64,000 nucleotides of DNA from an uncultured Verrucomicrobiae bacterium (GCA_963756875.1 CAVWPA010000003.1:1024001-1088000); one strand, 5' to 3'. Numbered from the stretch's first letter, positions 1 through 64,000 are shown. A program made the numbers and translations. Notes: a model not told the origin generated them from the letters alone.

Positions 1-1623
1 CCGTGTTATGCCTTCGGGCAGGGTGAACGCCCATTTGCTGGCGGCCTGGGGATCGTTACCCGCCCACTGCCAGGTGACGGCGTTTACTGCCATTTGCTGC
101 GCCGCCGTGGACAAGCGGGTGAGCATCTGTGCAGCTTGCGACGGATCCGTTTCCGCAACGGCCGCAAGAATGTTCGGCAAAGCGGCGTCACGGGACGCGC
201 TGTCGGGCAAGTTACTTGCCCAGGCAAGTGCTGCCTGAGGATCGGCGCGCGCCCAATGTGCGGCAACATTCTGAAGTAAATTTTTGCGCCCGTCGTTGTC
301 CGCCGTGTGCAGAGCGAAATCGGCAGCCGCCCGGGGATCGGTATCGCTCCATTGCGAAATAATGGTGTTGGTGGCGGCTTGTTCCGCAGCGCTTTGCGGA
401 AGTTTTTGAACCCAGGCGAGGGCTGTCTGGAGATCACTGTTAGCCAGTTGCCAGGCAACCGAGTTTATCGCCGTCTCCCGCGATTTGCCCGGCGCCAACG
501 AAAGCACGTAATCGGCGGCGGCCGAAGGGTCCGATCGCGCCCAGGTTTGCAACACATTACTGATTGCGCGCGTTTGCCCATCGCTTTTCGGCAATTCCTG
601 AACCCAATCCATGGCCGCGCGTGCGTCTGTTTGCGCCCACTGACGAGCGACGTCGCCAATTGATTGTTCGCGAGCCGAACCAAACGGAAGCGACAGGGCT
701 ATTGCCGCAGCTCTCTCCGGATCGCGATTGGCCCAACTGGAGATAACGCTTTGCAGGGCGCGATTGCGTTCCTTGCCGGCCGTAAGCGAGCTTGCCCACG
801 TGAAGGCTGCTTCCGGGTCCTGCGCCGTCCAAGTTGCCGCAACAGCTTGCAGGGCGCTGTCGCGTCCGGCCCCCGGTGAAAGCCGGCTCGCCTGTTCGCC
901 AGCAGCAAGAGGATCGCTCGCAGCCCAGCTGTTGAAGATCGACGAGTAAAGACTTTGCCGACTCCGAATTGGAATGTTCTGCAGGAGATTCAGCGCCGTT
1001 TGGGGATCTTTTTGCGCGATCGCGCCAATGACCGTCTGCATGGCCTGATCGTGCATCGGGCTCGGTGGCAGTTGTTTGACCCAGGCTAACGCGGCATTAG
1101 CATCGTTTTCGGCCCAGCCGCTCATTGCGCTGCTTACCGCGCGATTGCGCTCCGGTCCGGCCGGCATTTTTTGTGCGAAATTTACGGCATCGGTGGGATT
1201 AAATTCCGCCCACCGCGTCATCACGAGCGCGAGCAGAAGACCTTTGTCCTGCTGCTTGGGCACGCTCTGCGCAAGGTTCAAAACTTCCGCCAGGTTGCTC
1301 GCATCGACGGAGTCCACCAGTTTTGACAGCGTCGCGTAGATGTGACGGCTGAACGGATGAGCGAGCGCGGCCTGGATTGCCGAAACAATGTTTTCACTGG
1401 AAGCATCGCCCGGTTCTTTCGCTCGATTAGTTGAGTCGACCGCGCTGGTTGAAAGGCGCTTTTTGTGCTGCCCGGCTACCGCCTCAAATGAACCCTGAGA
1501 TTCTGTGTCAGAATTGACCGACGATTTGGAAGCGCGGGCGACCTTCAAGACAGGAAACGCGTAATGCCCGATCGCGATCCCAGTGAGAAAAGCGGCCGCT
1601 ACCGCAAGGACCGGCAATCGCAT
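1..1623 (-). CDS. Exported or membrane-anchored alpha-helical tandem-repeat protein (W-x-x-x-D-P-x-A-A-x-x-W repeats of ~35 aa); 3' end runs off the window
   Basis: Not in the ORF track because there is no stop in the window. Manual translation from ATG 1623: MRLPVLAVAAAFLTGIAIGHYAF..., then about a dozen repeats such as WAENDANAALAWVKQLP, WTAQDPEAAFTWASSL, WARADPQAALAWASNLP, WAGNDPQAASKWAFTLP. Frame open to position 1. Confidence 0.85.
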   Translation of the reverse strand, partial: MRLPVLAVAAAFLTGIAIGHYAFPVLKVARASKSSVNSDTESQGSFEAVAGQHKKRLSTSAVDSTNRAKEPGDASSENIVSAIQAALAHPFSRHIYATLSKLVDSVDASNLAEVLNLAQSVPKQQDKGLLLALVMTRWAEFNPTDAVNFAQKMPAGPERNRAVSSAMSGWAENDANAALAWVKQLPPSPMHDQAMQTVIGAIAQKDPQTALNLLQNIPIRSRQSLYSSIFNSWAASDPLAAGEQASRLSPGAGRDSALQAVAATWTAQDPEAAFTWASSLTAGKERNRALQSVISSWANRDPERAAAIALSLPFGSAREQSIGDVARQWAQTDARAAMDWVQELPKSDGQTRAISNVLQTWARSDPSAAADYVLSLAPGKSRETAINSVAWQLANSDLQTALAWVQKLPQSAAEQAATNTIISQWSDTDPRAAADFALHTADNDGRKNLLQNVAAHWARADPQAALAWASNLPDSASRDAALPNILAAVAETDPSQAAQMLTRLSTAAQQMAVNAVTWQWAGNDPQAASKWAFTLPEGITR

Positions 1624-1633
1624 TCCCTTCACG

Positions 1634-3617
1634 TTAGATAACTTCGACAGGACAGCCAGGTAGCGCGCTCAAAAATGCGCGGCCGTACGGCTTGGTCACG
1701 ATCCGGTTGTCGAGAATGACGATGATTCCACGGTCGGTTTTGGTGCGGATCAATCGGCCGACTCCCTGCCGAAGTTTCAGGACCGCTTCCGGCAGCGAAT
1801 ACTCGGTGAACGGATCGCCGCCGCGTTCCTGGATGAGCTCCAGTTTCGCCTCGATCAGCGGATGATCGGGCACGGCAAATGGAAGCCGCGTGATGATGAC
1901 ATTTGAGAGCGCCTCGCCGGGAACATCCACGCCCATCCAAAAACTGTCCGTGCCGAAAAGAACGCTTCGCGGCGTGGTTTTAAATTTTTCCAACAACTGC
2001 CCGCGCGGCATGCCGCCGCCCTGCACAAGAAGATTCATTTCCTTGCTCGCGAAAAAATTCTGCATTTGACCGGCCACCTGATGCATGTCGCGATAGCTTG
2101 TAAAAAGAACGAAAGCGCGACCGCCGGTCTCTTCGACAAAACGCGCGATCCAATGTTCCAATTCTTTTTGGTAATGACCGTCGCGCGGGTCGGGCATTTT
2201 TCGCACGACAAAAAGCTTCATCTGCTTTTGGAAATTGAAGGGACTGCCAAGCTGCAGCGGCTCGGCCTCGGTTGCGCCGACGCGCTCACGGAAATAGACG
2301 AGGTCGGCGCGCCCCACTGCCAGCGTTGCACTCGTCATGATGCAGCAGCAGTTCTCCCGGAAAAGCATCCGCCGCAGGACCGGAGCGAGATCGACCGGGA
2401 GCTGCGTTAAGAGAAAGGAATTGCGCCATCTTCCCCGTGCGTTCGACCCAATAGACGTTCTCGGGCTCGCTTTGCTCGAGAAAAATGGCGATCCCATTGC
2501 GTGCATCGCGAATTCGCCGGCCAAGGTCCTGTAGTTCGGCCTTCAGAAATTCGTCATTGGCAAGCTTCGCCACATCGGCCACGCGCATCTGCAGCGCCGC
2601 GAGGTCGCTGGTAATCGTGTCCGGAACGAAATCAACGTCGCGCACCCGGAACTCGCGCCCCTTTCGAAAGTCCGATCTCGAATCGATTGCTGCGAAGAAT
2701 TTATCGGCTTTATCGACCAGGTCCGCGGCCAGTCTCACGCCATTGGCGTCGCGCATGACCGTAAAGAGCCCTTTGCGGGTGCGCGCGTTGTAGAGACGCT
2801 GGATTGTCGATCGTAGACCGTATTGCGAAATGCCGATACCGATCTGGCGCGAGGCGACCTGCTCCACGGTGTGCGCTTCGTCGAAAATGATGAAGTCGTC
2901 CGGGAAAAGAAATCCACTTTCGCGCCCTTCCTGTTCGTCCGGACTGCCGAGCAGCATAAAAAGGAGCGTGTGATTCATCACAATTACGTCCGCTGCAAGA
3001 AGGCGTTTTCGCGCCTGCTGGTAGAAGCACCTCGGATTTTGCCCGCAGGTTTTTTGAGTGCAGATGTGGGCCTCGCTGCAAACTTGCGTCCACACTTTAG
3101 GGTCGGGCTCAATCGAAAGGTCGCTGAGGGAGCCGTCGCGAGTCGTGCCGGCCCATTCGGCGAGCCGATTCAGTTCGTTCTGCTCGGGGCCTGTGAAGAG
3201 TTCGTTCGATTGTTGCAGAGCACGCTCCAGCCGCCGGGGGCAAAGATAGTTCTGCCGGCCTTTCATCAGCGCCGCCTCGAACTCGTCCGGCAACGTCTTC
3301 TTCAAAATCGGGATGTCTTTATATAGAAGCTGCTCCTGGAGATTGATCGTGTGCGTCGAAACGATCGCTTTTTTGTGCTGGTCGATCGCGAACAGGATCG
3401 CCGGAACCAGGTAGGCAAGCGACTTGCCGACGCCGGTGCCTGCTTCGACGACCAGGTGCCGCCCTTCTTCCAGCGCGCGCGCCACCGCGACCGCCATTTC
3501 TTGTTGTTGGGGGCGGAACTCGAAGTTTTTCGCTTTCGAGAGCAACCCGTCGGCGGCGAAGATTGCGCGAACACGCTCCACAAAGTCGGTACCGAGATTA
3601 TTTTTGAGAGCGATCAT
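1634..3617 (-). CDS. dinG: DinG/YoaA-family ATP-dependent helicase, split by one +1 frameshift near 2397-2399
   Basis: Walker A EAGTGVGKS, Q-motif FRPQQ, Fe-S cysteines (YLC..., C-x4-C-x4-C, RCFY) and DEAH lie in ORF 2286..3641. TSATL, LFTSY, FWMGVDVPG and QGVGRLIR lie in ORF 1634..2524. Removing one C from gctcccggtc joins NAAP to VDLAPVL. Confidence 0.9.
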
Positions 3618-3623
3618 CGTCGC

Positions 3624-3769
3624 CGAAGCACCAAGCACCAATCTCCAAACCCCAGGGAAACTTCAATCACCAAAATCCAAACAAACTTGAAAAGTTGAAC
3701 CCACGCAGATTTCTGGAATTTGGAATTTGGAGTTTCCCTGGAGCTTGGTGCTTGGAGTTTGGTGCTTCG
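3624..3769. repeat. Long imperfect palindrome built from 7-mer units (AAGCACC/AAATCCA ... TTGGAGT/TTGGTGC)
   Basis: Termini cgaagcacca...tggtgcttcg; related copy at 41318-41458. Confidence 0.8.
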
Positions 3770-3813
3770 CATCGGTGGTTGCGTTAATTTAAGCTGAATT
3801 GCAGGTTGTGCCG

Positions 3814-4953
3814 ATGCGCCTTCTTGATCGCTACGTTCTTCGGAATTTTTTGCAGGCCTATCTTTACTGCATAGTGGGCTTTATCTCCATCTGGTTCATT
3901 TTCGATCTTAGCGACAACATTTCGACGTTCATCGATCAACACATCGGGTTTCTCACGGTTCTTCGATATTACGGGACACAGGTTCCGCAGATTCTGATTA
4001 TTCTTTTGCCGGTGTCGCTTTTGCTCGCGCTTCTTTTTTCTTTGGGACGGATGTCCCGCTCGAATGAAATTGTTTCGATGCTGACCGCGGGCGTAAGCAT
4101 CCCGCGTGTTCTTCTGCCTCTGATCGGCATCGGCCTGCTTACGGTGGCCGCCAGTATGGCGTTAAACTATTCGCTCGCGCCACACGCCGAGCTGGCGCGC
4201 AAAACATTTCTTACCACCGCGCACTCGCGCCGCGGTTCAATGATCGAGGGACAAATTTTTCGCAATCGAAAAGACGCGCGAACCTGGTTTATCCAGAGTT
4301 TCCGGCCGGGTCACGACCAGTTCAACACCGTACAGGTGCTGCAACAGGATGCGCACGACAGCATCATCGTTAATTACCTGGCCAAACGCGCCGTTTATCA
4401 TCCCGAAAACAAAACCTGGGAACTGCAGGAAGCGAAGGTGGTGCGTTACGATGCAGCCGGCAATATTCTCGACGAACAATTTTATCCGTCCCTCAAAATC
4501 AACAAATGGGACGAAACGCCGTTTCGTCTCGGCAGCGCCAACGTGCACGCGGAATTTCTGAGTCTGCCCGAATTGCGGGAATATCTTCGTTTCAATTCCG
4601 ATTTTCCCTCGACCCTGCTGGCCCCGTTCCGCACGCATTTGCAATACCGGCTGGCGCTTCCATGGACCTGTCTCGTTGTTGTCTGCATCGCGGCGCCGCT
4701 CGGTATCGGCTACTCGCGGCGCGGCGTGCTGGCGAGCGTGGCCAGCGCCGTCATTCTGATCTTCTCCATGAATTTTCTTACTCACCTTTTTCTCGCACTG
4801 GGTGAAGGCGCACGTATTTCACCGCTGGTGGCCGGTTGGACGCCCAATCTCCTCTTCGGCGCAATCGGACTCTACCTGCTTTACTTGAGGGCGACGAACC
4901 GCGAAGGCCTGAGCTTTCGTCTCTTCCGCCCGCGGCGTATCGTTGCCCGATGA
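3814..4953 (+). CDS. LptF/LptG-family LPS export permease
   Basis: MRLLDRYVLR start, SNEIVSMLTAGVS motif, 3+3 TM helices around a periplasmic beta-jellyroll-like region, AGWTPNLLFG near the C-terminus. Confidence 0.9.
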   Translation: MRLLDRYVLRNFLQAYLYCIVGFISIWFIFDLSDNISTFIDQHIGFLTVLRYYGTQVPQILIILLPVSLLLALLFSLGRMSRSNEIVSMLTAGVSIPRVLLPLIGIGLLTVAASMALNYSLAPHAELARKTFLTTAHSRRGSMIEGQIFRNRKDARTWFIQSFRPGHDQFNTVQVLQQDAHDSIIVNYLAKRAVYHPENKTWELQEAKVVRYDAAGNILDEQFYPSLKINKWDETPFRLGSANVHAEFLSLPELREYLRFNSDFPSTLLAPFRTHLQYRLALPWTCLVVVCIAAPLGIGYSRRGVLASVASAVILIFSMNFLTHLFLALGEGARISPLVAGWTPNLLFGAIGLYLLYLRATNREGLSFRLFRPRRIVAR

Positions 4954-5453
4954 ATCCGCTGCCGAACGAGTGGGCGATCAAGCATCGCGGCGATGTCTGC
5001 GCGGCTACGCAACGGCCGTTCGAGCCGGGCGAATATTTTTACACACTGCTCTTCCACGACGCCGATGGTTACCGTCGCGAAGACCTGAGCGAAGAGGCAT
5101 GGGCGAAACGGAACGAAAATATTCAGCCGTTTTCATTTTGGAAAACCCGCTACGAACCGTTGCCGCCGCCTTCGCCGGAGCCTTTGGCAAAAGAAAACGC
5201 CGAGCAACTTTTCCGGCGCCTCATGGCATCGGAGAACCCGCCGGCAAACGCCTGCTACGTGCTGGCCGCGATGCTCGAACGCAAACGCGTTTTGAAACAG
5301 ATCCGGAGCGAACATGCTGCAAACGGAAGGGTGTTAATCTATGAACACGGAGCGACCGGCGACGCCTTCATCGTGCCCGATCCGCAATTGCGACTCGATG
5401 AGCTCGAAAATGTGCAGAATGAAGTCGCACAGCTGCTCAGGAGCGCAGGGTAG
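4950..5453 (+). CDS. Conserved hypothetical protein of PVC type
   Basis: ATGA overlap with the lptF/G stop; MNPLPNEWAIKHRGDVC...FSFWKTRY...LAAMLERKRVLK; globular composition. Confidence 0.75.
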   Translation: MNPLPNEWAIKHRGDVCAATQRPFEPGEYFYTLLFHDADGYRREDLSEEAWAKRNENIQPFSFWKTRYEPLPPPSPEPLAKENAEQLFRRLMASENPPANACYVLAAMLERKRVLKQIRSEHAANGRVLIYEHGATGDAFIVPDPQLRLDELENVQNEVAQLLRSAG

Positions 5454-5463
5454 GTGACTCTGT

Positions 5464-5583
5464 TCCGGGGAGCGCACGCGCCCCCGCGTGCCCGTTGCGG
5501 CGCCTCGCCGCAATGTTCGCCGGGAAAAGTTCGCGATGGAGGGGGCGCCATCGCCGGCACGCGAGGCGCGTGCGCTCCCCGGA
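5464..5583. repeat. REP/MITE-like palindrome with a perfect 19-bp terminal inverted repeat
   Basis: tccggggagcgcacgcgcc (5464-5482) is the exact reverse complement of ggcgcgtgcgctccccgga (5565-5583). Confidence 0.85.
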
Positions 5584-5659
5584 GTAGACGCGATCCTCAC
5601 TGGAGGGCTTCATGTGCATTCCGATGCGGAGGCAGCCATTTTGTGACAGAATAGGCTTC

Positions 5660-6718
5660 ATGCATTCCGCCTTGCCCTGGTTCTCCGAAGGTTTTCCGCT
5701 TTTTCTCGCGCCCATGGCCGGGGTGTCGGACAAAATCTTCCGCCAACTTTGCAAGGAACATGGCGCGGATGTTCTCACCACGGAATTCGTATCTGCCGAA
5801 GGGATTTTCCGGCGCAACGAACGCACGCAGAGGTATCTCGATTTCGATGAAGTGGAGCGGCCAATCGGCGTTCAACTTTTCGGCGCGAATGCCGGGCACA
5901 TGGCGGAAGCGGCGCGACAGGTAGCGGAGTGGGTGCGGCCCGATTTTATCGACCTCAATTTTGGTTGCCCGGTCAACAAGGTCGTTTGCAAAAACGGCGG
6001 CTCGGCATTGTTGAGAGACTGTTCAACTTTGGAAAGCGTGGCGAAATCGGTCGTTCACGCCGTCGATCCAACGCCGGTTACAGCAAAGATCCGGATTGGA
6101 TGGGACGCGGGATCGATCAACGCCGTGCGCGTCGCGCGCATTCTGGAAGACGCCGGCATCGCTGCAATCGCTGTGCATGGGCGCACCCGCGCGCAAGGCT
6201 ATTCGGGCGCCGCCGATTGGAGCACGATCAGCGAGGTGGCCGCCGCGGTCCACATTCCCGTTATTGGCAATGGCGATCTTTCCGGTCCCACCGATGTGGC
6301 GAGACGACGTCGCGAAACCGGAATTGCAGGGGTAATGATCGGCCGCGCGGCGATGAGCGCGCCGTGGATCTTCCGTCAGACGAAACAATATCTCGCTACC
6401 GGTGAGATTACCGATTCGCCGGGACTGCCGGAGCGCTGGAGCCAGATCCTCAGGCATTGCCAGCTCGCCGTGCGCGCCTGGGGCGTGGAGGAACCGGCCA
6501 TCCGTTCCATGCGCGCGAGGCTGATGGCTTATTCGCGGTCCATGCCCGAGGCAAAACGATTGCGCGAGAAATTCTCGCACGTTTCCACGCTTGCCGAAAT
6601 TGAAACCATCGCTCAGGAGAATATCTTTCGGGAATCTGTTGCGGAACCTGTAGGGGAAGCTGCCTCGCTCGCGAAGCCTTTCGGAGTCAGCCTCCCTCCC
6701 GCTCCGACAGCTTGCTAG
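5660..6718 (+). CDS. dusB: tRNA-dihydrouridine synthase, DusB-like
   Basis: LAPMAGVSD, QLFG, DLNFGCPV, GGSALL, VHGRTRAQGY, GNGD, MIGRAAMSAPWIF. Confidence 0.92.
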   Translation: MHSALPWFSEGFPLFLAPMAGVSDKIFRQLCKEHGADVLTTEFVSAEGIFRRNERTQRYLDFDEVERPIGVQLFGANAGHMAEAARQVAEWVRPDFIDLNFGCPVNKVVCKNGGSALLRDCSTLESVAKSVVHAVDPTPVTAKIRIGWDAGSINAVRVARILEDAGIAAIAVHGRTRAQGYSGAADWSTISEVAAAVHIPVIGNGDLSGPTDVARRRRETGIAGVMIGRAAMSAPWIFRQTKQYLATGEITDSPGLPERWSQILRHCQLAVRAWGVEEPAIRSMRARLMAYSRSMPEAKRLREKFSHVSTLAEIETIAQENIFRESVAEPVGEAASLAKPFGVSLPPAPTAC

Positions 6719-6719
6719 G

Positions 6720-7088
6720 ATGACTGAATCACCACCAATCAATTACAAGATCGGCAACGAACGCCTGATCAAGGTGACAGAAAGGGCGTCGCGTAAATTG
6801 ACTTCGCTGTTGGAAGCGCAAAATCGCTCGAACGGCGCGCTGCGGCTGGCTGTGATCGGTGGCGGCTGTTCCGGTCTGCAATACAAGATGGACCTGGTGA
6901 ACGGTCCGGCCGAGCGCGATATTCTCGTCGAGAGCTCAAACGTTCGAGTCGTGGTCGATCCAAAAAGCGCGCTCTTTGTCAGCGGCTCGGTGCTGGATTA
7001 CAGCGACGATTTGCAAAAGGGCGGGTTCCAGGTCACCAATCCAAATGCCGTCTCGCATTGCTCCTGCGGGCAAAGCTTTTCGGCCTAG
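6720..7088 (+). CDS. A-type Fe-S cluster carrier (HesB/IscA/ErpA family)
   Basis: GGGCSGLQY and C-terminal NPNAVSHCSCGQSF. Confidence 0.93.
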   Translation: MTESPPINYKIGNERLIKVTERASRKLTSLLEAQNRSNGALRLAVIGGGCSGLQYKMDLVNGPAERDILVESSNVRVVVDPKSALFVSGSVLDYSDDLQKGGFQVTNPNAVSHCSCGQSFSA

Positions 7089-7091
7089 GCT

Positions 7092-7144
7092 GGTAGGGAC
7101 ATCGCGCTGCGCCGACCGGGACGCCGCAGCGCGACGTCCCTACC
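7092..7144. repeat. GTAG-type REP doublet (GGTAGGGAC...GTCCCTACC family)
   Basis: Inverted termini; sister copies at 58172-58224, 60968-61021 and a GGAG variant at 12436-12505. Confidence 0.85.
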
Positions 7145-7196
7145 TGAGCATCCTGTTGGCTTGCCTGTACGGGCAAAGAGGTCTAAAGCATTGGCC

Positions 7197-7889
7197 GTGA
7201 TCGACTACATCCAAAAGGGGGGGCTTCTCATGTGGCCCATTCTCGTTTGCAGCGTTATCGCCATCGCGGTTTTTGCCGAGCGTTTCTTTTATCTGCATCG
7301 GGCCACGATCCATGTGGGCGAGTTTTTAAAGGGCCTTTCCAACCTGGTTCAGCGCCGCAATTTTGCGGAGGCATTGCACGAATCGGCCGGGACGCCGGGG
7401 CCGGTCGCTCGCGTGATTCACGCGGCCATTCTCCGGCACGATGCGCCGCGCTCGGAGCTGCGCGAGATTGTGCAGGAAGCGGGACAGCTCGAGGTACCGA
7501 AGCTGGAACGTTTTCTCGGTGTGCTCGCAACCATTGCTTTCCTGACGCCATTGCTTGGTTTGCTCGGGACGGTCGCGGGAATGATCGAGGCCTTCGGGAT
7601 GATCACTTCGCATGGCGGTTACGCGACGGTGACAGAGCTTTCCGGCGGCGTTTACAAAAGTTTGTTGACGACTGCCGCCGGGCTGGTCGTGGCCACGCCC
7701 ACCTTTGTCGCCTACAGTTATCTCTCGTCGCGGGTGAACACCATGTTGCACGAAATGGAGCGGGCGGGAATCGAGATTGTGCACATGTTGAAGGACAGTG
7801 AGGCTCTCAGCAGCATCATCAGTTTTCAGGCGCCATCTGAGAAAGCCGGGTCTCAGCGGGAAGTATCGTCGCGACCGTCGGATCGATAA
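7197..7889 (+). CDS. exbB: MotA/TolQ/ExbB proton-channel family protein
   Basis: GGLLMWPILVCS, PLLGLLGTVAGMIEAF, LLTTAAGLVVA; GTG start at 7197 preferred. Confidence 0.88.
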   Translation: MIDYIQKGGLLMWPILVCSVIAIAVFAERFFYLHRATIHVGEFLKGLSNLVQRRNFAEALHESAGTPGPVARVIHAAILRHDAPRSELREIVQEAGQLEVPKLERFLGVLATIAFLTPLLGLLGTVAGMIEAFGMITSHGGYATVTELSGGVYKSLLTTAAGLVVATPTFVAYSYLSSRVNTMLHEMERAGIEIVHMLKDSEALSSIISFQAPSEKAGSQREVSSRPSDR

Positions 7890-7906
7890 CTGTCCAGCGC
7901 GTTGGC

Positions 7907-8311
7907 ATGAAGCTTAGCCGCACGAAAGATTTTAATTTCGGCTGGCTCATGGTGGTTCCCGCCATCGACGTGGTGTTCCTGTTCATTTTCTTTCTCCTGC
8001 TCAGCTCGAATTTTATTTTGCAGCCGGGAATCGCCGTTTCATTGCCTTTCTCACGCTTCACGCTCGGTCCGCAGCAGAACCAACAGATTATCAGCATCAC
8101 CGGCGGCGCAGTTCCGGCCATTTACTTTCGAGACCAGAAAATCACGCTCGCACAACTCGGACCGCTGCTTGACGCGGCCAGGCGCGAAAACCGGTCGGTG
8201 ATCATCAAGGCAGATCGCCTCACGCCGTACGAGTTGGTTGTAGCCGTGACCAACGCCGCGCTCGAACACGGGATCCCTTCCGTTGCCCTGGCCACTGCCC
8301 CGCCAAAATGA
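7907..8311 (+). CDS. exbD: ExbD/TolR family protein
   Basis: PAIDVVFLFIFFLLL TM helix with conserved Asp, VSLP, VIIKADRLTPY. Confidence 0.88.
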   Translation: MKLSRTKDFNFGWLMVVPAIDVVFLFIFFLLLSSNFILQPGIAVSLPFSRFTLGPQQNQQIISITGGAVPAIYFRDQKITLAQLGPLLDAARRENRSVIIKADRLTPYELVVAVTNAALEHGIPSVALATAPPK

Positions 8312-9087
8312 CTGGGTCGATGTTGGCGCCGGCAGAGCAATCGCTTGTTTTCAACTGGGACTCGCCGGGGGGTCGTAACCTGGCTGTTGCCGGATTTCTG
8401 GCCGTCTCGCTGGTGGCACACGCCGCCTGCTTTTACATTTTTCAGGTTGTGTATCCGCCGACTGCCGCGCTTTTGCCGCCGCCTGCACGGGTCAGCTTGA
8501 TTACGGCCGATTCCGAAGAAGGCCGGACGCTGTTGCGTTGGATTGACGCGGAAGATCCGGCGCTGGCATTTACGACGAGACGCCCTCCGGACGCCAGGGG
8601 TTACGTTTTGCCGAGGCTGGAGCACGTTCCTTCTTATTTCGCAACGCAACCCGCGTTAAAGAGGGTTCCGCCGCTGCCTGTCGATCTGAGCATGCCCGAT
8701 TCGCAACCGCCTGGCGCGGTGCCGGTGTATCGACGGCCGCCTCCGCCGTCCGTTCGCGCAATCCCGACCAGCGTTGTGTTCTCGAAAGAAGTCGCAGAAC
8801 TCGGCGCACCAGTGTTGCCGCCGGGAAAATTTAGCGCGTCCACTGGTGAAGCTCCGCAAAACCTGCAGTTTCGCGTGGGGATAAGCAGCCGGGGCGAAGT
8901 CCGATATTGTTTTCCAATGAATTCTTCTGGTGACTCGGCGCTGGACGAACAGGCCAGGCGCTATCTCGCGCTTTGCCGTTTCCCGGCGAGAGCGGCGACA
9001 GAATCTCTTATCTGGGGAATCGCGAGCGTGGAGTGGGGGAACGACGTCGCCCGCCCGGAGCCAACATCCAGCCCGTCCGCGCCGTGA
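8308..9087 (+). CDS. TonB-like energy transducer (N-terminal TM, Pro-rich linker, TonB_C-like domain)
   Basis: SLVAH (S-x3-H TonB TM motif), Pro-rich middle, RVGISSRGEV...SSGDSALDEQA...RFPA; follows exbBD. Confidence 0.65.
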   Translation: MTGSMLAPAEQSLVFNWDSPGGRNLAVAGFLAVSLVAHAACFYIFQVVYPPTAALLPPPARVSLITADSEEGRTLLRWIDAEDPALAFTTRRPPDARGYVLPRLEHVPSYFATQPALKRVPPLPVDLSMPDSQPPGAVPVYRRPPPPSVRAIPTSVVFSKEVAELGAPVLPPGKFSASTGEAPQNLQFRVGISSRGEVRYCFPMNSSGDSALDEQARRYLALCRFPARAATESLIWGIASVEWGNDVARPEPTSSPSAP

Positions 9088-9323
9088 TCCGCGTTACACT
9101 GGCCGCGCTGGTCACAATTTATCTGCTCCTTTTTCTTGCCACGATTTTCCTTCTTTGGATAGTGGGTGAGTGGAACCGTCGCCGGCGTGAGCGGCGTGCT
9201 TTGCGTTATCGGCTGCGGTGCGTGATTTGCGCGTTTGAATTTGAAGATCGAACAGCGACGTTGCTTCCACGTTGTCCGCGTTGCGGCAGCTTGAACGAAC
9301 GATTTAGATTGGAGCAAATTTAA
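9084..9323 (+). CDS. Small membrane-anchored zinc-ribbon protein
   Basis: GTGA overlap with the upstream stop; hydrophobic helix, Arg run, then CVIC-x14-CPRCG. Confidence 0.75.
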   Translation: MIRVTLAALVTIYLLLFLATIFLLWIVGEWNRRRRERRALRYRLRCVICAFEFEDRTATLLPRCPRCGSLNERFRLEQI

Positions 9324-9326
9324 GAC

Positions 9327-10505
9327 ATGGGAATGTGGATTGGCCGTAATCGAAAGGCGCGCGTCACCTACGGGTTCGACGAAATCGCGCTTGTACCGGG
9401 TCGGGTCACGATTAACCCGAACGAAGTGGACATCACTTTTCATATGCCGCGCAAAGATGCAGAGCCGCTGGCGCTGAAGATCCCGGTGCTGGCCAGCGCC
9501 ATGGATGGCGTTGTCGACGTGCGCTTTGCCATCGCAATGAGCAAGCTGGGCGGGCTCGCTGTTCTGAATCTCGAAGGCGTGCAAACCCGCTACAAAAATC
9601 CACAGGAGGTCCTGCAAAAAATTGTCGAGGCGGACAAATCCGAAATCACGGCGTTGTTGCAAAAAATCTACCAGGAGCCGGTGCAGGAAGATTTGATCGC
9701 CGCGCGCATTCGCCAGATCAAGGATGGCGGCGCCATTGCCGCGGTCAGTTCCATTCCCCAACGCGCAGCGGAATTTGGAGCCATCGCCCAGGAAGCGGGC
9801 GCGGATGTTTTTGTCGTTCAAAGTACTGTTTCGACCGTGCGCCATATTTCTTCGGAATATCAATCGCTCGATCTGGAAAAATTCTGCCGCGAGATGCGTA
9901 TTCCAGTGATCGTCGGCAATGCGGTGGGCTACGACGTCACGCTGGACATCATGGAATGCGGCCCGGCCGCGGTCTTGATCGGTGTCGGACCCGGCGCGGC
10001 ATGCACTTCGCGCGGAGTGCTCGGGCTGGGCGTGCCGCAAGTGACAGCCACTGTCGATTGTGCGGCCGCGCGCGATGCTTATTTCAAGAAAACCGCGCGT
10101 TACGTGCCGATTATCACCGATGGTGGCATGAGCAAGGGCGGCGACGTTTGCAAAGCGCTCGCCTGCGGCTCGGATGCTGTCATGGTTGGGAGTGCGTTTG
10201 CCCGCACGCAGGAAGCTCCCGGTCGCGGTTATCATTGGGGCATGGCCACCCCGCACGTCAATCTTCCTCGAGGCACGCGCATCAAAGTCGGTACGACCGG
10301 CTCGCTCAAACAAATTTTGTTCGGACCGGCCGAGGTCGATGACGGCAGTCAAAATCTTGTCGGCGCCGTGACCACTTGCATGGGAAACGTTGGCGCGCGG
10401 ACCCTGGCCGAATTTCAGCAAACCGAAATCATCATTGCCCCTTCCATCCGGACCGAAGGGAAGCTTTTTCAGTCTGTCCAAAACGTCGGCATGGGCACAA
10501 GCTGA
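9327..10505 (+). CDS. guaB3: GuaB3-family IMP dehydrogenase-related protein (no CBS domains)
   Basis: YGFDEIALVP, ASAMD, GGLAVLNLEG, catalytic loop GPGAACTSR, ITDGG, VMVGS, HWGMA. Confidence 0.88.
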   Translation: MGMWIGRNRKARVTYGFDEIALVPGRVTINPNEVDITFHMPRKDAEPLALKIPVLASAMDGVVDVRFAIAMSKLGGLAVLNLEGVQTRYKNPQEVLQKIVEADKSEITALLQKIYQEPVQEDLIAARIRQIKDGGAIAAVSSIPQRAAEFGAIAQEAGADVFVVQSTVSTVRHISSEYQSLDLEKFCREMRIPVIVGNAVGYDVTLDIMECGPAAVLIGVGPGAACTSRGVLGLGVPQVTATVDCAAARDAYFKKTARYVPIITDGGMSKGGDVCKALACGSDAVMVGSAFARTQEAPGRGYHWGMATPHVNLPRGTRIKVGTTGSLKQILFGPAEVDDGSQNLVGAVTTCMGNVGARTLAEFQQTEIIIAPSIRTEGKLFQSVQNVGMGTS

Positions 10506-10541
10506 GGCCTTAACGCTCCCACGATTTAACGCTTCAACGCC

Positions 10542-11792
10542 ATGAACAACGATCGTCGCGTCGTCATTACAGGCCTCGGTGTGATCACGCCTGTGGGCAA
10601 CGATTTGGCGACTTTTTGGAAAAGTTTGACCGAGGGCAAAAGCGGCATCCGACGAATTCAGGCTTTCGATACGACCGGGTACGACTGTCAGATTGGCGGC
10701 GAGGTCCGCGATTTCGAGCCAAAGAATTTCTTCAAGAACCCAAAGGACGTCCGTCGCACCGATCGTTTTGCCCAACTCGCCATGGCCGCGGCCAAGATGT
10801 CGATCCAGGATAGCGGGGTCGACCTGGAACGCGTCAATCGCGACCGGTTCGGCGTGCTGGTCAGCAGCGGAATCGGTGGATTGAAAACACTCGAGGACCA
10901 ATTCAGCACCTTGATGAACAAAGGGCCCGGTCGCGTCTCCGCGTTCACTATCCCAATGCTCATCAGCAACATGGCGAGTGGGCTGATCTCGATGGAGTTT
11001 GGATTACGCGGCCCCAACCTGTGCATCGTCACCGCCTGCGCGACGTCCAACAACGCCATTGGCGAATCATGGCGCATGATCAAGTTTGGCGATGCGGATA
11101 TTTTCGTCGCAGGCGGCTCGGAAGCGGCCATCGTCGAACTGGGTCTGGCCGGCTTTTCTGCCATGAAGGCACTCAGCCGGCGCAACGACCAACCGGAACG
11201 CGCTTCGCGTCCCTTCGATCGCGATCGCGACGGCTTCATCATGAGCGAGGGAGCGGGTGTTGCGATTGTCGAAGAGCTCGAACATGCGAAGAAGCGCGGC
11301 GCAAAAATTTACTGTGAACTGGCAGGTTACGGACTTTCTGCCGACGCGTATCACATGACCGCGCCGCCGGAAGATGGCGAAGGAGCGGCTCGCGCCATGA
11401 AGCTGGCACTCGATCACGCCCACCTTTCGCCCGAGCAGGTTGATTACATCAACGCGCACGCCACTTCCACTGGCCTTGGCGACATCAGTGAGACCCGTGC
11501 CATCAAAATGGTGTTCGGAGATCAGCCGAAGAATGCCTCCATCAGCTCGACCAAATCGATGACCGGCCACTTGTTAGGCGGCGCCGGCGCCGTGGAAATG
11601 GCCGCCTGCGCCATGGCGATCCGTGACGGCATCATCCCGCCAACGATCAATCTCGAAAATCCGGATCCGCTCTGCGATCTCGATTACACGGCCAACAAGG
11701 CGAAGGAAAAAAAGGTCCGCGTCGCCATGAACAACTCATTCGGTTTCGGCGGCCACAACGCCACCCTCGTCCTCACCGCGTTTGAGGATTAG
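10542..11792 (+). CDS. fabF: 3-oxoacyl-ACP synthase II
   Basis: RRVVITGLG; Cys in TACATS, His in INAHATST, His in KSMTGHLLG; NSFGFGGHN. Confidence 0.96.
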   Translation: MNNDRRVVITGLGVITPVGNDLATFWKSLTEGKSGIRRIQAFDTTGYDCQIGGEVRDFEPKNFFKNPKDVRRTDRFAQLAMAAAKMSIQDSGVDLERVNRDRFGVLVSSGIGGLKTLEDQFSTLMNKGPGRVSAFTIPMLISNMASGLISMEFGLRGPNLCIVTACATSNNAIGESWRMIKFGDADIFVAGGSEAAIVELGLAGFSAMKALSRRNDQPERASRPFDRDRDGFIMSEGAGVAIVEELEHAKKRGAKIYCELAGYGLSADAYHMTAPPEDGEGAARAMKLALDHAHLSPEQVDYINAHATSTGLGDISETRAIKMVFGDQPKNASISSTKSMTGHLLGGAGAVEMAACAMAIRDGIIPPTINLENPDPLCDLDYTANKAKEKKVRVAMNNSFGFGGHNATLVLTAFED

Positions 11793-11812
11793 TAGCGCTG
11801 CCCGAAGATTTC

Positions 11813-11928
11813 CCCGCGAATCACGCTAATTCACGCGAATCGGAGAAGAGAGCTTTCTTAAACTCCCCGAATCTCGCAGGGTGTTGAACCGCCGGTTCTT
11901 GGACCTTACATTCGCGTTCATTCGCGGG
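11813..11928. repeat. Intergenic imperfect palindrome of 9-mer units (CACGCGAAT / ATTCGCGT) between convergent fabF and rarA
   Basis: cccgcgaatcacgctaattcacgcgaat ... attcgcgttcattcgcggg. Confidence 0.6.
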
Positions 11929-11955
11929 CTAAAATGGGTCCGATCGATTATTGCC

Positions 11956-13200
11956 TCACCGTTCGGGGTTCACCGGGAAGTGTTTGTTCTTGAGACGCTC
12001 GGGGACGCGCTTCGTTTGTTCCGCCTCAATCTTTTCCGTTGCCGCGTTTAACGCATCGTACGCTTCGCGGCTTTTTTTGGCTCGGCACATGTAAGCCGTG
12101 GCGTGCCCGAGCGGAATCCGCGCTTCGGGCAAACCGACGAATTCAACAGCCTGTTGCGTGGCAATCGCCAGTGGCAACGCTTCCGAGTCGGCCAGGCCGA
12201 TATCTTCGCTGGCAAAGATCACGATCCTTCGCGCGATGAAACGGAAATCCTCACCGGCGTGCAGCATCTTCGCCAACCAATACATCGCGCTCTCTTCATC
12301 GGATGCGCGCATGCCTTTGATGAAAGCGCTGATCGTGTCGTAATGCGCGTCGCCGGCACGATCGTAAACGACGGCTTTTTGCTGAATGCTTTCCTCGGCA
12401 ACGGCCAACGTGAAATGGATCACTCCAGAATCCGCTGGAGGGACGCGCTCCGTCGCGTCCTTTTGCCTTTGAGAAGGCTTGGACGACACGGAGGTCGTCC
12501 CTCCAGTTGGCGGTGTGGTGAGCACCCCAATCTCTAGTGCGTTCAAACATTTGCGCGCGTCGCCGTCGCTTAGTTTGGCCAGGTGGCGACGAGCATCTTT
12601 GTCCATGCGGACGTTGTAATTTCCGAGTCCACGCTCTTTATCGGCCAAAGCGCGATCGATCAATTGTCCCAGCTGCTCAACCCGAAGCGGTTCGAGCTGG
12701 AAAACCTGAGAGCGGGAGACCAGCGGGCTGTTGACGTAAAAGAACGGATTGTAAGTGGTCGCGCCGATTAATCTCAGATTTCCGCTTTCCACGTCTGGTA
12801 GAAGAATGTCCTGCTGCGCCTTGTTGAAATGATGGATCTCATCAATGAACAAAATGGTTTTTTGCCCGGACGTGCGAAGCCGGTTCGTTGCCGCGGCGAT
12901 CGCGCGGCGCATTTCAGCGACATTGCTTTCCACGCCGCTCAGACGCACGAATTTCGCGTGCGTCATATCGGCAATGATGTGGGCCAGCGTCGTTTTCCCC
13001 GTGCCGGGCGGGCCGGATAAAATTACCGAAGGGAGACGATCAGCCTCGATCGCGCGTCGCAGCAATTTTCCCGGCGCCAGAATATGTTCCTGCCCTGCAA
13101 ACTCATCGAGCGAACGAGGGCGCATGCGGGTCGCCAGCGGGGCGCCGGCGTTTGTGCCTCCGCGATCGACATTTTCTTCCTCGTTGAAAAGGTCGTGCAC
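11956..13200 (-). CDS. rarA: Replication-associated recombination protein A (MgsA/RarA AAA+ ATPase)
   Basis: PLATRMRP, GPPGTGKTT, LFIDEIHHFNKAQQD, GATTYNP, HYDTISAFIK, SEDIGLAD; GTG start at 13200 preferred. Confidence 0.93.
   Translation of the reverse strand: MHDLFNEEENVDRGGTNAGAPLATRMRPRSLDEFAGQEHILAPGKLLRRAIEADRLPSVILSGPPGTGKTTLAHIIADMTHAKFVRLSGVESNVAEMRRAIAAATNRLRTSGQKTILFIDEIHHFNKAQQDILLPDVESGNLRLIGATTYNPFFYVNSPLVSRSQVFQLEPLRVEQLGQLIDRALADKERGLGNYNVRMDKDARRHLAKLSDGDARKCLNALEIGVLTTPPTGGTTSVSSKPSQRQKDATERVPPADSGVIHFTLAVAEESIQQKAVVYDRAGDAHYDTISAFIKGMRASDEESAMYWLAKMLHAGEDFRFIARRIVIFASEDIGLADSEALPLAIATQQAVEFVGLPEARIPLGHATAYMCRAKKSREAYDALNAATEKIEAEQTKRVPERLKNKHFPVNPER
12436..12505. repeat. 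REP doublet lying in frame within rarA
   Basis: tggagggacg...cgtccctcca inverted termini; translates as GGTTSVSSKPSQRQKDATERVPP. Confidence 0.8.
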
Positions 13201-13267
13201 ACACAAAACTACGGCGCGCGGCGTGTTATTTCCAGTACTGCACAATGGCACGGCCTTGCTGCGAAGC

Positions 13268-13417
13268 ACCCTCACCAGGCGCTTCGTGCCTGCCGAGCCG
13301 TAGGTCGCCGCGGCGACCTACGGCTGGTCCTCGTCTCTTTCTATCCCGCCGGGAGAGACGGACGCGCAGCGCCAGTGAGGGTAAAGGAGTGGGTTTGGAG
13401 AGGGTGGAGGTGAGGGT
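13268..13417. repeat. ~150-bp composite palindromic element (CCCTCACC...GGTGAGGG family)
   Basis: Highly similar reverse-complement copy at 28411-28563; shorter relatives at 32129-32188 and 59990-60047. Confidence 0.9.
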
Positions 13418-13512
13418 GATCTCTTCCCGTTCAAATCACCGTCGACCAACGCTACCGACCGGTGCGGGCGAAGCTTGTGATTGTGTCGCTTGATCGCTAA
13501 GTTCCCGTTCAG

Positions 13513-14001
13513 ATGAAAAATATACTGGTTCCGATCGATTTTTCGGACGCAACGGCGAGGGTAATCGACCAGGCCAAACAGGCTGCGAGCGCCTTTGGCG
13601 CCGAAATCCACCTGGTACACGTGAAGGAACTGATGCCGGCGTCGCCGCCCAGCAGTTTTGGCTACGGAGTGGCAGGAACTCCTGAGCTTATGCCGATGCC
13701 GAACAGTCCTGTCCCTACCATTACTCCCGTCTCGCCGGAAATCGATCAGCGCCAGAAATCAAAGATGGCTGATTGGCAAAAGGAAATCCAGCAAGCGGGC
13801 GTTAAAGTTTTCTTGCACGTACCTACCGGGAACGTGGTCGAGGAAATTCTGCGAGAAGCCAATACACTTAAACCGGATCTGATCGTGATGGGCCGGCATG
13901 GTCATGGTGCCATGTACAATTTGCTGGTCGGGAGCGTCACCGAAGGTGTGCTTAAACAGAGCGCGTGCCCGGTTCTGCTCGTTCCGAGCGCTCGATCGTA
14001 A
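13513..14001 (+). CDS. Universal stress protein (UspA family)
   Basis: MKNILVPIDFS, LVHV, DLIVMGRHGHG, LLVGSVTEGVL, PVLLVP. Confidence 0.93.
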   Translation: MKNILVPIDFSDATARVIDQAKQAASAFGAEIHLVHVKELMPASPPSSFGYGVAGTPELMPMPNSPVPTITPVSPEIDQRQKSKMADWQKEIQQAGVKVFLHVPTGNVVEEILREANTLKPDLIVMGRHGHGAMYNLLVGSVTEGVLKQSACPVLLVPSARS

Positions 14002-14362
14002 CTTCGAAAAGCAATCATCCTGGTTTGCCGCCCTGGTCGCTTTCGTATTCGCGACCAATTTCGCCACCATGCCCGCGGCGGACTACCGCGGCGACGCCAT
14101 GGCGTTATGCTGCCGGAGCTCGTTCGCGTTTCAGTCGCGACTTTGTTAGCCAACTCGGGTCCGGCCAGTTTGCGATGTTGGAAGGGCTAAAAATGGAAAC
14201 GCACCTGAATTACTACTGGTTTCCGAACTCCGTTGAGGTCTCTCAGTAAGGCAAGGCCTGACAGAATTAACTGGAACTCTGGCCCTCTGATTCCGTAGAA
14301 GCTGCTGTGAGGGCTACTTCTGCGATGCAAAACTCAAACATCGGCGCGGTGGCAGACGGCGC

Positions 14363-16666
14363 GTGAAATTCACGAACGCGCTGCCGCGTCAGCCGTTTCT
14401 TGGTCTGACGCTGGCTGCCGTGGCCGGAATTGTGGTGGCGGAGTTGTTGCCGGTCGCGCCCTTGCATTGGTTGTTGTTCGGGACGCTTTTCGCAATCGGG
14501 GCAGCCGCTGCATTGCGCTGGCCGAAAGTAGGGCTGGCCTACGCGCTCGTCTGGTTCGGCTTCCTTGCCCTGCACGTCTTTCAAACCAGGGACACGATGG
14601 GGCTTCGCCTGGCCGCGAAACTTGGCGAGCGGCCCCGCGCTGTCCATGTGTCGGGATGGGTTGCGACCGAGCCCAAAATTGCGCCGAACAAGTTCGCAAC
14701 ATTTCTGTTCAAGCTGGAATCGATCGAATTCGAAGGAAAGACATTGCCGACTCGGGCGACATTGCTGGTTCGCTGGCGCGGCGCACCGCAACCCGGCGAC
14801 GAATTCAAATTTTTCGGGATCGCGGAGCCGATCGCCCCGCCGCGCAATCCTGGCGAGTTCGATATGCGGTCGTATCTGGCGCGCCGGGATGTGTACCGAA
14901 GTTTGTTCGTTCGTTATGCCGAAAACGGAACATTGATTCGACGCGGTGGCGCAGATCCGCTCTCGCGCGCGGCGCGGAAATCGCGGGACTGGATGCAAAG
15001 CGTGCTTTGTCGGAATTTGGACGACTCGCCCGATGTGCAAAACTTCATCAGCGGGATCGCGCTCGGCCTGCGGCACCAGACTCCGCAGGATATTGAGGAG
15101 CCGTTTCAACAGACCGGAACTCTCCATCTTTTTGCAGTAGCAGGTTTGCACGTTGGCATCGTGGCGCGGCTTCTCTGGATCGTGGCCGGCGCGGCGAGAT
15201 TGTCTCGCAAATGGGCCGTTGCAGTCATTATTCCGCTTCTTCTTTTCTATGCGGCTATTACGGGTCTGCATGTTTCCAGCATGCGTGCTGCGGTGATGAC
15301 CTCGGTCCTGCTCGGCGGTTTCTATTTTGAGCGGAGGGTCTTTACGTTGAACAGCCTGGCCGCGGCGGCATTTTTTCTTTTGGCATGGGACACCAACGAA
15401 TTGTTCGCCGCTGGATTTCAACTGTCATTTGCGGTAGTGGGCGCAATCGTCCTGCTCGCCGATCCGGCGTTTGAATCGATGCGGCGCTGTGCTGCTCCCG
15501 ATCCGTTTTTACCGCGAAGTCTATTGAGCAGGCCGCGTCGATGGGCCGGTTTTGGTTTCGAGTCGATTTGCCGGGGCGGCTCGGTTTCTCTCGCAGCATG
15601 GCTCGGGTCCCTGCTGCTTATTGTTTGGTATTTTCATCTGGTCACTCCCATTTCGCTATTGGCGAACCTGGTCGTCGTCCCGATTGCCTTTTTTATTCTC
15701 GCAATTGCGCTGGTCTCGATCTTAGCCGCACCGTTTCTTGCGCCCGTCTCGATTGTTTTTAATAACGCAAATTGGTGCCTGGCGCGACTGGTTCTCGTGC
15801 TGGTGCATTGGTTCGCGCAGATTCCCGGCGGTCATTACTACGTCGCCCAGCCGCATTGGCCGACACGAGCCAGGACTAAAATTATTGTGCTCGACGTTGG
15901 TGCCGGTGCGGCGGTGCATTTGCGGGTACCCGGGGCAAATTGGCTTTTTGATTGTGGAAGCCAGCGCGATTACGGCCGTGTCCTTCTTCCATACTTGCAC
16001 GCGGCCGGTGTGAATCGGATCGACGGATTGTTGCTCAGCCACGGCGATTCCCGTCACATCGGCGCCGCGGAATTGTTGCTTAAAGATTTTCTTCCCCGGG
16101 CTCTGATCGACAATCCGGCGCCTGACCGGTCAAGCGCTCATCGTCGATTACGCAGTTTTTTTGCAACTCGCAGGATCGAGCCGATGAATTTGAGCACGGG
16201 CGAAGATTTCAGCCTCGGTCGTGGCGTATCCGCGAAGATTCTTTTTCCCCCGCGCGATCTTCCTGCGACCAGCGCGGATGACAAGGCGTTTGTGGTGCAA
16301 TTGTCCGTCTCGCGCGCCGGCAGGATCTTGTTCATGTCGGACAGCGGTTATGCGACCGAGCAGGCGTTGCTCGATTCCGGCGCGGATTTGCGCAGCGATA
16401 TTTTGATCAAAGGGCAGCATCGTTCCGGTCAATCGGGTTCGGACGCATTTCTCGATGCCGTGAAACCGAAATTGATTGTCGCTACTTCGCGCGATTTTCC
16501 CGACTCGGAGCGAGTTAGCGACGATTGGGCGGTCCGATTGCGGGACCGCGGCATCAAACTATTTCGGCAGGACGAGACCGGCGCGGTGGAACTCTATTTT
16601 AGCGAGCGCGACTGGAAAGCGCAGGCCTACATAACCGGCGAAACTTTTCGCAGCGCCGATCGGTAA
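14363..16666 (+). CDS. comEC: ComEC/Rec2 competence protein (DUF4131 OB domain, competence domain, degenerate MBL domain)
   Basis: PRNPGEFD, GTLHLFAVAGLHVG, SSMRAAVM, GFQLSF, LDVGAG, LSHGDSRHIG. Confidence 0.9.
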   Translation: MKFTNALPRQPFLGLTLAAVAGIVVAELLPVAPLHWLLFGTLFAIGAAAALRWPKVGLAYALVWFGFLALHVFQTRDTMGLRLAAKLGERPRAVHVSGWVATEPKIAPNKFATFLFKLESIEFEGKTLPTRATLLVRWRGAPQPGDEFKFFGIAEPIAPPRNPGEFDMRSYLARRDVYRSLFVRYAENGTLIRRGGADPLSRAARKSRDWMQSVLCRNLDDSPDVQNFISGIALGLRHQTPQDIEEPFQQTGTLHLFAVAGLHVGIVARLLWIVAGAARLSRKWAVAVIIPLLLFYAAITGLHVSSMRAAVMTSVLLGGFYFERRVFTLNSLAAAAFFLLAWDTNELFAAGFQLSFAVVGAIVLLADPAFESMRRCAAPDPFLPRSLLSRPRRWAGFGFESICRGGSVSLAAWLGSLLLIVWYFHLVTPISLLANLVVVPIAFFILAIALVSILAAPFLAPVSIVFNNANWCLARLVLVLVHWFAQIPGGHYYVAQPHWPTRARTKIIVLDVGAGAAVHLRVPGANWLFDCGSQRDYGRVLLPYLHAAGVNRIDGLLLSHGDSRHIGAAELLLKDFLPRALIDNPAPDRSSAHRRLRSFFATRRIEPMNLSTGEDFSLGRGVSAKILFPPRDLPATSADDKAFVVQLSVSRAGRILFMSDSGYATEQALLDSGADLRSDILIKGQHRSGQSGSDAFLDAVKPKLIVATSRDFPDSERVSDDWAVRLRDRGIKLFRQDETGAVELYFSERDWKAQAYITGETFRSADR

Positions 16667-17220
16667 ACAGCGATGCCGCGTTGCAAAAAACGTGTTTCGA
16701 ATGTCGAAGAAGGGAACTCGCCATTTGTTTCTATCGGCACAAAATCGCGCGATTGCGCGGCTAATTGCCGGATCCAATCAAAATAGTCGCACTGATCCGT
16801 AGCGATTCGTAGGACCCCATTTTCTTCAAGCGCTGCGTGGATTGCTCTCAGGAAATCGCGTGTCACAACGCGCCTCCGTTGATGCCGTCGCTTCGGCCAT
16901 GGATCCGGGAACATGAGATGAAAAGCCTCGACCGAGCCTGGCGGGATCAAATGGTTCACGGCGTATGAGCTTTCCAAATGCAAAACACGCGCGTTTCGGA
17001 TTCTTGATGCTTTGCGGCACGCCTTCTCGATGCGGCCCGACATACGCTCGATTCCAAGGAAGTTTTTCTCGGGATAGCGTTTTGCCAAAGCAACCAGAAA
17101 CGAACCATCGCCGCAGCCAAGATCGACTTGCAACGATGCGATGCGTCCGAAGACTTTCGTCAGGTCGAGTCGCCCAACATAGGATTCCGGCATTAGTTCC
17201 ACCACGGAAGGAAATTGCAA
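16627..17220 (-). CDS. trmB: tRNA (guanine-N7)-methyltransferase
   Basis: VDLGCGDG, NFLGIE, FPDPWPKRRHQRRR, IATD, STFE; exact start uncertain. Confidence 0.92.
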   Translation of the reverse strand: MQFPSVVELMPESYVGRLDLTKVFGRIASLQVDLGCGDGSFLVALAKRYPEKNFLGIERMSGRIEKACRKASRIRNARVLHLESSYAVNHLIPPGSVEAFHLMFPDPWPKRRHQRRRVVTRDFLRAIHAALEENGVLRIATDQCDYFDWIRQLAAQSRDFVPIETNGEFPSSTFETRFLQRGIAVYRSALRKVSPVM

Positions 17221-17472
17221 CCATTGCGAGGCGATTCAACCTCGCAATCGAATTCGTAGAATGAACGTGTTCTCGTAAATGTTCCAGCCATACCCCTGCT
17301 TGCCACGGCATAGTCCCGCGGCTGCAGGACGACGGCGGGTGGGGCGTTTGGCTTTTGCGTCGCTTCGAGGCGTCCCAGAGGGCGCACAGCGCTCTGCCGA
17401 CAAGAAAAAATTGCAAATTCGATCCGGTTCGGGAACAGATTGCTGGCCTGCGGTGTCCAAGTATCAATCCAT

Positions 17473-18096
17473 ATGAAGCCATTTTTCATAAGCATCCTTT
17501 TTGTCTCGGCGTTGAGCGCGCCGGCCGTCGATTCCAGCCGTGGCCAAAGTTTTCCTTCACCCTCACCGGCCACGAGAACGGCGGTATTCGCCGGCGGCTG
17601 CTTCTGGTGCATTCAGCCGGCATTCGATAAAGCCAATGGAGTAATCAAAACCGTCGTCGGTTATTGCGGCGGCACCGAACCGAATCCGACTTACGAACTC
17701 GTTACAACGGAGAAGACGAAATATCGTGAGTCGATCGAGATCACGTACGATCCATCGAAAATTTCCTACGACCAGTTGCTCGATATCTACTGGAAACAAA
17801 TCGATCCCACTCAGGCAGATGGGCAGTTTACCGACATCGGACCAAGTTATCGCGCGGCGATTTTTTGTAGCACCGATGAAGAGAAGAAAGCTGCCGAAGC
17901 GTCAAAGGAAAAACTGGCACGCTCAGGAAAATTCAAAAAACCAATCGTCACGGAAATTCTGCCGGCGATGAAGTTTTATCCGGCGGAGGCCTATCATCAG
18001 AAATATTACCGGCAAAACCCGGGGCATTTCGAAGCATTCGAACAAGGTTCCGGGCGCACCTCGTTTCAAGAGAAAAACTGGAACAAGAAGCCGTGA
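17473..18096 (+). CDS. msrA: Peptide-methionine (S)-S-oxide reductase with Sec signal peptide
   Basis: FAGGCFWC, GQFTDIG, FYPAEAYHQKYY; N-terminal MKPFFISILFVSALSAPA. Confidence 0.93.
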   Translation: MKPFFISILFVSALSAPAVDSSRGQSFPSPSPATRTAVFAGGCFWCIQPAFDKANGVIKTVVGYCGGTEPNPTYELVTTEKTKYRESIEITYDPSKISYDQLLDIYWKQIDPTQADGQFTDIGPSYRAAIFCSTDEEKKAAEASKEKLARSGKFKKPIVTEILPAMKFYPAEAYHQKYYRQNPGHFEAFEQGSGRTSFQEKNWNKKP

Positions 18097-18106
18097 CGAA
18101 GGGATC

Positions 18107-18177
18107 TGTAGCCACGCCCCTGTGGGGCGTCCGCATCACGTCGCTCTTCCCGGACGGCGCACAGCGCCGTGGCTACA
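18107..18177. repeat. GTAG-type REP doublet (TGTAGCCAC...GTGGCTACA family)
   Basis: Inverted termini; sister copy at 29517-29591. Confidence 0.85.
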
Positions 18178-18261
18178 GCGTCCGTGTCGCCGCTGGTGGG
18201 GCGCCGTAACGCGGGTGAAGGAGCGGCCGGGCTTTCAAACTCTGTCGAGCCGACGACTAGG

Positions 18262-18711
18262 TCAAAACTTGGAGAGTTTTGCGCGTTGCGATTCGACGAA
18301 CTCGGCGCGGTCCACGGAAAGCGGTTCGTTCAAGACTTTCCCCAGTTCCTGCGACAAAACGATGGCAATGGCGCGCGCGTCACGCGTGTAAACCGGAATG
18401 GGAAACGAGCCGGCATTTCGATCGTAGCCGTAAATCGTTCCATCTGTTTCCCAAACGCAGTAGGCATGTCCTGCGGGGTGGCCGCTGTAGCGAACGAGGA
18501 GAATCTTCGCCCAAAAATTCTTGTCTAAAGCGTGCTGGGTTTCGACGGAAGCGAGATAGTTGCAGGCGGAGATGACGCAGCCATTGAGGACGACCAGGTC
18601 GTCTTCGCCCGGGGTTAGGACAACGGCCTGCTGCTGTCGGCAACTGAGGGTAACGAGGGCCAAAAGGATGGCCGAGTGATAGGCAATTTTACTGATCAGA
18701 CGGGGATTCAT
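18262..18711 (-). CDS. Putative lipoprotein, possibly transglutaminase/papain-like
   Basis: Signal peptide ending LALVTLSC; NGCVISAC...GHAYCVW...YGYD. Confidence 0.7.
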   Translation of the reverse strand: MNPRLISKIAYHSAILLALVTLSCRQQQAVVLTPGEDDLVVLNGCVISACNYLASVETQHALDKNFWAKILLVRYSGHPAGHAYCVWETDGTIYGYDRNAGSFPIPVYTRDARAIAIVLSQELGKVLNEPLSVDRAEFVESQRAKLSKF

Positions 18712-19086
18712 AAAAAGAGAAAGAGCGGAAAGCCAAAGCCGTGTATTTATAGAACCTATAGATTTTATAACATCCAAGCGGGCAGTTTGTGAAGCTTTAT
18801 TTTTACATGGCGCAGAAATTATTTGCCCGCTTTTTTTTCGCTAAACTCAGCCCAAGGCGTCCACCCTGTGCGCCCCTGCCGTAGGAGATGCCTTTTCCCG
18901 AAACAGGTGCCTGTTTCGAGGAGTTGAAAAGTCATCTCATAAATAGAGATTGGCCGCGCAAGAACAATTTAGGGCAGATGGTCCGGCAGGACCTGGAAAA
19001 GAAGATCGCCCAAAAACAAAAGGAGCTTGAAGGGCGCTAGTCGCCTTTGGCCTTTCGACAATCCGCAAGGTAAGACGCCGCATTAC

Positions 19087-19442
19087 TGGAGGCGAGGGGA
19101 GTTGAACCCCTGTCCTCGTCGCTTTCCGCGCAAACATCTACACGCTTATCCGGTGAGAGGTTTTAAGGAGCCAAACGTTGCACCGGCACACTGCCGGCTC
19201 CCGAGCGTCCGCGAAATCGATTCACGGACCGGCGCGGTCGCTCCGCCAATCCGCCAGCCTGCTGTCCACGTTTGCCGCCGTAGCAGGCGTTCGACTGCAA
19301 ACGTCACGGTCAATTAAGCCGCGAGAGCGAGATCTTCGTGATCTGCGTTTATTTGTTTTGGTTCGGTTTTTTACGAGGCCAACGAACCATCCTCGGCATG
19401 CCGCCTGCGCTTCCAACCACAAGTCGAAGCCAGTGCGCCCCC
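19087..19442 (-). ncRNA. ssrA: tmRNA (one-piece), tag peptide (A)ADHEDLALAA
   Basis: 5' GGGGGCGCACTGGCTTCGAC; 3' GACAGGGGTTCAACTCCCCTCGCCTCCA; acceptor stem GGGGGCG/CGCCTCC with G3.U70; tag ORF at 19346-19314 ending LAA-TAA; 356 nt; CCA not encoded. Confidence 0.96.
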
Positions 19443-19552
19443 TTTGGGCTTCCAAAATACGGCAGCGGCGCGGGAAGAGCAAATTTCTCCCCTGTAAAAC
19501 GGAGCGCAAACGGCTAGTTTCCTGGTAATCGCTGCGGAACCCGCAAGTTATA

Positions 19553-20644
19553 ATGCAAACGTTCATCGACGATCTGCCGGGTGAAGGCAGGACGGCGTTT
19601 ATTGGAAAGTCATCTCCTGGTTCTCGATTTCTTCCTCGCTGGTCGATCTTTGCGGTGTCGCTGTCGCTGGTCGTTCTGATTGGCTACATCGATTTCGAGA
19701 CAGGGTATGAACGCTCTCTCTCGCTTTTTTATCTTTTACCGATCTCTCTGGCCACCTGGCTCGGCGGGCTCGTGTTTGGTTTGTTCATGGGGCTGCTCAG
19801 CGTGGTGATTTGGAGTTTGTCCGACATCGCCGCCGGGGTCCCGGGAGTGCGGATCTGGAACGGGGGTATGGCGCTCACCTCCTACGCAGCATTCACAATT
19901 GTTCTTTGGAGATTGCGCACGGTGCTGGATGAATTGGACCGGCGCGTACGCGAGCGCACGGCCGCGCTGCAACGGGAAATCGCGGAGCGCGAGCGCCTCG
20001 ATCAGGAAATCGCAGGAGTGGCGGACCGCGAGCGCCGCCGTCTCGGTCAAAATCTGCACGATAGCCTCGGCCAGCATCTTACCGGAACTGCTCTGGCGGC
20101 CCAGGTGCTGCGCGAGAAACTGGCGGCTCGATCGGCCCCGGAAGTTGCCGATGCGGACAAGATCGTTCGTTACATCGAGGATGGGATCGATGTCACGCGC
20201 AACCTGGCCCGCGGTTTTTTTTCGCCGGAGTTGGATGCCGATGGATTGAGTGTAGCGTTACAGGGCCTGGCTGAAAATATAACTGAACGATTTGGAGTCA
20301 TTTGTGTCTTTGATGGGGATGACGGTGTTCGGGTGCCCGATGCAACTACGGCGACGCAGCTTTATCATATTGCTCAGGAAGCCACGATGAACGCCGTCAA
20401 GCACGCCGAAGCGCGCAAGGTCGATATTCACCTCGGAGAGAATGGAGGTAAACTGGAGTTAAGCGTCGCCGATGACGGGGTGGGATTTCCTCAAAAGCTG
20501 CCACAACCACCGGGTTTGGGCCTGCGCCTCATGGCGCATGGCGCAGCGTTGATCGGGGCAAAATTTGCGGTTGATCGCAACCAAAATGGCGGAACCACTG
20601 TTACATGTAAGGTAACGCTTCCAACAGAGAAGCAATCGGACTGA
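19553..20644 (+). CDS. Membrane sensor histidine kinase (HisKA_3 + HATPase)
   Basis: Four N-terminal TM segments, ERRRLGQNLHDSLGQ, QEATMNAVKHA, DDGVGF, GLGLRLM. Confidence 0.92.
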   Translation: MQTFIDDLPGEGRTAFIGKSSPGSRFLPRWSIFAVSLSLVVLIGYIDFETGYERSLSLFYLLPISLATWLGGLVFGLFMGLLSVVIWSLSDIAAGVPGVRIWNGGMALTSYAAFTIVLWRLRTVLDELDRRVRERTAALQREIAERERLDQEIAGVADRERRRLGQNLHDSLGQHLTGTALAAQVLREKLAARSAPEVADADKIVRYIEDGIDVTRNLARGFFSPELDADGLSVALQGLAENITERFGVICVFDGDDGVRVPDATTATQLYHIAQEATMNAVKHAEARKVDIHLGENGGKLELSVADDGVGFPQKLPQPPGLGLRLMAHGAALIGAKFAVDRNQNGGTTVTCKVTLPTEKQSD

Positions 20645-20649
20645 TTTCT

Positions 20650-21330
20650 ATGAGCACAAAAACATCCAGCGAAAATGGCCGTAAGCACCGGGTATTTCTT
20701 GTCGATGATCATCCCCTGGTGCGAGAAGGGCTCGCTAACTTGATCAATCAGCAGGGGGATTTGACCGTGTGCGGCGAAGCGGAGGATTCGGCTGAAGCGG
20801 TTGCGGGCATCGCCAAGACGCAGCCGGCGGTCGCGCTCATTGACATATCGCTCAAGAACGAATCGGGCCTGGAGTTGCTCAAGAACCTGGAGGGCCGCTT
20901 CCCAAATGTCGCACTCATTGTTCTGTCGATGCACGATGAAGCGCTGTATGCGGAGCGTGCGCTGCGTGCCGGAGCGCGTGGTTACGTAATGAAGCGCGAG
21001 ACAACGAAGAGCGTTGTTACCGCCATTCACCGTGTCCTGGCAGGCGATGTTTATGTCAGCGAAAGGGTGGTTAGTGCGATGGCCCGCCGGATGGGATCGC
21101 GCAAAACGGCAGCCAGCTCCCCGGTGGAAAGATTAAGCGATCGCGAGCTGGAAATTTTCCGCCTGCTTGGCCAGGGACGTACCACCTCGCAGATCGCCGA
21201 TGATCTGCGTCTCAGCCTGAAGACCGTGCAAGCGTATTGCGCGCGCGCGAAAGAAAAATTCGGGGTGAGTTCGTTGACCGAGCTGCTTCGAGCGGCCATT
21301 CGCTGGGAGGACGCGATGCACGTGAAGTAG
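20650..21330 (+). CDS. NarL/LuxR-family response regulator
   Basis: LVDDHPLVREG, LIDISL, LSMH, GYVMK, LSDRELEIF...IADDLRLSLKTV. Confidence 0.94.
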   Translation: MSTKTSSENGRKHRVFLVDDHPLVREGLANLINQQGDLTVCGEAEDSAEAVAGIAKTQPAVALIDISLKNESGLELLKNLEGRFPNVALIVLSMHDEALYAERALRAGARGYVMKRETTKSVVTAIHRVLAGDVYVSERVVSAMARRMGSRKTAASSPVERLSDRELEIFRLLGQGRTTSQIADDLRLSLKTVQAYCARAKEKFGVSSLTELLRAAIRWEDAMHVK

Positions 21331-21412
21331 GGCGTCCGGGTAGCTGTAGTTTTTTCGACATTGGCGTCGGTTCGTCGGCTCGACAGAGTCTCGCCCCACC
21401 AGAGTTTTGCTC

Positions 21413-22252
21413 TTATTTTTCGTAGCCGAGCTGAGTCAGGACCGGGTAGCGGGAAGAAAGCGCGCGCGCGCTTTCTTCGGGAATGTCGCGCCAAGGCGAC
21501 AGGATCGCCGGCCTGATGCTGGCAGCCGCGCGGGCCAGCTGCGTTGCTGAGAAACGGAGCCCGCAGAAATCCGCGAGCTCCCTCAATTCCCCGGAGGGGT
21601 CTGCCTGGATTTCTTCGAAACGAATGCACCGATAATTCCGCGCACGAACAGCCAGGCGTTTTCCGGCTTCAATGTACAGGAGAACGAGCCGCAGGCAGTA
21701 GTCGAGATCGTCAAGTTCCGGTTTTGGCGGATCGCCGGCGGCGCGAAAAGCGAGTTCGCGTTGCCGAATACTCATGGCGGCTGCAAGCGGATGGCGAATG
21801 ATGTGGATGATGCGCGCCTCGGGAAAAAGTTCGAGCCACGATGGAGCGAAAAGAGTGGTGCGCGGCTCTTTCCAACCCCATGGGGCTCCGAGCGTCATTC
21901 GCGTCAGGAGCCAGAGCCCTCTCAGATTCTTTCGATAACCGAAAACGCGCGCAAAACGGTGGCGCAAGCCTTGTTTCAAATATTCGATGCAACGCTGCTC
22001 GGCCTCCGGCTTTCGCACGGAGTCGAGAAAGGGGATCGGATGGTACCAGGTTGCGTCGCAACGCCGGAGGTATTCATCGTGCAATGCTCGAACTCCTTTC
22101 GGCTCCCGGTGACTGTCGAGACGCTGGCCGATCTGAAGTCCAAGAAGCTCAAGGGCGTGGGCCGCCGCAGTCGTTCCCGATCGATGCGCTCCCACGATAA
22201 TGACGGGCGGGCGGCCGCGTCGTTGTTTCCCGGACGGTGTGAGCGTGCGCAT
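21413..22252 (-). CDS. PAPS-dependent sulfotransferase family protein
   Basis: 5'-PSB loop IVGAHRSGTT, WGWKEPR, 3'-PB IRHPLAAAMS, RFEEIQADP. Confidence 0.85.
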   Translation of the reverse strand: MRTLTPSGKQRRGRPPVIIVGAHRSGTTAAAHALELLGLQIGQRLDSHREPKGVRALHDEYLRRCDATWYHPIPFLDSVRKPEAEQRCIEYLKQGLRHRFARVFGYRKNLRGLWLLTRMTLGAPWGWKEPRTTLFAPSWLELFPEARIIHIIRHPLAAAMSIRQRELAFRAAGDPPKPELDDLDYCLRLVLLYIEAGKRLAVRARNYRCIRFEEIQADPSGELRELADFCGLRFSATQLARAAASIRPAILSPWRDIPEESARALSSRYPVLTQLGYEK

Positions 22253-22265
22253 CGGGCTTGCCGCT

Positions 22266-23261
22266 TCAGGTGGCCGTTACTTCGCGCAGAAGGTCGACGT
22301 ATTCGTGTGCAAAGCGCTCGAGAGAATACCTTCGTTCCACCAGTTCTCTGCCGCGTAGTCCGAAATCCCGTCGCAACTTCGCGTCTTCGGCCAAAGCGCT
22401 GATGCTCTTCACCCAGTCGTCTTCGGTCCGGGCGATGAATCCATTTTCACCGGATGCAATGATCTGACTGTTGACGCCAACGCCCGACGCGACGGCGGGG
22501 GTACCGACTCCCATGTATTGGAGAATTTTGTAGCCGCACTTGCCACGAGTCCAAACCGAGTCCCACAGCGGCATAATGCCGATGTCGAAGCTGGCCAGAT
22601 TGGACTGCTCGGTTTCAAGCCGCCACGGTTCGTTCTCTACGATCACTCCGTCGAGTTGAAGCGGCTTATCGGACACAACTTTCAGCTTCAGGATTGGAAA
22701 ACTTTGGCTGAGCCGTCGCAGCGCCGGTTGAATGTGGCGCAAATAAGGCAGACCATCGCTCAACCCCATCCAGCCAATCGTCAGCCCGGGGCCCTCCGCA
22801 TGTTGTTTCAGCCGGTAGCTGCTGAGATCGATGGGCGTCGGCAGGACCACGGTCCGTTTTCCACACGCCTCCGCGAACCTCGCCAGGAAATCGTTGCCCG
22901 CCACCGCGGCAGCGCAATGTTTCAATGTCCTGAGAAATTTTCGGAAATCTTCGTCGCGCAACGGGCGCCGGTATTTTTGTTCGCGAAACATGACTGCATC
23001 GTCGAAATCGAAAATAATTCTCGGGTTTGCGCGTTGAAGGAGGCGCAGCTCGAATTCAGCAAAACCGATTGTCTTGAAAAGGACGACGGCATCGTGGCGT
23101 CCGGCCTCTCGAATCACTCGAAGCCGTTCCTTCAGGCTGGAGCGTCGCGCCGATAGCACCGTCGCCTCGACGCCGAGCTGCGAGTAATGCGTGAGGCAAT
23201 CTCGCAGCCGCAACCGCGTGCTTGGCGCATTACCATGCTCTAGAACGCAGAGGATCTTCAT
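22266..23261 (-). CDS. Glycosyltransferase family 4
   Basis: FDFDDA, IGWMG, DIGIMPL, GKCGYKILQYMGVGTPAVAS, NGF. Confidence 0.9.
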   Translation of the reverse strand: MKILCVLEHGNAPSTRLRLRDCLTHYSQLGVEATVLSARRSSLKERLRVIREAGRHDAVVLFKTIGFAEFELRLLQRANPRIIFDFDDAVMFREQKYRRPLRDEDFRKFLRTLKHCAAAVAGNDFLARFAEACGKRTVVLPTPIDLSSYRLKQHAEGPGLTIGWMGLSDGLPYLRHIQPALRRLSQSFPILKLKVVSDKPLQLDGVIVENEPWRLETEQSNLASFDIGIMPLWDSVWTRGKCGYKILQYMGVGTPAVASGVGVNSQIIASGENGFIARTEDDWVKSISALAEDAKLRRDFGLRGRELVERRYSLERFAHEYVDLLREVTAT

Positions 23262-23332
23262 GGAATATCGGCAGGGTTGAATCGATTTCGAGCTATTGAC
23301 CCATTATTCGACAAAGCGCAATCGCGTGTTCC

Positions 23333-24106
23333 TTAGCGCCTTCCCGTTCCCCAGCGCCGATGGAGAAAACGTTCCCATGGCGAGAATAGAATTTTGTCCG
23401 CAAGCAGACCAATCAAAACGATGACCAGCATGATGCCGATCACCTGGTCCATCGCATTTAATTCCCGGCCATAATGGAGCAGATGTCCGAGACCGAATCC
23501 GGTCAGAATTGTCACAAAGATTTCCGCTGCCATTAACGAGCGCCAGGCAAATGCCCAGCCCTGCTTCATTCCGCTGACCAGGTACGGCAGCGATGCCGGC
23601 AGAACCACGCGCGTCCATCTGTGAAAGAGGTTTGAACCCATCGTGCGCGCCGCGCGGGCGTAGATGGGCGGGATCGTGCGCACGCCGGTATCGGTGGCGA
23701 TTATTACCGACCAGACGGTCCCCATGATTACGACGAACAACATGGCTCCCTCAGTTTGTCCGAACCAAAGCAGCGCCAGTGGCACCCAACAGACGCTTGG
23801 TAATGTTTGCAGGCCGAGAGCGAGCACACCGATTGTGTCTTCCACGAATTTCGACGACGCGGTCAAAAGTCCGAGCGGCAAGCCGACGGTCAGGCCAATA
23901 AAATATCCGAGAAGCAACCGGCGCAGCGTGACTGCCGTCGCTTGCAGCAGAGTGCCGTCGCGAATCGCGCCGATGAGATATTCGCCTACGCTGCGCGGGG
24001 AAGGCAGCAGGATCGGCGACCAGATTTTCGCGTGAACAATTGCCGCCCAAATCAGGGCTAATCCAACGAAGAACGAGACCGCCATGAGAGTTCTCCTCAT
24101 AAGCAT
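23333..24106 (-). CDS. Nitrate/sulfonate/taurine ABC transporter permease (SsuC-like)
   Basis: LLPSP, LQTLPSVCWVPLALLWFG, AARTMG, VLPASLP, AWRSLMAAE. Confidence 0.9.
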   Translation of the reverse strand: MLMRRTLMAVSFFVGLALIWAAIVHAKIWSPILLPSPRSVGEYLIGAIRDGTLLQATAVTLRRLLLGYFIGLTVGLPLGLLTASSKFVEDTIGVLALGLQTLPSVCWVPLALLWFGQTEGAMLFVVIMGTVWSVIIATDTGVRTIPPIYARAARTMGSNLFHRWTRVVLPASLPYLVSGMKQGWAFAWRSLMAAEIFVTILTGFGLGHLLHYGRELNAMDQVIGIMLVIVLIGLLADKILFSPWERFLHRRWGTGRR

Positions 24107-24197
24107 GTCATCTCGAGTGAAACGAGAGATCTCGCAGTCGGACGCTTCTTGTGTCTTAACTTCGCTGGCGTTTTCAATTCAGTCTGTGTGAGATCCG

Positions 24198-25031
24198 TCA
24201 TTTCGTTCCGGATGATGTTACGGGTTGAGCACTTGTCGCAGCAGGGCCGGCCTGGCCTCTCAGCACCGCCGTCAGTTTGGATGCGTGTTGCGCGATTTCG
24301 ATGCTGTTAAACTCCCGTGGGCGCGGGAGTTTGACGTCAAAAATCTCGCGGATGCGACCCGGCGTGGGCGACATGACGACGACGCGATCGGCCAGACACG
24401 CCGCTTCGCGCACATTGTGCGTGACGAACACAATGGTTTTACGACGCTCCTGCCAGATGCGCTGGATGTCGCGGTAAAGTTGTTCGCGCGTCATGGCATC
24501 GAGCGCGGCGAAAGGCTCGTCCATCAATAATACGCGCGGGTTTGGGGCCAGCGCGCGCGCCAGGGCGACTCGTTGTTTCATCCCTCCCGAGAGTTCGTGC
24601 ACGTTGGCTTCCATGAATTTTTCGAGACCCACCAGGTGGATGAAAAACTTCGCGACCTCCCGTCGTTCTCGATTCGTTAGGCCAGGCTTTAACTTCAGTC
24701 CAAACATCACATTGCCAAAAACGTTGAGCCACGGGAATAGCGCGGAGTCCTGAAACATGACCAGACGGTGTCGCCCGGGATGAAGCACCGGCTGATTATC
24801 GGCCAGCACGCGGCCTTTATCCGGTTTTTCAAGGCCCGCGATGATGTCCAGTAACGTTGATTTTCCGCAACCGCTCGGCCCGACCATGACAATGAATTCG
24901 CCTTCGGCCACTTCAAGCGAAACATCGTCCAGCGCGTGAACCAGTTGGCGCTTTTGGTGAAACCACTTGGAGACGTGGTCCACCACGAGTTTCGCGGGCG
25001 GCGCAGCGAGAAGTTCTTCCTGAAGCGACAT
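24198..25031 (-). CDS. Nitrate/sulfonate ABC transporter ATPase (SsuB-like)
   Basis: GPSGCGKST, LSGGMKQRV, LLMDEPFAALD, VTH. Confidence 0.93.
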   Translation of the reverse strand: MSLQEELLAAPPAKLVVDHVSKWFHQKRQLVHALDDVSLEVAEGEFIVMVGPSGCGKSTLLDIIAGLEKPDKGRVLADNQPVLHPGRHRLVMFQDSALFPWLNVFGNVMFGLKLKPGLTNRERREVAKFFIHLVGLEKFMEANVHELSGGMKQRVALARALAPNPRVLLMDEPFAALDAMTREQLYRDIQRIWQERRKTIVFVTHNVREAACLADRVVVMSPTPGRIREIFDVKLPRPREFNSIEIAQHASKLTAVLRGQAGPAATSAQPVTSSGTK

Positions 25032-25993
25032 TAAAGATTCTCGATTAGACGTCCAAGGTCCGGAACATCGCGCAGGAAACCGGCCGCTTTTGCATTGGCC
25101 ACAAACTTGTCGAGCGCATCACGCCGCACCTCGTTCGTCGGCACGATTCTTTTCCACGCATGCGCGATCAGCTCGGCCGAGATCTGCACTCTGGTCTCAT
25201 CCCGAAGTTCGGCGATCACCAGTTTCTGTGCTTCGGCCGGGTTCTTCTCAATCCAATCGGTGAGCGCGCGATGCGCTTCCACGAATTTTTTCACCAGATC
25301 GCCCTTGTCTTTTAAAAACTTCACCGACGAGACGAGGAGAGTCGTGGGCGAATCCGGTTCTTCGACCAAAACCTTTCCACCAGCCTCCATCTCCAGGCGC
25401 GAAACCCACGGCTCGACCGTCCAGACGGCAGCGACCCGTTTCTGTTGAAAGAGGGCCAGTTGGTCCGCGTTTGCTGCAGGCAAAACCTGCGCGTCGCCGC
25501 CCAGCTGCGTGATCTTCAAACCGCCGGCAGTCAGCCACGCGCGGCACGAGACGTCCTGCGTATTTCCCAATTGCGGAGTCGCAATTCTCTTTCCGCGAAA
25601 ATCGCTCGCCGTTTTCAAATTGCTGCCGGATCGGACCACCAGTCCATCACCGCCGTTGAGCGCGCCCGAAACGATCCGGATCTCTTCAGCCCGCGACTTT
25701 GCATAGGCATTGATGGCGGGGCTGGGTCCCATGTAGGCGAGGTCGATCGAATCCGCAAAGATCGCTTCCGTCGCGCCGGGGCCGGCGTTGTAAACGAACC
25801 ACTCAATTTTTGTGCCGGCGCCGATGCGCTCCTCGAACCACCCTTTACCCTGGCGCGACAGCGCATGCGCCACCAGCGCTTGAACGTGGGTCACGTTTGG
25901 AAAATGTCCGACCCGAATTCTTGTTTCCGAACGAACGGGAAATGCGCCCGCCGCAATAAACAAGATCGAAACTGCCAGCCTGAAGGTTCTCAT
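25031..25993 (-). CDS. Aliphatic sulfonate/nitrate ABC substrate-binding protein (SsuA-like)
   Basis: Signal peptide MRTFRLAVSILFIAAGA; GHFPNVTH, YMGPSPAIN, TPQLGNTQD, EPW. The upstream extension in the ORF track comes from a REP. Confidence 0.88.
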   Translation of the reverse strand: MRTFRLAVSILFIAAGAFPVRSETRIRVGHFPNVTHVQALVAHALSRQGKGWFEERIGAGTKIEWFVYNAGPGATEAIFADSIDLAYMGPSPAINAYAKSRAEEIRIVSGALNGGDGLVVRSGSNLKTASDFRGKRIATPQLGNTQDVSCRAWLTAGGLKITQLGGDAQVLPAANADQLALFQQKRVAAVWTVEPWVSRLEMEAGGKVLVEEPDSPTTLLVSSVKFLKDKGDLVKKFVEAHRALTDWIEKNPAEAQKLVIAELRDETRVQISAELIAHAWKRIVPTNEVRRDALDKFVANAKAAGFLRDVPDLGRLIENL

Positions 25994-26045
25994 TCGCCAA
26001 GGCCGATCTTCGCAGAATCTGCGCGCAACAATCAACTCGCGATCA

Positions 26046-26156
26046 GTGGCATCGGCATCTTGCCGATAGTCCGAGCTGGACGGGCATTTCATTGGCTGGC
26101 CTCCTTCGTCTGGCAGCCGCCAGACTCCGGAGTGCCGCGCCGGAAGCCAATGCCAC
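26046..26156. repeat. REP-like element (GTGGCATCGGCATCTTGCCGAT family)
   Basis: gtggcatcggc...gccaatgccac termini; identical 22-mer at ~37436; degenerate in-frame copy at 32961-33009. Confidence 0.75.
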
Positions 26157-26161
26157 GACCC

Positions 26162-27050
26162 TTACTTCAGCGGACGGGCCACGAGAATTCCGGCGTCGCT
26201 TCGGAAGCGATAAAGATACTTCGAAAGTCGTGCATCCACGACGACACGTTCGTACTCTCTCTGGGAGGAAGCGTGCATGAGATGCAGCACGCCGTCCCTC
26301 GTGCGCAACGCGAGGCCAACGTGCGCGGTCGAATAAAGGCCGCGGCGGTCGCGCGAGATAATGCCGATAATGTCGCCGCTTTGCAGTTTCGACTCAATCC
26401 TGGGAACGTGGCTCTTGGGGATTTCGTAAAGCGGGCGGGACGAGACACGCGCTTCCATTTCGGCAAGCGGTCTCGAGCAGGGAGCGATTCGCCGCCAGAT
26501 AACGGTAATGCCGCCATCCCACCGACATTTCGCGCGCCAGGTGCGGCACGCGCCGGCCGCCGAGCTTGCGGGTCAGATCTTCAACCAGGCCGCGCCGGTC
26601 GTTGTCGTTAAGCCAGTCCTCCAGATAATGCAAACGCGAGAGATACTCGCCCGTGCAGACACCGTTGCGATAGCGGTCGATCTCGACGTAGTGCAACAAA
26701 GTTTGGGGCGTCCAGTTGGATTCCGGTTCGTCCAGCATCCGTGCAAACCCCAGCGAGATTTCGAAAAACGTCCAGCAATCCATCCCGGCGAAATTCACCG
26801 ATGGCGCCTCGATCCGGTTATCGATCTCGAGCGTAAAATGTTTGTAGCGGGTGCCGAGGAGTGCTTGCCCCACGGTGGCCGTTCGTTCGCCGATCGGCAA
26901 TGATCTCCAGTTGTTCTTTTTGGCCAGCGAGACCAGCCGATTGAATTGGCGCTCTCCTTTAAAGACTCTTTTAAACGGCAGGCGCGATTCGCCCGCCACT
27001 GCCATCGAGCAAATCAAAACCAATGGAACAACGATTCTTAAACTGCGCAT
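26162..27050 (-). CDS. DUF1460 / NlpC-P60-like N-acetylmuramoyl-L-alanine amidase, split by one +1 frameshift near 26471
   Basis: Signal peptide; GMDCWTFFE, RYRNG, SRLHYLEDW in the 5' part; GDIIGI, HVGLA, HLMHASS, GILVARP in the 3' part. Removing one base from ctcgagaccg joins LLE to PLAEMEAR. Confidence 0.85.
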
Positions 27051-27145
27051 ACAGCGCAATGAAAGCCGAATTCGCGCTCAATCAACCGTAACTACTGTAG
27101 GCGCCGGCCTCATTTTGGCGGTCTCCGGGTCGCGTCTCGCAGAAT

Positions 27146-27206
27146 TGTAGGGCAAGCGCGTCGCTTGCCAGGGGCCAGGATCGGCAAGCGGAGCGCTTGC
27201 CCTGCA
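27146..27206. repeat. GTAG-type REP doublet (TGTAGGGCAAGC...GCTTGCCCTGCA)
   Basis: Inverted termini, each arm with an internal hairpin. Confidence 0.75.
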
Positions 27207-27238
27207 ACGGCCCGCTTCGAATGCCGGTTAGTTCCAAA

Positions 27239-28240
27239 CTAGCGCTTGAACACGTCGTCGCGGAAAGAGTACGCGCGCGATTTCAAAAATTCGCGCGGCC
27301 GTTCGCCCCGGATCGGCTTTGTAAAATGGCGCAGTGCGCGTCGGCTTAGTTTTGGTTCGTAGCCAAATTCAGGCATCAAGTCGCGACAGTGCCATTCCAC
27401 CCAGCCAATTTCGTCTTCGCTCAGTTCTCGCGCCCATCGCGTCACAGGCTCGGTGCTGATTTCCGAAAAACGAACGCCGGCCGCCGAATTTCCCGCCCAT
27501 AACCGGCCGACTTTGGTTGGATTGAGCACAACGGCCGGATCGAAAGCGATTTCGAGATAATCGCAAACTCTCTGCATCCACGGCGACGGCTCGGCGGCCA
27601 GTTTTTCGTAGGGCACGACCAAACCGGGAAATTCACCGGAGTCGATCCGTTTGACGAGTCTGGCGGCGTCCCGCCAGTGTGCGATGACATAGTAAACCGA
27701 AAACCGTCCCGTTCGTCTGCTTCCTTCCAATCGGATTTGGGCGGCCAAAAGTGCACGCGGGTCGCGCATGGTCACGAGAAGTTTGGCATGCGGGAAACGG
27801 GCGAAGATTTCTGGAACGTAATTGCGGTTCGCCGGCGTCTTTTCGACCCAGCGCTTCACCCGATCGAGCGGGATCCCGATCACTCTGGCGTAGGATTCCA
27901 TCATCAAGGCGAGCAAATCTCGCTGCGTATTTTCCGGATCGAAGGCGACCTTTTCGAATGTCCGTAGAAATTCCTTTTTTGGAAAATCGGCGTAATCCTG
28001 GTTTCGCTTCCCGCCGTAACCGAACAGAACTCTCGACCACGAATGCTGGGTCAGGTACTCGAACTGCGCGCGGCGACCTTTGAGGCCGTACTTTGTCAGC
28101 GCAGTCGCGAAATAAGCCGTGTCTCTTGGCAGGACGAGAAGCTCGGGATGATTGTCGAGCAGCGCGACCAGCAATGTCGTTCCGGATTTCGCTTGTCCGG
28201 CGATGAAGCAGGCACGCTGATCAAACGGCAAATCGTGCAT
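27239..28240 (-). CDS. PAPS-dependent sulfotransferase family protein
   Basis: FIAGQAKSGTTLL, LDNHP, WVEKTPAN, MRDPR, YEKLAAEP, FGY. Confidence 0.88.
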   Translation of the reverse strand: MHDLPFDQRACFIAGQAKSGTTLLVALLDNHPELLVLPRDTAYFATALTKYGLKGRRAQFEYLTQHSWSRVLFGYGGKRNQDYADFPKKEFLRTFEKVAFDPENTQRDLLALMMESYARVIGIPLDRVKRWVEKTPANRNYVPEIFARFPHAKLLVTMRDPRALLAAQIRLEGSRRTGRFSVYYVIAHWRDAARLVKRIDSGEFPGLVVPYEKLAAEPSPWMQRVCDYLEIAFDPAVVLNPTKVGRLWAGNSAAGVRFSEISTEPVTRWARELSEDEIGWVEWHCRDLMPEFGYEPKLSRRALRHFTKPIRGERPREFLKSRAYSFRDDVFKR

Positions 28241-28410
28241 GGGGATGCGAGTAATGGGGACGGCTTATCTTCGATACAAGAGGCAGGATTCCAAGTATGT
28301 AAACGAGGTGGAAGTGGCGTGCCACCGCTGTAGAGGCAGGCGTGTCACCTGCGAAGCAGTGGAAATTTGGGGATGCGGGTATTTTCGACCTGCCCGCCTT
28401 GCATTTAAGT

Positions 28411-28563
28411 GCCCTCACCTTGATCCTCTCGCAAACCCACTCCTTTACCCTCACTGGCGCGTCGTGTCCGTCTCTCCCGGTGGGAGAGAGGGAGAAGGAG
28501 GACCAGCCTTCGGTCGCCGCGGCGACCTACGGCTCGGCCGGCGCGAAGCGCCCAGGTGAGGGT
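28411..28563. repeat. ~150-bp composite palindromic element, inverted copy of 13268-13417
   Basis: Direct alignment to the reverse complement of 13268-13417, with long identical blocks (gccgagccgtaggtcgccgcggcgacc; ccagtgagggtaaaggagtgggtttg). Confidence 0.9.
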
Positions 28564-28762
28564 GATTCGTTGGAGCTTATATATGCCAGCCCGGCTCGGG
28601 CCGGGACGTTTCTCACTCTTAATCCGGGCCCTGGACAGACAACAGTAAGAGATTCCTTCCGCCACGGCGGGCAGGCTGTTCCTTCGCTCGGAATGACATA
28701 GCTTTTCAACAAAGCCAGATGACCTCTGGCCTTTATCGTGAAAACCGTCGATTGATTCTCTG

Positions 28763-29483
28763 ATGTCTCAAGACCGCGATGCATCATCGTTTAGCCCCGC
28801 TGGAATCCTGGCGCGGTCGGACGTTTTATTGCCGAAGTTCCGCGAAGCAATAGCGGATATTCCACCGGAAGCAGGCTTCGGAGGAATCTGGGAAAGCGAG
28901 ATGTTTTTATTTTACGCTGCGGTGGAGCCGTTCGCGCCGGCAAAGATCCTGGAATCCGGCCGCGCCCGTGGCAAAAGCACGCTCATGCTGGCGCGCTCTT
29001 TCCCGGCAGCGAAGATTGTTAGCGTGGAATTTGACTCTCATTCGCCGAACGCGGCCGCGGCGGAGGAAAAACTGAAGCCTTATTCAAACGTCGAACTTTT
29101 GTATGGAGACTCCCGGCAAATTTTACCGGAACACCTGCAAAGTGGCGACGCAGTGTTGATTGACGGGCCGAAAGGTTTCCGCGCTTTGCAGCTGGCGTTG
29201 CGCCTTCTGCGTACCGGGAAACCATGCGCCGTGTTCGTGCACGATTTTCCGCCGCACGCCTTGTGGCGAGAATTCGTCGAACGCCACTGGCCGAATGCCT
29301 TTTTTGGCGATGACCCGCTGTTCCAGCCGTTCCGCGTCCTGGACGAAGAGCGAGATCCAAGGAGAAACGGAACTCGTGGCGAGTACCGGCATTTTCGCTA
29401 GTTTGCCTCCGCGCCTGCCCGCGCCCTACTGGCAGCTGAAGTTGCAGCTCTTTCTCACGCGCACGTTTCAACGCGCAATTTGA
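28763..29483 (+). CDS. Class I SAM-dependent methyltransferase-like protein; probable +1 frameshift near 29387 extends the C-terminus to 29483
   Basis: ILESGRARGKST, IVSVE, GDS, LIDGPKG, VHD. Removing one C in gagtaccggc gives GEYGIFASLPPRLPAPYWQL... to the TGA at 29483. Confidence 0.72.
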
Positions 29484-29516
29484 CCGGGAGCGAGTAGGCG
29501 GTGTTGGAAGACATGC

Positions 29517-29591
29517 TGTAGCCACCGGCCTGTGGCCGGTTTTTCCGTCAGATCGCGCGAGCAGAGGACGGCCCACAGGGCCGTGGCTACA
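29517..29591. repeat. GTAG-type REP doublet (TGTAGCCAC family)
   Basis: tgtagccac...gtggctaca; sister of 18107-18177. Confidence 0.85.
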
Positions 29592-29638
29592 ACGTGTGCT
29601 CCCTCCATCCTGTTTTTTCCAAAGAGCTGGACGAGCTT

Positions 29639-30118
29639 CTACAAGATCTGATCATCGGTCGCAATCGCGTCCATTACGACGTCGTGCGTCTCGCTTGGGA
29701 CCGCATCCAGCAATTGAAATGAAAAGCAAATGCCGAGTTTGAATGCGCTCGCGGCAGGGCCGGACAAGAGGCGATCGATGAACCCGCCGCCGCGGCCGAG
29801 CCGGTGGCGATCCTTCGAAAACGCCAGTCCCGGGGCGAGAATCAGGTCGATCTTCTCGGGAAGATGCAGCCCGTTCTTCGGGTTTTGCGGAATCAGGATC
29901 TCGGGAATTTTTCGGGCGTCGCAATCCAGTTTCAGCAAGGCGACGATCGGCTCGCTGGGAAGCGGCGAAAAGAGGATCACGCTTTCCGCCTCCTGCCATT
30001 GTCTCATCAGCAGGATGCGATTGCAGATTTCCTCGGACAAAGATTCCCGCTCCTCCGCGGTAAGACCGCGCAAGCGTTGCATCATCTTTTCGCGAAGCGC
30101 CGCTTTTTCTTGAATCAT
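29639..30118 (-). CDS. 5-formyltetrahydrofolate cyclo-ligase
   Basis: KAALRE, DLILAPGLAF, RLGRGGGFIDR, VPSETHDVVMD. Confidence 0.9.
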   Translation of the reverse strand: MIQEKAALREKMMQRLRGLTAEERESLSEEICNRILLMRQWQEAESVILFSPLPSEPIVALLKLDCDARKIPEILIPQNPKNGLHLPEKIDLILAPGLAFSKDRHRLGRGGGFIDRLLSGPAASAFKLGICFSFQLLDAVPSETHDVVMDAIATDDQIL

Positions 30119-30132
30119 GCCAAAGCAGTTCG

Positions 30133-30492
30133 TCAGGTTTGTTTAGCGATGAGTCCGAGCACGATCAAGACAATGGTGCACCCGACGGTAGCAAAGGAAA
30201 AAACCGCTCCCAAAATGGCGAACAGTTTTATCCGCTCTCGTTGGAAGAGACCGGCAATGCCGAGGCCGAGCGCGACGATGTCCACCAGAATGAGCGCGAT
30301 AATCCCGAGACCGGTGATGATGGCGGCAGCCGATTTTTCGTCCAATCCGCCAGGCGTGGATGCCTCGAGGATCCCCGCGATGACAAAGACGACAAAAATT
30401 GCGATCGCGGCGACGATACTGATAACAAAAGAGGTAATTCCGATGCCGGAATGCTTTTGTGACGGCTGAACTGGCGGTGGTTGTTCTTCCAC
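30133..30492 (-). CDS. Small three-TM membrane protein
   Basis: GTG at 30492 preceded by AGGAG; KHSGIGITSFVISI, three hydrophobic segments. Confidence 0.75.
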   Translation of the reverse strand: MEEQPPPVQPSQKHSGIGITSFVISIVAAIAIFVVFVIAGILEASTPGGLDEKSAAAIITGLGIIALILVDIVALGLGIAGLFQRERIKLFAILGAVFSFATVGCTIVLIVLGLIAKQT

Positions 30493-30645
30493 TCGTGCTC
30501 TCCTTGGATCTCGGGGAACTATATTCAACCGGCGCGCCGGTGGGCAAGCATCCTTGTCCGGAAGGCCGTGCGCCGGCTGCCGGGGAACGCGAAAGTTGGC
30601 CGTCGCCGATTGATTCGCGGGCGTTCGCTCATATCGTTGCGCGAA

Positions 30646-31596
30646 GTGCCGATTCCTTTTTCAAGAAAAAGCCGGCGGAATGTGGTCCGCCAGGCGACGC
30701 GCGATGGCGCAAAAAAATCGACGAGGGTCAGTTTGCGCCCGGGTAGCGATTGGCGAAAACGCAATTTCCTGACGAGCGTTCTCATCCCGTCGCTTTTCGT
30801 TAAGCGTTCCGGTGAATATGCGCCTCCGCAATTTCCGAAAATTCTTCCCGGACAGATCTGCATCACCTGGATTGGTCACGCCTCCTTCCTGCTTCAAACG
30901 CACGAAGTCAACGTTCTGATCGACCCGAATTGGGCGAAATGGCTAAAGGTAATCAAGCGTCTCAAGCAGCCCGGGTTCGAAATTCATCATTTACCCGCGA
31001 TCGACTTCGTTCTCGTCACGCATGCGCATTTCGACCATCTTGATCGGCGGACTCTGCGCCGTGTTGCCGCCGACCAGCCGATCGTCGTTCCCATTGGAGT
31101 CGGAAATCTGGTACACGACCTCGGGTTCCAAATCGTGCACGAGCTCGACTACTGGCAGAAGGTGAAACTTGGACCGATCGAAGTTGCATTGACGCCTTGC
31201 TACCATTGGGGTGCGCGGTTTTTGGCGGATCTGCATCGGGGTTTTGGCGGGTTCGTCACCACCGCTGATGGGCGCACAATCTTTCACTGCGGCGACAGTG
31301 CATTCTTCCCCGGTTTCAGGGAGATCGGGGAACATTACGACATCGACGTTGCGCTGCTTCCCATCGGCGCCTATGACGCGCCAACCGGAAGGGAAGTCCA
31401 CATGAACCCGGAGGAGGCACTGAGAGCATTTATTGAGCTGCGCGCAAAGACGCTGGTGCCGATGCATTATGGGACCTTCCGGCTCGGTTATGAGCCGCTC
31501 CACGAACCGTTGGAAAGATTGCTTGTCGCCGCGCGCGCTCATGGCGTCGAAGACAAGGTTCTGGTCATGACCGAAGGAAAGCCGGTCGTTTTATGA
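30646..31596 (+). CDS. MBL-fold metallo-hydrolase (NAPE-PLD/RomA-like); start uncertain
   Basis: ITWIGHASFL, LIDP, THAHFDHLD, FHCGDS, LPIGAY, HMNPEEA, PMHYGTF. Confidence 0.88.
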   Translation: MPIPFSRKSRRNVVRQATRDGAKKSTRVSLRPGSDWRKRNFLTSVLIPSLFVKRSGEYAPPQFPKILPGQICITWIGHASFLLQTHEVNVLIDPNWAKWLKVIKRLKQPGFEIHHLPAIDFVLVTHAHFDHLDRRTLRRVAADQPIVVPIGVGNLVHDLGFQIVHELDYWQKVKLGPIEVALTPCYHWGARFLADLHRGFGGFVTTADGRTIFHCGDSAFFPGFREIGEHYDIDVALLPIGAYDAPTGREVHMNPEEALRAFIELRAKTLVPMHYGTFRLGYEPLHEPLERLLVAARAHGVEDKVLVMTEGKPVVL

Positions 31597-31602
31597 AGCA
31601 GA

Positions 31603-31711
31603 AAACGCCGAACGCCCAACGCCCAACGCAGAACGTCGAATTCAGACGGGACCGTCTGCGTGCCATTTCTGATTTCGGCGTTGGACGTTGGGTGTTGGGC
31701 GTTCGGCGTTT
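31603..31711. repeat. Long palindrome of 7-mer units (AACGCCC/GGGCGTT family)
   Basis: aaacgccgaacgcccaac ... gttgggcgttcggcgttt. Confidence 0.8.
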
Positions 31712-31721
31712 GCTTTGCTAA

Positions 31722-34052
31722 ATGTCCGGACCGCGCTCCACGCGTTCGGAATTATTCGGCGCAATCGTAGCCGGGCTGACCGTCATTTTCTTCTGCATCA
31801 TTCTTCTCTGGCACAATCCGCTTCTTTTCTGGAACGACGATTACGAAGTGTCGATTTTGCCGGTGTTCGCCGATGTCGCGCGCAGTTGGAGTCATGGCCA
31901 TCTTCCGCTGCTGAGTCCCTATTCCTGGGTCTGCAATAATCTGGCCGGCGAATTTCAGTACGGAACATTTTCGATCTTTGTAAACGCGGCCGTCGTTCTG
32001 ATCTGGAAGTTTCCACTGACGTTTTCCCAGCAAGCCGCCGCACTTTCCATGGCACACCTTTTTGTGCTCGCAGCCGGCGCTTTCCTCCTCGCTCGGGGTC
32101 GGCTGCGCGACAACGCGAACTTCGAAGCGCCCTCACCCCAACCCTCTCCCTCAGGGAGAGGAGGACGACGAAGTCGCCTGGTGAGGGAACTTGCAAGCGA
32201 CTCCTTTGCATTGTCGGTCTTCGTTGCGCTGGTCGCTGCGTTGAATGGTTGGATCATCTGCTGGGGGGCGACGGATTGGTTTGGCGCCCTCGGTGCTTTC
32301 GCCTGGTTGCCGTGGGCGTGGTGGGGGCTGGAGCGGGCTCTGGCTACCGGCAGGGATGCTGCGTTGCCAATTCATAAGCGGCTTATGATCGGAGCGCTTT
32401 GGCCGGCGCCGTTCGTCTATCTGGTCGTCACCGGAGGGTTTCCATACACCGTTCTGATGCTGGCACTCCTGATCGTTTGGTTATCGATCGAATCGTTAGG
32501 CCAGACACGAAGTTTTCTGTCCATTTTGCCGATGCTTTTGGGTGTGACGCTTGCCGTCGCGCTTTCCGCGCCGGCCTGGTTGGCGCTTTTTGATTACCTC
32601 CATGGCTCGGCGCGGACGATGCAGACGAGTTCAATGCATTTTCAATGGCTCGTTCCACCGGCTGCGCTGCCTGGATTGATCTTGCCCTGCTGGACTGTGA
32701 AATGGGCCGATTTTTACACGCATTATCTTCCGCATACAGGAACGGAACTGGCCTGCGGGCTCGTCGCGCCGGCGGCTCTCATTGCGGGACTGCTCAGTCG
32801 CGGACGCGCGCCTGTTAGGCGACTCAAGTGGGATCTCGTTCTGCTCGTCGTCACGCTTTTACTCTCGATGGTCCCAACCATCAGCGTCTTCCGCTGGAGT
32901 TTTCGCTGGCTGCCGTTTTTTTATTTGGTTCTCGCCTTGTGCGCGGCGGAAGCGCTGCAAGGTGGCATCGGCTTCCAACCGATGTTCACTGGCAAGATGC
33001 CCGTGATCCGGGCAGGCCTGGTCGCTCTAATTCTAGTCGCTGCTTCTGCGATCACGATGTTGATCTTCCACGTTGGCGGGGCTTACGCATTCCCGCTCAT
33101 ATGGATTTTCCTGACGATCGCCGGGATCTGGATGCTGGCCGAATTTCTTTTGCCTAACGAATCGCTGCGCGCATGGCTGCCCGCTGGCGTTACCTTTGCC
33201 GTGTTCCTGACCACCTATCTCTGCATTCCGACCAATCCCGGCGTGCCGAGGTACAATTTCAGCCAGGAACTGCTCAAAGCCGCACCGCTCGATCCGCAAC
33301 GTCTTTACCTGAGCATTTATCCGCCGCCGGAAACGAGTTATCGCGTTGAAGCGGATCCGGGGCCGGTTGGGCAGATCGTTCGACCGGGAAGCACGTCAAT
33401 GTGGAGCAAAGTTCATTTGATTAACGGCTACAGCCCGATCTCAGCGGCGGGGATCGCCTGCGAATTCAAGTTTGCAACGCACGGCGAAATCGATCCGAGC
33501 GTCGCGGAATCTCTGCTCGACGAGGAAGCAGGCCGCGATGGACTGCTGGCGCGTCTCGGAGTTGATGGAATTATCGTCGCGGGAGCAATGGATATGGCGC
33601 CGTCGCCGGAGATCCAGTGGCAGCTTGCATTTGTATCCAATAAAGGACGCGTTTATCACCGGGTCGGTGCGCCTTTTGCCCGCGTTCGATCTGTGTCGTC
33701 AATTGATACCCGACCTAACGAGCAATTTGCAACAGCCGCGATCTCACATATCGACGAGTCGCGAAATTGCGTTGCGGCAGATGTGGATGTGCCGGGCGGC
33801 GGTTCGCCTGCGCTTCTGACTTTTTCGCGTCCGTACTTTCCGGGTTACCAGGCGCGGTTGGGAAATCGAAGCCTTCGTGTTGCGTCGTATCGCGGTTTGT
33901 TCCCCACGGTTGAGGCGCCCGCTGGATCGCATGGCCGGCTGGTGCTGGCTTATCGGCCATGGTGGTTGATCTACGGAGGCGCCGTTGCAATAGTTAGCGT
34001 CGCGGTCTGGATTTTCGGCATTGCGACCGTGCTTCGAAATTTGCGGCGGTAA
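31722..34052 (+). CDS. Polytopic membrane protein, YfhO/GT-C-like glycosyltransferase candidate, with in-frame repeat insertions
   Basis: N-terminal TM then WNDDY and PLLSPYSW; many TM helices; FRWSFRWLP; C-terminal RPYFPGYQA...G(R)LVLAYRP plus a final TM, as in YfhO-like proteins. Confidence 0.65.
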   Translation: MSGPRSTRSELFGAIVAGLTVIFFCIILLWHNPLLFWNDDYEVSILPVFADVARSWSHGHLPLLSPYSWVCNNLAGEFQYGTFSIFVNAAVVLIWKFPLTFSQQAAALSMAHLFVLAAGAFLLARGRLRDNANFEAPSPQPSPSGRGGRRSRLVRELASDSFALSVFVALVAALNGWIICWGATDWFGALGAFAWLPWAWWGLERALATGRDAALPIHKRLMIGALWPAPFVYLVVTGGFPYTVLMLALLIVWLSIESLGQTRSFLSILPMLLGVTLAVALSAPAWLALFDYLHGSARTMQTSSMHFQWLVPPAALPGLILPCWTVKWADFYTHYLPHTGTELACGLVAPAALIAGLLSRGRAPVRRLKWDLVLLVVTLLLSMVPTISVFRWSFRWLPFFYLVLALCAAEALQGGIGFQPMFTGKMPVIRAGLVALILVAASAITMLIFHVGGAYAFPLIWIFLTIAGIWMLAEFLLPNESLRAWLPAGVTFAVFLTTYLCIPTNPGVPRYNFSQELLKAAPLDPQRLYLSIYPPPETSYRVEADPGPVGQIVRPGSTSMWSKVHLINGYSPISAAGIACEFKFATHGEIDPSVAESLLDEEAGRDGLLARLGVDGIIVAGAMDMAPSPEIQWQLAFVSNKGRVYHRVGAPFARVRSVSSIDTRPNEQFATAAISHIDESRNCVAADVDVPGGGSPALLTFSRPYFPGYQARLGNRSLRVASYRGLFPTVEAPAGSHGRLVLAYRPWWLIYGGAVAIVSVAVWIFGIATVLRNLRR

Positions 34053-34203
34053 ACACAACTCGACGGTTTGTTGCATCGCGGCGCGAGTCTTTTTTGCTCA
34101 ACAGCAGCGACGCGGACGCTCTGCGGCCACGGTGGCGGTTTGTAGCAAAAGAAATGGTTCCTCGATCACGAGAAAAGCCATGTTTGAAAATAAACGGCGG
34201 TTG

Positions 34204-35475
34204 CTACCGTTTCCGACGCAACTCGGATTCCGGTGCTTCAAGGGCCGCCGCGGAAAAATAAAATCCGCCGAGACCGACGGAGTGGACCAACACCCGTGCG
34301 ACATCAACGTCGAGCGGCTCCCGGATAATGCGCAGGGGACCGCACGCAGGATCGAGGCGATCGCAATTAAGCGTCGGAGGAACCTGGCCGCGCGCAATTG
34401 TTAGGCAGGCCGCCGTTATTTGAAGAGCGGATGATCCAGCGCCATGTTGCCCAAGCGCGCCCTTGGTTGAATGGATTGGCAATTTTGCCAGTCGAGTTCC
34501 GAATGTTGCTGCCAGCGCCATCCCCTCGAGCCGATCGTAATTGCGTGAAGCGGATCCGTTAGCGTTAAATACCTGCACGTCGTTTGGGGACCATCCTGCG
34601 TTCTTTATGGCGCTTCTGAAAGCCCGGACACATGGCCGCATATCGAGAGCTGGCCGCGTTGCATGATAACGGCGGCGGCCTGAAGATTGAACTGCTGTTC
34701 CTGCGATCGTCGCGTAAGCGCGCGCGCGACGTTTTCGTGCGTGCGATTCGGACTCAACAATAAACGCCGCTGCGCCTTCGCCAATAACATTGCCATCGCG
34801 ATTGATGTCGAACGGCCGCGAGGCTGCCTCCGGCCGATCGTTCCATCTCGTGGCCAGCGATGCTGAGGCGTTGAGCAGAGCGAGAATTTCAGGCGTAAGC
34901 TCGCAGTCAGTCCCGACTACAAGCGCTGCGTCCAATGTGCCAGCTTGAATGGTTTGTGCCGCGAGACCAAGCGCATCCATTCCGGAATTGCATCCGGTGG
35001 AAGTCGTGTGCACTGGTCCCTGCAAGTCAAACTGCGATGACACAACGCAGGCCACGGAATGATTGAATGCGTGAAACGCCCCCGAAGGAGTGAGCGGCCT
35101 GCGGGCCTGCCAGCGATCGCGCAGTTCAAAGCAATATTCCAATTGACCAACAGACGTGCCGACAAACACGCCGATACGTTGTCGATCGGCTGAGCGAAGC
35201 TCGAATGCCGCATCTTCGATCGCCAGGGCGGCGGCGCCGAGCGCCAGTACCACCGGTCGCGGCGACGTTCGTGTAATTGCGCGCCCACCTTCCACGTAGC
35301 GCTCGAGGCGGAAATCTCGCACCTCGGCGCCGATCTTGGAATCCGACCGGCTCACGTCGCATCGTGTGATTGGGCCGATTCCTGATCGACCACGTAGAAG
35401 CGCCTTCCAGAACTCATCGACGCCATGGCCGATCGCGCTAACCGGGCCGATGCCAGTGATGAGCGCCTTTGTCAT
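34204..35475 (-). CDS. Atypical FabF-like beta-ketoacyl synthase with both catalytic His substituted
   Basis: ALITGIG, STGCNSG (Cys retained), ASRPFD, GEGAAA; NANGSAS replaces NAHATST; STKGALGQHG replaces STKSMTGHLL; PPTLN. Confidence 0.85.
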   Translation of the reverse strand: MTKALITGIGPVSAIGHGVDEFWKALLRGRSGIGPITRCDVSRSDSKIGAEVRDFRLERYVEGGRAITRTSPRPVVLALGAAALAIEDAAFELRSADRQRIGVFVGTSVGQLEYCFELRDRWQARRPLTPSGAFHAFNHSVACVVSSQFDLQGPVHTTSTGCNSGMDALGLAAQTIQAGTLDAALVVGTDCELTPEILALLNASASLATRWNDRPEAASRPFDINRDGNVIGEGAAAFIVESESHARKRRARAYATIAGTAVQSSGRRRYHATRPALDMRPCVRAFRSAIKNAGWSPNDVQVFNANGSASRNYDRLEGMALAATFGTRLAKLPIHSTKGALGQHGAGSSALQITAACLTIARGQVPPTLNCDRLDPACGPLRIIREPLDVDVARVLVHSVGLGGFYFSAAALEAPESELRRKR

Positions 35476-35490
35476 CGAGGCGCGAGCGGC

Positions 35491-36042
35491 TCAATTGTAT
35501 CGGCCAAACAGCCAATTGCCCGCGGCATTCTCGTCGTTGCTAAAGTAGAACTCTTTAACACGCTCCAGCGCTTCCTGCTTCGAGATGCGACCATTTCCAG
35601 TCACGTCCAATTTTTCGAACGCCTCGTTTACTGCCGCCTGGTCGCGAATGCCGTAGGCGTCGAGGAAATCTCTAAAGTCATCGTGGGAAAGATGTTCGTC
35701 GTGATTGCGATCGAATGCCTCGAACAAAAGATCGACTGTGCCAACCGTGATCTGCTCGTACATGTCCGGCGCGCTTAACATCTGTGTGTGAAACTCCAGG
35801 AACTCGTCAAGGCTAACCTGTCCGTCGTTATTAACATCGGCCAGCGCCTTGAGATTGCCCCAAATCGTCAGATAGAGACTCTCAATTGCCGAATACTCCT
35901 TTGATCCGGCTTTCCATCCGTGGATTCGGGCGACGTTGGACACGACGGCAGTGTAATCGTTGCGCTCAAGTTGATTGTTGTGGTCCGAGTCCAGCACGGT
36001 GAACAGCCGGCCCAGCTTCTTCTTCTGAAAATCGGTGAGCAT
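35491..36042 (-). CDS. Four-EF-hand calcium-binding protein (calerythrin/SCP/calexcitin-like)
   Basis: Loops DSDHNNQLERND, DVNNDGQVSLDE, DRNHDEHLSHDD, DVTGNGRISKQE; C-terminal EFYFSND...GNWLFG. Confidence 0.9.
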   Translation of the reverse strand: MLTDFQKKKLGRLFTVLDSDHNNQLERNDYTAVVSNVARIHGWKAGSKEYSAIESLYLTIWGNLKALADVNNDGQVSLDEFLEFHTQMLSAPDMYEQITVGTVDLLFEAFDRNHDEHLSHDDFRDFLDAYGIRDQAAVNEAFEKLDVTGNGRISKQEALERVKEFYFSNDENAAGNWLFGRYN

Positions 36043-36185
36043 TAACGACTCTCTGTCGGCTGGGTCGCCACTGTCAAGAACGTAAGCAGCCTGCGATCCG
36101 CCCCTTTAAAGCCGCGGTGGCGGAAACATTAATAAATTTTACCGCCGTCGACAGCGGTAACTACAACTTCGTCATTCGCAACTAT

Positions 36186-37389
36186 CTAATAAACGTCGCG
36201 CTTGTAACGCTTCTCGCTCTTTAGTTGCTCGACGTAGGCGTTCGCCTCTTCGACGCTCTTGCCGCCCTGGTCCTGTATGATTTTTCGCAGCGCAGCGTCC
36301 ACATCTTTCGCCATGCGTTTGCGCGTCGCCACAGACTAAAAACTGCGCGCCCTCGCTATCGATCCATTTCCAGATTTCGGGCTCGTGCTCCAGCATTTTG
36401 TGCTGGACGTAAATTTTATGGGCCTGATCGCGCGACCAGGCGCAATCGAGTCGCGTGAGAACGCCGTCGCTCTGGAACTGCGCCAAGTCCTCCCTGTAGG
36501 CATAGTCGGATTTCTCGTGTTGCGCTCCGAAGAAGAGCCAGTTTTTTCCCTTGGCGCCGCGCGCCTGTCGCTCCTGCAGAAACGCGCGGAACGGCGCCAC
36601 GCCTGTCCCCGGTCCAACCATGATGATGGGAGTATCCGGATTTTCCGGCAGATGAAAATGTTTGGCGACGCTGGGATAAACCGGCACCGGAACGTTGTCC
36701 GCGCGTTCGGAAAGGAACGTCGAGCAGACGCCATTGCGAATCCGGCCGCGACTTTCGTAACGGACCACGTCCACGATAAAATGCACCCGGTTGGGATAAA
36801 CGCGCAGGCTGGACGCAACCGAATAAAGACGTGGCTGCAGTTTCGTGAGCAGATCGACGAATTCCTGCGGCGTGAATTTTACGGACGGATGTTCGATTAA
36901 GAAATCAATCACTTCCATGCCCCAGAGGTATGTATTCAGGTCCTGCTTGCGTTTCGGATCGAGCAGTCCCTTAAGCAGTGGCGCAGCGGAGGCCCGATCG
37001 ACGATCGCTCTCAAAAACTTGGGCGTGGGTTGTGTAATGGAACAGTCGCGTGAGAGCGCCTCACGGAAAGGTGTTTGAATTTTCGCCGCCGACACCATTT
37101 CATCGCCTTTTGCCCCAAGGGCGCGAATGATTTCTTCAACCAACTGGGGATCGTTCGTCGGATAAACTGCCAGCGAGTCACCCGGCTCGAAGCTTAATCC
37201 CCAGGCGGTGAGATCGATCTCCAGATGGCGCGTGTCCTTTTCGGACTCGGGGCCGCTCATGCGTCGATTAACGACGAGTTTGCCGGGAAACGGATTTTTC
37301 CGCGTGTACGGCGTCGTGGGCTTGGATGGTTTCGGTCCTGTAGCGGCCGCCGTCTCGGGCGGCAGAACGTTGTCTGTAACTTCCGGCAT
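36186..37389 (-). CDS. CysJ-like FAD/NADPH-binding flavoprotein lacking the flavodoxin domain; +1 frameshift near 36321
   Basis: YTRKNPF, PRLYSVASS, GVCSTFL, MVGPGTGVAPFRAF, WLFFG, SRDQ, KIYVQ. Removing one base in gacgcgcaaa restores CGDAKRMAKDV...KRYKRDVY-TAG. Confidence 0.88.
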
Positions 37390-37509
37390 GTAAATTGGTA
37401 GCGGCGATCTGCGATCGTCGCAAATACTTGCTTCGTGGCATCGGCATCTTGCCGATCTTTAAGCATCGCTCTCGCCGCAGCGGGCAGGCTGTGGAGCGAT
37501 CGGTCCACC

Positions 37510-40500
37510 TCATCGCGGGGGTGGAATTGGGCTCGGCTCCACTTCCGATTCAGAGGGCGAAACTGCCGGAGATGGTGATGGCGTGGGTGCCGGAAGCGAC
37601 GTGAGAACCTTCCCGCTCCTGGTTGTCAAAACACCGCCGGAAAGCGCGACATCTTCCACGCGATACAACTCGCCTTTGCGCGGTTGGAAATCTTTTCCTT
37701 CCCCAGATGTCGATTTTCGATAAAAGCGTTCCATTTCATCGAGATGAAATGGCCGCGCTCCCCGGCGGCCGAAGACGACCGTTTGTCCACCTGTTTCATC
37801 CACCACACGATCGCGGTCTAGTCCGCGCGAGACACAAATCGCTTCACCTTTTGTGCGATAGGTCGCGATCAACTTTGGATTGGGGCGCGGATTGAATCCC
37901 TGCGCGCCGGGGACAGTGTCGGGCGAAATTAACTGCACGACGCGCAGGCCATTTTTACCGTCGGCCACCAGCGCGAACTCGGACGCGTTGACGCTGCCGA
38001 TCTGGACGGCGCGCGTGTCGTTCAATGCGCCATTCGCGCTGAACATCTGGTCGACGAACGGATGCTCCGGGTTTTCGACATCGATGATGGCCAGCCCGTC
38101 CGGCCCATTTGCCACGTAGGCGTAGGTACGCGCGACATACAAACGGCCGGCGTGATTGAGTCGCAGGGTGGCGCGTGGCAACGGGACCGGCCGTGTCGGC
38201 TCGGTGAGATCGACAATCTTCAATCCGTCGTCGTCGGTAATAAAACCGTAGCGAAATTGTACCGCAACGCAGCGTGGGTTTCGCAGGAATCCGTTCGTCA
38301 ATTGTCCCGCGATACGTGGATGCATCGGGTCGCTCACATCGATCACATAAAGTCCGCGCGGCGTCGTCATGTAAAGCCGATGCCCGGCCGCCGCGACAAA
38401 TGACGCTCCGTCCAAGACGCCGTCAGGATTAAAGGTGAGACCTTTTTTTAGGAAATTGTTATCGGGATTTCCATCGACCAATGTGGCGACATTGATGACG
38501 ACAAGGCCCTCGACGCGGTCGGAGACATAAACGAACGCGTAAAACAGGTCGATGGGCTGCTCTTCGTTCTCGGGGATATGCTTCCGCCCGGGGTCGAGCG
38601 CGAGCGTGCTCGGCAAGGCAACGGAAGTTGCGTCAGGCGTGTGCACGTACGTTCGCTGGCCAAGCGGCGAGACCGGCGAAGTCACGATCCGTTCCGAAAA
38701 TCCCTTTTGATCGATATTCGCGACATCGAACGCTTCGAAACCGCCCGGCCCGTTTGCGGTGTAAAGGTATTCGCCGCGCAAGACAACGTCTTGAATATCC
38801 TTTCCCGAATGTTCGTACGCTTCCTGCAATTCGCCGCCCAGTTCGAGGTGCTTTTTGTAATCGGCCGGATAGGCGAGCTTTTGCAGATGACTTCCGATAG
38901 CGGCTTGCGGTTCCTCGGGCTCGGTCCAGACCACGGCGTGGAATCCTTCGCGCCCTTCTCCTACGTAGGCGTAGCGTCCGAAGAAATTCACCGTGCCGGT
39001 GCCGAAGCCTAACAATTGCGCCATCCATGCATTGTTGTCGTTGTTCCTGGACAAATGGCAGTCGGTGCAATTTTTTGTCGTCCCCACGCCGCTCGTTGTG
39101 TGTGGGAAATGCGGATTGAACGCCTGACCACTGTAACCTTCCGCCGAGATGGTTTGCTGCTGGGAATAAACCCACTCCCGGTTCGCATTTTGTGAGCCGA
39201 CCACGACTGCGCTCGACGAGCGAATCACCGCCATCCGGTTCTTTTTCACGCTGCCGTCGAGCCCGAGCATGAAGACATCGTCCCGCACCACCTGCGGATT
39301 GTAAGTTGTGAAGTTCCGATCGGTCACGCCTTCGAATTTGTTTTGCGGCACGCGCTGGTTTGCTTTCATCGGCAAATGGCAGCCGAAACAACTCGTCGCC
39401 CACGAGCTGTGACAGATCTGGCAATCCATCGCCGAGTTATCGTGGGCGAGACGAACCCGGGGCTCGTTATCTTGACTGCTTAAAGCAGTCAAGTTCGCTG
39501 GAGACGTTCTCGTTTCCGGGAGAGGGCCACCCCAGGTTTTTCCATCGATGCGGAGCGTTTTTGCGTAGGCGGACTTTGGATTGTAGTGCGGCGAGAGCGG
39601 ATCGATCGTGTCGATAGTTTGCGGGATTTCCCAGCGCACATCGGGCGACATGCTCGATTGTTGCCAGAGCTTATTGCCTTCCCACGTAAACCGCGGTCCG
39701 AACGGTGTGTTGCTCGTGTGGAGCAAATCGATCTGGCCGGCGTTGCCGCTCGTAATCAGCGTCGGCCGCCGATTGATTGTGCCATGGCAATCGATGCAGG
39801 TGATTGCCGTGGCGTTGCGCGATTCGCCGTAAAGCATCCCGTTCCCGTGAACATCGATATCGAAATGGCAATCGCCGCATTGCATCCCGTCCGCGAGATG
39901 CACGTCTTTCAGGTGAACGGCTTTGGCAAACTTCCGCGGATCGTTGTCGTCGATCTTGTCGTCGTCGAGATCGAGCAGATTGCCTTTGCGATCGTGTTTG
40001 AAGACCGCGCGAAAGACCCATCCGTGGCCGTGGTAATCGGCAAACTGCGTGTGCTTGAGCTCTGGATTTAGCTCGGCGACGTGATCGAGAAAATCCTTGT
40101 CGCCCCAGAGTCCGCGCGCGGCGGCTGCTTCCGGATTGACCATCGTCGCTCTGACCAATTCTCCATCGGTCGGATTGTGCTGCTTTTTCGGATACATGAA
40201 CTCGCCGTCGGTCTCCTGGTCCCACCAGGTGTAACCGAGATACGGATTCACGAAGAGATTCCCCTGGTGCATGTGGCAGTTCATGCATTGGCTGGCCGGG
40301 ATCGAGCGTGTGAATTGATGAATAATCGGATGACCGCGCTCGGTTTTCGGAATCGTTGGATCGGCCGTGAAACTCAAGCCTTCGTGTCCGTATTTGCTCC
40401 ACCAACCCGAGTTCGTTGGCGAACGATCGTTGGCGTACACAACGTGGCAGGCCGAGCAACCGCTCGATCGGTAATCGCCCGGATGATCGTTCGAGCCCAA

Positions 40501-41460
40501 AAAACCCAGCAACGGATCGTGCAGTCGTGTTTTTTGAATCCCGAGAAAGACCGGGTCGGTACGGTTGAGCGTGCCGAGTCCGCGTTGCGACAGTCGCCGA
40601 TCGGGTTTCCCATCCGGCTCGGCGGTAGTAGGCAGGCCTAACGAAAGAGGTTTGCGCCCGCCTTTTTCGAAAATGCGCAGGATGTTTCCCGGATTGCTTA
40701 AATTGAATCGCGGCACCGGCTCGATGAATGGGAGGATGCCGTGCACGCGCGTGTCTTCGGGAGTTACCGGCGTGTAATTGATCAGCTTGAGTGGCGCGCC
40801 GTCCGCGCCGTAAGCCTGGCCGAACCGGTAGTTTTTCAGGTAAAACCCGCCGTTATTATATAGAGCCGCCCCCCAGAGCAAGGCGCCGGTGTTCATCATG
40901 CTGTGATCGACGTCGCGAATAATGCGCTCGTGACAAAGCCCGCAGGCTTGCTCGGCCACGCGCAGATCGCCGGGATTGAAAAATCGAATGAATTCCGGCG
41001 ACTCATGGTTCAGCCGCGTGTTGGAACGCGGCGGGTTGGCTGACGTTTTCCAAAATTCCTTGTCCCTCGGCAAAATATGCGCCTGCTCTTTTTTGAGATT
41101 GAGGGCCGGGTTGCCGCCGTGGCAATCAGTGCAGCCAAGCACGACGTGCTGCGCTTTGTGCATCGGTTCGATGTCTTTGTGGCATTGCAAACAGCCGACG
41201 CTCTTTGCGTTCGCCTGGGCTTGCGTCTGGTCGATCCAATTCCGCGGCGGCAACGCGACCGGCGCAACAGTGGATTTTGAAACAGGGACGGAAGTGGGCG
41301 GCCCGTAACCGGTTTCGGAAGCACCAAGCACCAGGTTCCAAGTTCCAATGAAGCACCAAGCCCCAATCATCAAGCTCCAACGGAAATGAGCGTGTGTGTG
41401 CTTTGGATTTTGGAGATTGGAGTTTCTCCGCTGCTTGGCGCTTGGTGCCTGGTGCTTCAT
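37510..41460 (-). CDS. Exported decaheme cytochrome c fused to a C-terminal LVIVD-repeat beta-propeller (~1316 aa)
   Basis: Ten CxxCH motifs: CLQCH, CTDCH, CGLCH, CSACH, CMNCH, CGDCH, CIDCH, CQICH, CFGCH, CTDCH. Seven LVIVD-like repeats (e.g. YAYVANGPDGLAIIDVENP). ATG at 41460 overlaps the upstream TGA (TGATG). Confidence 0.9.
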   Translation of the reverse strand: MKHQAPSAKQRRNSNLQNPKHTHAHFRWSLMIGAWCFIGTWNLVLGASETGYGPPTSVPVSKSTVAPVALPPRNWIDQTQAQANAKSVGCLQCHKDIEPMHKAQHVVLGCTDCHGGNPALNLKKEQAHILPRDKEFWKTSANPPRSNTRLNHESPEFIRFFNPGDLRVAEQACGLCHERIIRDVDHSMMNTGALLWGAALYNNGGFYLKNYRFGQAYGADGAPLKLINYTPVTPEDTRVHGILPFIEPVPRFNLSNPGNILRIFEKGGRKPLSLGLPTTAEPDGKPDRRLSQRGLGTLNRTDPVFLGIQKTRLHDPLLGFLGSNDHPGDYRSSGCSACHVVYANDRSPTNSGWWSKYGHEGLSFTADPTIPKTERGHPIIHQFTRSIPASQCMNCHMHQGNLFVNPYLGYTWWDQETDGEFMYPKKQHNPTDGELVRATMVNPEAAAARGLWGDKDFLDHVAELNPELKHTQFADYHGHGWVFRAVFKHDRKGNLLDLDDDKIDDNDPRKFAKAVHLKDVHLADGMQCGDCHFDIDVHGNGMLYGESRNATAITCIDCHGTINRRPTLITSGNAGQIDLLHTSNTPFGPRFTWEGNKLWQQSSMSPDVRWEIPQTIDTIDPLSPHYNPKSAYAKTLRIDGKTWGGPLPETRTSPANLTALSSQDNEPRVRLAHDNSAMDCQICHSSWATSCFGCHLPMKANQRVPQNKFEGVTDRNFTTYNPQVVRDDVFMLGLDGSVKKNRMAVIRSSSAVVVGSQNANREWVYSQQQTISAEGYSGQAFNPHFPHTTSGVGTTKNCTDCHLSRNNDNNAWMAQLLGFGTGTVNFFGRYAYVGEGREGFHAVVWTEPEEPQAAIGSHLQKLAYPADYKKHLELGGELQEAYEHSGKDIQDVVLRGEYLYTANGPGGFEAFDVANIDQKGFSERIVTSPVSPLGQRTYVHTPDATSVALPSTLALDPGRKHIPENEEQPIDLFYAFVYVSDRVEGLVVINVATLVDGNPDNNFLKKGLTFNPDGVLDGASFVAAAGHRLYMTTPRGLYVIDVSDPMHPRIAGQLTNGFLRNPRCVAVQFRYGFITDDDGLKIVDLTEPTRPVPLPRATLRLNHAGRLYVARTYAYVANGPDGLAIIDVENPEHPFVDQMFSANGALNDTRAVQIGSVNASEFALVADGKNGLRVVQLISPDTVPGAQGFNPRPNPKLIATYRTKGEAICVSRGLDRDRVVDETGGQTVVFGRRGARPFHLDEMERFYRKSTSGEGKDFQPRKGELYRVEDVALSGGVLTTRSGKVLTSLPAPTPSPSPAVSPSESEVEPSPIPPPR
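39463..39500. repeat. Palindrome CTTGACTGCT-N3-AGCAGTCAAG in frame inside the cytochrome gene
   Basis: Near-identical inverted copy lies intergenically at 55944-55982. Confidence 0.8.
41318..41458. repeat. 7-mer-unit palindrome (family of 3624-3769) forming the first ~47 codons of the cytochrome
   Basis: gaagcaccaagcacca ... ttggtgcctggtgcttc termini matching the intergenic copy. Confidence 0.85.
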
Positions 41461-43529
41461 CAATAAGTGAGCGTCACGGTCACGATGGCGCTGTAAAGAA
41501 ACGGATCGACGTGGCCGCCTGGCGGGCTGGGATAACCGGGCACGGGCGTCGTGATGGTGCGATAGATGTCCCTGTAACCCGTGCGCGGAATGAGGAACCC
41601 CGTGCCGGCGGTGACGATGATGTTTTCGGTGAGCAACGGCCGCCATTCAAACCCGGCGCTGCAGTCGAGCGCGAAATCGTTACTCCCGTGGTTGGTAAAA
41701 AGGACCAGCTCGGTCGTTGCCGTGTCAACCGTGCGAATGTAATTCACGTTCATGAAGCCTCTCAGCTTTGGTGTGATGTCGGCATCGAGCCCATAACCGA
41801 AGATGAGCGCTCCCGGATTCACGAAGTTGGCCTGGCCTTCGGTTTTGCTGGTACGGAAATCGATCACCAGGCTGTCGCGTTGCTTAAAGTTGACCGACGT
41901 TCCGCCGAGATTGAATCCCTGGTGCGAATAAAAGCTGAATGGTCCGCCGATAAAAAATGGCCGGTCCATCACTGTGTCGAAGCCGGTGGCGTGCGAGTCC
42001 GCCGGGTTGCTGTCGCCGCTCGCGTAAAAAATCGACAATTTGTGCCGGAGCCAGTTGTTGTCGACAGACAACTCGAGTGCGGCCATGTGCGCGTTGATGT
42101 TGGTGCGCTTTCCGGCGATCCCGTTGAGACTGTCCTCACCAAGGACCTGATAAAGCGCGTGGTCGATGTTGAGCCAGCCGATGTGTCCGTCGCCGGTCCA
42201 ACCGAGATAGTATGCCTGCACGTAATGATCACCCACCGTGCCGATCGGTGCGGGCCGGGTAATGAAGCCGTTCTTGTCGTAATGCCGGCTGTTGTTGTCG
42301 AAATCGGCCAGAAACGTGAGCTCGCCGGTGTAACCCTTCCAAATTAAATCCTGCCGGAAGACGTTCGCGACATAAACCTGTTGCTGGCGCCGGCTGAATT
42401 CGTTCAGATCGGAGTAGGTGTCCTTCTCCAGCATATCGAAGGCGGCGACGTTGTATTGCCAGCGGTTATTGTCGTAGTTGCCGAAGATGCGCACGCCGAG
42501 GTTGGTATCGTTGAAAATGAACCCGCGAAAATCGCTCACGAACGGCTGAATGCCTGCGCGCATAGAAACGAAATCGTAATTGCTCGAAAGATCGCGCAGA
42601 TGGATTTCGGCGAATGCTTCCTGCATGGAGAAGAATTCCTTTTCGCGCGTGGTCCCGTTCTGCGGGTTGGGATTGACGACCCGGTTCTCCTCCACGTCGA
42701 TGTAGTTGTGATTGTAGACGCCGAGAAAGCGCAGCGCCCAATCGACCGGCTTGAATGCCGTCTCACCCTTGAAAAGATCGACGCCGATCGAAAAATCGTT
42801 CGAGTAAAAAAGTTGGTCGCTCAATCCGAAAAACTCGGAGCTGTTCGGCTGCGCGGAGCTTACGCCGCTTGGAGTCGGGAGTTTGCGCGCCTCGAATTGA
42901 AAGAAATCTTCCAGGGTGATGTTGAGGAAAACGTCCTGGCCGTAAATCGGCGCGTCTCCTTTGAGTTTGCTTTGCAAATAGGGATGCCACAGTCGCAACT
43001 CCGATTGATAAGGCGTTTCGGTCGACGGATCGGCGTAGCGCTTCCAACGGCCGAAACCGATGAACCAGCGGTTCGGCTCGGGCCGCGACGACGGCAGCAG
43101 GCCTTCGCCCTGTTCTGATTCCGGGTAAATTTCATATTGGAGTTCGCGACGACGCGGCACCACCTCGCGGACACCCTTGCGCGGAAGTTGAAGTGAGCGC
43201 GGCAATGGTTCCTCGCCGTATTCCGGAAGCTGCGGAAGAATGGGCGGGAAAAGTTCGGGCGGCGCTTCCGGCTCGGTCCGTTCGGATGCCCCGGGGTCCG
43301 GATTAAATTCGGAAGGGTATTCTTCATCGTCTTGCGCGAGGAGGGTGGTATTCGCGAAAATCAAATCGCCCCGAAGTGCAAGAATCGGCGGGCTGTAGCT
43401 GGGATTGTCGATCCCGGCCGATGATTGGGACTCGAGGTTTCCGGTATTGACCTCGACGGTCTGCCCGTGCCCCGCGCCGATACCGGTGCAAGAAAGGAGT
43501 CCGGCAAACAGCGCGATCCTCCGGCGCAT
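41460..43529 (-). CDS. Outer-membrane beta-barrel (porin-like) protein
   Basis: Signal peptide MRRRIALFAGLLSCTGIGAGHG; acidic Pro-rich linker; alternating amphipathic strands rich in aromatics, D, N and G; C-terminal VTVTLTY beta-signal. Confidence 0.8.
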   Translation of the reverse strand: MRRRIALFAGLLSCTGIGAGHGQTVEVNTGNLESQSSAGIDNPSYSPPILALRGDLIFANTTLLAQDDEEYPSEFNPDPGASERTEPEAPPELFPPILPQLPEYGEEPLPRSLQLPRKGVREVVPRRRELQYEIYPESEQGEGLLPSSRPEPNRWFIGFGRWKRYADPSTETPYQSELRLWHPYLQSKLKGDAPIYGQDVFLNITLEDFFQFEARKLPTPSGVSSAQPNSSEFFGLSDQLFYSNDFSIGVDLFKGETAFKPVDWALRFLGVYNHNYIDVEENRVVNPNPQNGTTREKEFFSMQEAFAEIHLRDLSSNYDFVSMRAGIQPFVSDFRGFIFNDTNLGVRIFGNYDNNRWQYNVAAFDMLEKDTYSDLNEFSRRQQQVYVANVFRQDLIWKGYTGELTFLADFDNNSRHYDKNGFITRPAPIGTVGDHYVQAYYLGWTGDGHIGWLNIDHALYQVLGEDSLNGIAGKRTNINAHMAALELSVDNNWLRHKLSIFYASGDSNPADSHATGFDTVMDRPFFIGGPFSFYSHQGFNLGGTSVNFKQRDSLVIDFRTSKTEGQANFVNPGALIFGYGLDADITPKLRGFMNVNYIRTVDTATTELVLFTNHGSNDFALDCSAGFEWRPLLTENIIVTAGTGFLIPRTGYRDIYRTITTPVPGYPSPPGGHVDPFLYSAIVTVTLTY

Positions 43530-43705
43530 AATCGCGCCGGTACACGATGGACTTAACCAGCGCATGGGAGTGCGAGAATGCCGGAGATACCCGGTTATTG
43601 GCAAGCTAACACGGAAGGCAGCCCGGACCGGCTAAGGCAACATCTTGGGATAGCAGCTGATTTTTAGTGGCAAATCATGGCTGATCTTGGTAGACCGGAG
43701 TGGCC

Positions 43706-45514
43706 ATGAAGCCGGCTTGGTCGCATTCTTTCGGACTGCCGATTTTTCTCGCGGTCCTCCTCGGGGCGCCGCGGATTTTTGCTTATCCGCCGGAGCCGGT
43801 CATCGTCGCGTCCACCGGAAACCATTACGTTGTAACGTGGGATGCGGCCTATTCCGACGGATTTCATCTCGAATCGAGTTCGGACCTCGGGGCCATGAAC
43901 TGGACCTCAGTTACAGCGGCACCCACGATTGTCGGCGATAAAAAACAGGTCGTGGTCACGGGAACGGGCGCACCAACGTTTTTTCGGCTGGCTGCTCCGC
44001 TGGTGCTCAGCCCGCTCACGGCTGCTGATGTTCAAACAATCATTAATCACGCGGTGACGCGCGCCGTCACTGTTTCGCCGAACAGCGTGATTGCAGTGAC
44101 CGATCGCGAGGGGGATGTGCTGGCCGTCTGGGTCGTGCGCGGGGGAGCGGCCAGTAACGAGGAGATTGCCACGGCGGTTTCAAAGGCGGGCACCGCAGCG
44201 TTTTTAAGCAGCAATCAGAATGCGTTTAGCTCGCGCACGGCCGGGTTCATCATCCAGCAACATTTTCCACCTGGAGTGAGTAACACCTCGACAGGGCCGC
44301 TGGTCGGTGTCGGCCTATCAAGTCTTTTTATTTCCGACATCGATAAGTTTAGAAAACCGGGCAGCATCATTTCGTTCAGTCCAACGCCGGGCCTGACAAT
44401 TTTACCGGTGCCGAACACTTCGCTGGATGGTTCGCCAGGCGGTCTGCCACTTTACAAGAACGGCAAACTCGTTGGCGCAATCGGCGTCACCGGCGACGGA
44501 ACGCCGTCGGCAATTGCCGGGTTCCGCTCGGAAAATCCGTTCAAATACATCGCCGGCTCCGATGTGGACGAGGATGTCGCGCTAGCCGGAAAAAAGGGAT
44601 TTGCGCCGTCGTCCAGCATTACCGCGGACAATGTTTTCATCAGCGGAATTCGCCTTGCTTACGTGAACTCGTCGACGTCGACCTCTAATACTATTGTGCT
44701 GCAAGGCAATCCGGATCCGCAATATCCCACAATTCTGGCGCCGCCGCCGCCGTTTCCCTATCCCGCGGCAACCTTCGGTGGCGTCAGCGGAGAGATTCGC
44801 CAGCCGATTATCAGCGACCCGATGGTTGGCCTGATCGATGGGCAGCCGCGTCTCACTGCTGCCGAAGTCTCGAGCATCATTACGTACGCGGCGCAACGGG
44901 TGAAGATCACGCGCGCGGCCATTCGGCTTCCCATCGGCACGCAAATGGAGGCGTTCATCAGCGTCGTGAATAATCCGGACATGCCAGGTGTTACGCCCAC
45001 TGTGTTGGGAACGTTTCGCACCGGTGACGCAACTTTGTTCAGCTGGGATGTCGCCGTGCAGAAAGCGCGCACCGCACTCTATTATTCGAGCCATGATTTT
45101 CTCGGTTTCGGTTCGAACATCTCCATGTCGGTACGCTGTGTCGGATTTCTTGCGGAATGCAATTATCCACCCGGTATCGATGGCAATCCGCCGGGCCCGT
45201 TCAACGGACAGCAGGAAATGTTTTCCGGTTTGTCAGGCACTTCCTGCAATCCGGGGGCCATCGTGCCAAACCTAGCCTTTGTGCCCGATCCGAATTTGCC
45301 GAATGGAATTACGATTTTTCCCGGCGGCTTCGGCCTTTATCGCAACGGCGTGCTTATCGGCGCGATCGGGGTCAGCGGCGACGGAGTCGATCAGGACGAC
45401 CTCGTCAGCGCGTCCGGCACACAGGATTTTCTCGCACCGAATGCCATTCGCTCCGATCAATTCTTTTTCCGGGGCACGCGGCTTCCCTACGCGAAATTCC
45501 CGCGCGACCCGTGA
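43706..45514 (+). CDS. Exported protein with two GlcG/HbpS-like heme-binding domains and a small N-terminal beta-sandwich
   Basis: Signal peptide; domain 1 IAVTDREG...AVSKAGTA...GGLPLYKNGKLVGAIGVTG; domain 2 AVQKARTA...PGGFGLYRNGVLIGAIGVSGDGVDQDD. Confidence 0.82.
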   Translation: MKPAWSHSFGLPIFLAVLLGAPRIFAYPPEPVIVASTGNHYVVTWDAAYSDGFHLESSSDLGAMNWTSVTAAPTIVGDKKQVVVTGTGAPTFFRLAAPLVLSPLTAADVQTIINHAVTRAVTVSPNSVIAVTDREGDVLAVWVVRGGAASNEEIATAVSKAGTAAFLSSNQNAFSSRTAGFIIQQHFPPGVSNTSTGPLVGVGLSSLFISDIDKFRKPGSIISFSPTPGLTILPVPNTSLDGSPGGLPLYKNGKLVGAIGVTGDGTPSAIAGFRSENPFKYIAGSDVDEDVALAGKKGFAPSSSITADNVFISGIRLAYVNSSTSTSNTIVLQGNPDPQYPTILAPPPPFPYPAATFGGVSGEIRQPIISDPMVGLIDGQPRLTAAEVSSIITYAAQRVKITRAAIRLPIGTQMEAFISVVNNPDMPGVTPTVLGTFRTGDATLFSWDVAVQKARTALYYSSHDFLGFGSNISMSVRCVGFLAECNYPPGIDGNPPGPFNGQQEMFSGLSGTSCNPGAIVPNLAFVPDPNLPNGITIFPGGFGLYRNGVLIGAIGVSGDGVDQDDLVSASGTQDFLAPNAIRSDQFFFRGTRLPYAKFPRDP

Positions 45515-45633
45515 CGTAGAGACAGCATTTCGTCCGAGAACGCGCCGCCTGCCCGCCTGTTGGACGAGGAGTTGCCACCGCGACCATTGATCTTAGAATC
45601 TCGCGGGCGCGTCCGAAACCACGCGCCTCAAAC

Positions 45634-47052
45634 ATGCCTGAACCGATTGACCCGACAGCCGCTGAGTACGATTCGCCCACCAGTCAACGGCTGCCGTGTT
45701 CGACAGCGATCCCACCCGAAGTTCCACCGCACGATCCTTACGCAGCGTTTCGTTCGCGCGGCTTCACTTTTTTTACCGCGGGAAATCTACTTTCGATTAT
45801 TGGTCGCCAGATGCTGGCGGTCGCGGTGGAATGGGAAATTTATCAGAGGACGCATTCAGCCACGGCGCTTGGTCTTGTTGGGTTGGTCATCGCAATTCCG
45901 GTAGTGGGACTTTCGCTGCCGGCAGGACATCTGGCCGATCGGTTCAGCCGCAAACATATTCTTCTCATCTCACAAATTTTCAGCGCGTTGACGTCGGTCG
46001 CGCTGGCGTTGGTTTCCTGGAAGCATCTCGTCATTCCGCAGTGGCCGGTCCTGCGATACGGCAACGGAACCTTGAACGCGATCGCGGCCGTTTTCGAACG
46101 ACATCATCCGGCATTTCATTTTGACGACGCCTCCATTCCGTTGATTTACGCTTTGCTTTTAGTTTACGGAACGGCTCGCACGTTTGCCTGGGCGGCGCGC
46201 AGCTCGTTTTTTCCGACGCTGGTGCCGCGGGATGCGTTTGCCAACGCAGTGACCTGGAACAATAGCATCTTTCAAATTGGAACGGTCGTCGGCCCCGGGG
46301 TGAGTGGTCTGCTGATCGCTCACATCGGATTTCCTTTTGTCTATTTGCTCGATGCGATTTGTGCATTCTTGTTTTTTCTGCTCGTACTGCCGATCCACCA
46401 CAGGAGAGGGCCCCGTAATCAGATCGCAAAAAGCACATGGCGAAGTTTCGCCGCCGGGATCCGGTTCGTTCTTGGCAGGAAAGTGATTCTGGCAACGATT
46501 ACCCTCGACCTGTTTGCGGTGCTCCTGGGCGGCGCCACGGCGTTGCTTCCGGTTTTCGCCGACCAAATTTTGCACTGCGGACCAATCGGTCTTGGCTGGA
46601 TGCGCGCGGCGCCGGCCGTTGGCGCATTCGTCATGGCGCTGGCCGTTGCCTATTTGCCGCCGATGCGACAGGCGGGAAAGACATTGCTCTGGTGCGTCAC
46701 CGGGTTCGGAATTGCCACGGTCATTTTCGGCTTATCGACAGCTTTATGGCTGTCGCTCGGCATGCTGTTTTTGATTGGCGCATTCGACAGTGTGAGCGTC
46801 ATCATTCGTGGCTCGATTGTGCAACTGGTTACGCCGGATGAAATGCGCGGCCGGGTTTCGGCCGTGAACAATATTTTCATCGGAACATCGAATGAATTTG
46901 GCGCACTCGAATCCGGTCTCACTGCCGCGCTTTTTGGCCCGGTAATTTCGGTCGTGGGCGGCGGCATCGGAACGATTCTGGTCGTGCTCGCGGTGGCCTT
47001 TGGCTGGTCGGAAACGCGCAAGATCGGCGCGCTGGATCGAACGCTTCAATAG
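45634..47052 (+). CDS. MFS transporter (EntS/DHA3-like)
   Basis: AGHLADRFSRK motif A, ~12 TM helices, LDLFAVLLGGATALLP, TPDEMRGRV. Confidence 0.9.
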   Translation: MPEPIDPTAAEYDSPTSQRLPCSTAIPPEVPPHDPYAAFRSRGFTFFTAGNLLSIIGRQMLAVAVEWEIYQRTHSATALGLVGLVIAIPVVGLSLPAGHLADRFSRKHILLISQIFSALTSVALALVSWKHLVIPQWPVLRYGNGTLNAIAAVFERHHPAFHFDDASIPLIYALLLVYGTARTFAWAARSSFFPTLVPRDAFANAVTWNNSIFQIGTVVGPGVSGLLIAHIGFPFVYLLDAICAFLFFLLVLPIHHRRGPRNQIAKSTWRSFAAGIRFVLGRKVILATITLDLFAVLLGGATALLPVFADQILHCGPIGLGWMRAAPAVGAFVMALAVAYLPPMRQAGKTLLWCVTGFGIATVIFGLSTALWLSLGMLFLIGAFDSVSVIIRGSIVQLVTPDEMRGRVSAVNNIFIGTSNEFGALESGLTAALFGPVISVVGGGIGTILVVLAVAFGWSETRKIGALDRTLQ

Positions 47053-47098
47053 ATTTGTAGGGCGTCTGTGTCAGACGCCGCGTAGATTGGGTTGGTTT

Positions 47099-47890
47099 AT
47101 GAAAATTGCGGCAGCCCAGATTTCCTGCGCGCTCGGCGACTTGAAGGCGAATCTTTGCAAAGTCCGCGAATTTTCGGCGCGCGCCAAGGAATCCGGCGCC
47201 GGGCTTGTCGTCTTTCCCGAGATGGCGGACACCGGCTACTCCATGCCCACAATTCAAAAACATGCGACCTCCTGGAACGAAGGCGCCGTGCCGGAGCTGC
47301 AACAGATTGCCCGGGAATTGTCGCTCGCGATCGTGTGCGGCGTTTCGGAACGTGACGGCGCGAACATCTACAACACGCAAGCTTTTGTCGATGCGAACGG
47401 GGAAATTGTCGCGAAATATCGCAAGACTCACCTGGTAACGGCTGCTCCGCTGGACGAGCGCAGCTGTTTTTCGCCGGGTAACGAGTTTGTCAGTTGTAAG
47501 GTTGGCACGCTGAATCTCGGGCTGAGCATTTGTTACGATCTTCGCTTTCCAGAGATGTGCCGCACGCTCGCTGTCGAACACGGCGTCAATACGTTCATTA
47601 CTTCTTCAGCCTGGCCGTCGGTTCGTGCGGAGCATCTGCGAATCCTGGCCATGGCGCGGGCGATCGAAAACCAATGTTACCTCGTTGTGGCAAACCGCGT
47701 GGGCACGGACGGCGGTGTGACCTTGTGCGGTTTGTCCATGGTTGTCGATCCTTGCGGCGTCCTGGTTGCGGCCGCCTCGACCGATAGCGAGGAGTTGATT
47801 CAGGGGGAAATTTCGGATGAGAAAATCAACGACGCCCGAAAGCGAATGCTGGTGTTCGAGCATCGCCGGCCCGATCTTTACCGATTGTAG
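47099..47890 (+). CDS. Carbon-nitrogen hydrolase (nitrilase superfamily, YafV/MtnU-like amidase)
   Basis: E-K-C triad: VFPEM, YRKTHL, ICYDLRFPE; ARAIENQ, ANRVG, RRPDLY. Confidence 0.92.
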   Translation: MKIAAAQISCALGDLKANLCKVREFSARAKESGAGLVVFPEMADTGYSMPTIQKHATSWNEGAVPELQQIARELSLAIVCGVSERDGANIYNTQAFVDANGEIVAKYRKTHLVTAAPLDERSCFSPGNEFVSCKVGTLNLGLSICYDLRFPEMCRTLAVEHGVNTFITSSAWPSVRAEHLRILAMARAIENQCYLVVANRVGTDGGVTLCGLSMVVDPCGVLVAAASTDSEELIQGEISDEKINDARKRMLVFEHRRPDLYRL

Positions 47891-47979
47891 TGGCGACCGC
47901 GCCGACTGCGAAGACATTGCAAAATGCAGGCCACCCACCTTCGCCTGGCTTCGGCGCGGCAAGCACGCCTGCCGCTACA
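47886..47979. repeat. GTAG-type REP doublet (TGTAGTGGC...GCCGCTACA family); its TAG is the stop of the upstream gene
   Basis: Sister copies at 50964-51026, 52737-52794 and a single arm at 28329-28352. Confidence 0.75.
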
Positions 47980-47992
47980 GAAGATTGACGAC

Positions 47993-48904
47993 TTAAAACG
48001 CGCCATGCAGCGCCACCATCCCGTAAGGCGCTGTGCCGTCCTGGTGGTAGCGCACTTCGGTCCGGAAAAAGTCGAAGCTTCGATATGGTTGGTAGCCGGC
48101 TTCCGCGGTCAACGTAAGGATTGGCGAAATCCTCCAATCGCAGCCTCCGCCCGTTCGCACTTCGCTGTAAGTGAGGACCGCATGGTTTAGCTCCGGCTTT
48201 CCTTGTTTGTCGCCGAAATGGTCGTCCACGCGGTAGTTCGTCTCCTTCACGTTCGCACCCAGATACAGAGTCAGGTTTCTGTTCCAATCAAACTCGATTC
48301 GCGGCGTCGGCAGAACGGCATTCATGACCCATTGTCGAGAAACTTTCCATCGGAATCCGGCAGCCGGAATGACCGGAAACTTGCGCTCAACATCGACGCT
48401 CACCCCGACGACGAACTGCAGGTTCGGATTGTAGATATAAGTGCCGCCAACGATGAAAGGCATGTTGAAGTCGTCCGATAAATTGTTCACTCCGGTGTTA
48501 TACATTCCCGGAGTGCCTTCGAGTCTGATCAGAATCGAATCGGACAACTGGGTATCGAATCCGATGACAAGACCGATCGATTGCAGAGTGTCCGGGAGCA
48601 GAGCGTTCCGCGGAAATCCGAACACAAATCGCTCCCACTCCGCGCCGATCCGGAGCACGCCAATGTTGATCCGCGGAGTGAAAACAAAGCGCAGGATGGC
48701 GTCGCTTTCGTCGAATCCGTCGACCTTGTGCCGTCCGCGCTCCACGCCGGCCTCTCCAACGTAGGTTTCCTCCGCGAGATATTCGCCGGAACGAAAGAAC
48801 GAAACGATGGGTTGGGTAACGGCGTCCTGGCCCGCGGCGAGAGTACTCAAAAGACAAAACCCGGCAGCGACGGCGAGGCGGTTTAGGGCGGGACTTTTTT
48901 TCAT
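47993..48904 (-). CDS. Outer-membrane beta-barrel protein (DUF6268-like), paralog 1
   Basis: Signal peptide, amphipathic strands, LPDTLQ, AVLPTPR, C-terminal Phe (ALHGAF); homologous to 52833..53744. Confidence 0.75.
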   Translation of the reverse strand: MKKSPALNRLAVAAGFCLLSTLAAGQDAVTQPIVSFFRSGEYLAEETYVGEAGVERGRHKVDGFDESDAILRFVFTPRINIGVLRIGAEWERFVFGFPRNALLPDTLQSIGLVIGFDTQLSDSILIRLEGTPGMYNTGVNNLSDDFNMPFIVGGTYIYNPNLQFVVGVSVDVERKFPVIPAAGFRWKVSRQWVMNAVLPTPRIEFDWNRNLTLYLGANVKETNYRVDDHFGDKQGKPELNHAVLTYSEVRTGGGCDWRISPILTLTAEAGYQPYRSFDFFRTEVRYHQDGTAPYGMVALHGAF

Positions 48905-48908
48905 GCGC

Positions 48909-49925
48909 TTAACGCCCGCCGGTGTCGCGACGGAAGAACGTGACCGCTTTGGATACGTTCTTCATCATGGCCGATTCCGACCCGAGCCGCTCGATTCCGT
49001 GCAAATCGGCCAGGGAAGCCGCCGAAGTCATATCGCCGCGCCAGACCAGCGTGGAAGCTTTTCCATCCACAGTCACGGGCCACAATTGATAAAGCGTAAG
49101 GGCGACGTAGTACCCGCCGCTGGCATAATAAAGGGCATCTGCTGATTGCCGCGTTCCGTTCGCGCCAGCGCGACTGTAAGAGGCGCCCAGCGTGACTACG
49201 CCCTGATCGTCCACATCGAGCAGTTCCCAATAAAGTTCCGGCGTCAATGAGCCGGCGCCGCGACCAATCGCGGTCTTGGCAAGAAAACCGGAAAACTGTT
49301 TGCGAATCTTGTCCTGATTTTTCAACAGCGAGTTGAATTCCTCGCCCGGACGAATGGTCTCGCCGCTGTAATTGTAAGGCGGTTGCGCGGAAGTCCCGCC
49401 GGAGACGAAGCTTTTTGTTCGTGCAGTCAGCACATCGCTCCAAAAATTCACGACGGCTGCCGGCATGGTCTCGTTCCCGCCGCCTTCGCCGGAAAGTTTT
49501 TTCGCTTCTTCTTTGCTGATTTGCAGATCCGAGCTGAGTTTTTCTGTCGCGTTTACAAATGCGTGCACGGAGCCGTTGTCAGGCGCGTCCTTTAATCTGG
49601 AGAAGTCGGCCGCGGTCGGCGATGCGGAAAGATCGGAGTGCAGGAAGACCTTCAACTCTGAATGTTTGGTCGGGTTCCATTTTTGCTGCGCTTCGAGTTC
49701 TTTGTCGGGAGCGCGGGAGACGACGTAAACACTTTCCACGGAAAGAAAACGTCCGCCCATCGGCGGACCGTGCGCCGTTTTGACATCGCCCTTCGCTAAC
49801 TCGTTGATGTCGACATTGTCGAATACGGAAAAGCTGGCCAGTTCGGACACAGCATCGGCATGCGCGGCTATCGGGCCCGCGAGCAAGAGCACGAGTGGAA
49901 GTGACAACGGGAATAAATAGCGCAT
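48909..49925 (-). CDS. Exported hypothetical protein
   Basis: Signal peptide MRYLFPLSLPLVLLLAGPIAAHA; soluble alpha/beta composition; 4 nt from the barrel gene. Confidence 0.75.
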   Translation of the reverse strand: MRYLFPLSLPLVLLLAGPIAAHADAVSELASFSVFDNVDINELAKGDVKTAHGPPMGGRFLSVESVYVVSRAPDKELEAQQKWNPTKHSELKVFLHSDLSASPTAADFSRLKDAPDNGSVHAFVNATEKLSSDLQISKEEAKKLSGEGGGNETMPAAVVNFWSDVLTARTKSFVSGGTSAQPPYNYSGETIRPGEEFNSLLKNQDKIRKQFSGFLAKTAIGRGAGSLTPELYWELLDVDDQGVVTLGASYSRAGANGTRQSADALYYASGGYYVALTLYQLWPVTVDGKASTLVWRGDMTSAASLADLHGIERLGSESAMMKNVSKAVTFFRRDTGGR

Positions 49926-50011
49926 GATTTGGAATCTAATTGGCAGACTAACTAATCGCTGGCGGCCCATGGTTGCAAATGCGATCACATCATCGCAATA
50001 GCTTTTAAGCC

Positions 50012-50956
50012 ATGGAACCAGTAATCGCGCTTGATCACCTGAGCAAAAGCTTCGGTAATGTCCACGCCGTCAAGGATGTCACCCTTGCAATCGCACCCGG
50101 GGCCATCTTTGGCTTTCTTGGCGCCAACGGCGCGGGCAAGACCACGACGATCCGGATGCTGTGCGGGCTGACGCATCCGACCAGTGGCAGGGCGGCGATC
50201 GCTGGAAATGATGTTTGGCATAATCGGAAGCTTGCGCGCACGAAATTTGGCTACGTTGCACAGCGCTTCAGCTTGTATCCCGATCTGACGGTCGAGGAAA
50301 ATTTTCGTTTTTTCGGCGGGGCCTGTCGCGTGCCGGCCAATGAATTGAACGAACGCCTCGCCCGTTTGCTGAACCTGACCGACCTTGAGGAAAAGCGCAG
50401 CACACCTGCCGGAAGTTTGTCCGGCGGAATGCGGCAGCTGCTTTCCCTCGGCTGCGCGCTGGTGCACGACCCGCCCTTGCTCTTTCTCGATGAACCGACT
50501 TCAGGTCTCGATCCGGTGCATCGGCAACAAATTTGGGACCTGCTCTACGACTTGAGCCATGCCGGGAAGACGATTTTTGTCACGACACATTACATGGATG
50601 AAGCCGAGCGCTGCACGGAAGTCGGTTTTCTGGAAAGCGGCCGGCTGCTGGCGAAAGCCTCCCCGCGCCATTTGAAAGCGAGCTTTCGAGCGAAGCTGCT
50701 GGAAATCGATGTCGATCCAGTCATGCCGGCACTGGTGCGATTGCGAAACGTCCCCGAAATTCTTGGAGTCTCGCTGCGCAGCGGCGCACTGCGGATCTAT
50801 TCCGCGGATTCCGAAAAGTTAATGGCAGACTGGCGAACGAACTGGCCTTACTCGGATTTGCGGTTGTCAGGCGGACGCTGGGTCGAGCCGGACATGGAAG
50901 ATGTTTTTACCGCCTATTCTCAGGGCTACGATTCCATGCTGAAAGGAGCCGCCTGA
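50012..50956 (+). CDS. ABC-2-type exporter ATPase
   Basis: GANGAGKTT, LSGGMRQ, FLDEPTSGLDP, TTHYMDEAE. Confidence 0.94.
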   Translation: MEPVIALDHLSKSFGNVHAVKDVTLAIAPGAIFGFLGANGAGKTTTIRMLCGLTHPTSGRAAIAGNDVWHNRKLARTKFGYVAQRFSLYPDLTVEENFRFFGGACRVPANELNERLARLLNLTDLEEKRSTPAGSLSGGMRQLLSLGCALVHDPPLLFLDEPTSGLDPVHRQQIWDLLYDLSHAGKTIFVTTHYMDEAERCTEVGFLESGRLLAKASPRHLKASFRAKLLEIDVDPVMPALVRLRNVPEILGVSLRSGALRIYSADSEKLMADWRTNWPYSDLRLSGGRWVEPDMEDVFTAYSQGYDSMLKGAA

Positions 50957-50963
50957 TGAAGAC

Positions 50964-51026
50964 TGTAGTGGCAGCCGTGCCGGTTGCGGCTTGCGATATT
51001 CTGCAGGCGACACGCCCGCCGCTACA
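50964..51026. repeat. GTAG-type REP doublet inside the ABC operon
   Basis: tgtagtggcagccgtg...gcaggcgacacgcccgccgctaca. Confidence 0.85.
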
Positions 51027-51044
51027 GAGGAAAGGATCGGCTTC

Positions 51045-52232
51045 ATGAAATCTGCTTCGCTTAACGCCATTTCCAGCGTCGCGTACAAGGAATTCCTTCA
51101 TATTTACCGGGACAAGCGCATTCTCATTTTGCTGCTTATTTTGCCGCCCCTTTTCACTTTGATTTTCGGCCACGCCTTTGAAGCCAACGAGTTGACCGGC
51201 GTGCCGGCGCTGTTGATCAATCGCGACAACACGCCGCTCACACAGCGTTTTATCGACATCGTCTCGAAGAACAAAACGTTCGATTGGCGCAGGATGCCGC
51301 CGGACATCACCAACGAATCCGATTTGCTCGGACATCATGTGCAGGCTGCGCTGGTCATCCCGTCCGGCTGGAGTGAGAGCTTGAGAAACGGCGATCCGAA
51401 GCCGCTCCCGCTTTACCTCGACGGGAGCGACACGAACACGGCGAACGAACTGGAGGGCAGCATCCGGGAGAGCCTCGGCGATTTCCAAATGAAAGAGCGC
51501 GATCGGATCGTCGAGGCGTTACCGGAGGAAGTGCTCGAGCTCGGGAAAAAACTGCCGCTCGCGGTGCGGAAACAATTCGTCTCGCTCATGACTGCGTGGG
51601 GCACCGCAAGCAAAATTCTCTATAACCCAAAAGAACGGTTCATCGATTACGTGGTGCCCGGGATCATCGGCCTCATTTTGCAATTGCTCACGGTGACATT
51701 GATGGCCTGCACCATTGCCCGCGAGCGCGAGGCCGGCACGCTATACCAATTGCTGGTCACCTCGCTCCAACGCCGCGAAATCGTGATCGGAAAAATTCTG
51801 CCTTACCTGGCAGTGTCCATCCTATTGATCGCCATGATCATGGCGCTGAGTGCCTGGCATTTTGGCGTCCGATTTTATCAACCTTCCGTTTTGGCGTTAA
51901 TCTGCCTGCTCTTCCTTCTCTGCTCGCTTGGTCTGGGTCTGCTCATTTCTGCTTTTTCGCGAACGCAAACGCAAGCGATTCAATTTTCCGTTTTCTTTTT
52001 GCTGCCGGTTTTCGTCTTGTCCGGCGCCTTCGCGCCGCTCCAGCAATTGCCGCAGGGGATTCGTTATATCTCGGAGATTTTTCCGCTTACGCATTTCTGT
52101 CGCGCCTTTCGGCTCGTGAACATGTATCACGCCGGCGCCTCGTTTTATGCTGTCGATCTTGTTGCGCTTTTGGCCGGTGCTTTCATCACTTTCATTGGCG
52201 CGGCGTTTCTGCTCAAGCGGATCGAAGAATAA
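51045..52232 (+). CDS. ABC-2-type exporter permease (YbhR/S-like)
   Basis: KEFLHIYRD, DGSDTN, YNP, VPGIIG, REREAGT, GKILPY, LSG, PLTHF. Confidence 0.92.
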   Translation: MKSASLNAISSVAYKEFLHIYRDKRILILLLILPPLFTLIFGHAFEANELTGVPALLINRDNTPLTQRFIDIVSKNKTFDWRRMPPDITNESDLLGHHVQAALVIPSGWSESLRNGDPKPLPLYLDGSDTNTANELEGSIRESLGDFQMKERDRIVEALPEEVLELGKKLPLAVRKQFVSLMTAWGTASKILYNPKERFIDYVVPGIIGLILQLLTVTLMACTIAREREAGTLYQLLVTSLQRREIVIGKILPYLAVSILLIAMIMALSAWHFGVRFYQPSVLALICLLFLLCSLGLGLLISAFSRTQTQAIQFSVFFLLPVFVLSGAFAPLQQLPQGIRYISEIFPLTHFCRAFRLVNMYHAGASFYAVDLVALLAGAFITFIGAAFLLKRIEE

Positions 52233-52318
52233 AAGATCGGTAACCAGGGTAAGATGGATGAAAGCGGCGGCAGTAGTTGTGGGCGAAAGCGATTCCTGAT
52301 TAGAGCGATTCAATCAAT

Positions 52319-52729
52319 ATGAGCAAACAACGGGCGCGATGGTGCTTAACGACCGCAATGTTAACGATATTTTGCCTGGGCACCGTTTGCGCAGCATCGG
52401 GGAGTGCCGACAACTCGGTTCCGCAGGATGTGTTTGATGGAATGCGCCGGAATTTTCGTGCCGGCAAGGCCCGGGGCGTGCACGCGCGCTATCAATGGGA
52501 ATTGAGCGGACCGAACGGTGGCGAATGGTGGATCGATGTGAACGACGGCACCTTCCGCATGGGCAGGGGAAGGATCAACAACCCAAGCGTCACATTTACT
52601 ACCAGCGACAGGGACTGGGTTGCCATGTCGAACGGAAAACTCAGCGGCACATGGGCGTTTCTAACCGGCCGGCTGAAAGTTAGAGGCGATCGGCGAGTGG
52701 CCCGAAAGCTCGACGAAATTTTCCCTTAG
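52319..52729 (+). CDS. SCP2 sterol/lipid-carrier domain protein with predicted signal peptide
   Basis: YQWELSGPNGGEWWIDV, DWVAMSNGKL, AFLTGRLKVRGD (SCP2 signature); hydrophobic N-terminus ending ASGSA. Confidence 0.85.
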   Translation: MSKQRARWCLTTAMLTIFCLGTVCAASGSADNSVPQDVFDGMRRNFRAGKARGVHARYQWELSGPNGGEWWIDVNDGTFRMGRGRINNPSVTFTTSDRDWVAMSNGKLSGTWAFLTGRLKVRGDRRVARKLDEIFP

Positions 52730-52736
52730 AAATTCT

Positions 52737-52794
52737 TGTAGTGGCAGCCGTGTCGGCTGCGTCCCTTCTTGCAGGCGACACGCCTGCCTCTACA
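52737..52794. repeat. GTAG-type REP doublet between convergent genes
   Basis: tgtagtggcagccgtgtcggctgc...gcaggcgacacgcctgcctctaca. Confidence 0.85.
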
Positions 52795-52832
52795 GGTCAA
52801 ACAAAGAGGCTTTCGACAAAGCGCGATGCGTT

Positions 52833-53744
52833 TTAGAACCTTGCCTCGATCTGGACTTGGAAGTAGGGCGCCGGGTCCAGCTTCGCGCGGGTGCTGGCGC
52901 GAAAAAAGTCGAATTCGCGGAAGAAAGTATAGCCGGCACTGGCGATGATCCGAAACGGTTTTATTCCGGTGTATCTCGCCTGCAATCCAATCCGGTCCTC
53001 GTTGTATTGCACAACGGCATTGTGCAATTGCAATTTCTTTTCGGGAGTTACCACGTCATCGGTACGGAAGCTTTCGTAGAAGAGATCGCCTTGCAACCGG
53101 AGCTGCAAATCGTCGGTGGCGTCGTAAACCAGCGCAGGTTTTGGGAAAACAGCCAGGAGCCGCACCTTGTTTGTGAAAAGCCAGATGATGCCACCACCAG
53201 GAGCGATCGGCGGATTCTGGTAACGGCCCCAGCCCAGCCCGATGACAGCGAAAATCTCGTCCTTTTTGAGCGGGAAGGTCACGAAGGCCTTCCCCGGAAC
53301 GTCAATAGCATCGCCGGTAACTTTGTCCTGAAAGTAAACTCCCGGATCGAGTTCGATTCCAGCGGCGGCCTGATCGTGCACCACGTACTCGCAGGCTACG
53401 TGGCCATAGGCTGCCTGAAGGTGATCGGGGAGTCCATTGTTCGTGCCGCCGAAATCAAACCGCTCGTATTCGATGCCGGTGCGGAAGTACCAGTTGCCGG
53501 TAATGAGAAAGCGATGGTCGTAGGTGAAGTCGTCGTAGAGTGAGTCGCCATGACCGAGTTTGCCCCGGTCGTTTTTGAAATCGCTTTGCAGCGTATACAG
53601 AGTTTGGGTGGAAAAAAGATCGAGCGAAGTTTCTTTTGGCGCCGGATTTGGCGAAGGTTGCGGCGCTGCGTCTTCCATGGCGGTGCAAATGGAGGTAGCA
53701 GCAGCGAGAAGCAATCCGGCGAACAGAAATCGGAGTTTTTCCAT
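52833..53744 (-). CDS. Outer-membrane beta-barrel protein (DUF6268-like), paralog 2
   Basis: Signal peptide; shares YERFDFG, LPDHLQ, AVFPKP, AVVQYNE, FDFFR and C-terminal Phe with 47993..48904. Confidence 0.75.
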   Translation of the reverse strand: MEKLRFLFAGLLLAAATSICTAMEDAAPQPSPNPAPKETSLDLFSTQTLYTLQSDFKNDRGKLGHGDSLYDDFTYDHRFLITGNWYFRTGIEYERFDFGGTNNGLPDHLQAAYGHVACEYVVHDQAAAGIELDPGVYFQDKVTGDAIDVPGKAFVTFPLKKDEIFAVIGLGWGRYQNPPIAPGGGIIWLFTNKVRLLAVFPKPALVYDATDDLQLRLQGDLFYESFRTDDVVTPEKKLQLHNAVVQYNEDRIGLQARYTGIKPFRIIASAGYTFFREFDFFRASTRAKLDPAPYFQVQIEARF

Positions 53745-53949
53745 ATCGTTAACGCTTGATGCCGATGAATCGCATCGGCGACACCGGATCGATGTATCGG
53801 ATTAGATGTGTTTCAGCAAGTGAATCCTTCTGAAATGATTTGTGAAGCATGGAACGACGTTGGCAAACGGTGCCGACAGAAACGTCGTTTGACTGTCTCG
53901 CGCGCTCGGAGGCGCTGTGCGATAAAGAGGTGACTGCTGATCCCAACGA

Positions 53950-54954
53950 ATGAAAGCGCCAGGAAAAATCCAGCTGACTCTTTATCTGCTTTTTTTCGCC
54001 GGGGCCGCTTTGTTTACCGGCCTACTGATTCGGGAAGGCGCCTCGCAAGTCGGCGCCGCACTTGTGGCCGCAGGGTGGGGAATTGCCGCAGTTGTGGCTT
54101 ACCACCTTGTTCCGCTTTTCTTCGATGCAGTTTCCTGGTGGGTGCTCTTGCCGTCATCCGACCGTCTGCCGCTGCGTAAATTTTTTTGGATGCGCTGGAT
54201 CGGCGAATCGGTGAGCACGCTGGTTCCTTCGGCCGCAGTCGGTGGCGACATTGTTCGCGCGCGCCTTGCGGCGATTGGGAGCGTGCCATTGCCGATGGCT
54301 GCGGGAAGCGTGCTGGTGGATGTCACGCTGGGTATTTTTATGCAGGCTGCATTCACATTATTCGGGCTGGTGCTGCTCGTGGGCGCGACCAGCCAGAGAA
54401 GTTTTGTCGGCCCGACTTTGCTCGGAACGCTCGCAGGTGTTCTGGCCGTTGGCGGCTTCTATTTCGTGCAACGGCTGGGCATGTTTCGTTTTCTGGGACG
54501 GATCGTCGCCCGTCTGGCACGCTCGCCGGAGTGGCAATCGCTCGTGCAGAGCGGCGAGGTTTTGGATCGAGCTGTCCGAACACTTTATCGGCACTGGCCC
54601 GCCGTGCTGTTGTGTTGCGTAACGACCATTGTTTCGCTCCTGGGCGGTTCGGGCGAAATCTGGATTGCGCTTCACGTCCTTGGTCTGCATGCAACAGTGG
54701 TTCACGCGCTCATCCTGCAAAGCATGGTGCTAACGGTCCGCTCGGTGGCCTTTCCCGTTCCCGGAGGCCTCGGTGTGCAGGAAGGCGGCTATCTTTTCGT
54801 TGGCAGCCTTCTCGGCATTCCCGGTCACGACGCTCTTGCTCTTTCTTTAATCGGGAGAGTGCGCGAGCTCGCTCTCGGCGTTCCCGGACTGGTTTGCTGG
54901 CAAGTGATTGAAGGGCGCCGCCTCTGGCGGGCCCGGGCGGGAGCGGCCGGTTAA
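53950..54954 (+). CDS. Lysylphosphatidylglycerol-synthase TM / flippase-like protein (HpnL-like)
   Basis: RWIGESVSTLVPSAAVGGDIVRA, VPGGLGVQEGG, RVRELALGVPG; ~8 TM helices. Confidence 0.8.
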   Translation: MKAPGKIQLTLYLLFFAGAALFTGLLIREGASQVGAALVAAGWGIAAVVAYHLVPLFFDAVSWWVLLPSSDRLPLRKFFWMRWIGESVSTLVPSAAVGGDIVRARLAAIGSVPLPMAAGSVLVDVTLGIFMQAAFTLFGLVLLVGATSQRSFVGPTLLGTLAGVLAVGGFYFVQRLGMFRFLGRIVARLARSPEWQSLVQSGEVLDRAVRTLYRHWPAVLLCCVTTIVSLLGGSGEIWIALHVLGLHATVVHALILQSMVLTVRSVAFPVPGGLGVQEGGYLFVGSLLGIPGHDALALSLIGRVRELALGVPGLVCWQVIEGRRLWRARAGAAG

Positions 54955-55067
54955 GCAGTCAGCCCCGACTGCCTTTGGGAAAACTGGCCCCGGGGCGGCA
55001 AATCCTCCCGCCGAACGGCTGAGGCCTGAAAACTTCAGCCCATTTTCGGAGATGGATTGCGATTTTC

Positions 55068-55820
55068 CTACTGTCCCGAAAGCGAAATCGTTTCGCCGAC
55101 TTTCATTACACGCAGCTCGGCCTTTACGCCGCGCTCTTTTAATTCTCGATTGAACATGTCCGGTGTGCCGGTCAAAACGGGAAACGTTCCGTAATGCATG
55201 GGAATCACCGTGCGCGGGCCGACCAATTTCACCGCGTCGGCTGCTCGTCTCGGGTCCATCGTGAAATGGTCGCCGATACAAACCAGCATGACGTCGATCT
55301 TGTTGTAGCGGGAGACCAGCGCCATGTCCGAAAACAAATCGGTGTCGCCCGTATGATAAAATGTTGGCCCGCCACGAATCGCGATGATTAGGCCGCCTGG
55401 TGTCCCGCCGTAAATCGGCGCTGAGTTTTCATCCGTCACAACCCCAGCGCCGTGCCAAGCCGGCACAAAAGTGACCGATACTTCGTCCTCAAGCAGGTGA
55501 AGTGTCCCGCCGAAATGTCCGGTGGTTTCCGCGTCCGCCAGCTCGTTCGGATAGCCGAGCCCGTTTACCATCGCTGCTGACAAATCGAACGTTGCGACCA
55601 GTTTCGCGCCTGTCTTTTTTCCGATTTCCACCGCGTTGCCGACGTGATCGGAATGTCCATGCGTGATCAGGATCAGATCGACGCGTTTTAAGCGCGTGAT
55701 TTCGTCCTGGCCTTCCGCGTAAACTGGATTTGTAAGCCAGGGATCGACGAGTAAAACGTTGCCCGCCGGCGTAACAATTTTGAAACCCGATTGACCGTAC
55801 CAAGTGAGTTGCGTTTCCAT
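55068..55820 (-). CDS. UPF0173-type MBL-fold metal-dependent hydrolase
   Basis: LTWYGQSGF, LVDPWLTNP, THGHSDHVG, YHTGDT, IGDHFTM, PMHYGTFP. Confidence 0.9.
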   Translation of the reverse strand: METQLTWYGQSGFKIVTPAGNVLLVDPWLTNPVYAEGQDEITRLKRVDLILITHGHSDHVGNAVEIGKKTGAKLVATFDLSAAMVNGLGYPNELADAETTGHFGGTLHLLEDEVSVTFVPAWHGAGVVTDENSAPIYGGTPGGLIIAIRGGPTFYHTGDTDLFSDMALVSRYNKIDVMLVCIGDHFTMDPRRAADAVKLVGPRTVIPMHYGTFPVLTGTPDMFNRELKERGVKAELRVMKVGETISLSGQ

Positions 55821-55943
55821 GCGAATCACCAAACCGAAAAGATCCCGTTCGGCAAGCGACATGACCAAAATCACGAAGCACGAATGGAGGTAATGACGAG
55901 GCCCGAATGACGAACGGCGAATTAACACAAAAGAGTGTTTCAG

Positions 55944-55982
55944 CAGCGCAACTTGACTGCTTTAAGCAGTCAAGCTAACGAG
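55944..55982. repeat. Intergenic palindrome CTTGACTGCT-N3-AGCAGTCAAG, nested in a larger AATGACGAA...TTCGTCATT palindrome
   Basis: Twin of 39463-39500. Confidence 0.8.
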
Positions 55983-56057
55983 GGCCTTCACGGACTCTTG
56001 AGCTCTTTGTTTTTTTCGTCATTCGACATTTAAGATTCGTCACCTTAATTCTGGCCC

Positions 56058-56681
56058 GTGGCTCACGAACGCGCACACCGTCACATTGCGGCAACTCATC
56101 CGCGCCTCGCTGAGTTAATTGCGCGATCGCTCCGGTACAACATCACGCCGTCCGTCCCAGTAAGACCCTTCGATGCACTGGCCGAGTCGATTGTTTATCA
56201 ACAGCTTAGTGGCAAGGCGGCCGCAAAGATCTTCAGCCGGGTGCGCGCGCTTTATCCGAGAAGAAAATATCTCGACCCCCAACTCGTCCTGAGCACGTCC
56301 GACGAGAAGCTGCGCTCTGCGGGCCTGTCACGCAGCAAGACTGCCGCGCTCAAGGATCTCGCCGCGAAGACGCTCGATGGAACCGTGCCATCGGCAGGCG
56401 CGCTCGCCAAAATGTCCGATGAGGAGATTGTCGCGCGTTTAATCACTATCCGCGGCATCGGGCGCTGGACCGCTGAGATGCTTCTGCTCTTCGATCTCGG
56501 CCGGCTGGATGTCTGGCCGGTGGATGATTATGGAGTTCGCAAAGGCTTTGCGAAGACTTTCGGAAAACGAAAGTTGCCCACACCGAAGCAGCTTAAAAAG
56601 CTCGGTGAAAAATGGCGGCCTTATCGCTCAGTCGCCGCCTGGTATTTCTGGCGGGCGCTGGACAAAATGGATGCCCGTTAA
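56058..56681 (+). CDS. alkA: DNA-3-methyladenine glycosylase II (HhH-GPD family)
   Basis: IVYQQLSGKAA, GLSRSK, HhH RGIGRWTAEM, PVDDYGVR, WRPYRSVAAWYFW. Confidence 0.9.
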   Translation: MAHERAHRHIAATHPRLAELIARSLRYNITPSVPVRPFDALAESIVYQQLSGKAAAKIFSRVRALYPRRKYLDPQLVLSTSDEKLRSAGLSRSKTAALKDLAAKTLDGTVPSAGALAKMSDEEIVARLITIRGIGRWTAEMLLLFDLGRLDVWPVDDYGVRKGFAKTFGKRKLPTPKQLKKLGEKWRPYRSVAAWYFWRALDKMDAR

Positions 56682-56839
56682 GAGTTTCGGCTGGCGGGTG
56701 GATCGAGCAGTCTGTTGCTCGATGTTAGAAATGGCGACAAAGCCGCGATGATTTTAGCATCGCCCCACGGAACGGCCGATCCACCGGCCTTTTCCGAGCA
56801 ATTGACTTCGCCGGTTGAGTTTAATAAAACGCCAATATT

Positions 56840-57736
56840 ATGGCAATGATCCACGTTAACCGGGGCGCAACCAGTCTGGGCGCATTTTCTGAAGAACAAG
56901 TCCGCGAAGGGCTTCGTGCCGGTCGTTTTCTCCCAAGCGATCTCGGTTGGCGCGAAGGTATGGCCAATTGGCAGCAGCTCTCGCAGTTTGCCGAATTTGC
57001 CGCCGAAACCGCTGCTGCGGCGGGTCAAGCACCGCCCCCTCAAACTCCGCCGACATCGACGGTCACGGCTGCCGGCGCTGGTCCGGCGCCTGAAACTCCT
57101 GCGCCACGCAGCGGGCTGCCATGGGACCAACGGCAATCAAAAGGGCTCTTTAGCGCGTTTATCGAGACGCTGCAGTTGGTTCTAAGCAAACCGACTGTCG
57201 CGTTCACCGTCATGAAGCGCGAAGGCGGTCTCGGCGAGCCGTTAATCTATGCGCTCATCGGCGGAAGTTTCGGCATGGTTTTTTACTGGATCTACAATCT
57301 TGTCTTTCAGTCGTTTGCTTTGTTTCAGCCGCGACACAATCCGCTGGCAGGCGTCTTTGCCGGTATCGGCTCGATTTTTCTTTTGATTCTGGTTCCGGTC
57401 TTCGTTGTCATCGGAGTGTTTATCATTTCGGCGATACTCCATCTCTGCCTGATGCTGGTCGGCGGCGCGAAACAGTCATTTGAAACAACGTTTCGTGTTA
57501 TTTGCTTTACGGGTGGCTCGATTAATCCGCTGTTGGTTATTCCTTTTTGCGGGGGACTCGTCGTAGGAATCTGGAAAATTGTTCTCTACTGTATCGGATT
57601 GGCGCGCGCGCATGAGACCGATACCGGTCGCGCGGTGCTCGCGGTATTGCTTCCATTGATCGTTTGCTGCGGCGGCATAGCCCTGCTGGCAATGATGTTC
57701 GGCATGCTCGGTGCCTGGGGCGCGTCACACCATTGA
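56840..57736 (+). CDS. GYF_2 (DUF4339) domain + Yip1-like membrane protein
   Basis: GAFSEEQV...WREGMANWQ, Pro/Ala linker, LPW, five TM helices. Confidence 0.8.
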   Translation: MAMIHVNRGATSLGAFSEEQVREGLRAGRFLPSDLGWREGMANWQQLSQFAEFAAETAAAAGQAPPPQTPPTSTVTAAGAGPAPETPAPRSGLPWDQRQSKGLFSAFIETLQLVLSKPTVAFTVMKREGGLGEPLIYALIGGSFGMVFYWIYNLVFQSFALFQPRHNPLAGVFAGIGSIFLLILVPVFVVIGVFIISAILHLCLMLVGGAKQSFETTFRVICFTGGSINPLLVIPFCGGLVVGIWKIVLYCIGLARAHETDTGRAVLAVLLPLIVCCGGIALLAMMFGMLGAWGASHH

Positions 57737-57746
57737 AAAAGCATCG

Positions 57747-58169
57747 ATGGAACTTTCGCGTCGCCGTCTTGCGCCAGGCCAGCTCGACCACGAGCTGATC
57801 TGGCTGACGGTGTCGTTAGGTGGGCTAGCCTGTACCGTGGCCTGGCTCTTCCTCGGTTTGCCATGGCCGCGTTGCGCGTTTCACGATCTGACCGGGTTTC
57901 CCTGCGTGACCTGCGGCGCCACGCGGTGTGCCATTCAATTTTTTCACGGCAAATTTCTCGCGGCCTGGAATTGGAATCCGCTGGTGTTTGTGAGCTTGTG
58001 CGGATTATCGATCTTTGATGCTTATGCATTCGGCGTCCTGGCGACGCGGTCGCCACGCCTGCGAATCGGATTTCGGACGGAGCGGGCGAAGAAATACGGC
58101 CGATGGATTGTGATCGGGGCGCTGGCGATAAACTGGATCTATCTGCTCGCGCACTGGCGAATGTATTGA
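57747..58169 (+). CDS. DUF2752-family membrane protein
   Basis: CAFHDLTGFPCVTCGATR, AWNWNPL, NWIY. Confidence 0.85.
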   Translation: MELSRRRLAPGQLDHELIWLTVSLGGLACTVAWLFLGLPWPRCAFHDLTGFPCVTCGATRCAIQFFHGKFLAAWNWNPLVFVSLCGLSIFDAYAFGVLATRSPRLRIGFRTERAKKYGRWIVIGALAINWIYLLAHWRMY

Positions 58170-58171
58170 TT

Positions 58172-58224
58172 GGTAGGGTCGGCGCGCTGCGCCGGCCGGA
58201 CGCCCCGGCGGGTGCGTCCCTACC
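58172..58224. repeat. GTAG-type REP doublet; supplies the TAG stop of the M23 gene
   Basis: ggtagggtc...gtccctacc. Confidence 0.85.
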
Positions 58225-58876
58225 TAAGCGGCGGCCGTCCCACGTCGTCATCCAGTGCTCCGCGATGCGCCTTGATGAACGCCGTCGGATTGAGCCAGCC
58301 GCGTATATCCTTGCGATAACCTGGCCCGACGAATGGCGTGATGAATTCGCGCATCTCGAAATGCAGATGCGCGAAGTAGCGACCATTCGCCGTCCCCACT
58401 GTGGCGATCTGTTGTCCCCGCTTCACATCGTCGCCGGCATGAACCAGCATCGTTTGGACGTGCCCGTAATACGATTGGACGTATTTGCGTCGCCCATGGT
58501 CGACGTAAGCGTGCAAAAGGATTATGACGTTGCCCCAGCCCGGGCCGCCCTCGCGCGCGAGTAATACACGCCCATCGGCGACCGAATAGATGGGGTCCCC
58601 AAAATCGCTGTTTTCGCCGCCGATTCCATTGAGGTCGTCACCCAGATGAAGATTTTGGGTAAATCGCTGTGCGTTGTAGCTCATCGCCCCGTTCTCGCTC
58701 CCGAGCGGGAAATCGAAACGCGTTGCCGTTGGAATCGAGGCCAGTTCAAGAGGAGAAGGGAAACGAAACGCGGGATCCACATATTTGGGCCGGGTCAATT
58801 CCGGGCATAGTTTCCACGCGATCGTCGCTGCCAATGATAGGACGAATGTCAACACAACCCACGACGCGAGTTTCAT
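58220..58876 (-). CDS. M23-family metallopeptidase
   Basis: HLGDD (HxxxD), GWGNVIILLH, YGH, GQQIATVG, HLHFE; N-terminal hydrophobic anchor. Confidence 0.9.
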   Translation of the reverse strand: MKLASWVVLTFVLSLAATIAWKLCPELTRPKYVDPAFRFPSPLELASIPTATRFDFPLGSENGAMSYNAQRFTQNLHLGDDLNGIGGENSDFGDPIYSVADGRVLLAREGGPGWGNVIILLHAYVDHGRRKYVQSYYGHVQTMLVHAGDDVKRGQQIATVGTANGRYFAHLHFEMREFITPFVGPGYRKDIRGWLNPTAFIKAHRGALDDDVGRPPLR

Positions 58877-58961
58877 GTTCTAAGCCGTATAAGAATCGAA
58901 CCAGCAACTACGCTGAAATCTGTGTCGATCTGTGTTCATCTGTGGCTAATCTTAGAAGCCA

Positions 58962-59915
58962 ATGAGAATTCTGGTTACTGGCGGAGCGGGATTTATCGGC
59001 TCACACCTGGTCGAGAAATTACTCGCGCTCGGTCATGAGGTCGTCATTCTCGACGACTTCAACGATTTTTACGACCCGCAAATCAAGCGCGCAAACATCG
59101 CCGCAGTTTCCCGGGACGTCGCGCTTCACCAGATCGATCTCCGGAACGCCGCGGCGGTGCGGGATTTGTTTCGCCGGGAAAAATTTGAAGCCATCGCACA
59201 CCTGGCCGCGCGCGCCGGAGTTCGGCCGTCCATTCAAGATCCCCAACTTTACTACGACACGAACGTAGAGGGCACGTTGCATCTGCTGGAAGCGGCGCGT
59301 ATGACCGGCATTGAGCGGTTTATTTTTGCCTCGAGTTCGTCCGTTTACGGCGTGGCCGAAAAGGTCCCGTTTTCGGAGGACCAGCGCCTTACCCAGACGC
59401 TGAGCCCGTACGGTGCGACGAAGGTCGCCGGCGAATTTTTGTGTTCCACCTATTCGCACCTTTACAAAATGCGAGTGGTCGCATTGCGTTATTTCACGGT
59501 CTACGGACCGCGGCAACGGCCCGACCTGGCCATTCATCAGTTCACGAAGAAAATCTTCGCGGGTCAGTCCATAGACCAGTTCGGCGATGGTACGACCCGC
59601 CGTGATTACACGTTCATCGACGACATCATCCAGGGAACCGCGGCGGCACTGCGGTACCAGGGGCCGTTATTCGACCTGTTTAATCTCGGTGAAAGCGAAA
59701 CAATTCAGTTGAAGGAGTTGATCGCGGGGATCGAAGCGGCGCTGGGCAAAAAGGCGAAGATCAATCGATTGCCGGAGCAATCGGGCGACATGCGACTGAC
59801 CTGCGCGGACATTTCGAAAGCGAAAAAACTGCTGGGGTACGATCCGAAAACGAAGTTTGCCGACGGGCTGCCGCGGTTCGTCGATTGGTTTCTGCAATTG
59901 GCCGGGGCCAAATGA
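58962..59915 (+). CDS. NAD-dependent nucleotide-sugar epimerase (UDP-glucuronate 4-epimerase-like)
   Basis: TGGAGFIG, HLAARAGVRPS, ASSSSVYG, YGATK, RYFTVYGPRQRPD. Confidence 0.92.
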   Translation: MRILVTGGAGFIGSHLVEKLLALGHEVVILDDFNDFYDPQIKRANIAAVSRDVALHQIDLRNAAAVRDLFRREKFEAIAHLAARAGVRPSIQDPQLYYDTNVEGTLHLLEAARMTGIERFIFASSSSVYGVAEKVPFSEDQRLTQTLSPYGATKVAGEFLCSTYSHLYKMRVVALRYFTVYGPRQRPDLAIHQFTKKIFAGQSIDQFGDGTTRRDYTFIDDIIQGTAAALRYQGPLFDLFNLGESETIQLKELIAGIEAALGKKAKINRLPEQSGDMRLTCADISKAKKLLGYDPKTKFADGLPRFVDWFLQLAGAK

Positions 59916-59989
59916 GAACGGGTCTTGTTCGGCATGTTCGAGGCCGGCGTAAGTTGGTCCGCCATTTTAGAGCGCTCGCCGTGAGACCA

Positions 59990-60047
59990 ACCCTCGCCTG
60001 GCGCTTCGCGTCCTCCTCTCCCTGGGGGAGAGGATTGAGGAGAGGGC
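59990..60047. repeat. CCCTC-family palindrome (short relative of 13268-13417)
   Basis: accctcgcctggcgcttcgcg...ctctccctgggggagagg...gagagggc. Confidence 0.7.
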
Positions 60048-60429
60048 GATTTCTCCGGCTTCTCCAGGACGATTGGGCACCTCTATCGGCATTCGGCGAC
60101 AGGAGCCACAACCCGCTTGCAATCACTCACCCCGCAGACGATACTCGGCCGGAGATGTCGGGAATCTTTCGATGATCCGGGCGTCCGCTCCTAACGACGA
60201 TTCAGTTTTTCGATTATGATGCGCATTTATGCATCTTCCCTGTTTCGGTGGCTTACAGTAGCGGCTGGCGGTTCGAGGTATTTCCGGCTTTACGAGGCGA
60301 AGTTTCCTTTGGCGTGGCAGAATGCTTGCAATTTGCTTCCAGGGACCTTTCCAGGTTCCCACGCTGCGGACCGTGCACCATCCGGTGCGCTTCGCCCAAT
60401 TAACAATTGGATAAATATTAAGAATCAAC

Positions 60430-60945
60430 ATGAACTCTCATTCATCCGGAAGACGCCCGCGCCGTTCGCGTGGCGGTTCGCGAAGCAGAGGCGATCGTCG
60501 CGCGCGTTACCAGAGCGCGCCGCCTCACAAGGCTCAAAAGAAAACATTCTGGCAGCGACTGGCTGCATTTTTTGGAAACGGCAAGCGGACAAAACATCCG
60601 TCGGTTGGGTCCCGCAACGGTTCGCAGCAGCAGCAGCAGCAGCGGCAGCCGTCGCGCAAACCTGAATCAGTCGAAGTCAATTCACCCCGGCTTTACGTCG
60701 GCAATTTATCGTTCGACGCCACGGAAAGCGACCTTTTCGAACTGTTCAACGGAGTTGGACACGTCCAGAATGCCGAGGTGGTGACCTATCGCCATAACCA
60801 GCGCTCGAAAGGTTTCGCCTTTGTTCAGATGCAAACCATCGACGAAGCCAAACGCGCGGTCGAAGAACTTCACGATAAGGAATTTCTTGGACGCAAGTTG
60901 GTGGTAAGCGGCGCAAAGACGAGCGAGCATCAAGCGCGAAGTTAA
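60430..60945 (+). CDS. RRM-domain RNA-binding protein with Arg/Gly-rich N-terminal extension
   Basis: RNP2 LYVGNLSF, RNP1 KGFAFVQM; poly-Q linker encoded by (CAG)6. Confidence 0.92.
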   Translation: MNSHSSGRRPRRSRGGSRSRGDRRARYQSAPPHKAQKKTFWQRLAAFFGNGKRTKHPSVGSRNGSQQQQQQRQPSRKPESVEVNSPRLYVGNLSFDATESDLFELFNGVGHVQNAEVVTYRHNQRSKGFAFVQMQTIDEAKRAVEELHDKEFLGRKLVVSGAKTSEHQARS

Positions 60946-60967
60946 GCGGGTTGGCAACTCGGTTTGT

Positions 60968-61021
60968 GGTAGGGACGGCGCGCTGCGCCGTCCACGGACA
61001 TTGCAGCGCGATGTCCCTACC
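60968..61021. repeat. GTAG-type REP doublet
   Basis: ggtagggac...gtccctacc. Confidence 0.85.
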
Positions 61022-61024
61022 TGA

Positions 61025-61957
61025 ATGAAGCATGCCTTTTTTATCGTTGGCCCAACGGCTGTCGGAAAATCCGATATTGCCGCCGACGTCGCGCACCATC
61101 TCAACGCTGAGATCGTCAATGCAGACGCCTTTCAAATTTACAGCGGCCTCGACCGCTTAACGGCAAAACCGGAGCCGGCCACGCTGGCGAAAGCGCCACA
61201 TCACTTGATCGGGACCGTTCCTCTCCGGGAGGAAATGAATGCGGAAAAGTTTCGTCGAATCGCGTTGCGCGTAACCGGGGAAATTCGTTCGCGCGGAAAA
61301 CTGGCAATCGTTGTCGGCGGAAGCGGACTTTACGTAAAAGCGCTCACGCACGGTTTCGCTTCGCTTCCTCCGGTCGATCCGAAATTGCGCATGCAATTGA
61401 ACAGTTTGAGCCTTGACCGATTGCGCGAGAGGATGGCCGAGCTCGATCCGGAAGGCGCGACCAGGATCGACATTAAAAATCGGCGGCGACTGGTCCGTGC
61501 CATTGAGATTTGTTTGCTCACGGGCAAGCCGGCTTCGGCGCAACGGACGCAATGGGATCCTGCAGCGGCCGTCGTCCCCAGCGCCAGGTTGATGGACGGC
61601 ATATTTGTTTTTCGGGACCGCGACGAGCTTTATGCACGGATCAATCGCAGGGTGGAAGGAATGTTCGAAAGTGGCGTAATTGAGGAAGTGCGGGCCCTGA
61701 ACGCAGTGAGCGAGACCGCGTCGAAAACGATTGGTTTTGGCGAGATTCGCGACTTGCTTGACGGGAAGATGTCGATTTCTCAGTGTGTCGTGCAGATTCA
61801 ACAGGCTACCCGCCGCTATGCGAAACGGCAGTTGACCTGGTTTCGTCGGCAAACTAATTTTAAGCCGCTGAACCTATCGCTTCTTACTCACAACGAAGCC
61901 GTGAAATGGATCTCGCAGGCTGCGAGAGTGTCAGGGGTTGCTCAAAGGGATGATTGA
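61025..61957 (+). CDS. miaA: tRNA dimethylallyltransferase
   Basis: GPTAVGKS, DAFQIY, TAKP, HHLI, GGSGLY, TRRYAKRQLTWF. Confidence 0.95.
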   Translation: MKHAFFIVGPTAVGKSDIAADVAHHLNAEIVNADAFQIYSGLDRLTAKPEPATLAKAPHHLIGTVPLREEMNAEKFRRIALRVTGEIRSRGKLAIVVGGSGLYVKALTHGFASLPPVDPKLRMQLNSLSLDRLRERMAELDPEGATRIDIKNRRRLVRAIEICLLTGKPASAQRTQWDPAAAVVPSARLMDGIFVFRDRDELYARINRRVEGMFESGVIEEVRALNAVSETASKTIGFGEIRDLLDGKMSISQCVVQIQQATRRYAKRQLTWFRRQTNFKPLNLSLLTHNEAVKWISQAARVSGVAQRDD

Positions 61958-63221
61958 AACACGTCCGAAAAAAGGCCACGAACGCGCCATTTTGATTGGT
62001 CTCGAGAAAGACGGTGTCTCGAAATGGGATCTGCAGGATTCGCTGGAGGAATTGCGCGAGCTTGCAAATTCCGCTGGCGCGGAAGTGGTCGATACCGTCA
62101 CCCAAAAACTGGCGAAACCGACTGCGCCTTATTACATCGGGAAGGGTAAAGCCGAGTCGATTAAAGACTCGTTGCAAAACCGGGAAGTGACTTCGATCAT
62201 CTTTGACGACGAACTTTCGCCGGCCCAGGGGCGAAACCTGGAGAATCTGCTCTCGCGCAAGGTGCTCGATCGGACGCAGCTCATTCTCGATATTTTCGCG
62301 CAACGCGCGCGCAGTCGCGAAGGGCGATTGCAAATCGAATTGGCGCAACTTCAATATCTTCTGCCGCGTCTGACGAGAATGTGGCACCACCTTTCCCGGC
62401 AAACCGGCGGAATCGGCACACGCGGTCCGGGCGAGACGCAGCTGGAAGTAGACCGCCGCCGTGTGCAGGAGCGGATCGCGCGGTTGGAGCGGGAATTGGA
62501 ATCGGTGCGCAAAACGCGCGCGGTGCAACGCCAGGGAAGGAAGCGGCACCAGTGGCCGGTCGCAGCGGTGGTCGGCTACACGAATGCGGGAAAATCCACG
62601 CTGCTGAATTTGCTCACCGGCGCCGATCTCGTCGCGGCAAACAGACTCTTTGCCACGCTCGACCCGACGACCCGCAGTTTTGTTCTGCCCAACAAACAAC
62701 GCCTGCTGCTCACCGATACCGTCGGCTTTTTGCGCAAACTGCCCCACACGTTGATCGAGTCGTTCAAGGCGACGCTCGAAGAAGTGCACGAAGCAGACCT
62801 GCTCATTCACGTCGTCGATCTCAGTCATCCGCACGTGGAAGAACAGATGGAAGCGGTCGATGCCGTGATCAAGGAACTGGATGCGTTCGGCAAACAGGCC
62901 GTGATCGTTTTTAACAAGATCGACAATCTTGAGGGCCGCGAGCTTGCAGAAACATACGTCAAAAAGTTTCCCGGCAGTGTGGCGATTTCGGCCCGTACCG
63001 GCGAAGGCGTGGGCGATCTGGTGCAGGCGCTGCAAAGCGCGCTCAGCGCCTGGCGGTTGCGCTCGCGATTTCGAATTCCGGCGAGCGAATCGGCACTAAT
63101 TGCCGAGATCCATCGTGTTGGTCACGTGCTCGAGTTGAAGTACGAGAACAATGACGTGCTTGTCGTTGCGCATGTTCCGCCGCATTTGGGACAAAAGCTT
63201 TCGCAGTTTGCTGTTGAGTAA
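61950..63221 (+). CDS. hflX: GTPase HflX
   Basis: LILDIFAQRA, GPGETQLE, GYTNAGKST, FATLD, DTVG, NKID, SA. Confidence 0.96.
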   Translation: MIETRPKKGHERAILIGLEKDGVSKWDLQDSLEELRELANSAGAEVVDTVTQKLAKPTAPYYIGKGKAESIKDSLQNREVTSIIFDDELSPAQGRNLENLLSRKVLDRTQLILDIFAQRARSREGRLQIELAQLQYLLPRLTRMWHHLSRQTGGIGTRGPGETQLEVDRRRVQERIARLERELESVRKTRAVQRQGRKRHQWPVAAVVGYTNAGKSTLLNLLTGADLVAANRLFATLDPTTRSFVLPNKQRLLLTDTVGFLRKLPHTLIESFKATLEEVHEADLLIHVVDLSHPHVEEQMEAVDAVIKELDAFGKQAVIVFNKIDNLEGRELAETYVKKFPGSVAISARTGEGVGDLVQALQSALSAWRLRSRFRIPASESALIAEIHRVGHVLELKYENNDVLVVAHVPPHLGQKLSQFAVE

Positions 63222-63264
63222 ACGTGCCGACGGAGGGACAGCGTGAGGGCCCTGCCTGAATCGT

Positions 63265-63999
63265 TCAAGCTGACTGCTGAAGACGACCGCGGCGCTTCCG
63301 CGCGTCGGTAAACGAAACGCAAATCCATCCGGCGGTGAGGAAGCCATCCAGCCAGGCGGACGGTTCGGGCACGGCCTCGATGTTAATGAACGTGCTTGAT
63401 GTATCGTAGGCCAAGCCCAGCGGATTTCCGGTAATTCCCGTGCCGGTAAAGTCGGTCGTGTTCGTCTGTAACAACTGGGCATAGTTCATTTGCAAAATGT
63501 AACTTTGTCCGGGAACGAGGGTGCCGGCGGACAGCGTGATGGAGGTTAATGCCGGATCGTTTTTTCCGAGGCTGGGAACATATTGCGAAACCAATTGAGG
63601 GGTTAGTGGCGTGGGATAATCGGAGGCTGCAAACAAGTTCACGGTAATCGCTCCACCAAGGCCGCTCGTGTAGGTGGTGAACGCGCTGCTGTTGAGATCC
63701 AGGGTTGTCGTCACGTTTGGGTCGATAAGAAGCGTGCTGCCGCTCCAGGTACCGCCGCTGGTGACTTCAGGAGTGGTTGGCAGAAACGGAGTTACGGTGT
63801 CGAGATTGAGAGTCGGCATTGCCGACGCGTCGCCGAGTGTAAATGTAAATGTGCCGCTGCCGACGTTACTTGAGAGCTCCGAGGTGCTGTTCCAGGCATT
63901 GCCAAAGTCGTATCGATTGTAGCCGTCTCCGCCCGGGTAAGTTGGGGAAAAACCGGGTCCGGTGGGGAAGGTGATGTAGCCATCCGGATAAGCTGATGT
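63265..63999 (-). CDS. PEP-CTERM-sorted surface protein, Thr/Gly/Ser-rich; 5' end outside the window
   Basis: Frame open from the window end (TSAYPDGYITF...) through MPTLNL; C-terminal AVPEPSAW, semi-hydrophobic stretch, then RKRR. Confidence 0.8.
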   Translation of the reverse strand, partial: TSAYPDGYITFPTGPGFSPTYPGGDGYNRYDFGNAWNSTSELSSNVGSGTFTFTLGDASAMPTLNLDTVTPFLPTTPEVTSGGTWSGSTLLIDPNVTTTLDLNSSAFTTYTSGLGGAITVNLFAASDYPTPLTPQLVSQYVPSLGKNDPALTSITLSAGTLVPGQSYILQMNYAQLLQTNTTDFTGTGITGNPLGLAYDTSSTFINIEAVPEPSAWLDGFLTAGWICVSFTDARKRRGRLQQSA

Positions 64000-64000
64000 G

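Follow-up and report, generated by a model that had tools for sequence, protein, structure and literature searches.

A beta-barrel, decahaem-propeller cytochrome and HbpS-like protein as the probable outer-envelope module of a PCC4/Ptd-type electron-transfer system in several bacterial phyla

The closest described counterparts of the locus studied here are known from sequence. PCC4 was put forward as a candidate porin-cytochrome cluster by He, Barco, Emerson and Roden in 2017 (PMC5566968) and corresponds to the cluster designated ptdABCDEFG (10.1101/2023.11.21.568154); both are sequence-based proposals. According to the former paper, PCC4 occurs in Zetaproteobacteria and Hyphomicrobium of iron- or pyrite-oxidising settings, two Wx3Hx13H motifs and an SGxxG motif are hallmarks of the inner-membrane protein of PCC3 and PCC4 and also of ferric-reductase domains, and electrons are proposed to flow inward with the membrane protein acting on quinones (PMC5566968). 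The Ptd authors suggested a possible role in the nitrogen cycle and described the partner of the porin as a pentahaem protein that has a beta-sandwich at its C-terminal end (10.1101/2023.11.21.568154). Two further candidate porin-cytochrome clusters, EET3 and EET4, were reported by Fiorito et al. in 2026 from the verrucomicrobial phylum (10.64898/2026.05.27.727921). Moreover, a verrucomicrobial porin-MHC with homologues in 'Ca. Udaeobacter copiosus' was described by He et al. in 2017 as comprising a porin of at least 20 strands and a periplasmic cytochrome in which eight haem sites are conserved (PMC5615132).

The window analysed here is a stretch of 64,000 nucleotides from an uncultured Verrucomicrobiae soil bacterium (GCA_963756875.1 CAVWPA010000003.1:1024001-1088000). 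On its minus strand, an exported 689-aa protein, predicted to be an outer-membrane beta-barrel (41460..43529; ATG at 43529 within the ORF 41460-43604), is encoded directly upstream of a decahaem c-type cytochrome of 1316 aa, which has an LVIVD beta-propeller in its C-terminal part and a tail rich in Pro and Ser (37510..41460; ATG at 41460 within the ORF 37510-41646). The barrel stop and the cytochrome ATG have a single base of the TGATG junction in common. A divergent intergenic region of 176 bp (43530..43705) separates the barrel gene from a plus-strand gene for an exported 602-aa protein with two GlcG/HbpS-like (PF03928) domains (43706..45514; ATG at 43706 within the ORF 43700-45514). The first-pass annotation had described an exported barrel gene overlapping by TGATG with a 1316-aa protein carrying ten CxxCH motifs and a propeller, as well as a back-to-back gene about 175 bp away with two GlcG/HbpS-type domains. 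All of these features were found where it had placed them, and PF03928 matched the 602-aa protein in two stretches with 62.7 bits against a cut-off of 25. The intergenic region 43530..43705 showed neither promoter-like sites nor an Rfam match, and no FNR, CRP or Fur consensus was found across 56 such divergent regions between barrel and HbpS-like genes.

A fourth gene starts 120 bp downstream of the cytochrome gene and encodes a CysJ-like FAD/NAD(P)H oxidoreductase that lacks a flavodoxin domain (36172..37389, minus strand; Pfam FAD_binding_1 and NAD_binding_1), to which the TIGR01931 cysJ profile aligns over positions 226-555 only. This gene adjoins the cytochrome in five of nine close relatives and in further Chthoniobacterales loci; it is likely an operon member with the cytochrome, and its product likely fills the part of PtdC of the Ptd clusters. 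No terminator-like site was found from the cytochrome stop to the CysJ-like start. A terminator-like hairpin of 9 pairs with a T-rich tail lies directly 3′ of the CysJ-like stop (36139..36160, minus strand); it is weak evidence because the total of such sites in the region was not above that of shuffled sequences (18 versus 15.1).

At other loci, the trio shares an operon with genes for a flavin/FeS/cNMP protein, a di-haem-b membrane protein that resembles ferric reductases, a decahaem anchored in the membrane, and a tetrahaem protein. Many metagenome loci show the one-strand order FeS/cNMP, membrane protein, decahaem, HbpS-like, barrel, cytochrome, tetrahaem, and all six queried genes occur together in 25 of 80. 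The trio, which the first-pass annotation suggested may form a distinct machine, is not self-contained; it belongs, as the outer part, to a system of 6-8 genes. In the source genome, this system is spread over at least four sites, with copies of the di-haem-b membrane protein (C3:97952-98881, outside the window) and of the FeS/cNMP protein and FAD/NAD(P) oxidoreductase (C3:125565-130152) away from the trio. The decahaem and FeS/cNMP genes of this genome are each read in two frames, which may reflect a broken chain or indel errors in the assembly. The inner-membrane protein carries Wx3Hx13H in 23/23 members, at least two Hx13H in 21/23 and SGxxG in 20/23, and the copies in locus L096 and in the source genome likewise have the Wx3Hx13H and SGxxG motifs. 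Among the periplasmic cytochromes, the c7-like protein has 10 CxxCH in loci L096 and L007; in the c554-like protein, 3-4 CxxCH are accompanied by a single match to a CxxxCH/CxxxxCH search pattern. Across 301 sampled genomes of the phylum, the large cytochrome is patchy (7 genomes), and the membrane protein, present in 13, occurs in all seven that carry it.

As judged from sequence, the inner set matches the uncharacterised PCC4/Ptd clusters: a five-helix inner-membrane protein with two Wx3Hx13H and SGxxG, an FeS protein with cNMP-binding domains, an FAD/NAD(P) oxidoreductase, a tetrahaem and a decahaem protein. A porin gene beside a multihaem cytochrome is a further shared feature. The outer set, compared with PtdA and PtdB by their published descriptions, differs. 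Instead of a pentahaem protein, the porin partner is a decahaem protein of about 1300 aa with a seven-bladed LVIVD propeller, joined by a tandem HbpS-like protein, and it is this decahaem-propeller gene that comes next after the barrel gene at 70 of the 78 evaluable verrucomicrobial loci and at 67 of 67 evaluable metagenome loci. The word 'propeller' does not occur in the texts of the two papers (PMC5566968; 10.1101/2023.11.21.568154) or in the main text of Fiorito et al. (10.64898/2026.05.27.727921), and literature searches returned no published description of an outer set of barrel, decahaem-propeller cytochrome and HbpS-like protein. The statement of the first-pass annotation that no characterised member is known stands in so far as no close homologue has a known function. 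However, since PCC4/Ptd had already been described from sequence, the system is not without precedent.

Tight linkage, operon context, motifs and genome-level co-occurrence, all of them directly observed, support a module of the PCC4/Ptd kind, and we infer the direction of electron flow, the location of the cytochrome, its physical complex with the barrel and the acceptor. That the trio belongs to such an electron-transfer chain appears highly probable. The whole explanation, with the trio as outer-envelope module of a conserved multi-phylum system, is in our view likely, and the trio probably sits at the outer terminus of an electron path that crosses the cell envelope. The patchy distribution in the phylum and the genes read in two frames in this genome count against it. 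Electrons would start from a cytoplasmic NAD(P)H flavoprotein and the FeS protein with cNMP-binding domains, pass to the five-helix ferric-reductase-like di-haem-b protein in the inner membrane and from there to the membrane-anchored decahaem and the tetrahaem in the periplasm, and would then reach the ten-haem propeller cytochrome, which would be made together with the barrel and probably docked to it. The big cytochrome would act as terminal reductase with the propeller as a binding domain rather than a metal catalytic site, while the barrel would provide access for a redox partner, either an extracellular or barrel-admitted acceptor or a shuttle. Outward flow delivered from NAD(P)H is the direction we lean towards.

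The same architecture might also work inward, from an external or barrel-admitted donor such as Fe(II), Mn(II) or reduced humics into either the quinone pool or FeS/flavin proteins of the cytoplasm, which we consider rather unlikely. Sulfate reducers possess transmembrane haem-b/FeS complexes that carry electrons inward and could serve as a precedent by analogy. The membrane protein could be a quinone-active cytochrome b, and inward flow is what He et al. propose for PCC4 (PMC5566968). However, the conserved partners are NAD(P)H-type flavoproteins, which recur beside the module in different forms (CysJ-like here, FNR/2Fe-2S and NuoF-like at other loci, a Pyr_redox fusion in L096), and transfer from Fe(II) to NAD(P)+ would be uphill. 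Proteins with ferric-reductase domains, such as NOX, FRE and MsrQ, carry electrons outward, an analogy that argues against the inward reading. Moreover, the carriers are, by their database labels, mostly heterotroph-type soil and freshwater lineages; those named in the entries include Chthoniobacterales, 'Candidatus Udaeobacter', Acidobacteria and Planctomycetes.

Outward flow could also serve a purpose other than respiration, and we offer as a tentative idea of low probability that the system is a bacterial counterpart of NADPH-oxidase/ferric-reductase chemistry across two membranes, used for Fe(III) reduction for uptake or for extracellular superoxide. In mostly aerobic soil and water bacteria, electrons from NAD(P)H would then leave by way of the di-haem-b protein, travel along some 25 c-type haems and arrive at the outer membrane on the propeller cytochrome. 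The Fe(III) would be mineral-, humic- or chelate-bound, and the barrel would admit the product of its reduction.

A different role for the large cytochrome, that of a periplasmic multihaem enzyme of the NrfA/octahaem reductase kind acting on a small soluble N or S compound with the barrel as substrate porin, seems improbable. Conduit cytochromes, in our impression, evolve fast, and a family that keeps about 50% identity from one phylum to another resembles an enzyme more than it does them. The type I signal peptide, which has no lipobox, would also suit a periplasmic enzyme; as it is plain and provides no lipid anchor, surface exposure of the cytochrome is only putative. The public gene call is shorter (1286 aa, start at Met31; P0124), and the predicted 1316-aa start is favoured, though not proven, by the positively charged stretch it retains before the hydrophobic core; some orthologues show a similar upstream peptide. 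The haem-binding region (residues 86-802; 39055..41205, minus strand) shows weak local likeness in the PDB to octahaem nitrite reductase (E about 1e-3) and NrfB (E 0.09), the barrel's language-model neighbour is a channel family of the alginate-export type, and the possible nitrogen-cycle role raised by the Ptd authors points the same way (10.1101/2023.11.21.568154). However, the PDB likeness is limited to haem-pair motifs, and the cytochrome has no CxxCK or other variant catalytic motif. It contains exactly ten CxxCH, at residues 90, 110, 173, 335, 392, 528, 555, 680, 691 and 798, every one of which is kept in 124-125 of 127 orthologues. Twelve further conserved His would be enough for bis-His ligation of all ten haems and, together with the conserved Met526, suffice for ten six-coordinate haems. 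The propeller region (residues ~820-1250; 37711..39003, minus strand) matches Pfam LVIVD PF08309 with 60.8 bits against a cut-off of 20.2, and seven LVIVD-like blades can be recognised by eye from residue ~832 to ~1190. In the orthologue alignment it has no conserved His, Cys or Met, and Y864, K919 and Y1115 are its only conserved residues among His, Met, Cys, Lys, Tyr and Trp. Conserved haem motifs and His next to a propeller devoid of conserved His, Cys or Met fit an electron-transfer protein with a binding domain. A conserved input chain fed by NAD(P)H, combined with a binding-type propeller, is better explained by a reductase whose acceptors are bulky or varied than by an enzyme for small compounds.

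MtrCAB, MtoAB and PioAB resemble the locus in that an outer-membrane barrel gene adjoins a ten-haem c-type cytochrome gene, with a presumed role in the outermost step of electron transfer through the envelope. A true Mtr-like conduit, with part of the ten-haem chain threaded through the barrel across the outer membrane, is nevertheless very unlikely here. Translational coupling, invariant adjacency and a haem number equal to that of MtrA would agree with it, and a conserved short motif right after the cytochrome signal peptide, G-x-G-P-x-x-S/A-V, could be a tether. However, the haem region is bulky, with about 720 residues for ten haems compared with about 300 in MtrA, and the whole cytochrome is about four times larger than MtrA, with widely spaced haems and a propeller. 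The conserved core of the barrel (about 480-540 residues) is shorter than MtrB-type barrels. No Pfam match to MtrB_PioB was found for the barrel (E<=0.01) or for 50 diverse relatives (E<=0.1), nor did the cytochrome match the DmsE/MtrA NCBIfam models. Membership in MtrAB/PioAB/MtoAB was rejected on these grounds and for want of a compact partner (1316 aa), which agrees with the suggestion of the first-pass annotation that the system may be distinct. The gene order is also reversed, the system has no lipoprotein outer cytochrome, and on its input side there is a haem-b protein resembling ferric reductases, along with NAD(P)H flavoproteins, instead of a CymA-type quinol dehydrogenase. An access channel or docking site, as opposed to a haem sheath like MtrB, is the role we would assign to the barrel with moderate confidence. 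ExtM, from the Ext cluster of Geobacter sulfurreducens, whose operon likewise includes an outer-membrane channel, gives the best match to the cytochrome of all named sequence models (NF040943; E 1.1e-19). Membership was rejected, as the 70.3 bits (76.4 for the L096 orthologue) are far below the cut-off of 800 and the highest-scoring segment is limited to some 50 residues surrounding a haem pair.

The assignment of the 689-aa protein to outer-membrane barrels rests on several features of its sequence. A signal-peptide-like N-terminus and a Pro/Glu-rich extension to about residue 150 precede the conserved core (~150-689). A crude profile scan showed many amphipathic alternating segments, and 149/155 family members end in an aromatic residue, with hydrophobic residues at -3 and -5. 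Pfam (E<=0.01), NCBIfam and PDB sequence searches gave no match. The language-model neighbour cluster is the alginate-export family (score 0.96), but Alginate_exp PF13372 did not match the barrel or anything else in the genome at E<=1 and matched one of 50 relatives (E 0.0094); as the Pfam cut-off was not reached, membership was rejected. An N-terminal tetrahaem domain in 3 of 150 of the barrel relatives listed ties the family to cytochromes.

The trio is a genuine module, conserved far beyond chance in several bacterial phyla, and the three genes keep their arrangement across orders and phyla, as the first-pass annotation had proposed to check. The barrel lies directly upstream of the cytochrome in the metagenome loci at cytochrome identities of 43-55%, the HbpS-like gene is upstream of the barrel in 46/50 evaluable metagenome loci, and it is divergent-adjacent to the barrel in 49/72 evaluable verrucomicrobial loci. 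Pairwise distances of barrel and cytochrome correlate over 119 loci (r = 0.84), a value reached in 0/200 permutations. That the three genes are unrelated neighbours is hardly conceivable: here the HbpS-like gene is read from the other strand, and unrelated genes adjoin the barrel in 8 loci, yet synteny is kept over phylum-level divergence, the HbpS-like gene shares strand and operon with the barrel in 33 metagenome loci, and the cytochrome is retained elsewhere in the genome in 5/5 genomes of the clade whose barrel locus lacks it.

The HbpS-like protein has a lineage-specific N-terminus of about 100 residues. Haem binding, as suggested by the first-pass annotation, found no support, with no His, Cys, Met or Tyr in columns at least 95% conserved among 101 orthologues. 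By their database titles, PF03928 family members bind different ligands, and the PDB relatives include the PduO C-terminal domain, EfgA and a GlcG-like protein, a formaldehyde sensor among them.

Among the carriers are soil lineages that are very abundant and difficult to cultivate, and a conserved, NAD(P)H-fed haem chain spanning the envelope of such organisms, if confirmed, would be relevant to the ways in which aerobic heterotrophs in soil pass electrons to or from iron, humic matter or oxygen. Homologues number thousands at 90% clustering, and the names among those listed were 'hypothetical', 'cytochrome c3 family' or 'multiheme c-type cytochrome'. For the large barrel family (1456 clusters at 50% identity, E<=0.001), neither Pfam nor NCBIfam has a model, and no member is known to have been studied. 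One knockout or one biochemical study could provide annotation for many genomes and would also test the PCC4/Ptd proposals as real conduits. The cytochrome described here, with all ten haem sites conserved, differs from that of the verrucomicrobial porin-MHC (PMC5615132), for which a separate pair in the source genome, a 7-haem protein and a 428-aa exported protein, is the better fit.

ORF, motif and Pfam checks bore out the gene layout that the first-pass annotation had read from the window. A 689-aa ORF on the minus strand (ATG at 43529, end at 41460), called the barrel below, is followed on the same strand by a 1316-aa cytochrome ORF that ends at 37510, the barrel stop and the cytochrome ATG sharing one base (TGATG). 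The HbpS-like gene (43706-45514) lies on the opposite strand, 176 bp from the barrel start where about 175 bp had been noted, and its product carries the expected tandem HbpS-like/GlcG stretches in Pfam. Relatives of this third protein with solved structures are, by sequence, the PduO C-terminal domain, EfgA and a GlcG-like protein. The cytochrome has ten CxxCH motifs (residues 90, 110, 173, 335, 392, 528, 555, 680, 691 and 798), with no CxxCK or spaced haem-motif variants in the 1316 residues, and a propeller whose Pfam LVIVD match is well above the cut-off; by our own count, seven LVIVD-like units run from residue ~832 to ~1190. The public gene call starts 30 codons further in (1286 aa), and whichever start is right, the signal peptide is of type I and a lipobox is lacking. 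Searches of solved-structure sequences with the cytochrome gave matches at the level of haem motifs only.

The 689-aa protein had no match in Pfam, NCBIfam or PDB sequences. We call it an outer-membrane barrel because its N-terminus is signal-peptide-like, 149 of 155 family members end in an aromatic residue (positions -3 and -5 being hydrophobic), a crude profile scan showed numerous alternating amphipathic segments, and its neighbours in a language-model comparison are hypothetical proteins of Verrucomicrobia and planctomycetes and, at 0.96, one alginate-export cluster. Three of the 150 barrel relatives listed (P0260, P0263 and P0362) carry four CxxCH in an N-terminal extension that matches class III cytochrome c. 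This putative cytochrome-barrel fusion is reminiscent of Cyc2 and is a further link between the barrel family and cytochromes.

The three genes are kept together in Verrucomicrobiota. The window's genome comprises 2.69 Mb in three contigs (87.6% complete), and near-identical proteins are titled Chthoniobacterales, Verrucomicrobia or 'Candidatus Udaeobacter'. Among 40 relatives, the cytochrome was matched in 12 genomes (E<=0.001; ten strong matches and two weak, propeller-only ones), a tally that takes in one genome flagged as unpublished (G002), on which nothing else here is based. All nine loci fetched from these relatives have the window's arrangement of divergent HbpS-like gene, barrel and cytochrome. 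One genome per species was then scanned with an alignment of 16 barrel sequences; the best 80 of at least 598 stretches were titled Verrucomicrobiota, a few with out-of-place titles (Klebsiella, Proteobacteria) excepted. These 80 and the nine loci from relatives make up the 89 loci counted; the loci are related by descent, and no synteny count in this work is a statistical test. Of these 89 loci, 78 have 1.5 kb or more of room, and in 70 of those the barrel is immediately followed by the cytochrome. For the HbpS-like gene, 72 loci have enough room (2.5 kb or more): it is divergent and adjacent in 49, sits at another place in the locus in 7 and was not detected in 16. Where both sides could be evaluated (66 loci), all three genes are present in 51, only the cytochrome in 7, only the HbpS-like gene in 1 and neither in 7.

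The eight barrel loci without a cytochrome adjoin unrelated genes, e.g. SMC, TamB/Omp85 or HisRS, and group within a 14-member clade (support 0.91) together with cytochrome-linked barrels. In all five genomes of such loci the cytochrome was found elsewhere (63-68% identity), which argues that the pair was unlinked, not lost, in that clade; the fetched flanks of these five displaced cytochromes contain no barrel. In 13 loci, a ~175-aa ORF of PF05635 ('23S rRNA-intervening sequence protein'; e.g. L006:7842-8363) separates barrel and cytochrome, which are tightly coupled in the window. An exported NHL-repeat propeller directly follows the cytochrome in 16 verrucomicrobial loci (e.g. L048:15755-17140); the window has no such gene.

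Outside the phylum, searching shorter proteins with the haem region as query yielded ~50%-identical fragments without functional names, titled Acidobacteria, Planctomycetes, Tectomicrobia, Gammaproteobacteria, Bacteroidota and others. A metagenome scan with 19 aligned fragments returned at least 599 stretches, 554 of them confirmed, and 80 were kept. In these 80, the cytochrome is 43-55% identical to that of the window. All 67 loci with enough room have the barrel immediately before it in the same orientation; 46 of 50 have the HbpS-like gene ahead of the barrel (33 on the same strand, 13 on the opposite one), and in 26 of 51 a c554-like cytochrome comes next after the big cytochrome. The co-occurrence of the three genes on which the first-pass annotation had staked its reading is thus seen in gene neighbourhoods on both scales. 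Moreover, pairwise distances of barrel and cytochrome correlate across 119 loci (r = 0.84, reached by none of 200 permutations), which is consistent with this association, and shared descent alone could yield the same value.

Each of the ten CxxCH columns is held in 124-125 of 127 aligned cytochrome orthologues, so the 19 long ORFs with nine CxxCH were probably cut by contig ends. Conservation beyond the motifs covers twelve histidines and Met526, which would be enough to make all ten haems six-coordinate. No His, Cys or Met of the propeller is conserved among the aligned orthologues. The ~50% identity across phyla suits an enzyme as well as a conduit; these candidate ligands, together with a propeller that lacks conserved His, Cys and Met, in our reading point to a cytochrome that transfers electrons and has a binding domain, not to a metal-centre enzyme. 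The alignment of HbpS-like orthologues gave no sign of a conserved haem ligand; this protein is a constant partner that may act as a chaperone, a sensor or a small-ligand binder.

Clustering all ORFs of the loci revealed recurring neighbours: a membrane protein (283-311 aa, four to five hydrophobic helices), two cytochromes, of which one is membrane-anchored and has ten CxxCH and the other is c554-like and has 3-4 CxxCH besides one spaced motif, an FeS protein containing two cNMP-binding domains, and flavoproteins that are NuoF-like, FNR/2Fe-2S or CysJ-like. All six queried genes occur in 25 of the 80 metagenome loci kept. In the metagenome locus L096, one strand encodes, in order, a Pyr_redox-FAD/2 cNMP/4Fe-4S fusion, the membrane protein, a membrane-anchored FHA-decahaem-FHA protein (L096:4024-6198), the tandem HbpS-like protein, the barrel with a CarboxypepD_reg-like N-terminus, the decahaem-propeller cytochrome and the c554-like cytochrome. 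The FHA domains at both ends of the decahaem hint at control by Ser/Thr phosphorylation, in addition to the cNMP-binding domains of the FeS protein. In the window's own genome these inner genes lie outside the window: membrane protein and decahaem at C3:97952-100354, NuoF-like and FeS/cNMP genes at C3:125565-130152 and the c554-like gene at C3:485143-486144. The decahaem (C3:98917-100354) and FeS/cNMP gene (C3:127656-130152) were each matched in two reading frames, with one frame junction near a GAAAAAGGGG run, reflecting either assembly indel errors or gene decay. Furthermore, of 301 evenly sampled genomes of the phylum, 13 have the membrane-protein family and 7 the cytochrome, each of the 7 being among the 13. 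The three genes that may, in the first-pass annotation, form a 'distinct envelope redox machine' are a conserved module, but one part of a larger system whose inner genes lie at other sites in this genome.

From the observed parts list, motif conservation, synteny and co-occurrence, we infer that a cytoplasmic NAD(P)H flavoprotein and the FeS protein would reduce a di-haem-b membrane protein, from which electrons would pass to the anchored decahaem, the tetrahaem and the big cytochrome, presumably located at the barrel. NOX, FRE and MsrQ, known proteins with ferric-reductase domains, carry electrons outward, and the partners that recur constantly on the cytoplasmic side here are flavoproteins of the NAD(P)H type; we therefore favour outward flow. 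As for the barrel, we think it more likely that it provides access for the redox partner, or an anchor for the cytochrome, than that it forms a sheath around haems: the haem region is bulky, only ~480-540 residues of the barrel are conserved as a core, and an alginate-export-type channel is the sole family hint.

The inner module resembles two clusters proposed in print. PCC4 (PMC5566968) is described as a porin gene together with genes for three periplasmic cytochromes (4, 5 and 10 haems), for an FeS protein and other redox proteins, and for a five-helix membrane protein that has two Wx3Hx13H motifs and SGxxG and is likened to ferric-reductase domains. The ptdABCDEFG cluster, whose function is called 'completely unknown', is described as encoding a pentahaem with a beta-sandwich, a porin, an FAD/NAD(P) oxidoreductase, a tetrahaem, a cNMP/2x4Fe-4S protein, a ferric-reductase-like membrane protein and a decahaem (10.1101/2023.11.21.568154); going by the two descriptions, Ptd would be the PCC4 gene set. 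Our inner set shares the hallmarks given there, and the Wx3Hx13H and SGxxG motifs are present in 21-23 of 23 membrane-protein cluster members, in L096 and in the own-genome copy. In contrast, the porin partner in those descriptions is a pentahaem, whereas here it is a decahaem-propeller cytochrome with an HbpS-like protein, and the word 'propeller' is absent from the text of both papers. Going by their parts, the outer module differs from the one described for PCC4/Ptd, and the inner one is of that kind, which has been defined from sequence. The module is not a member of the Mtr/Pio/Mto families. We found no description of the outer module in the literature on LVIVD, multihaem, HbpS/GlcG/DUF336 or Udaeobacter; the LVIVD literature held no cytochrome paper by title, and LVIVD combined with multiheme led to another system only. 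Homologue titles carry no functional name, and the module is real, conserved and, as first supposed, uncharacterised.

The porin-MHC that He et al. (mSphere 2017; PMC5615132) described from Verrucomicrobia is unlikely to be the trio, as eight conserved haem sites are described against ten here and a second pair in the window's own genome fits better. This cluster and that of 10.64898/2026.05.27.727921, the latter judged by its text, are probably other genes. The second pair (L095:16088-19174; own genome C3:~392-395 kb) consists of a 304-aa cytochrome with 7 CxxCH and a 428-aa exported beta-rich ORF without a Pfam match, followed by a 274-aa ORF, and may be the system of He et al. Nearby are a cytochrome b and 9-haem pair, genes for haem attachment (ResB/CcsA), an 11-haem and b561 pair and a NapC-like cytochrome.

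In the window, a CysJ-like gene (36172-37389, minus strand) begins 120 bp past the cytochrome, with a terminator-like hairpin right behind it. A flavodoxin domain is missing from this reductase, whose NCBIfam matches extend to residue ~358; a basic tail of ~45 residues, matched in relatives, replaces the usual C-terminus. Just downstream (35491-36042, minus strand) lies a gene for a 183-aa protein with several EF-hand calcium-binding motifs, which is not kept beside the module in the relatives examined. Rfam had no match across 34000-47500, a promoter and terminator scan of the window region did not rise above shuffles, and FNR, CRP and Fur consensus boxes gave one loose CRP-like match in 56 barrel/HbpS-like intergenic regions. 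No RNA run was listed as containing the stretch; two soil DNA runs contained it in small shares. A 10-mer around GCTTGCCAAG occurs in 7 of the 56 intergenic regions, including that of the window (43530-43705), and may represent a shared operator or mere shared ancestry of close relatives.
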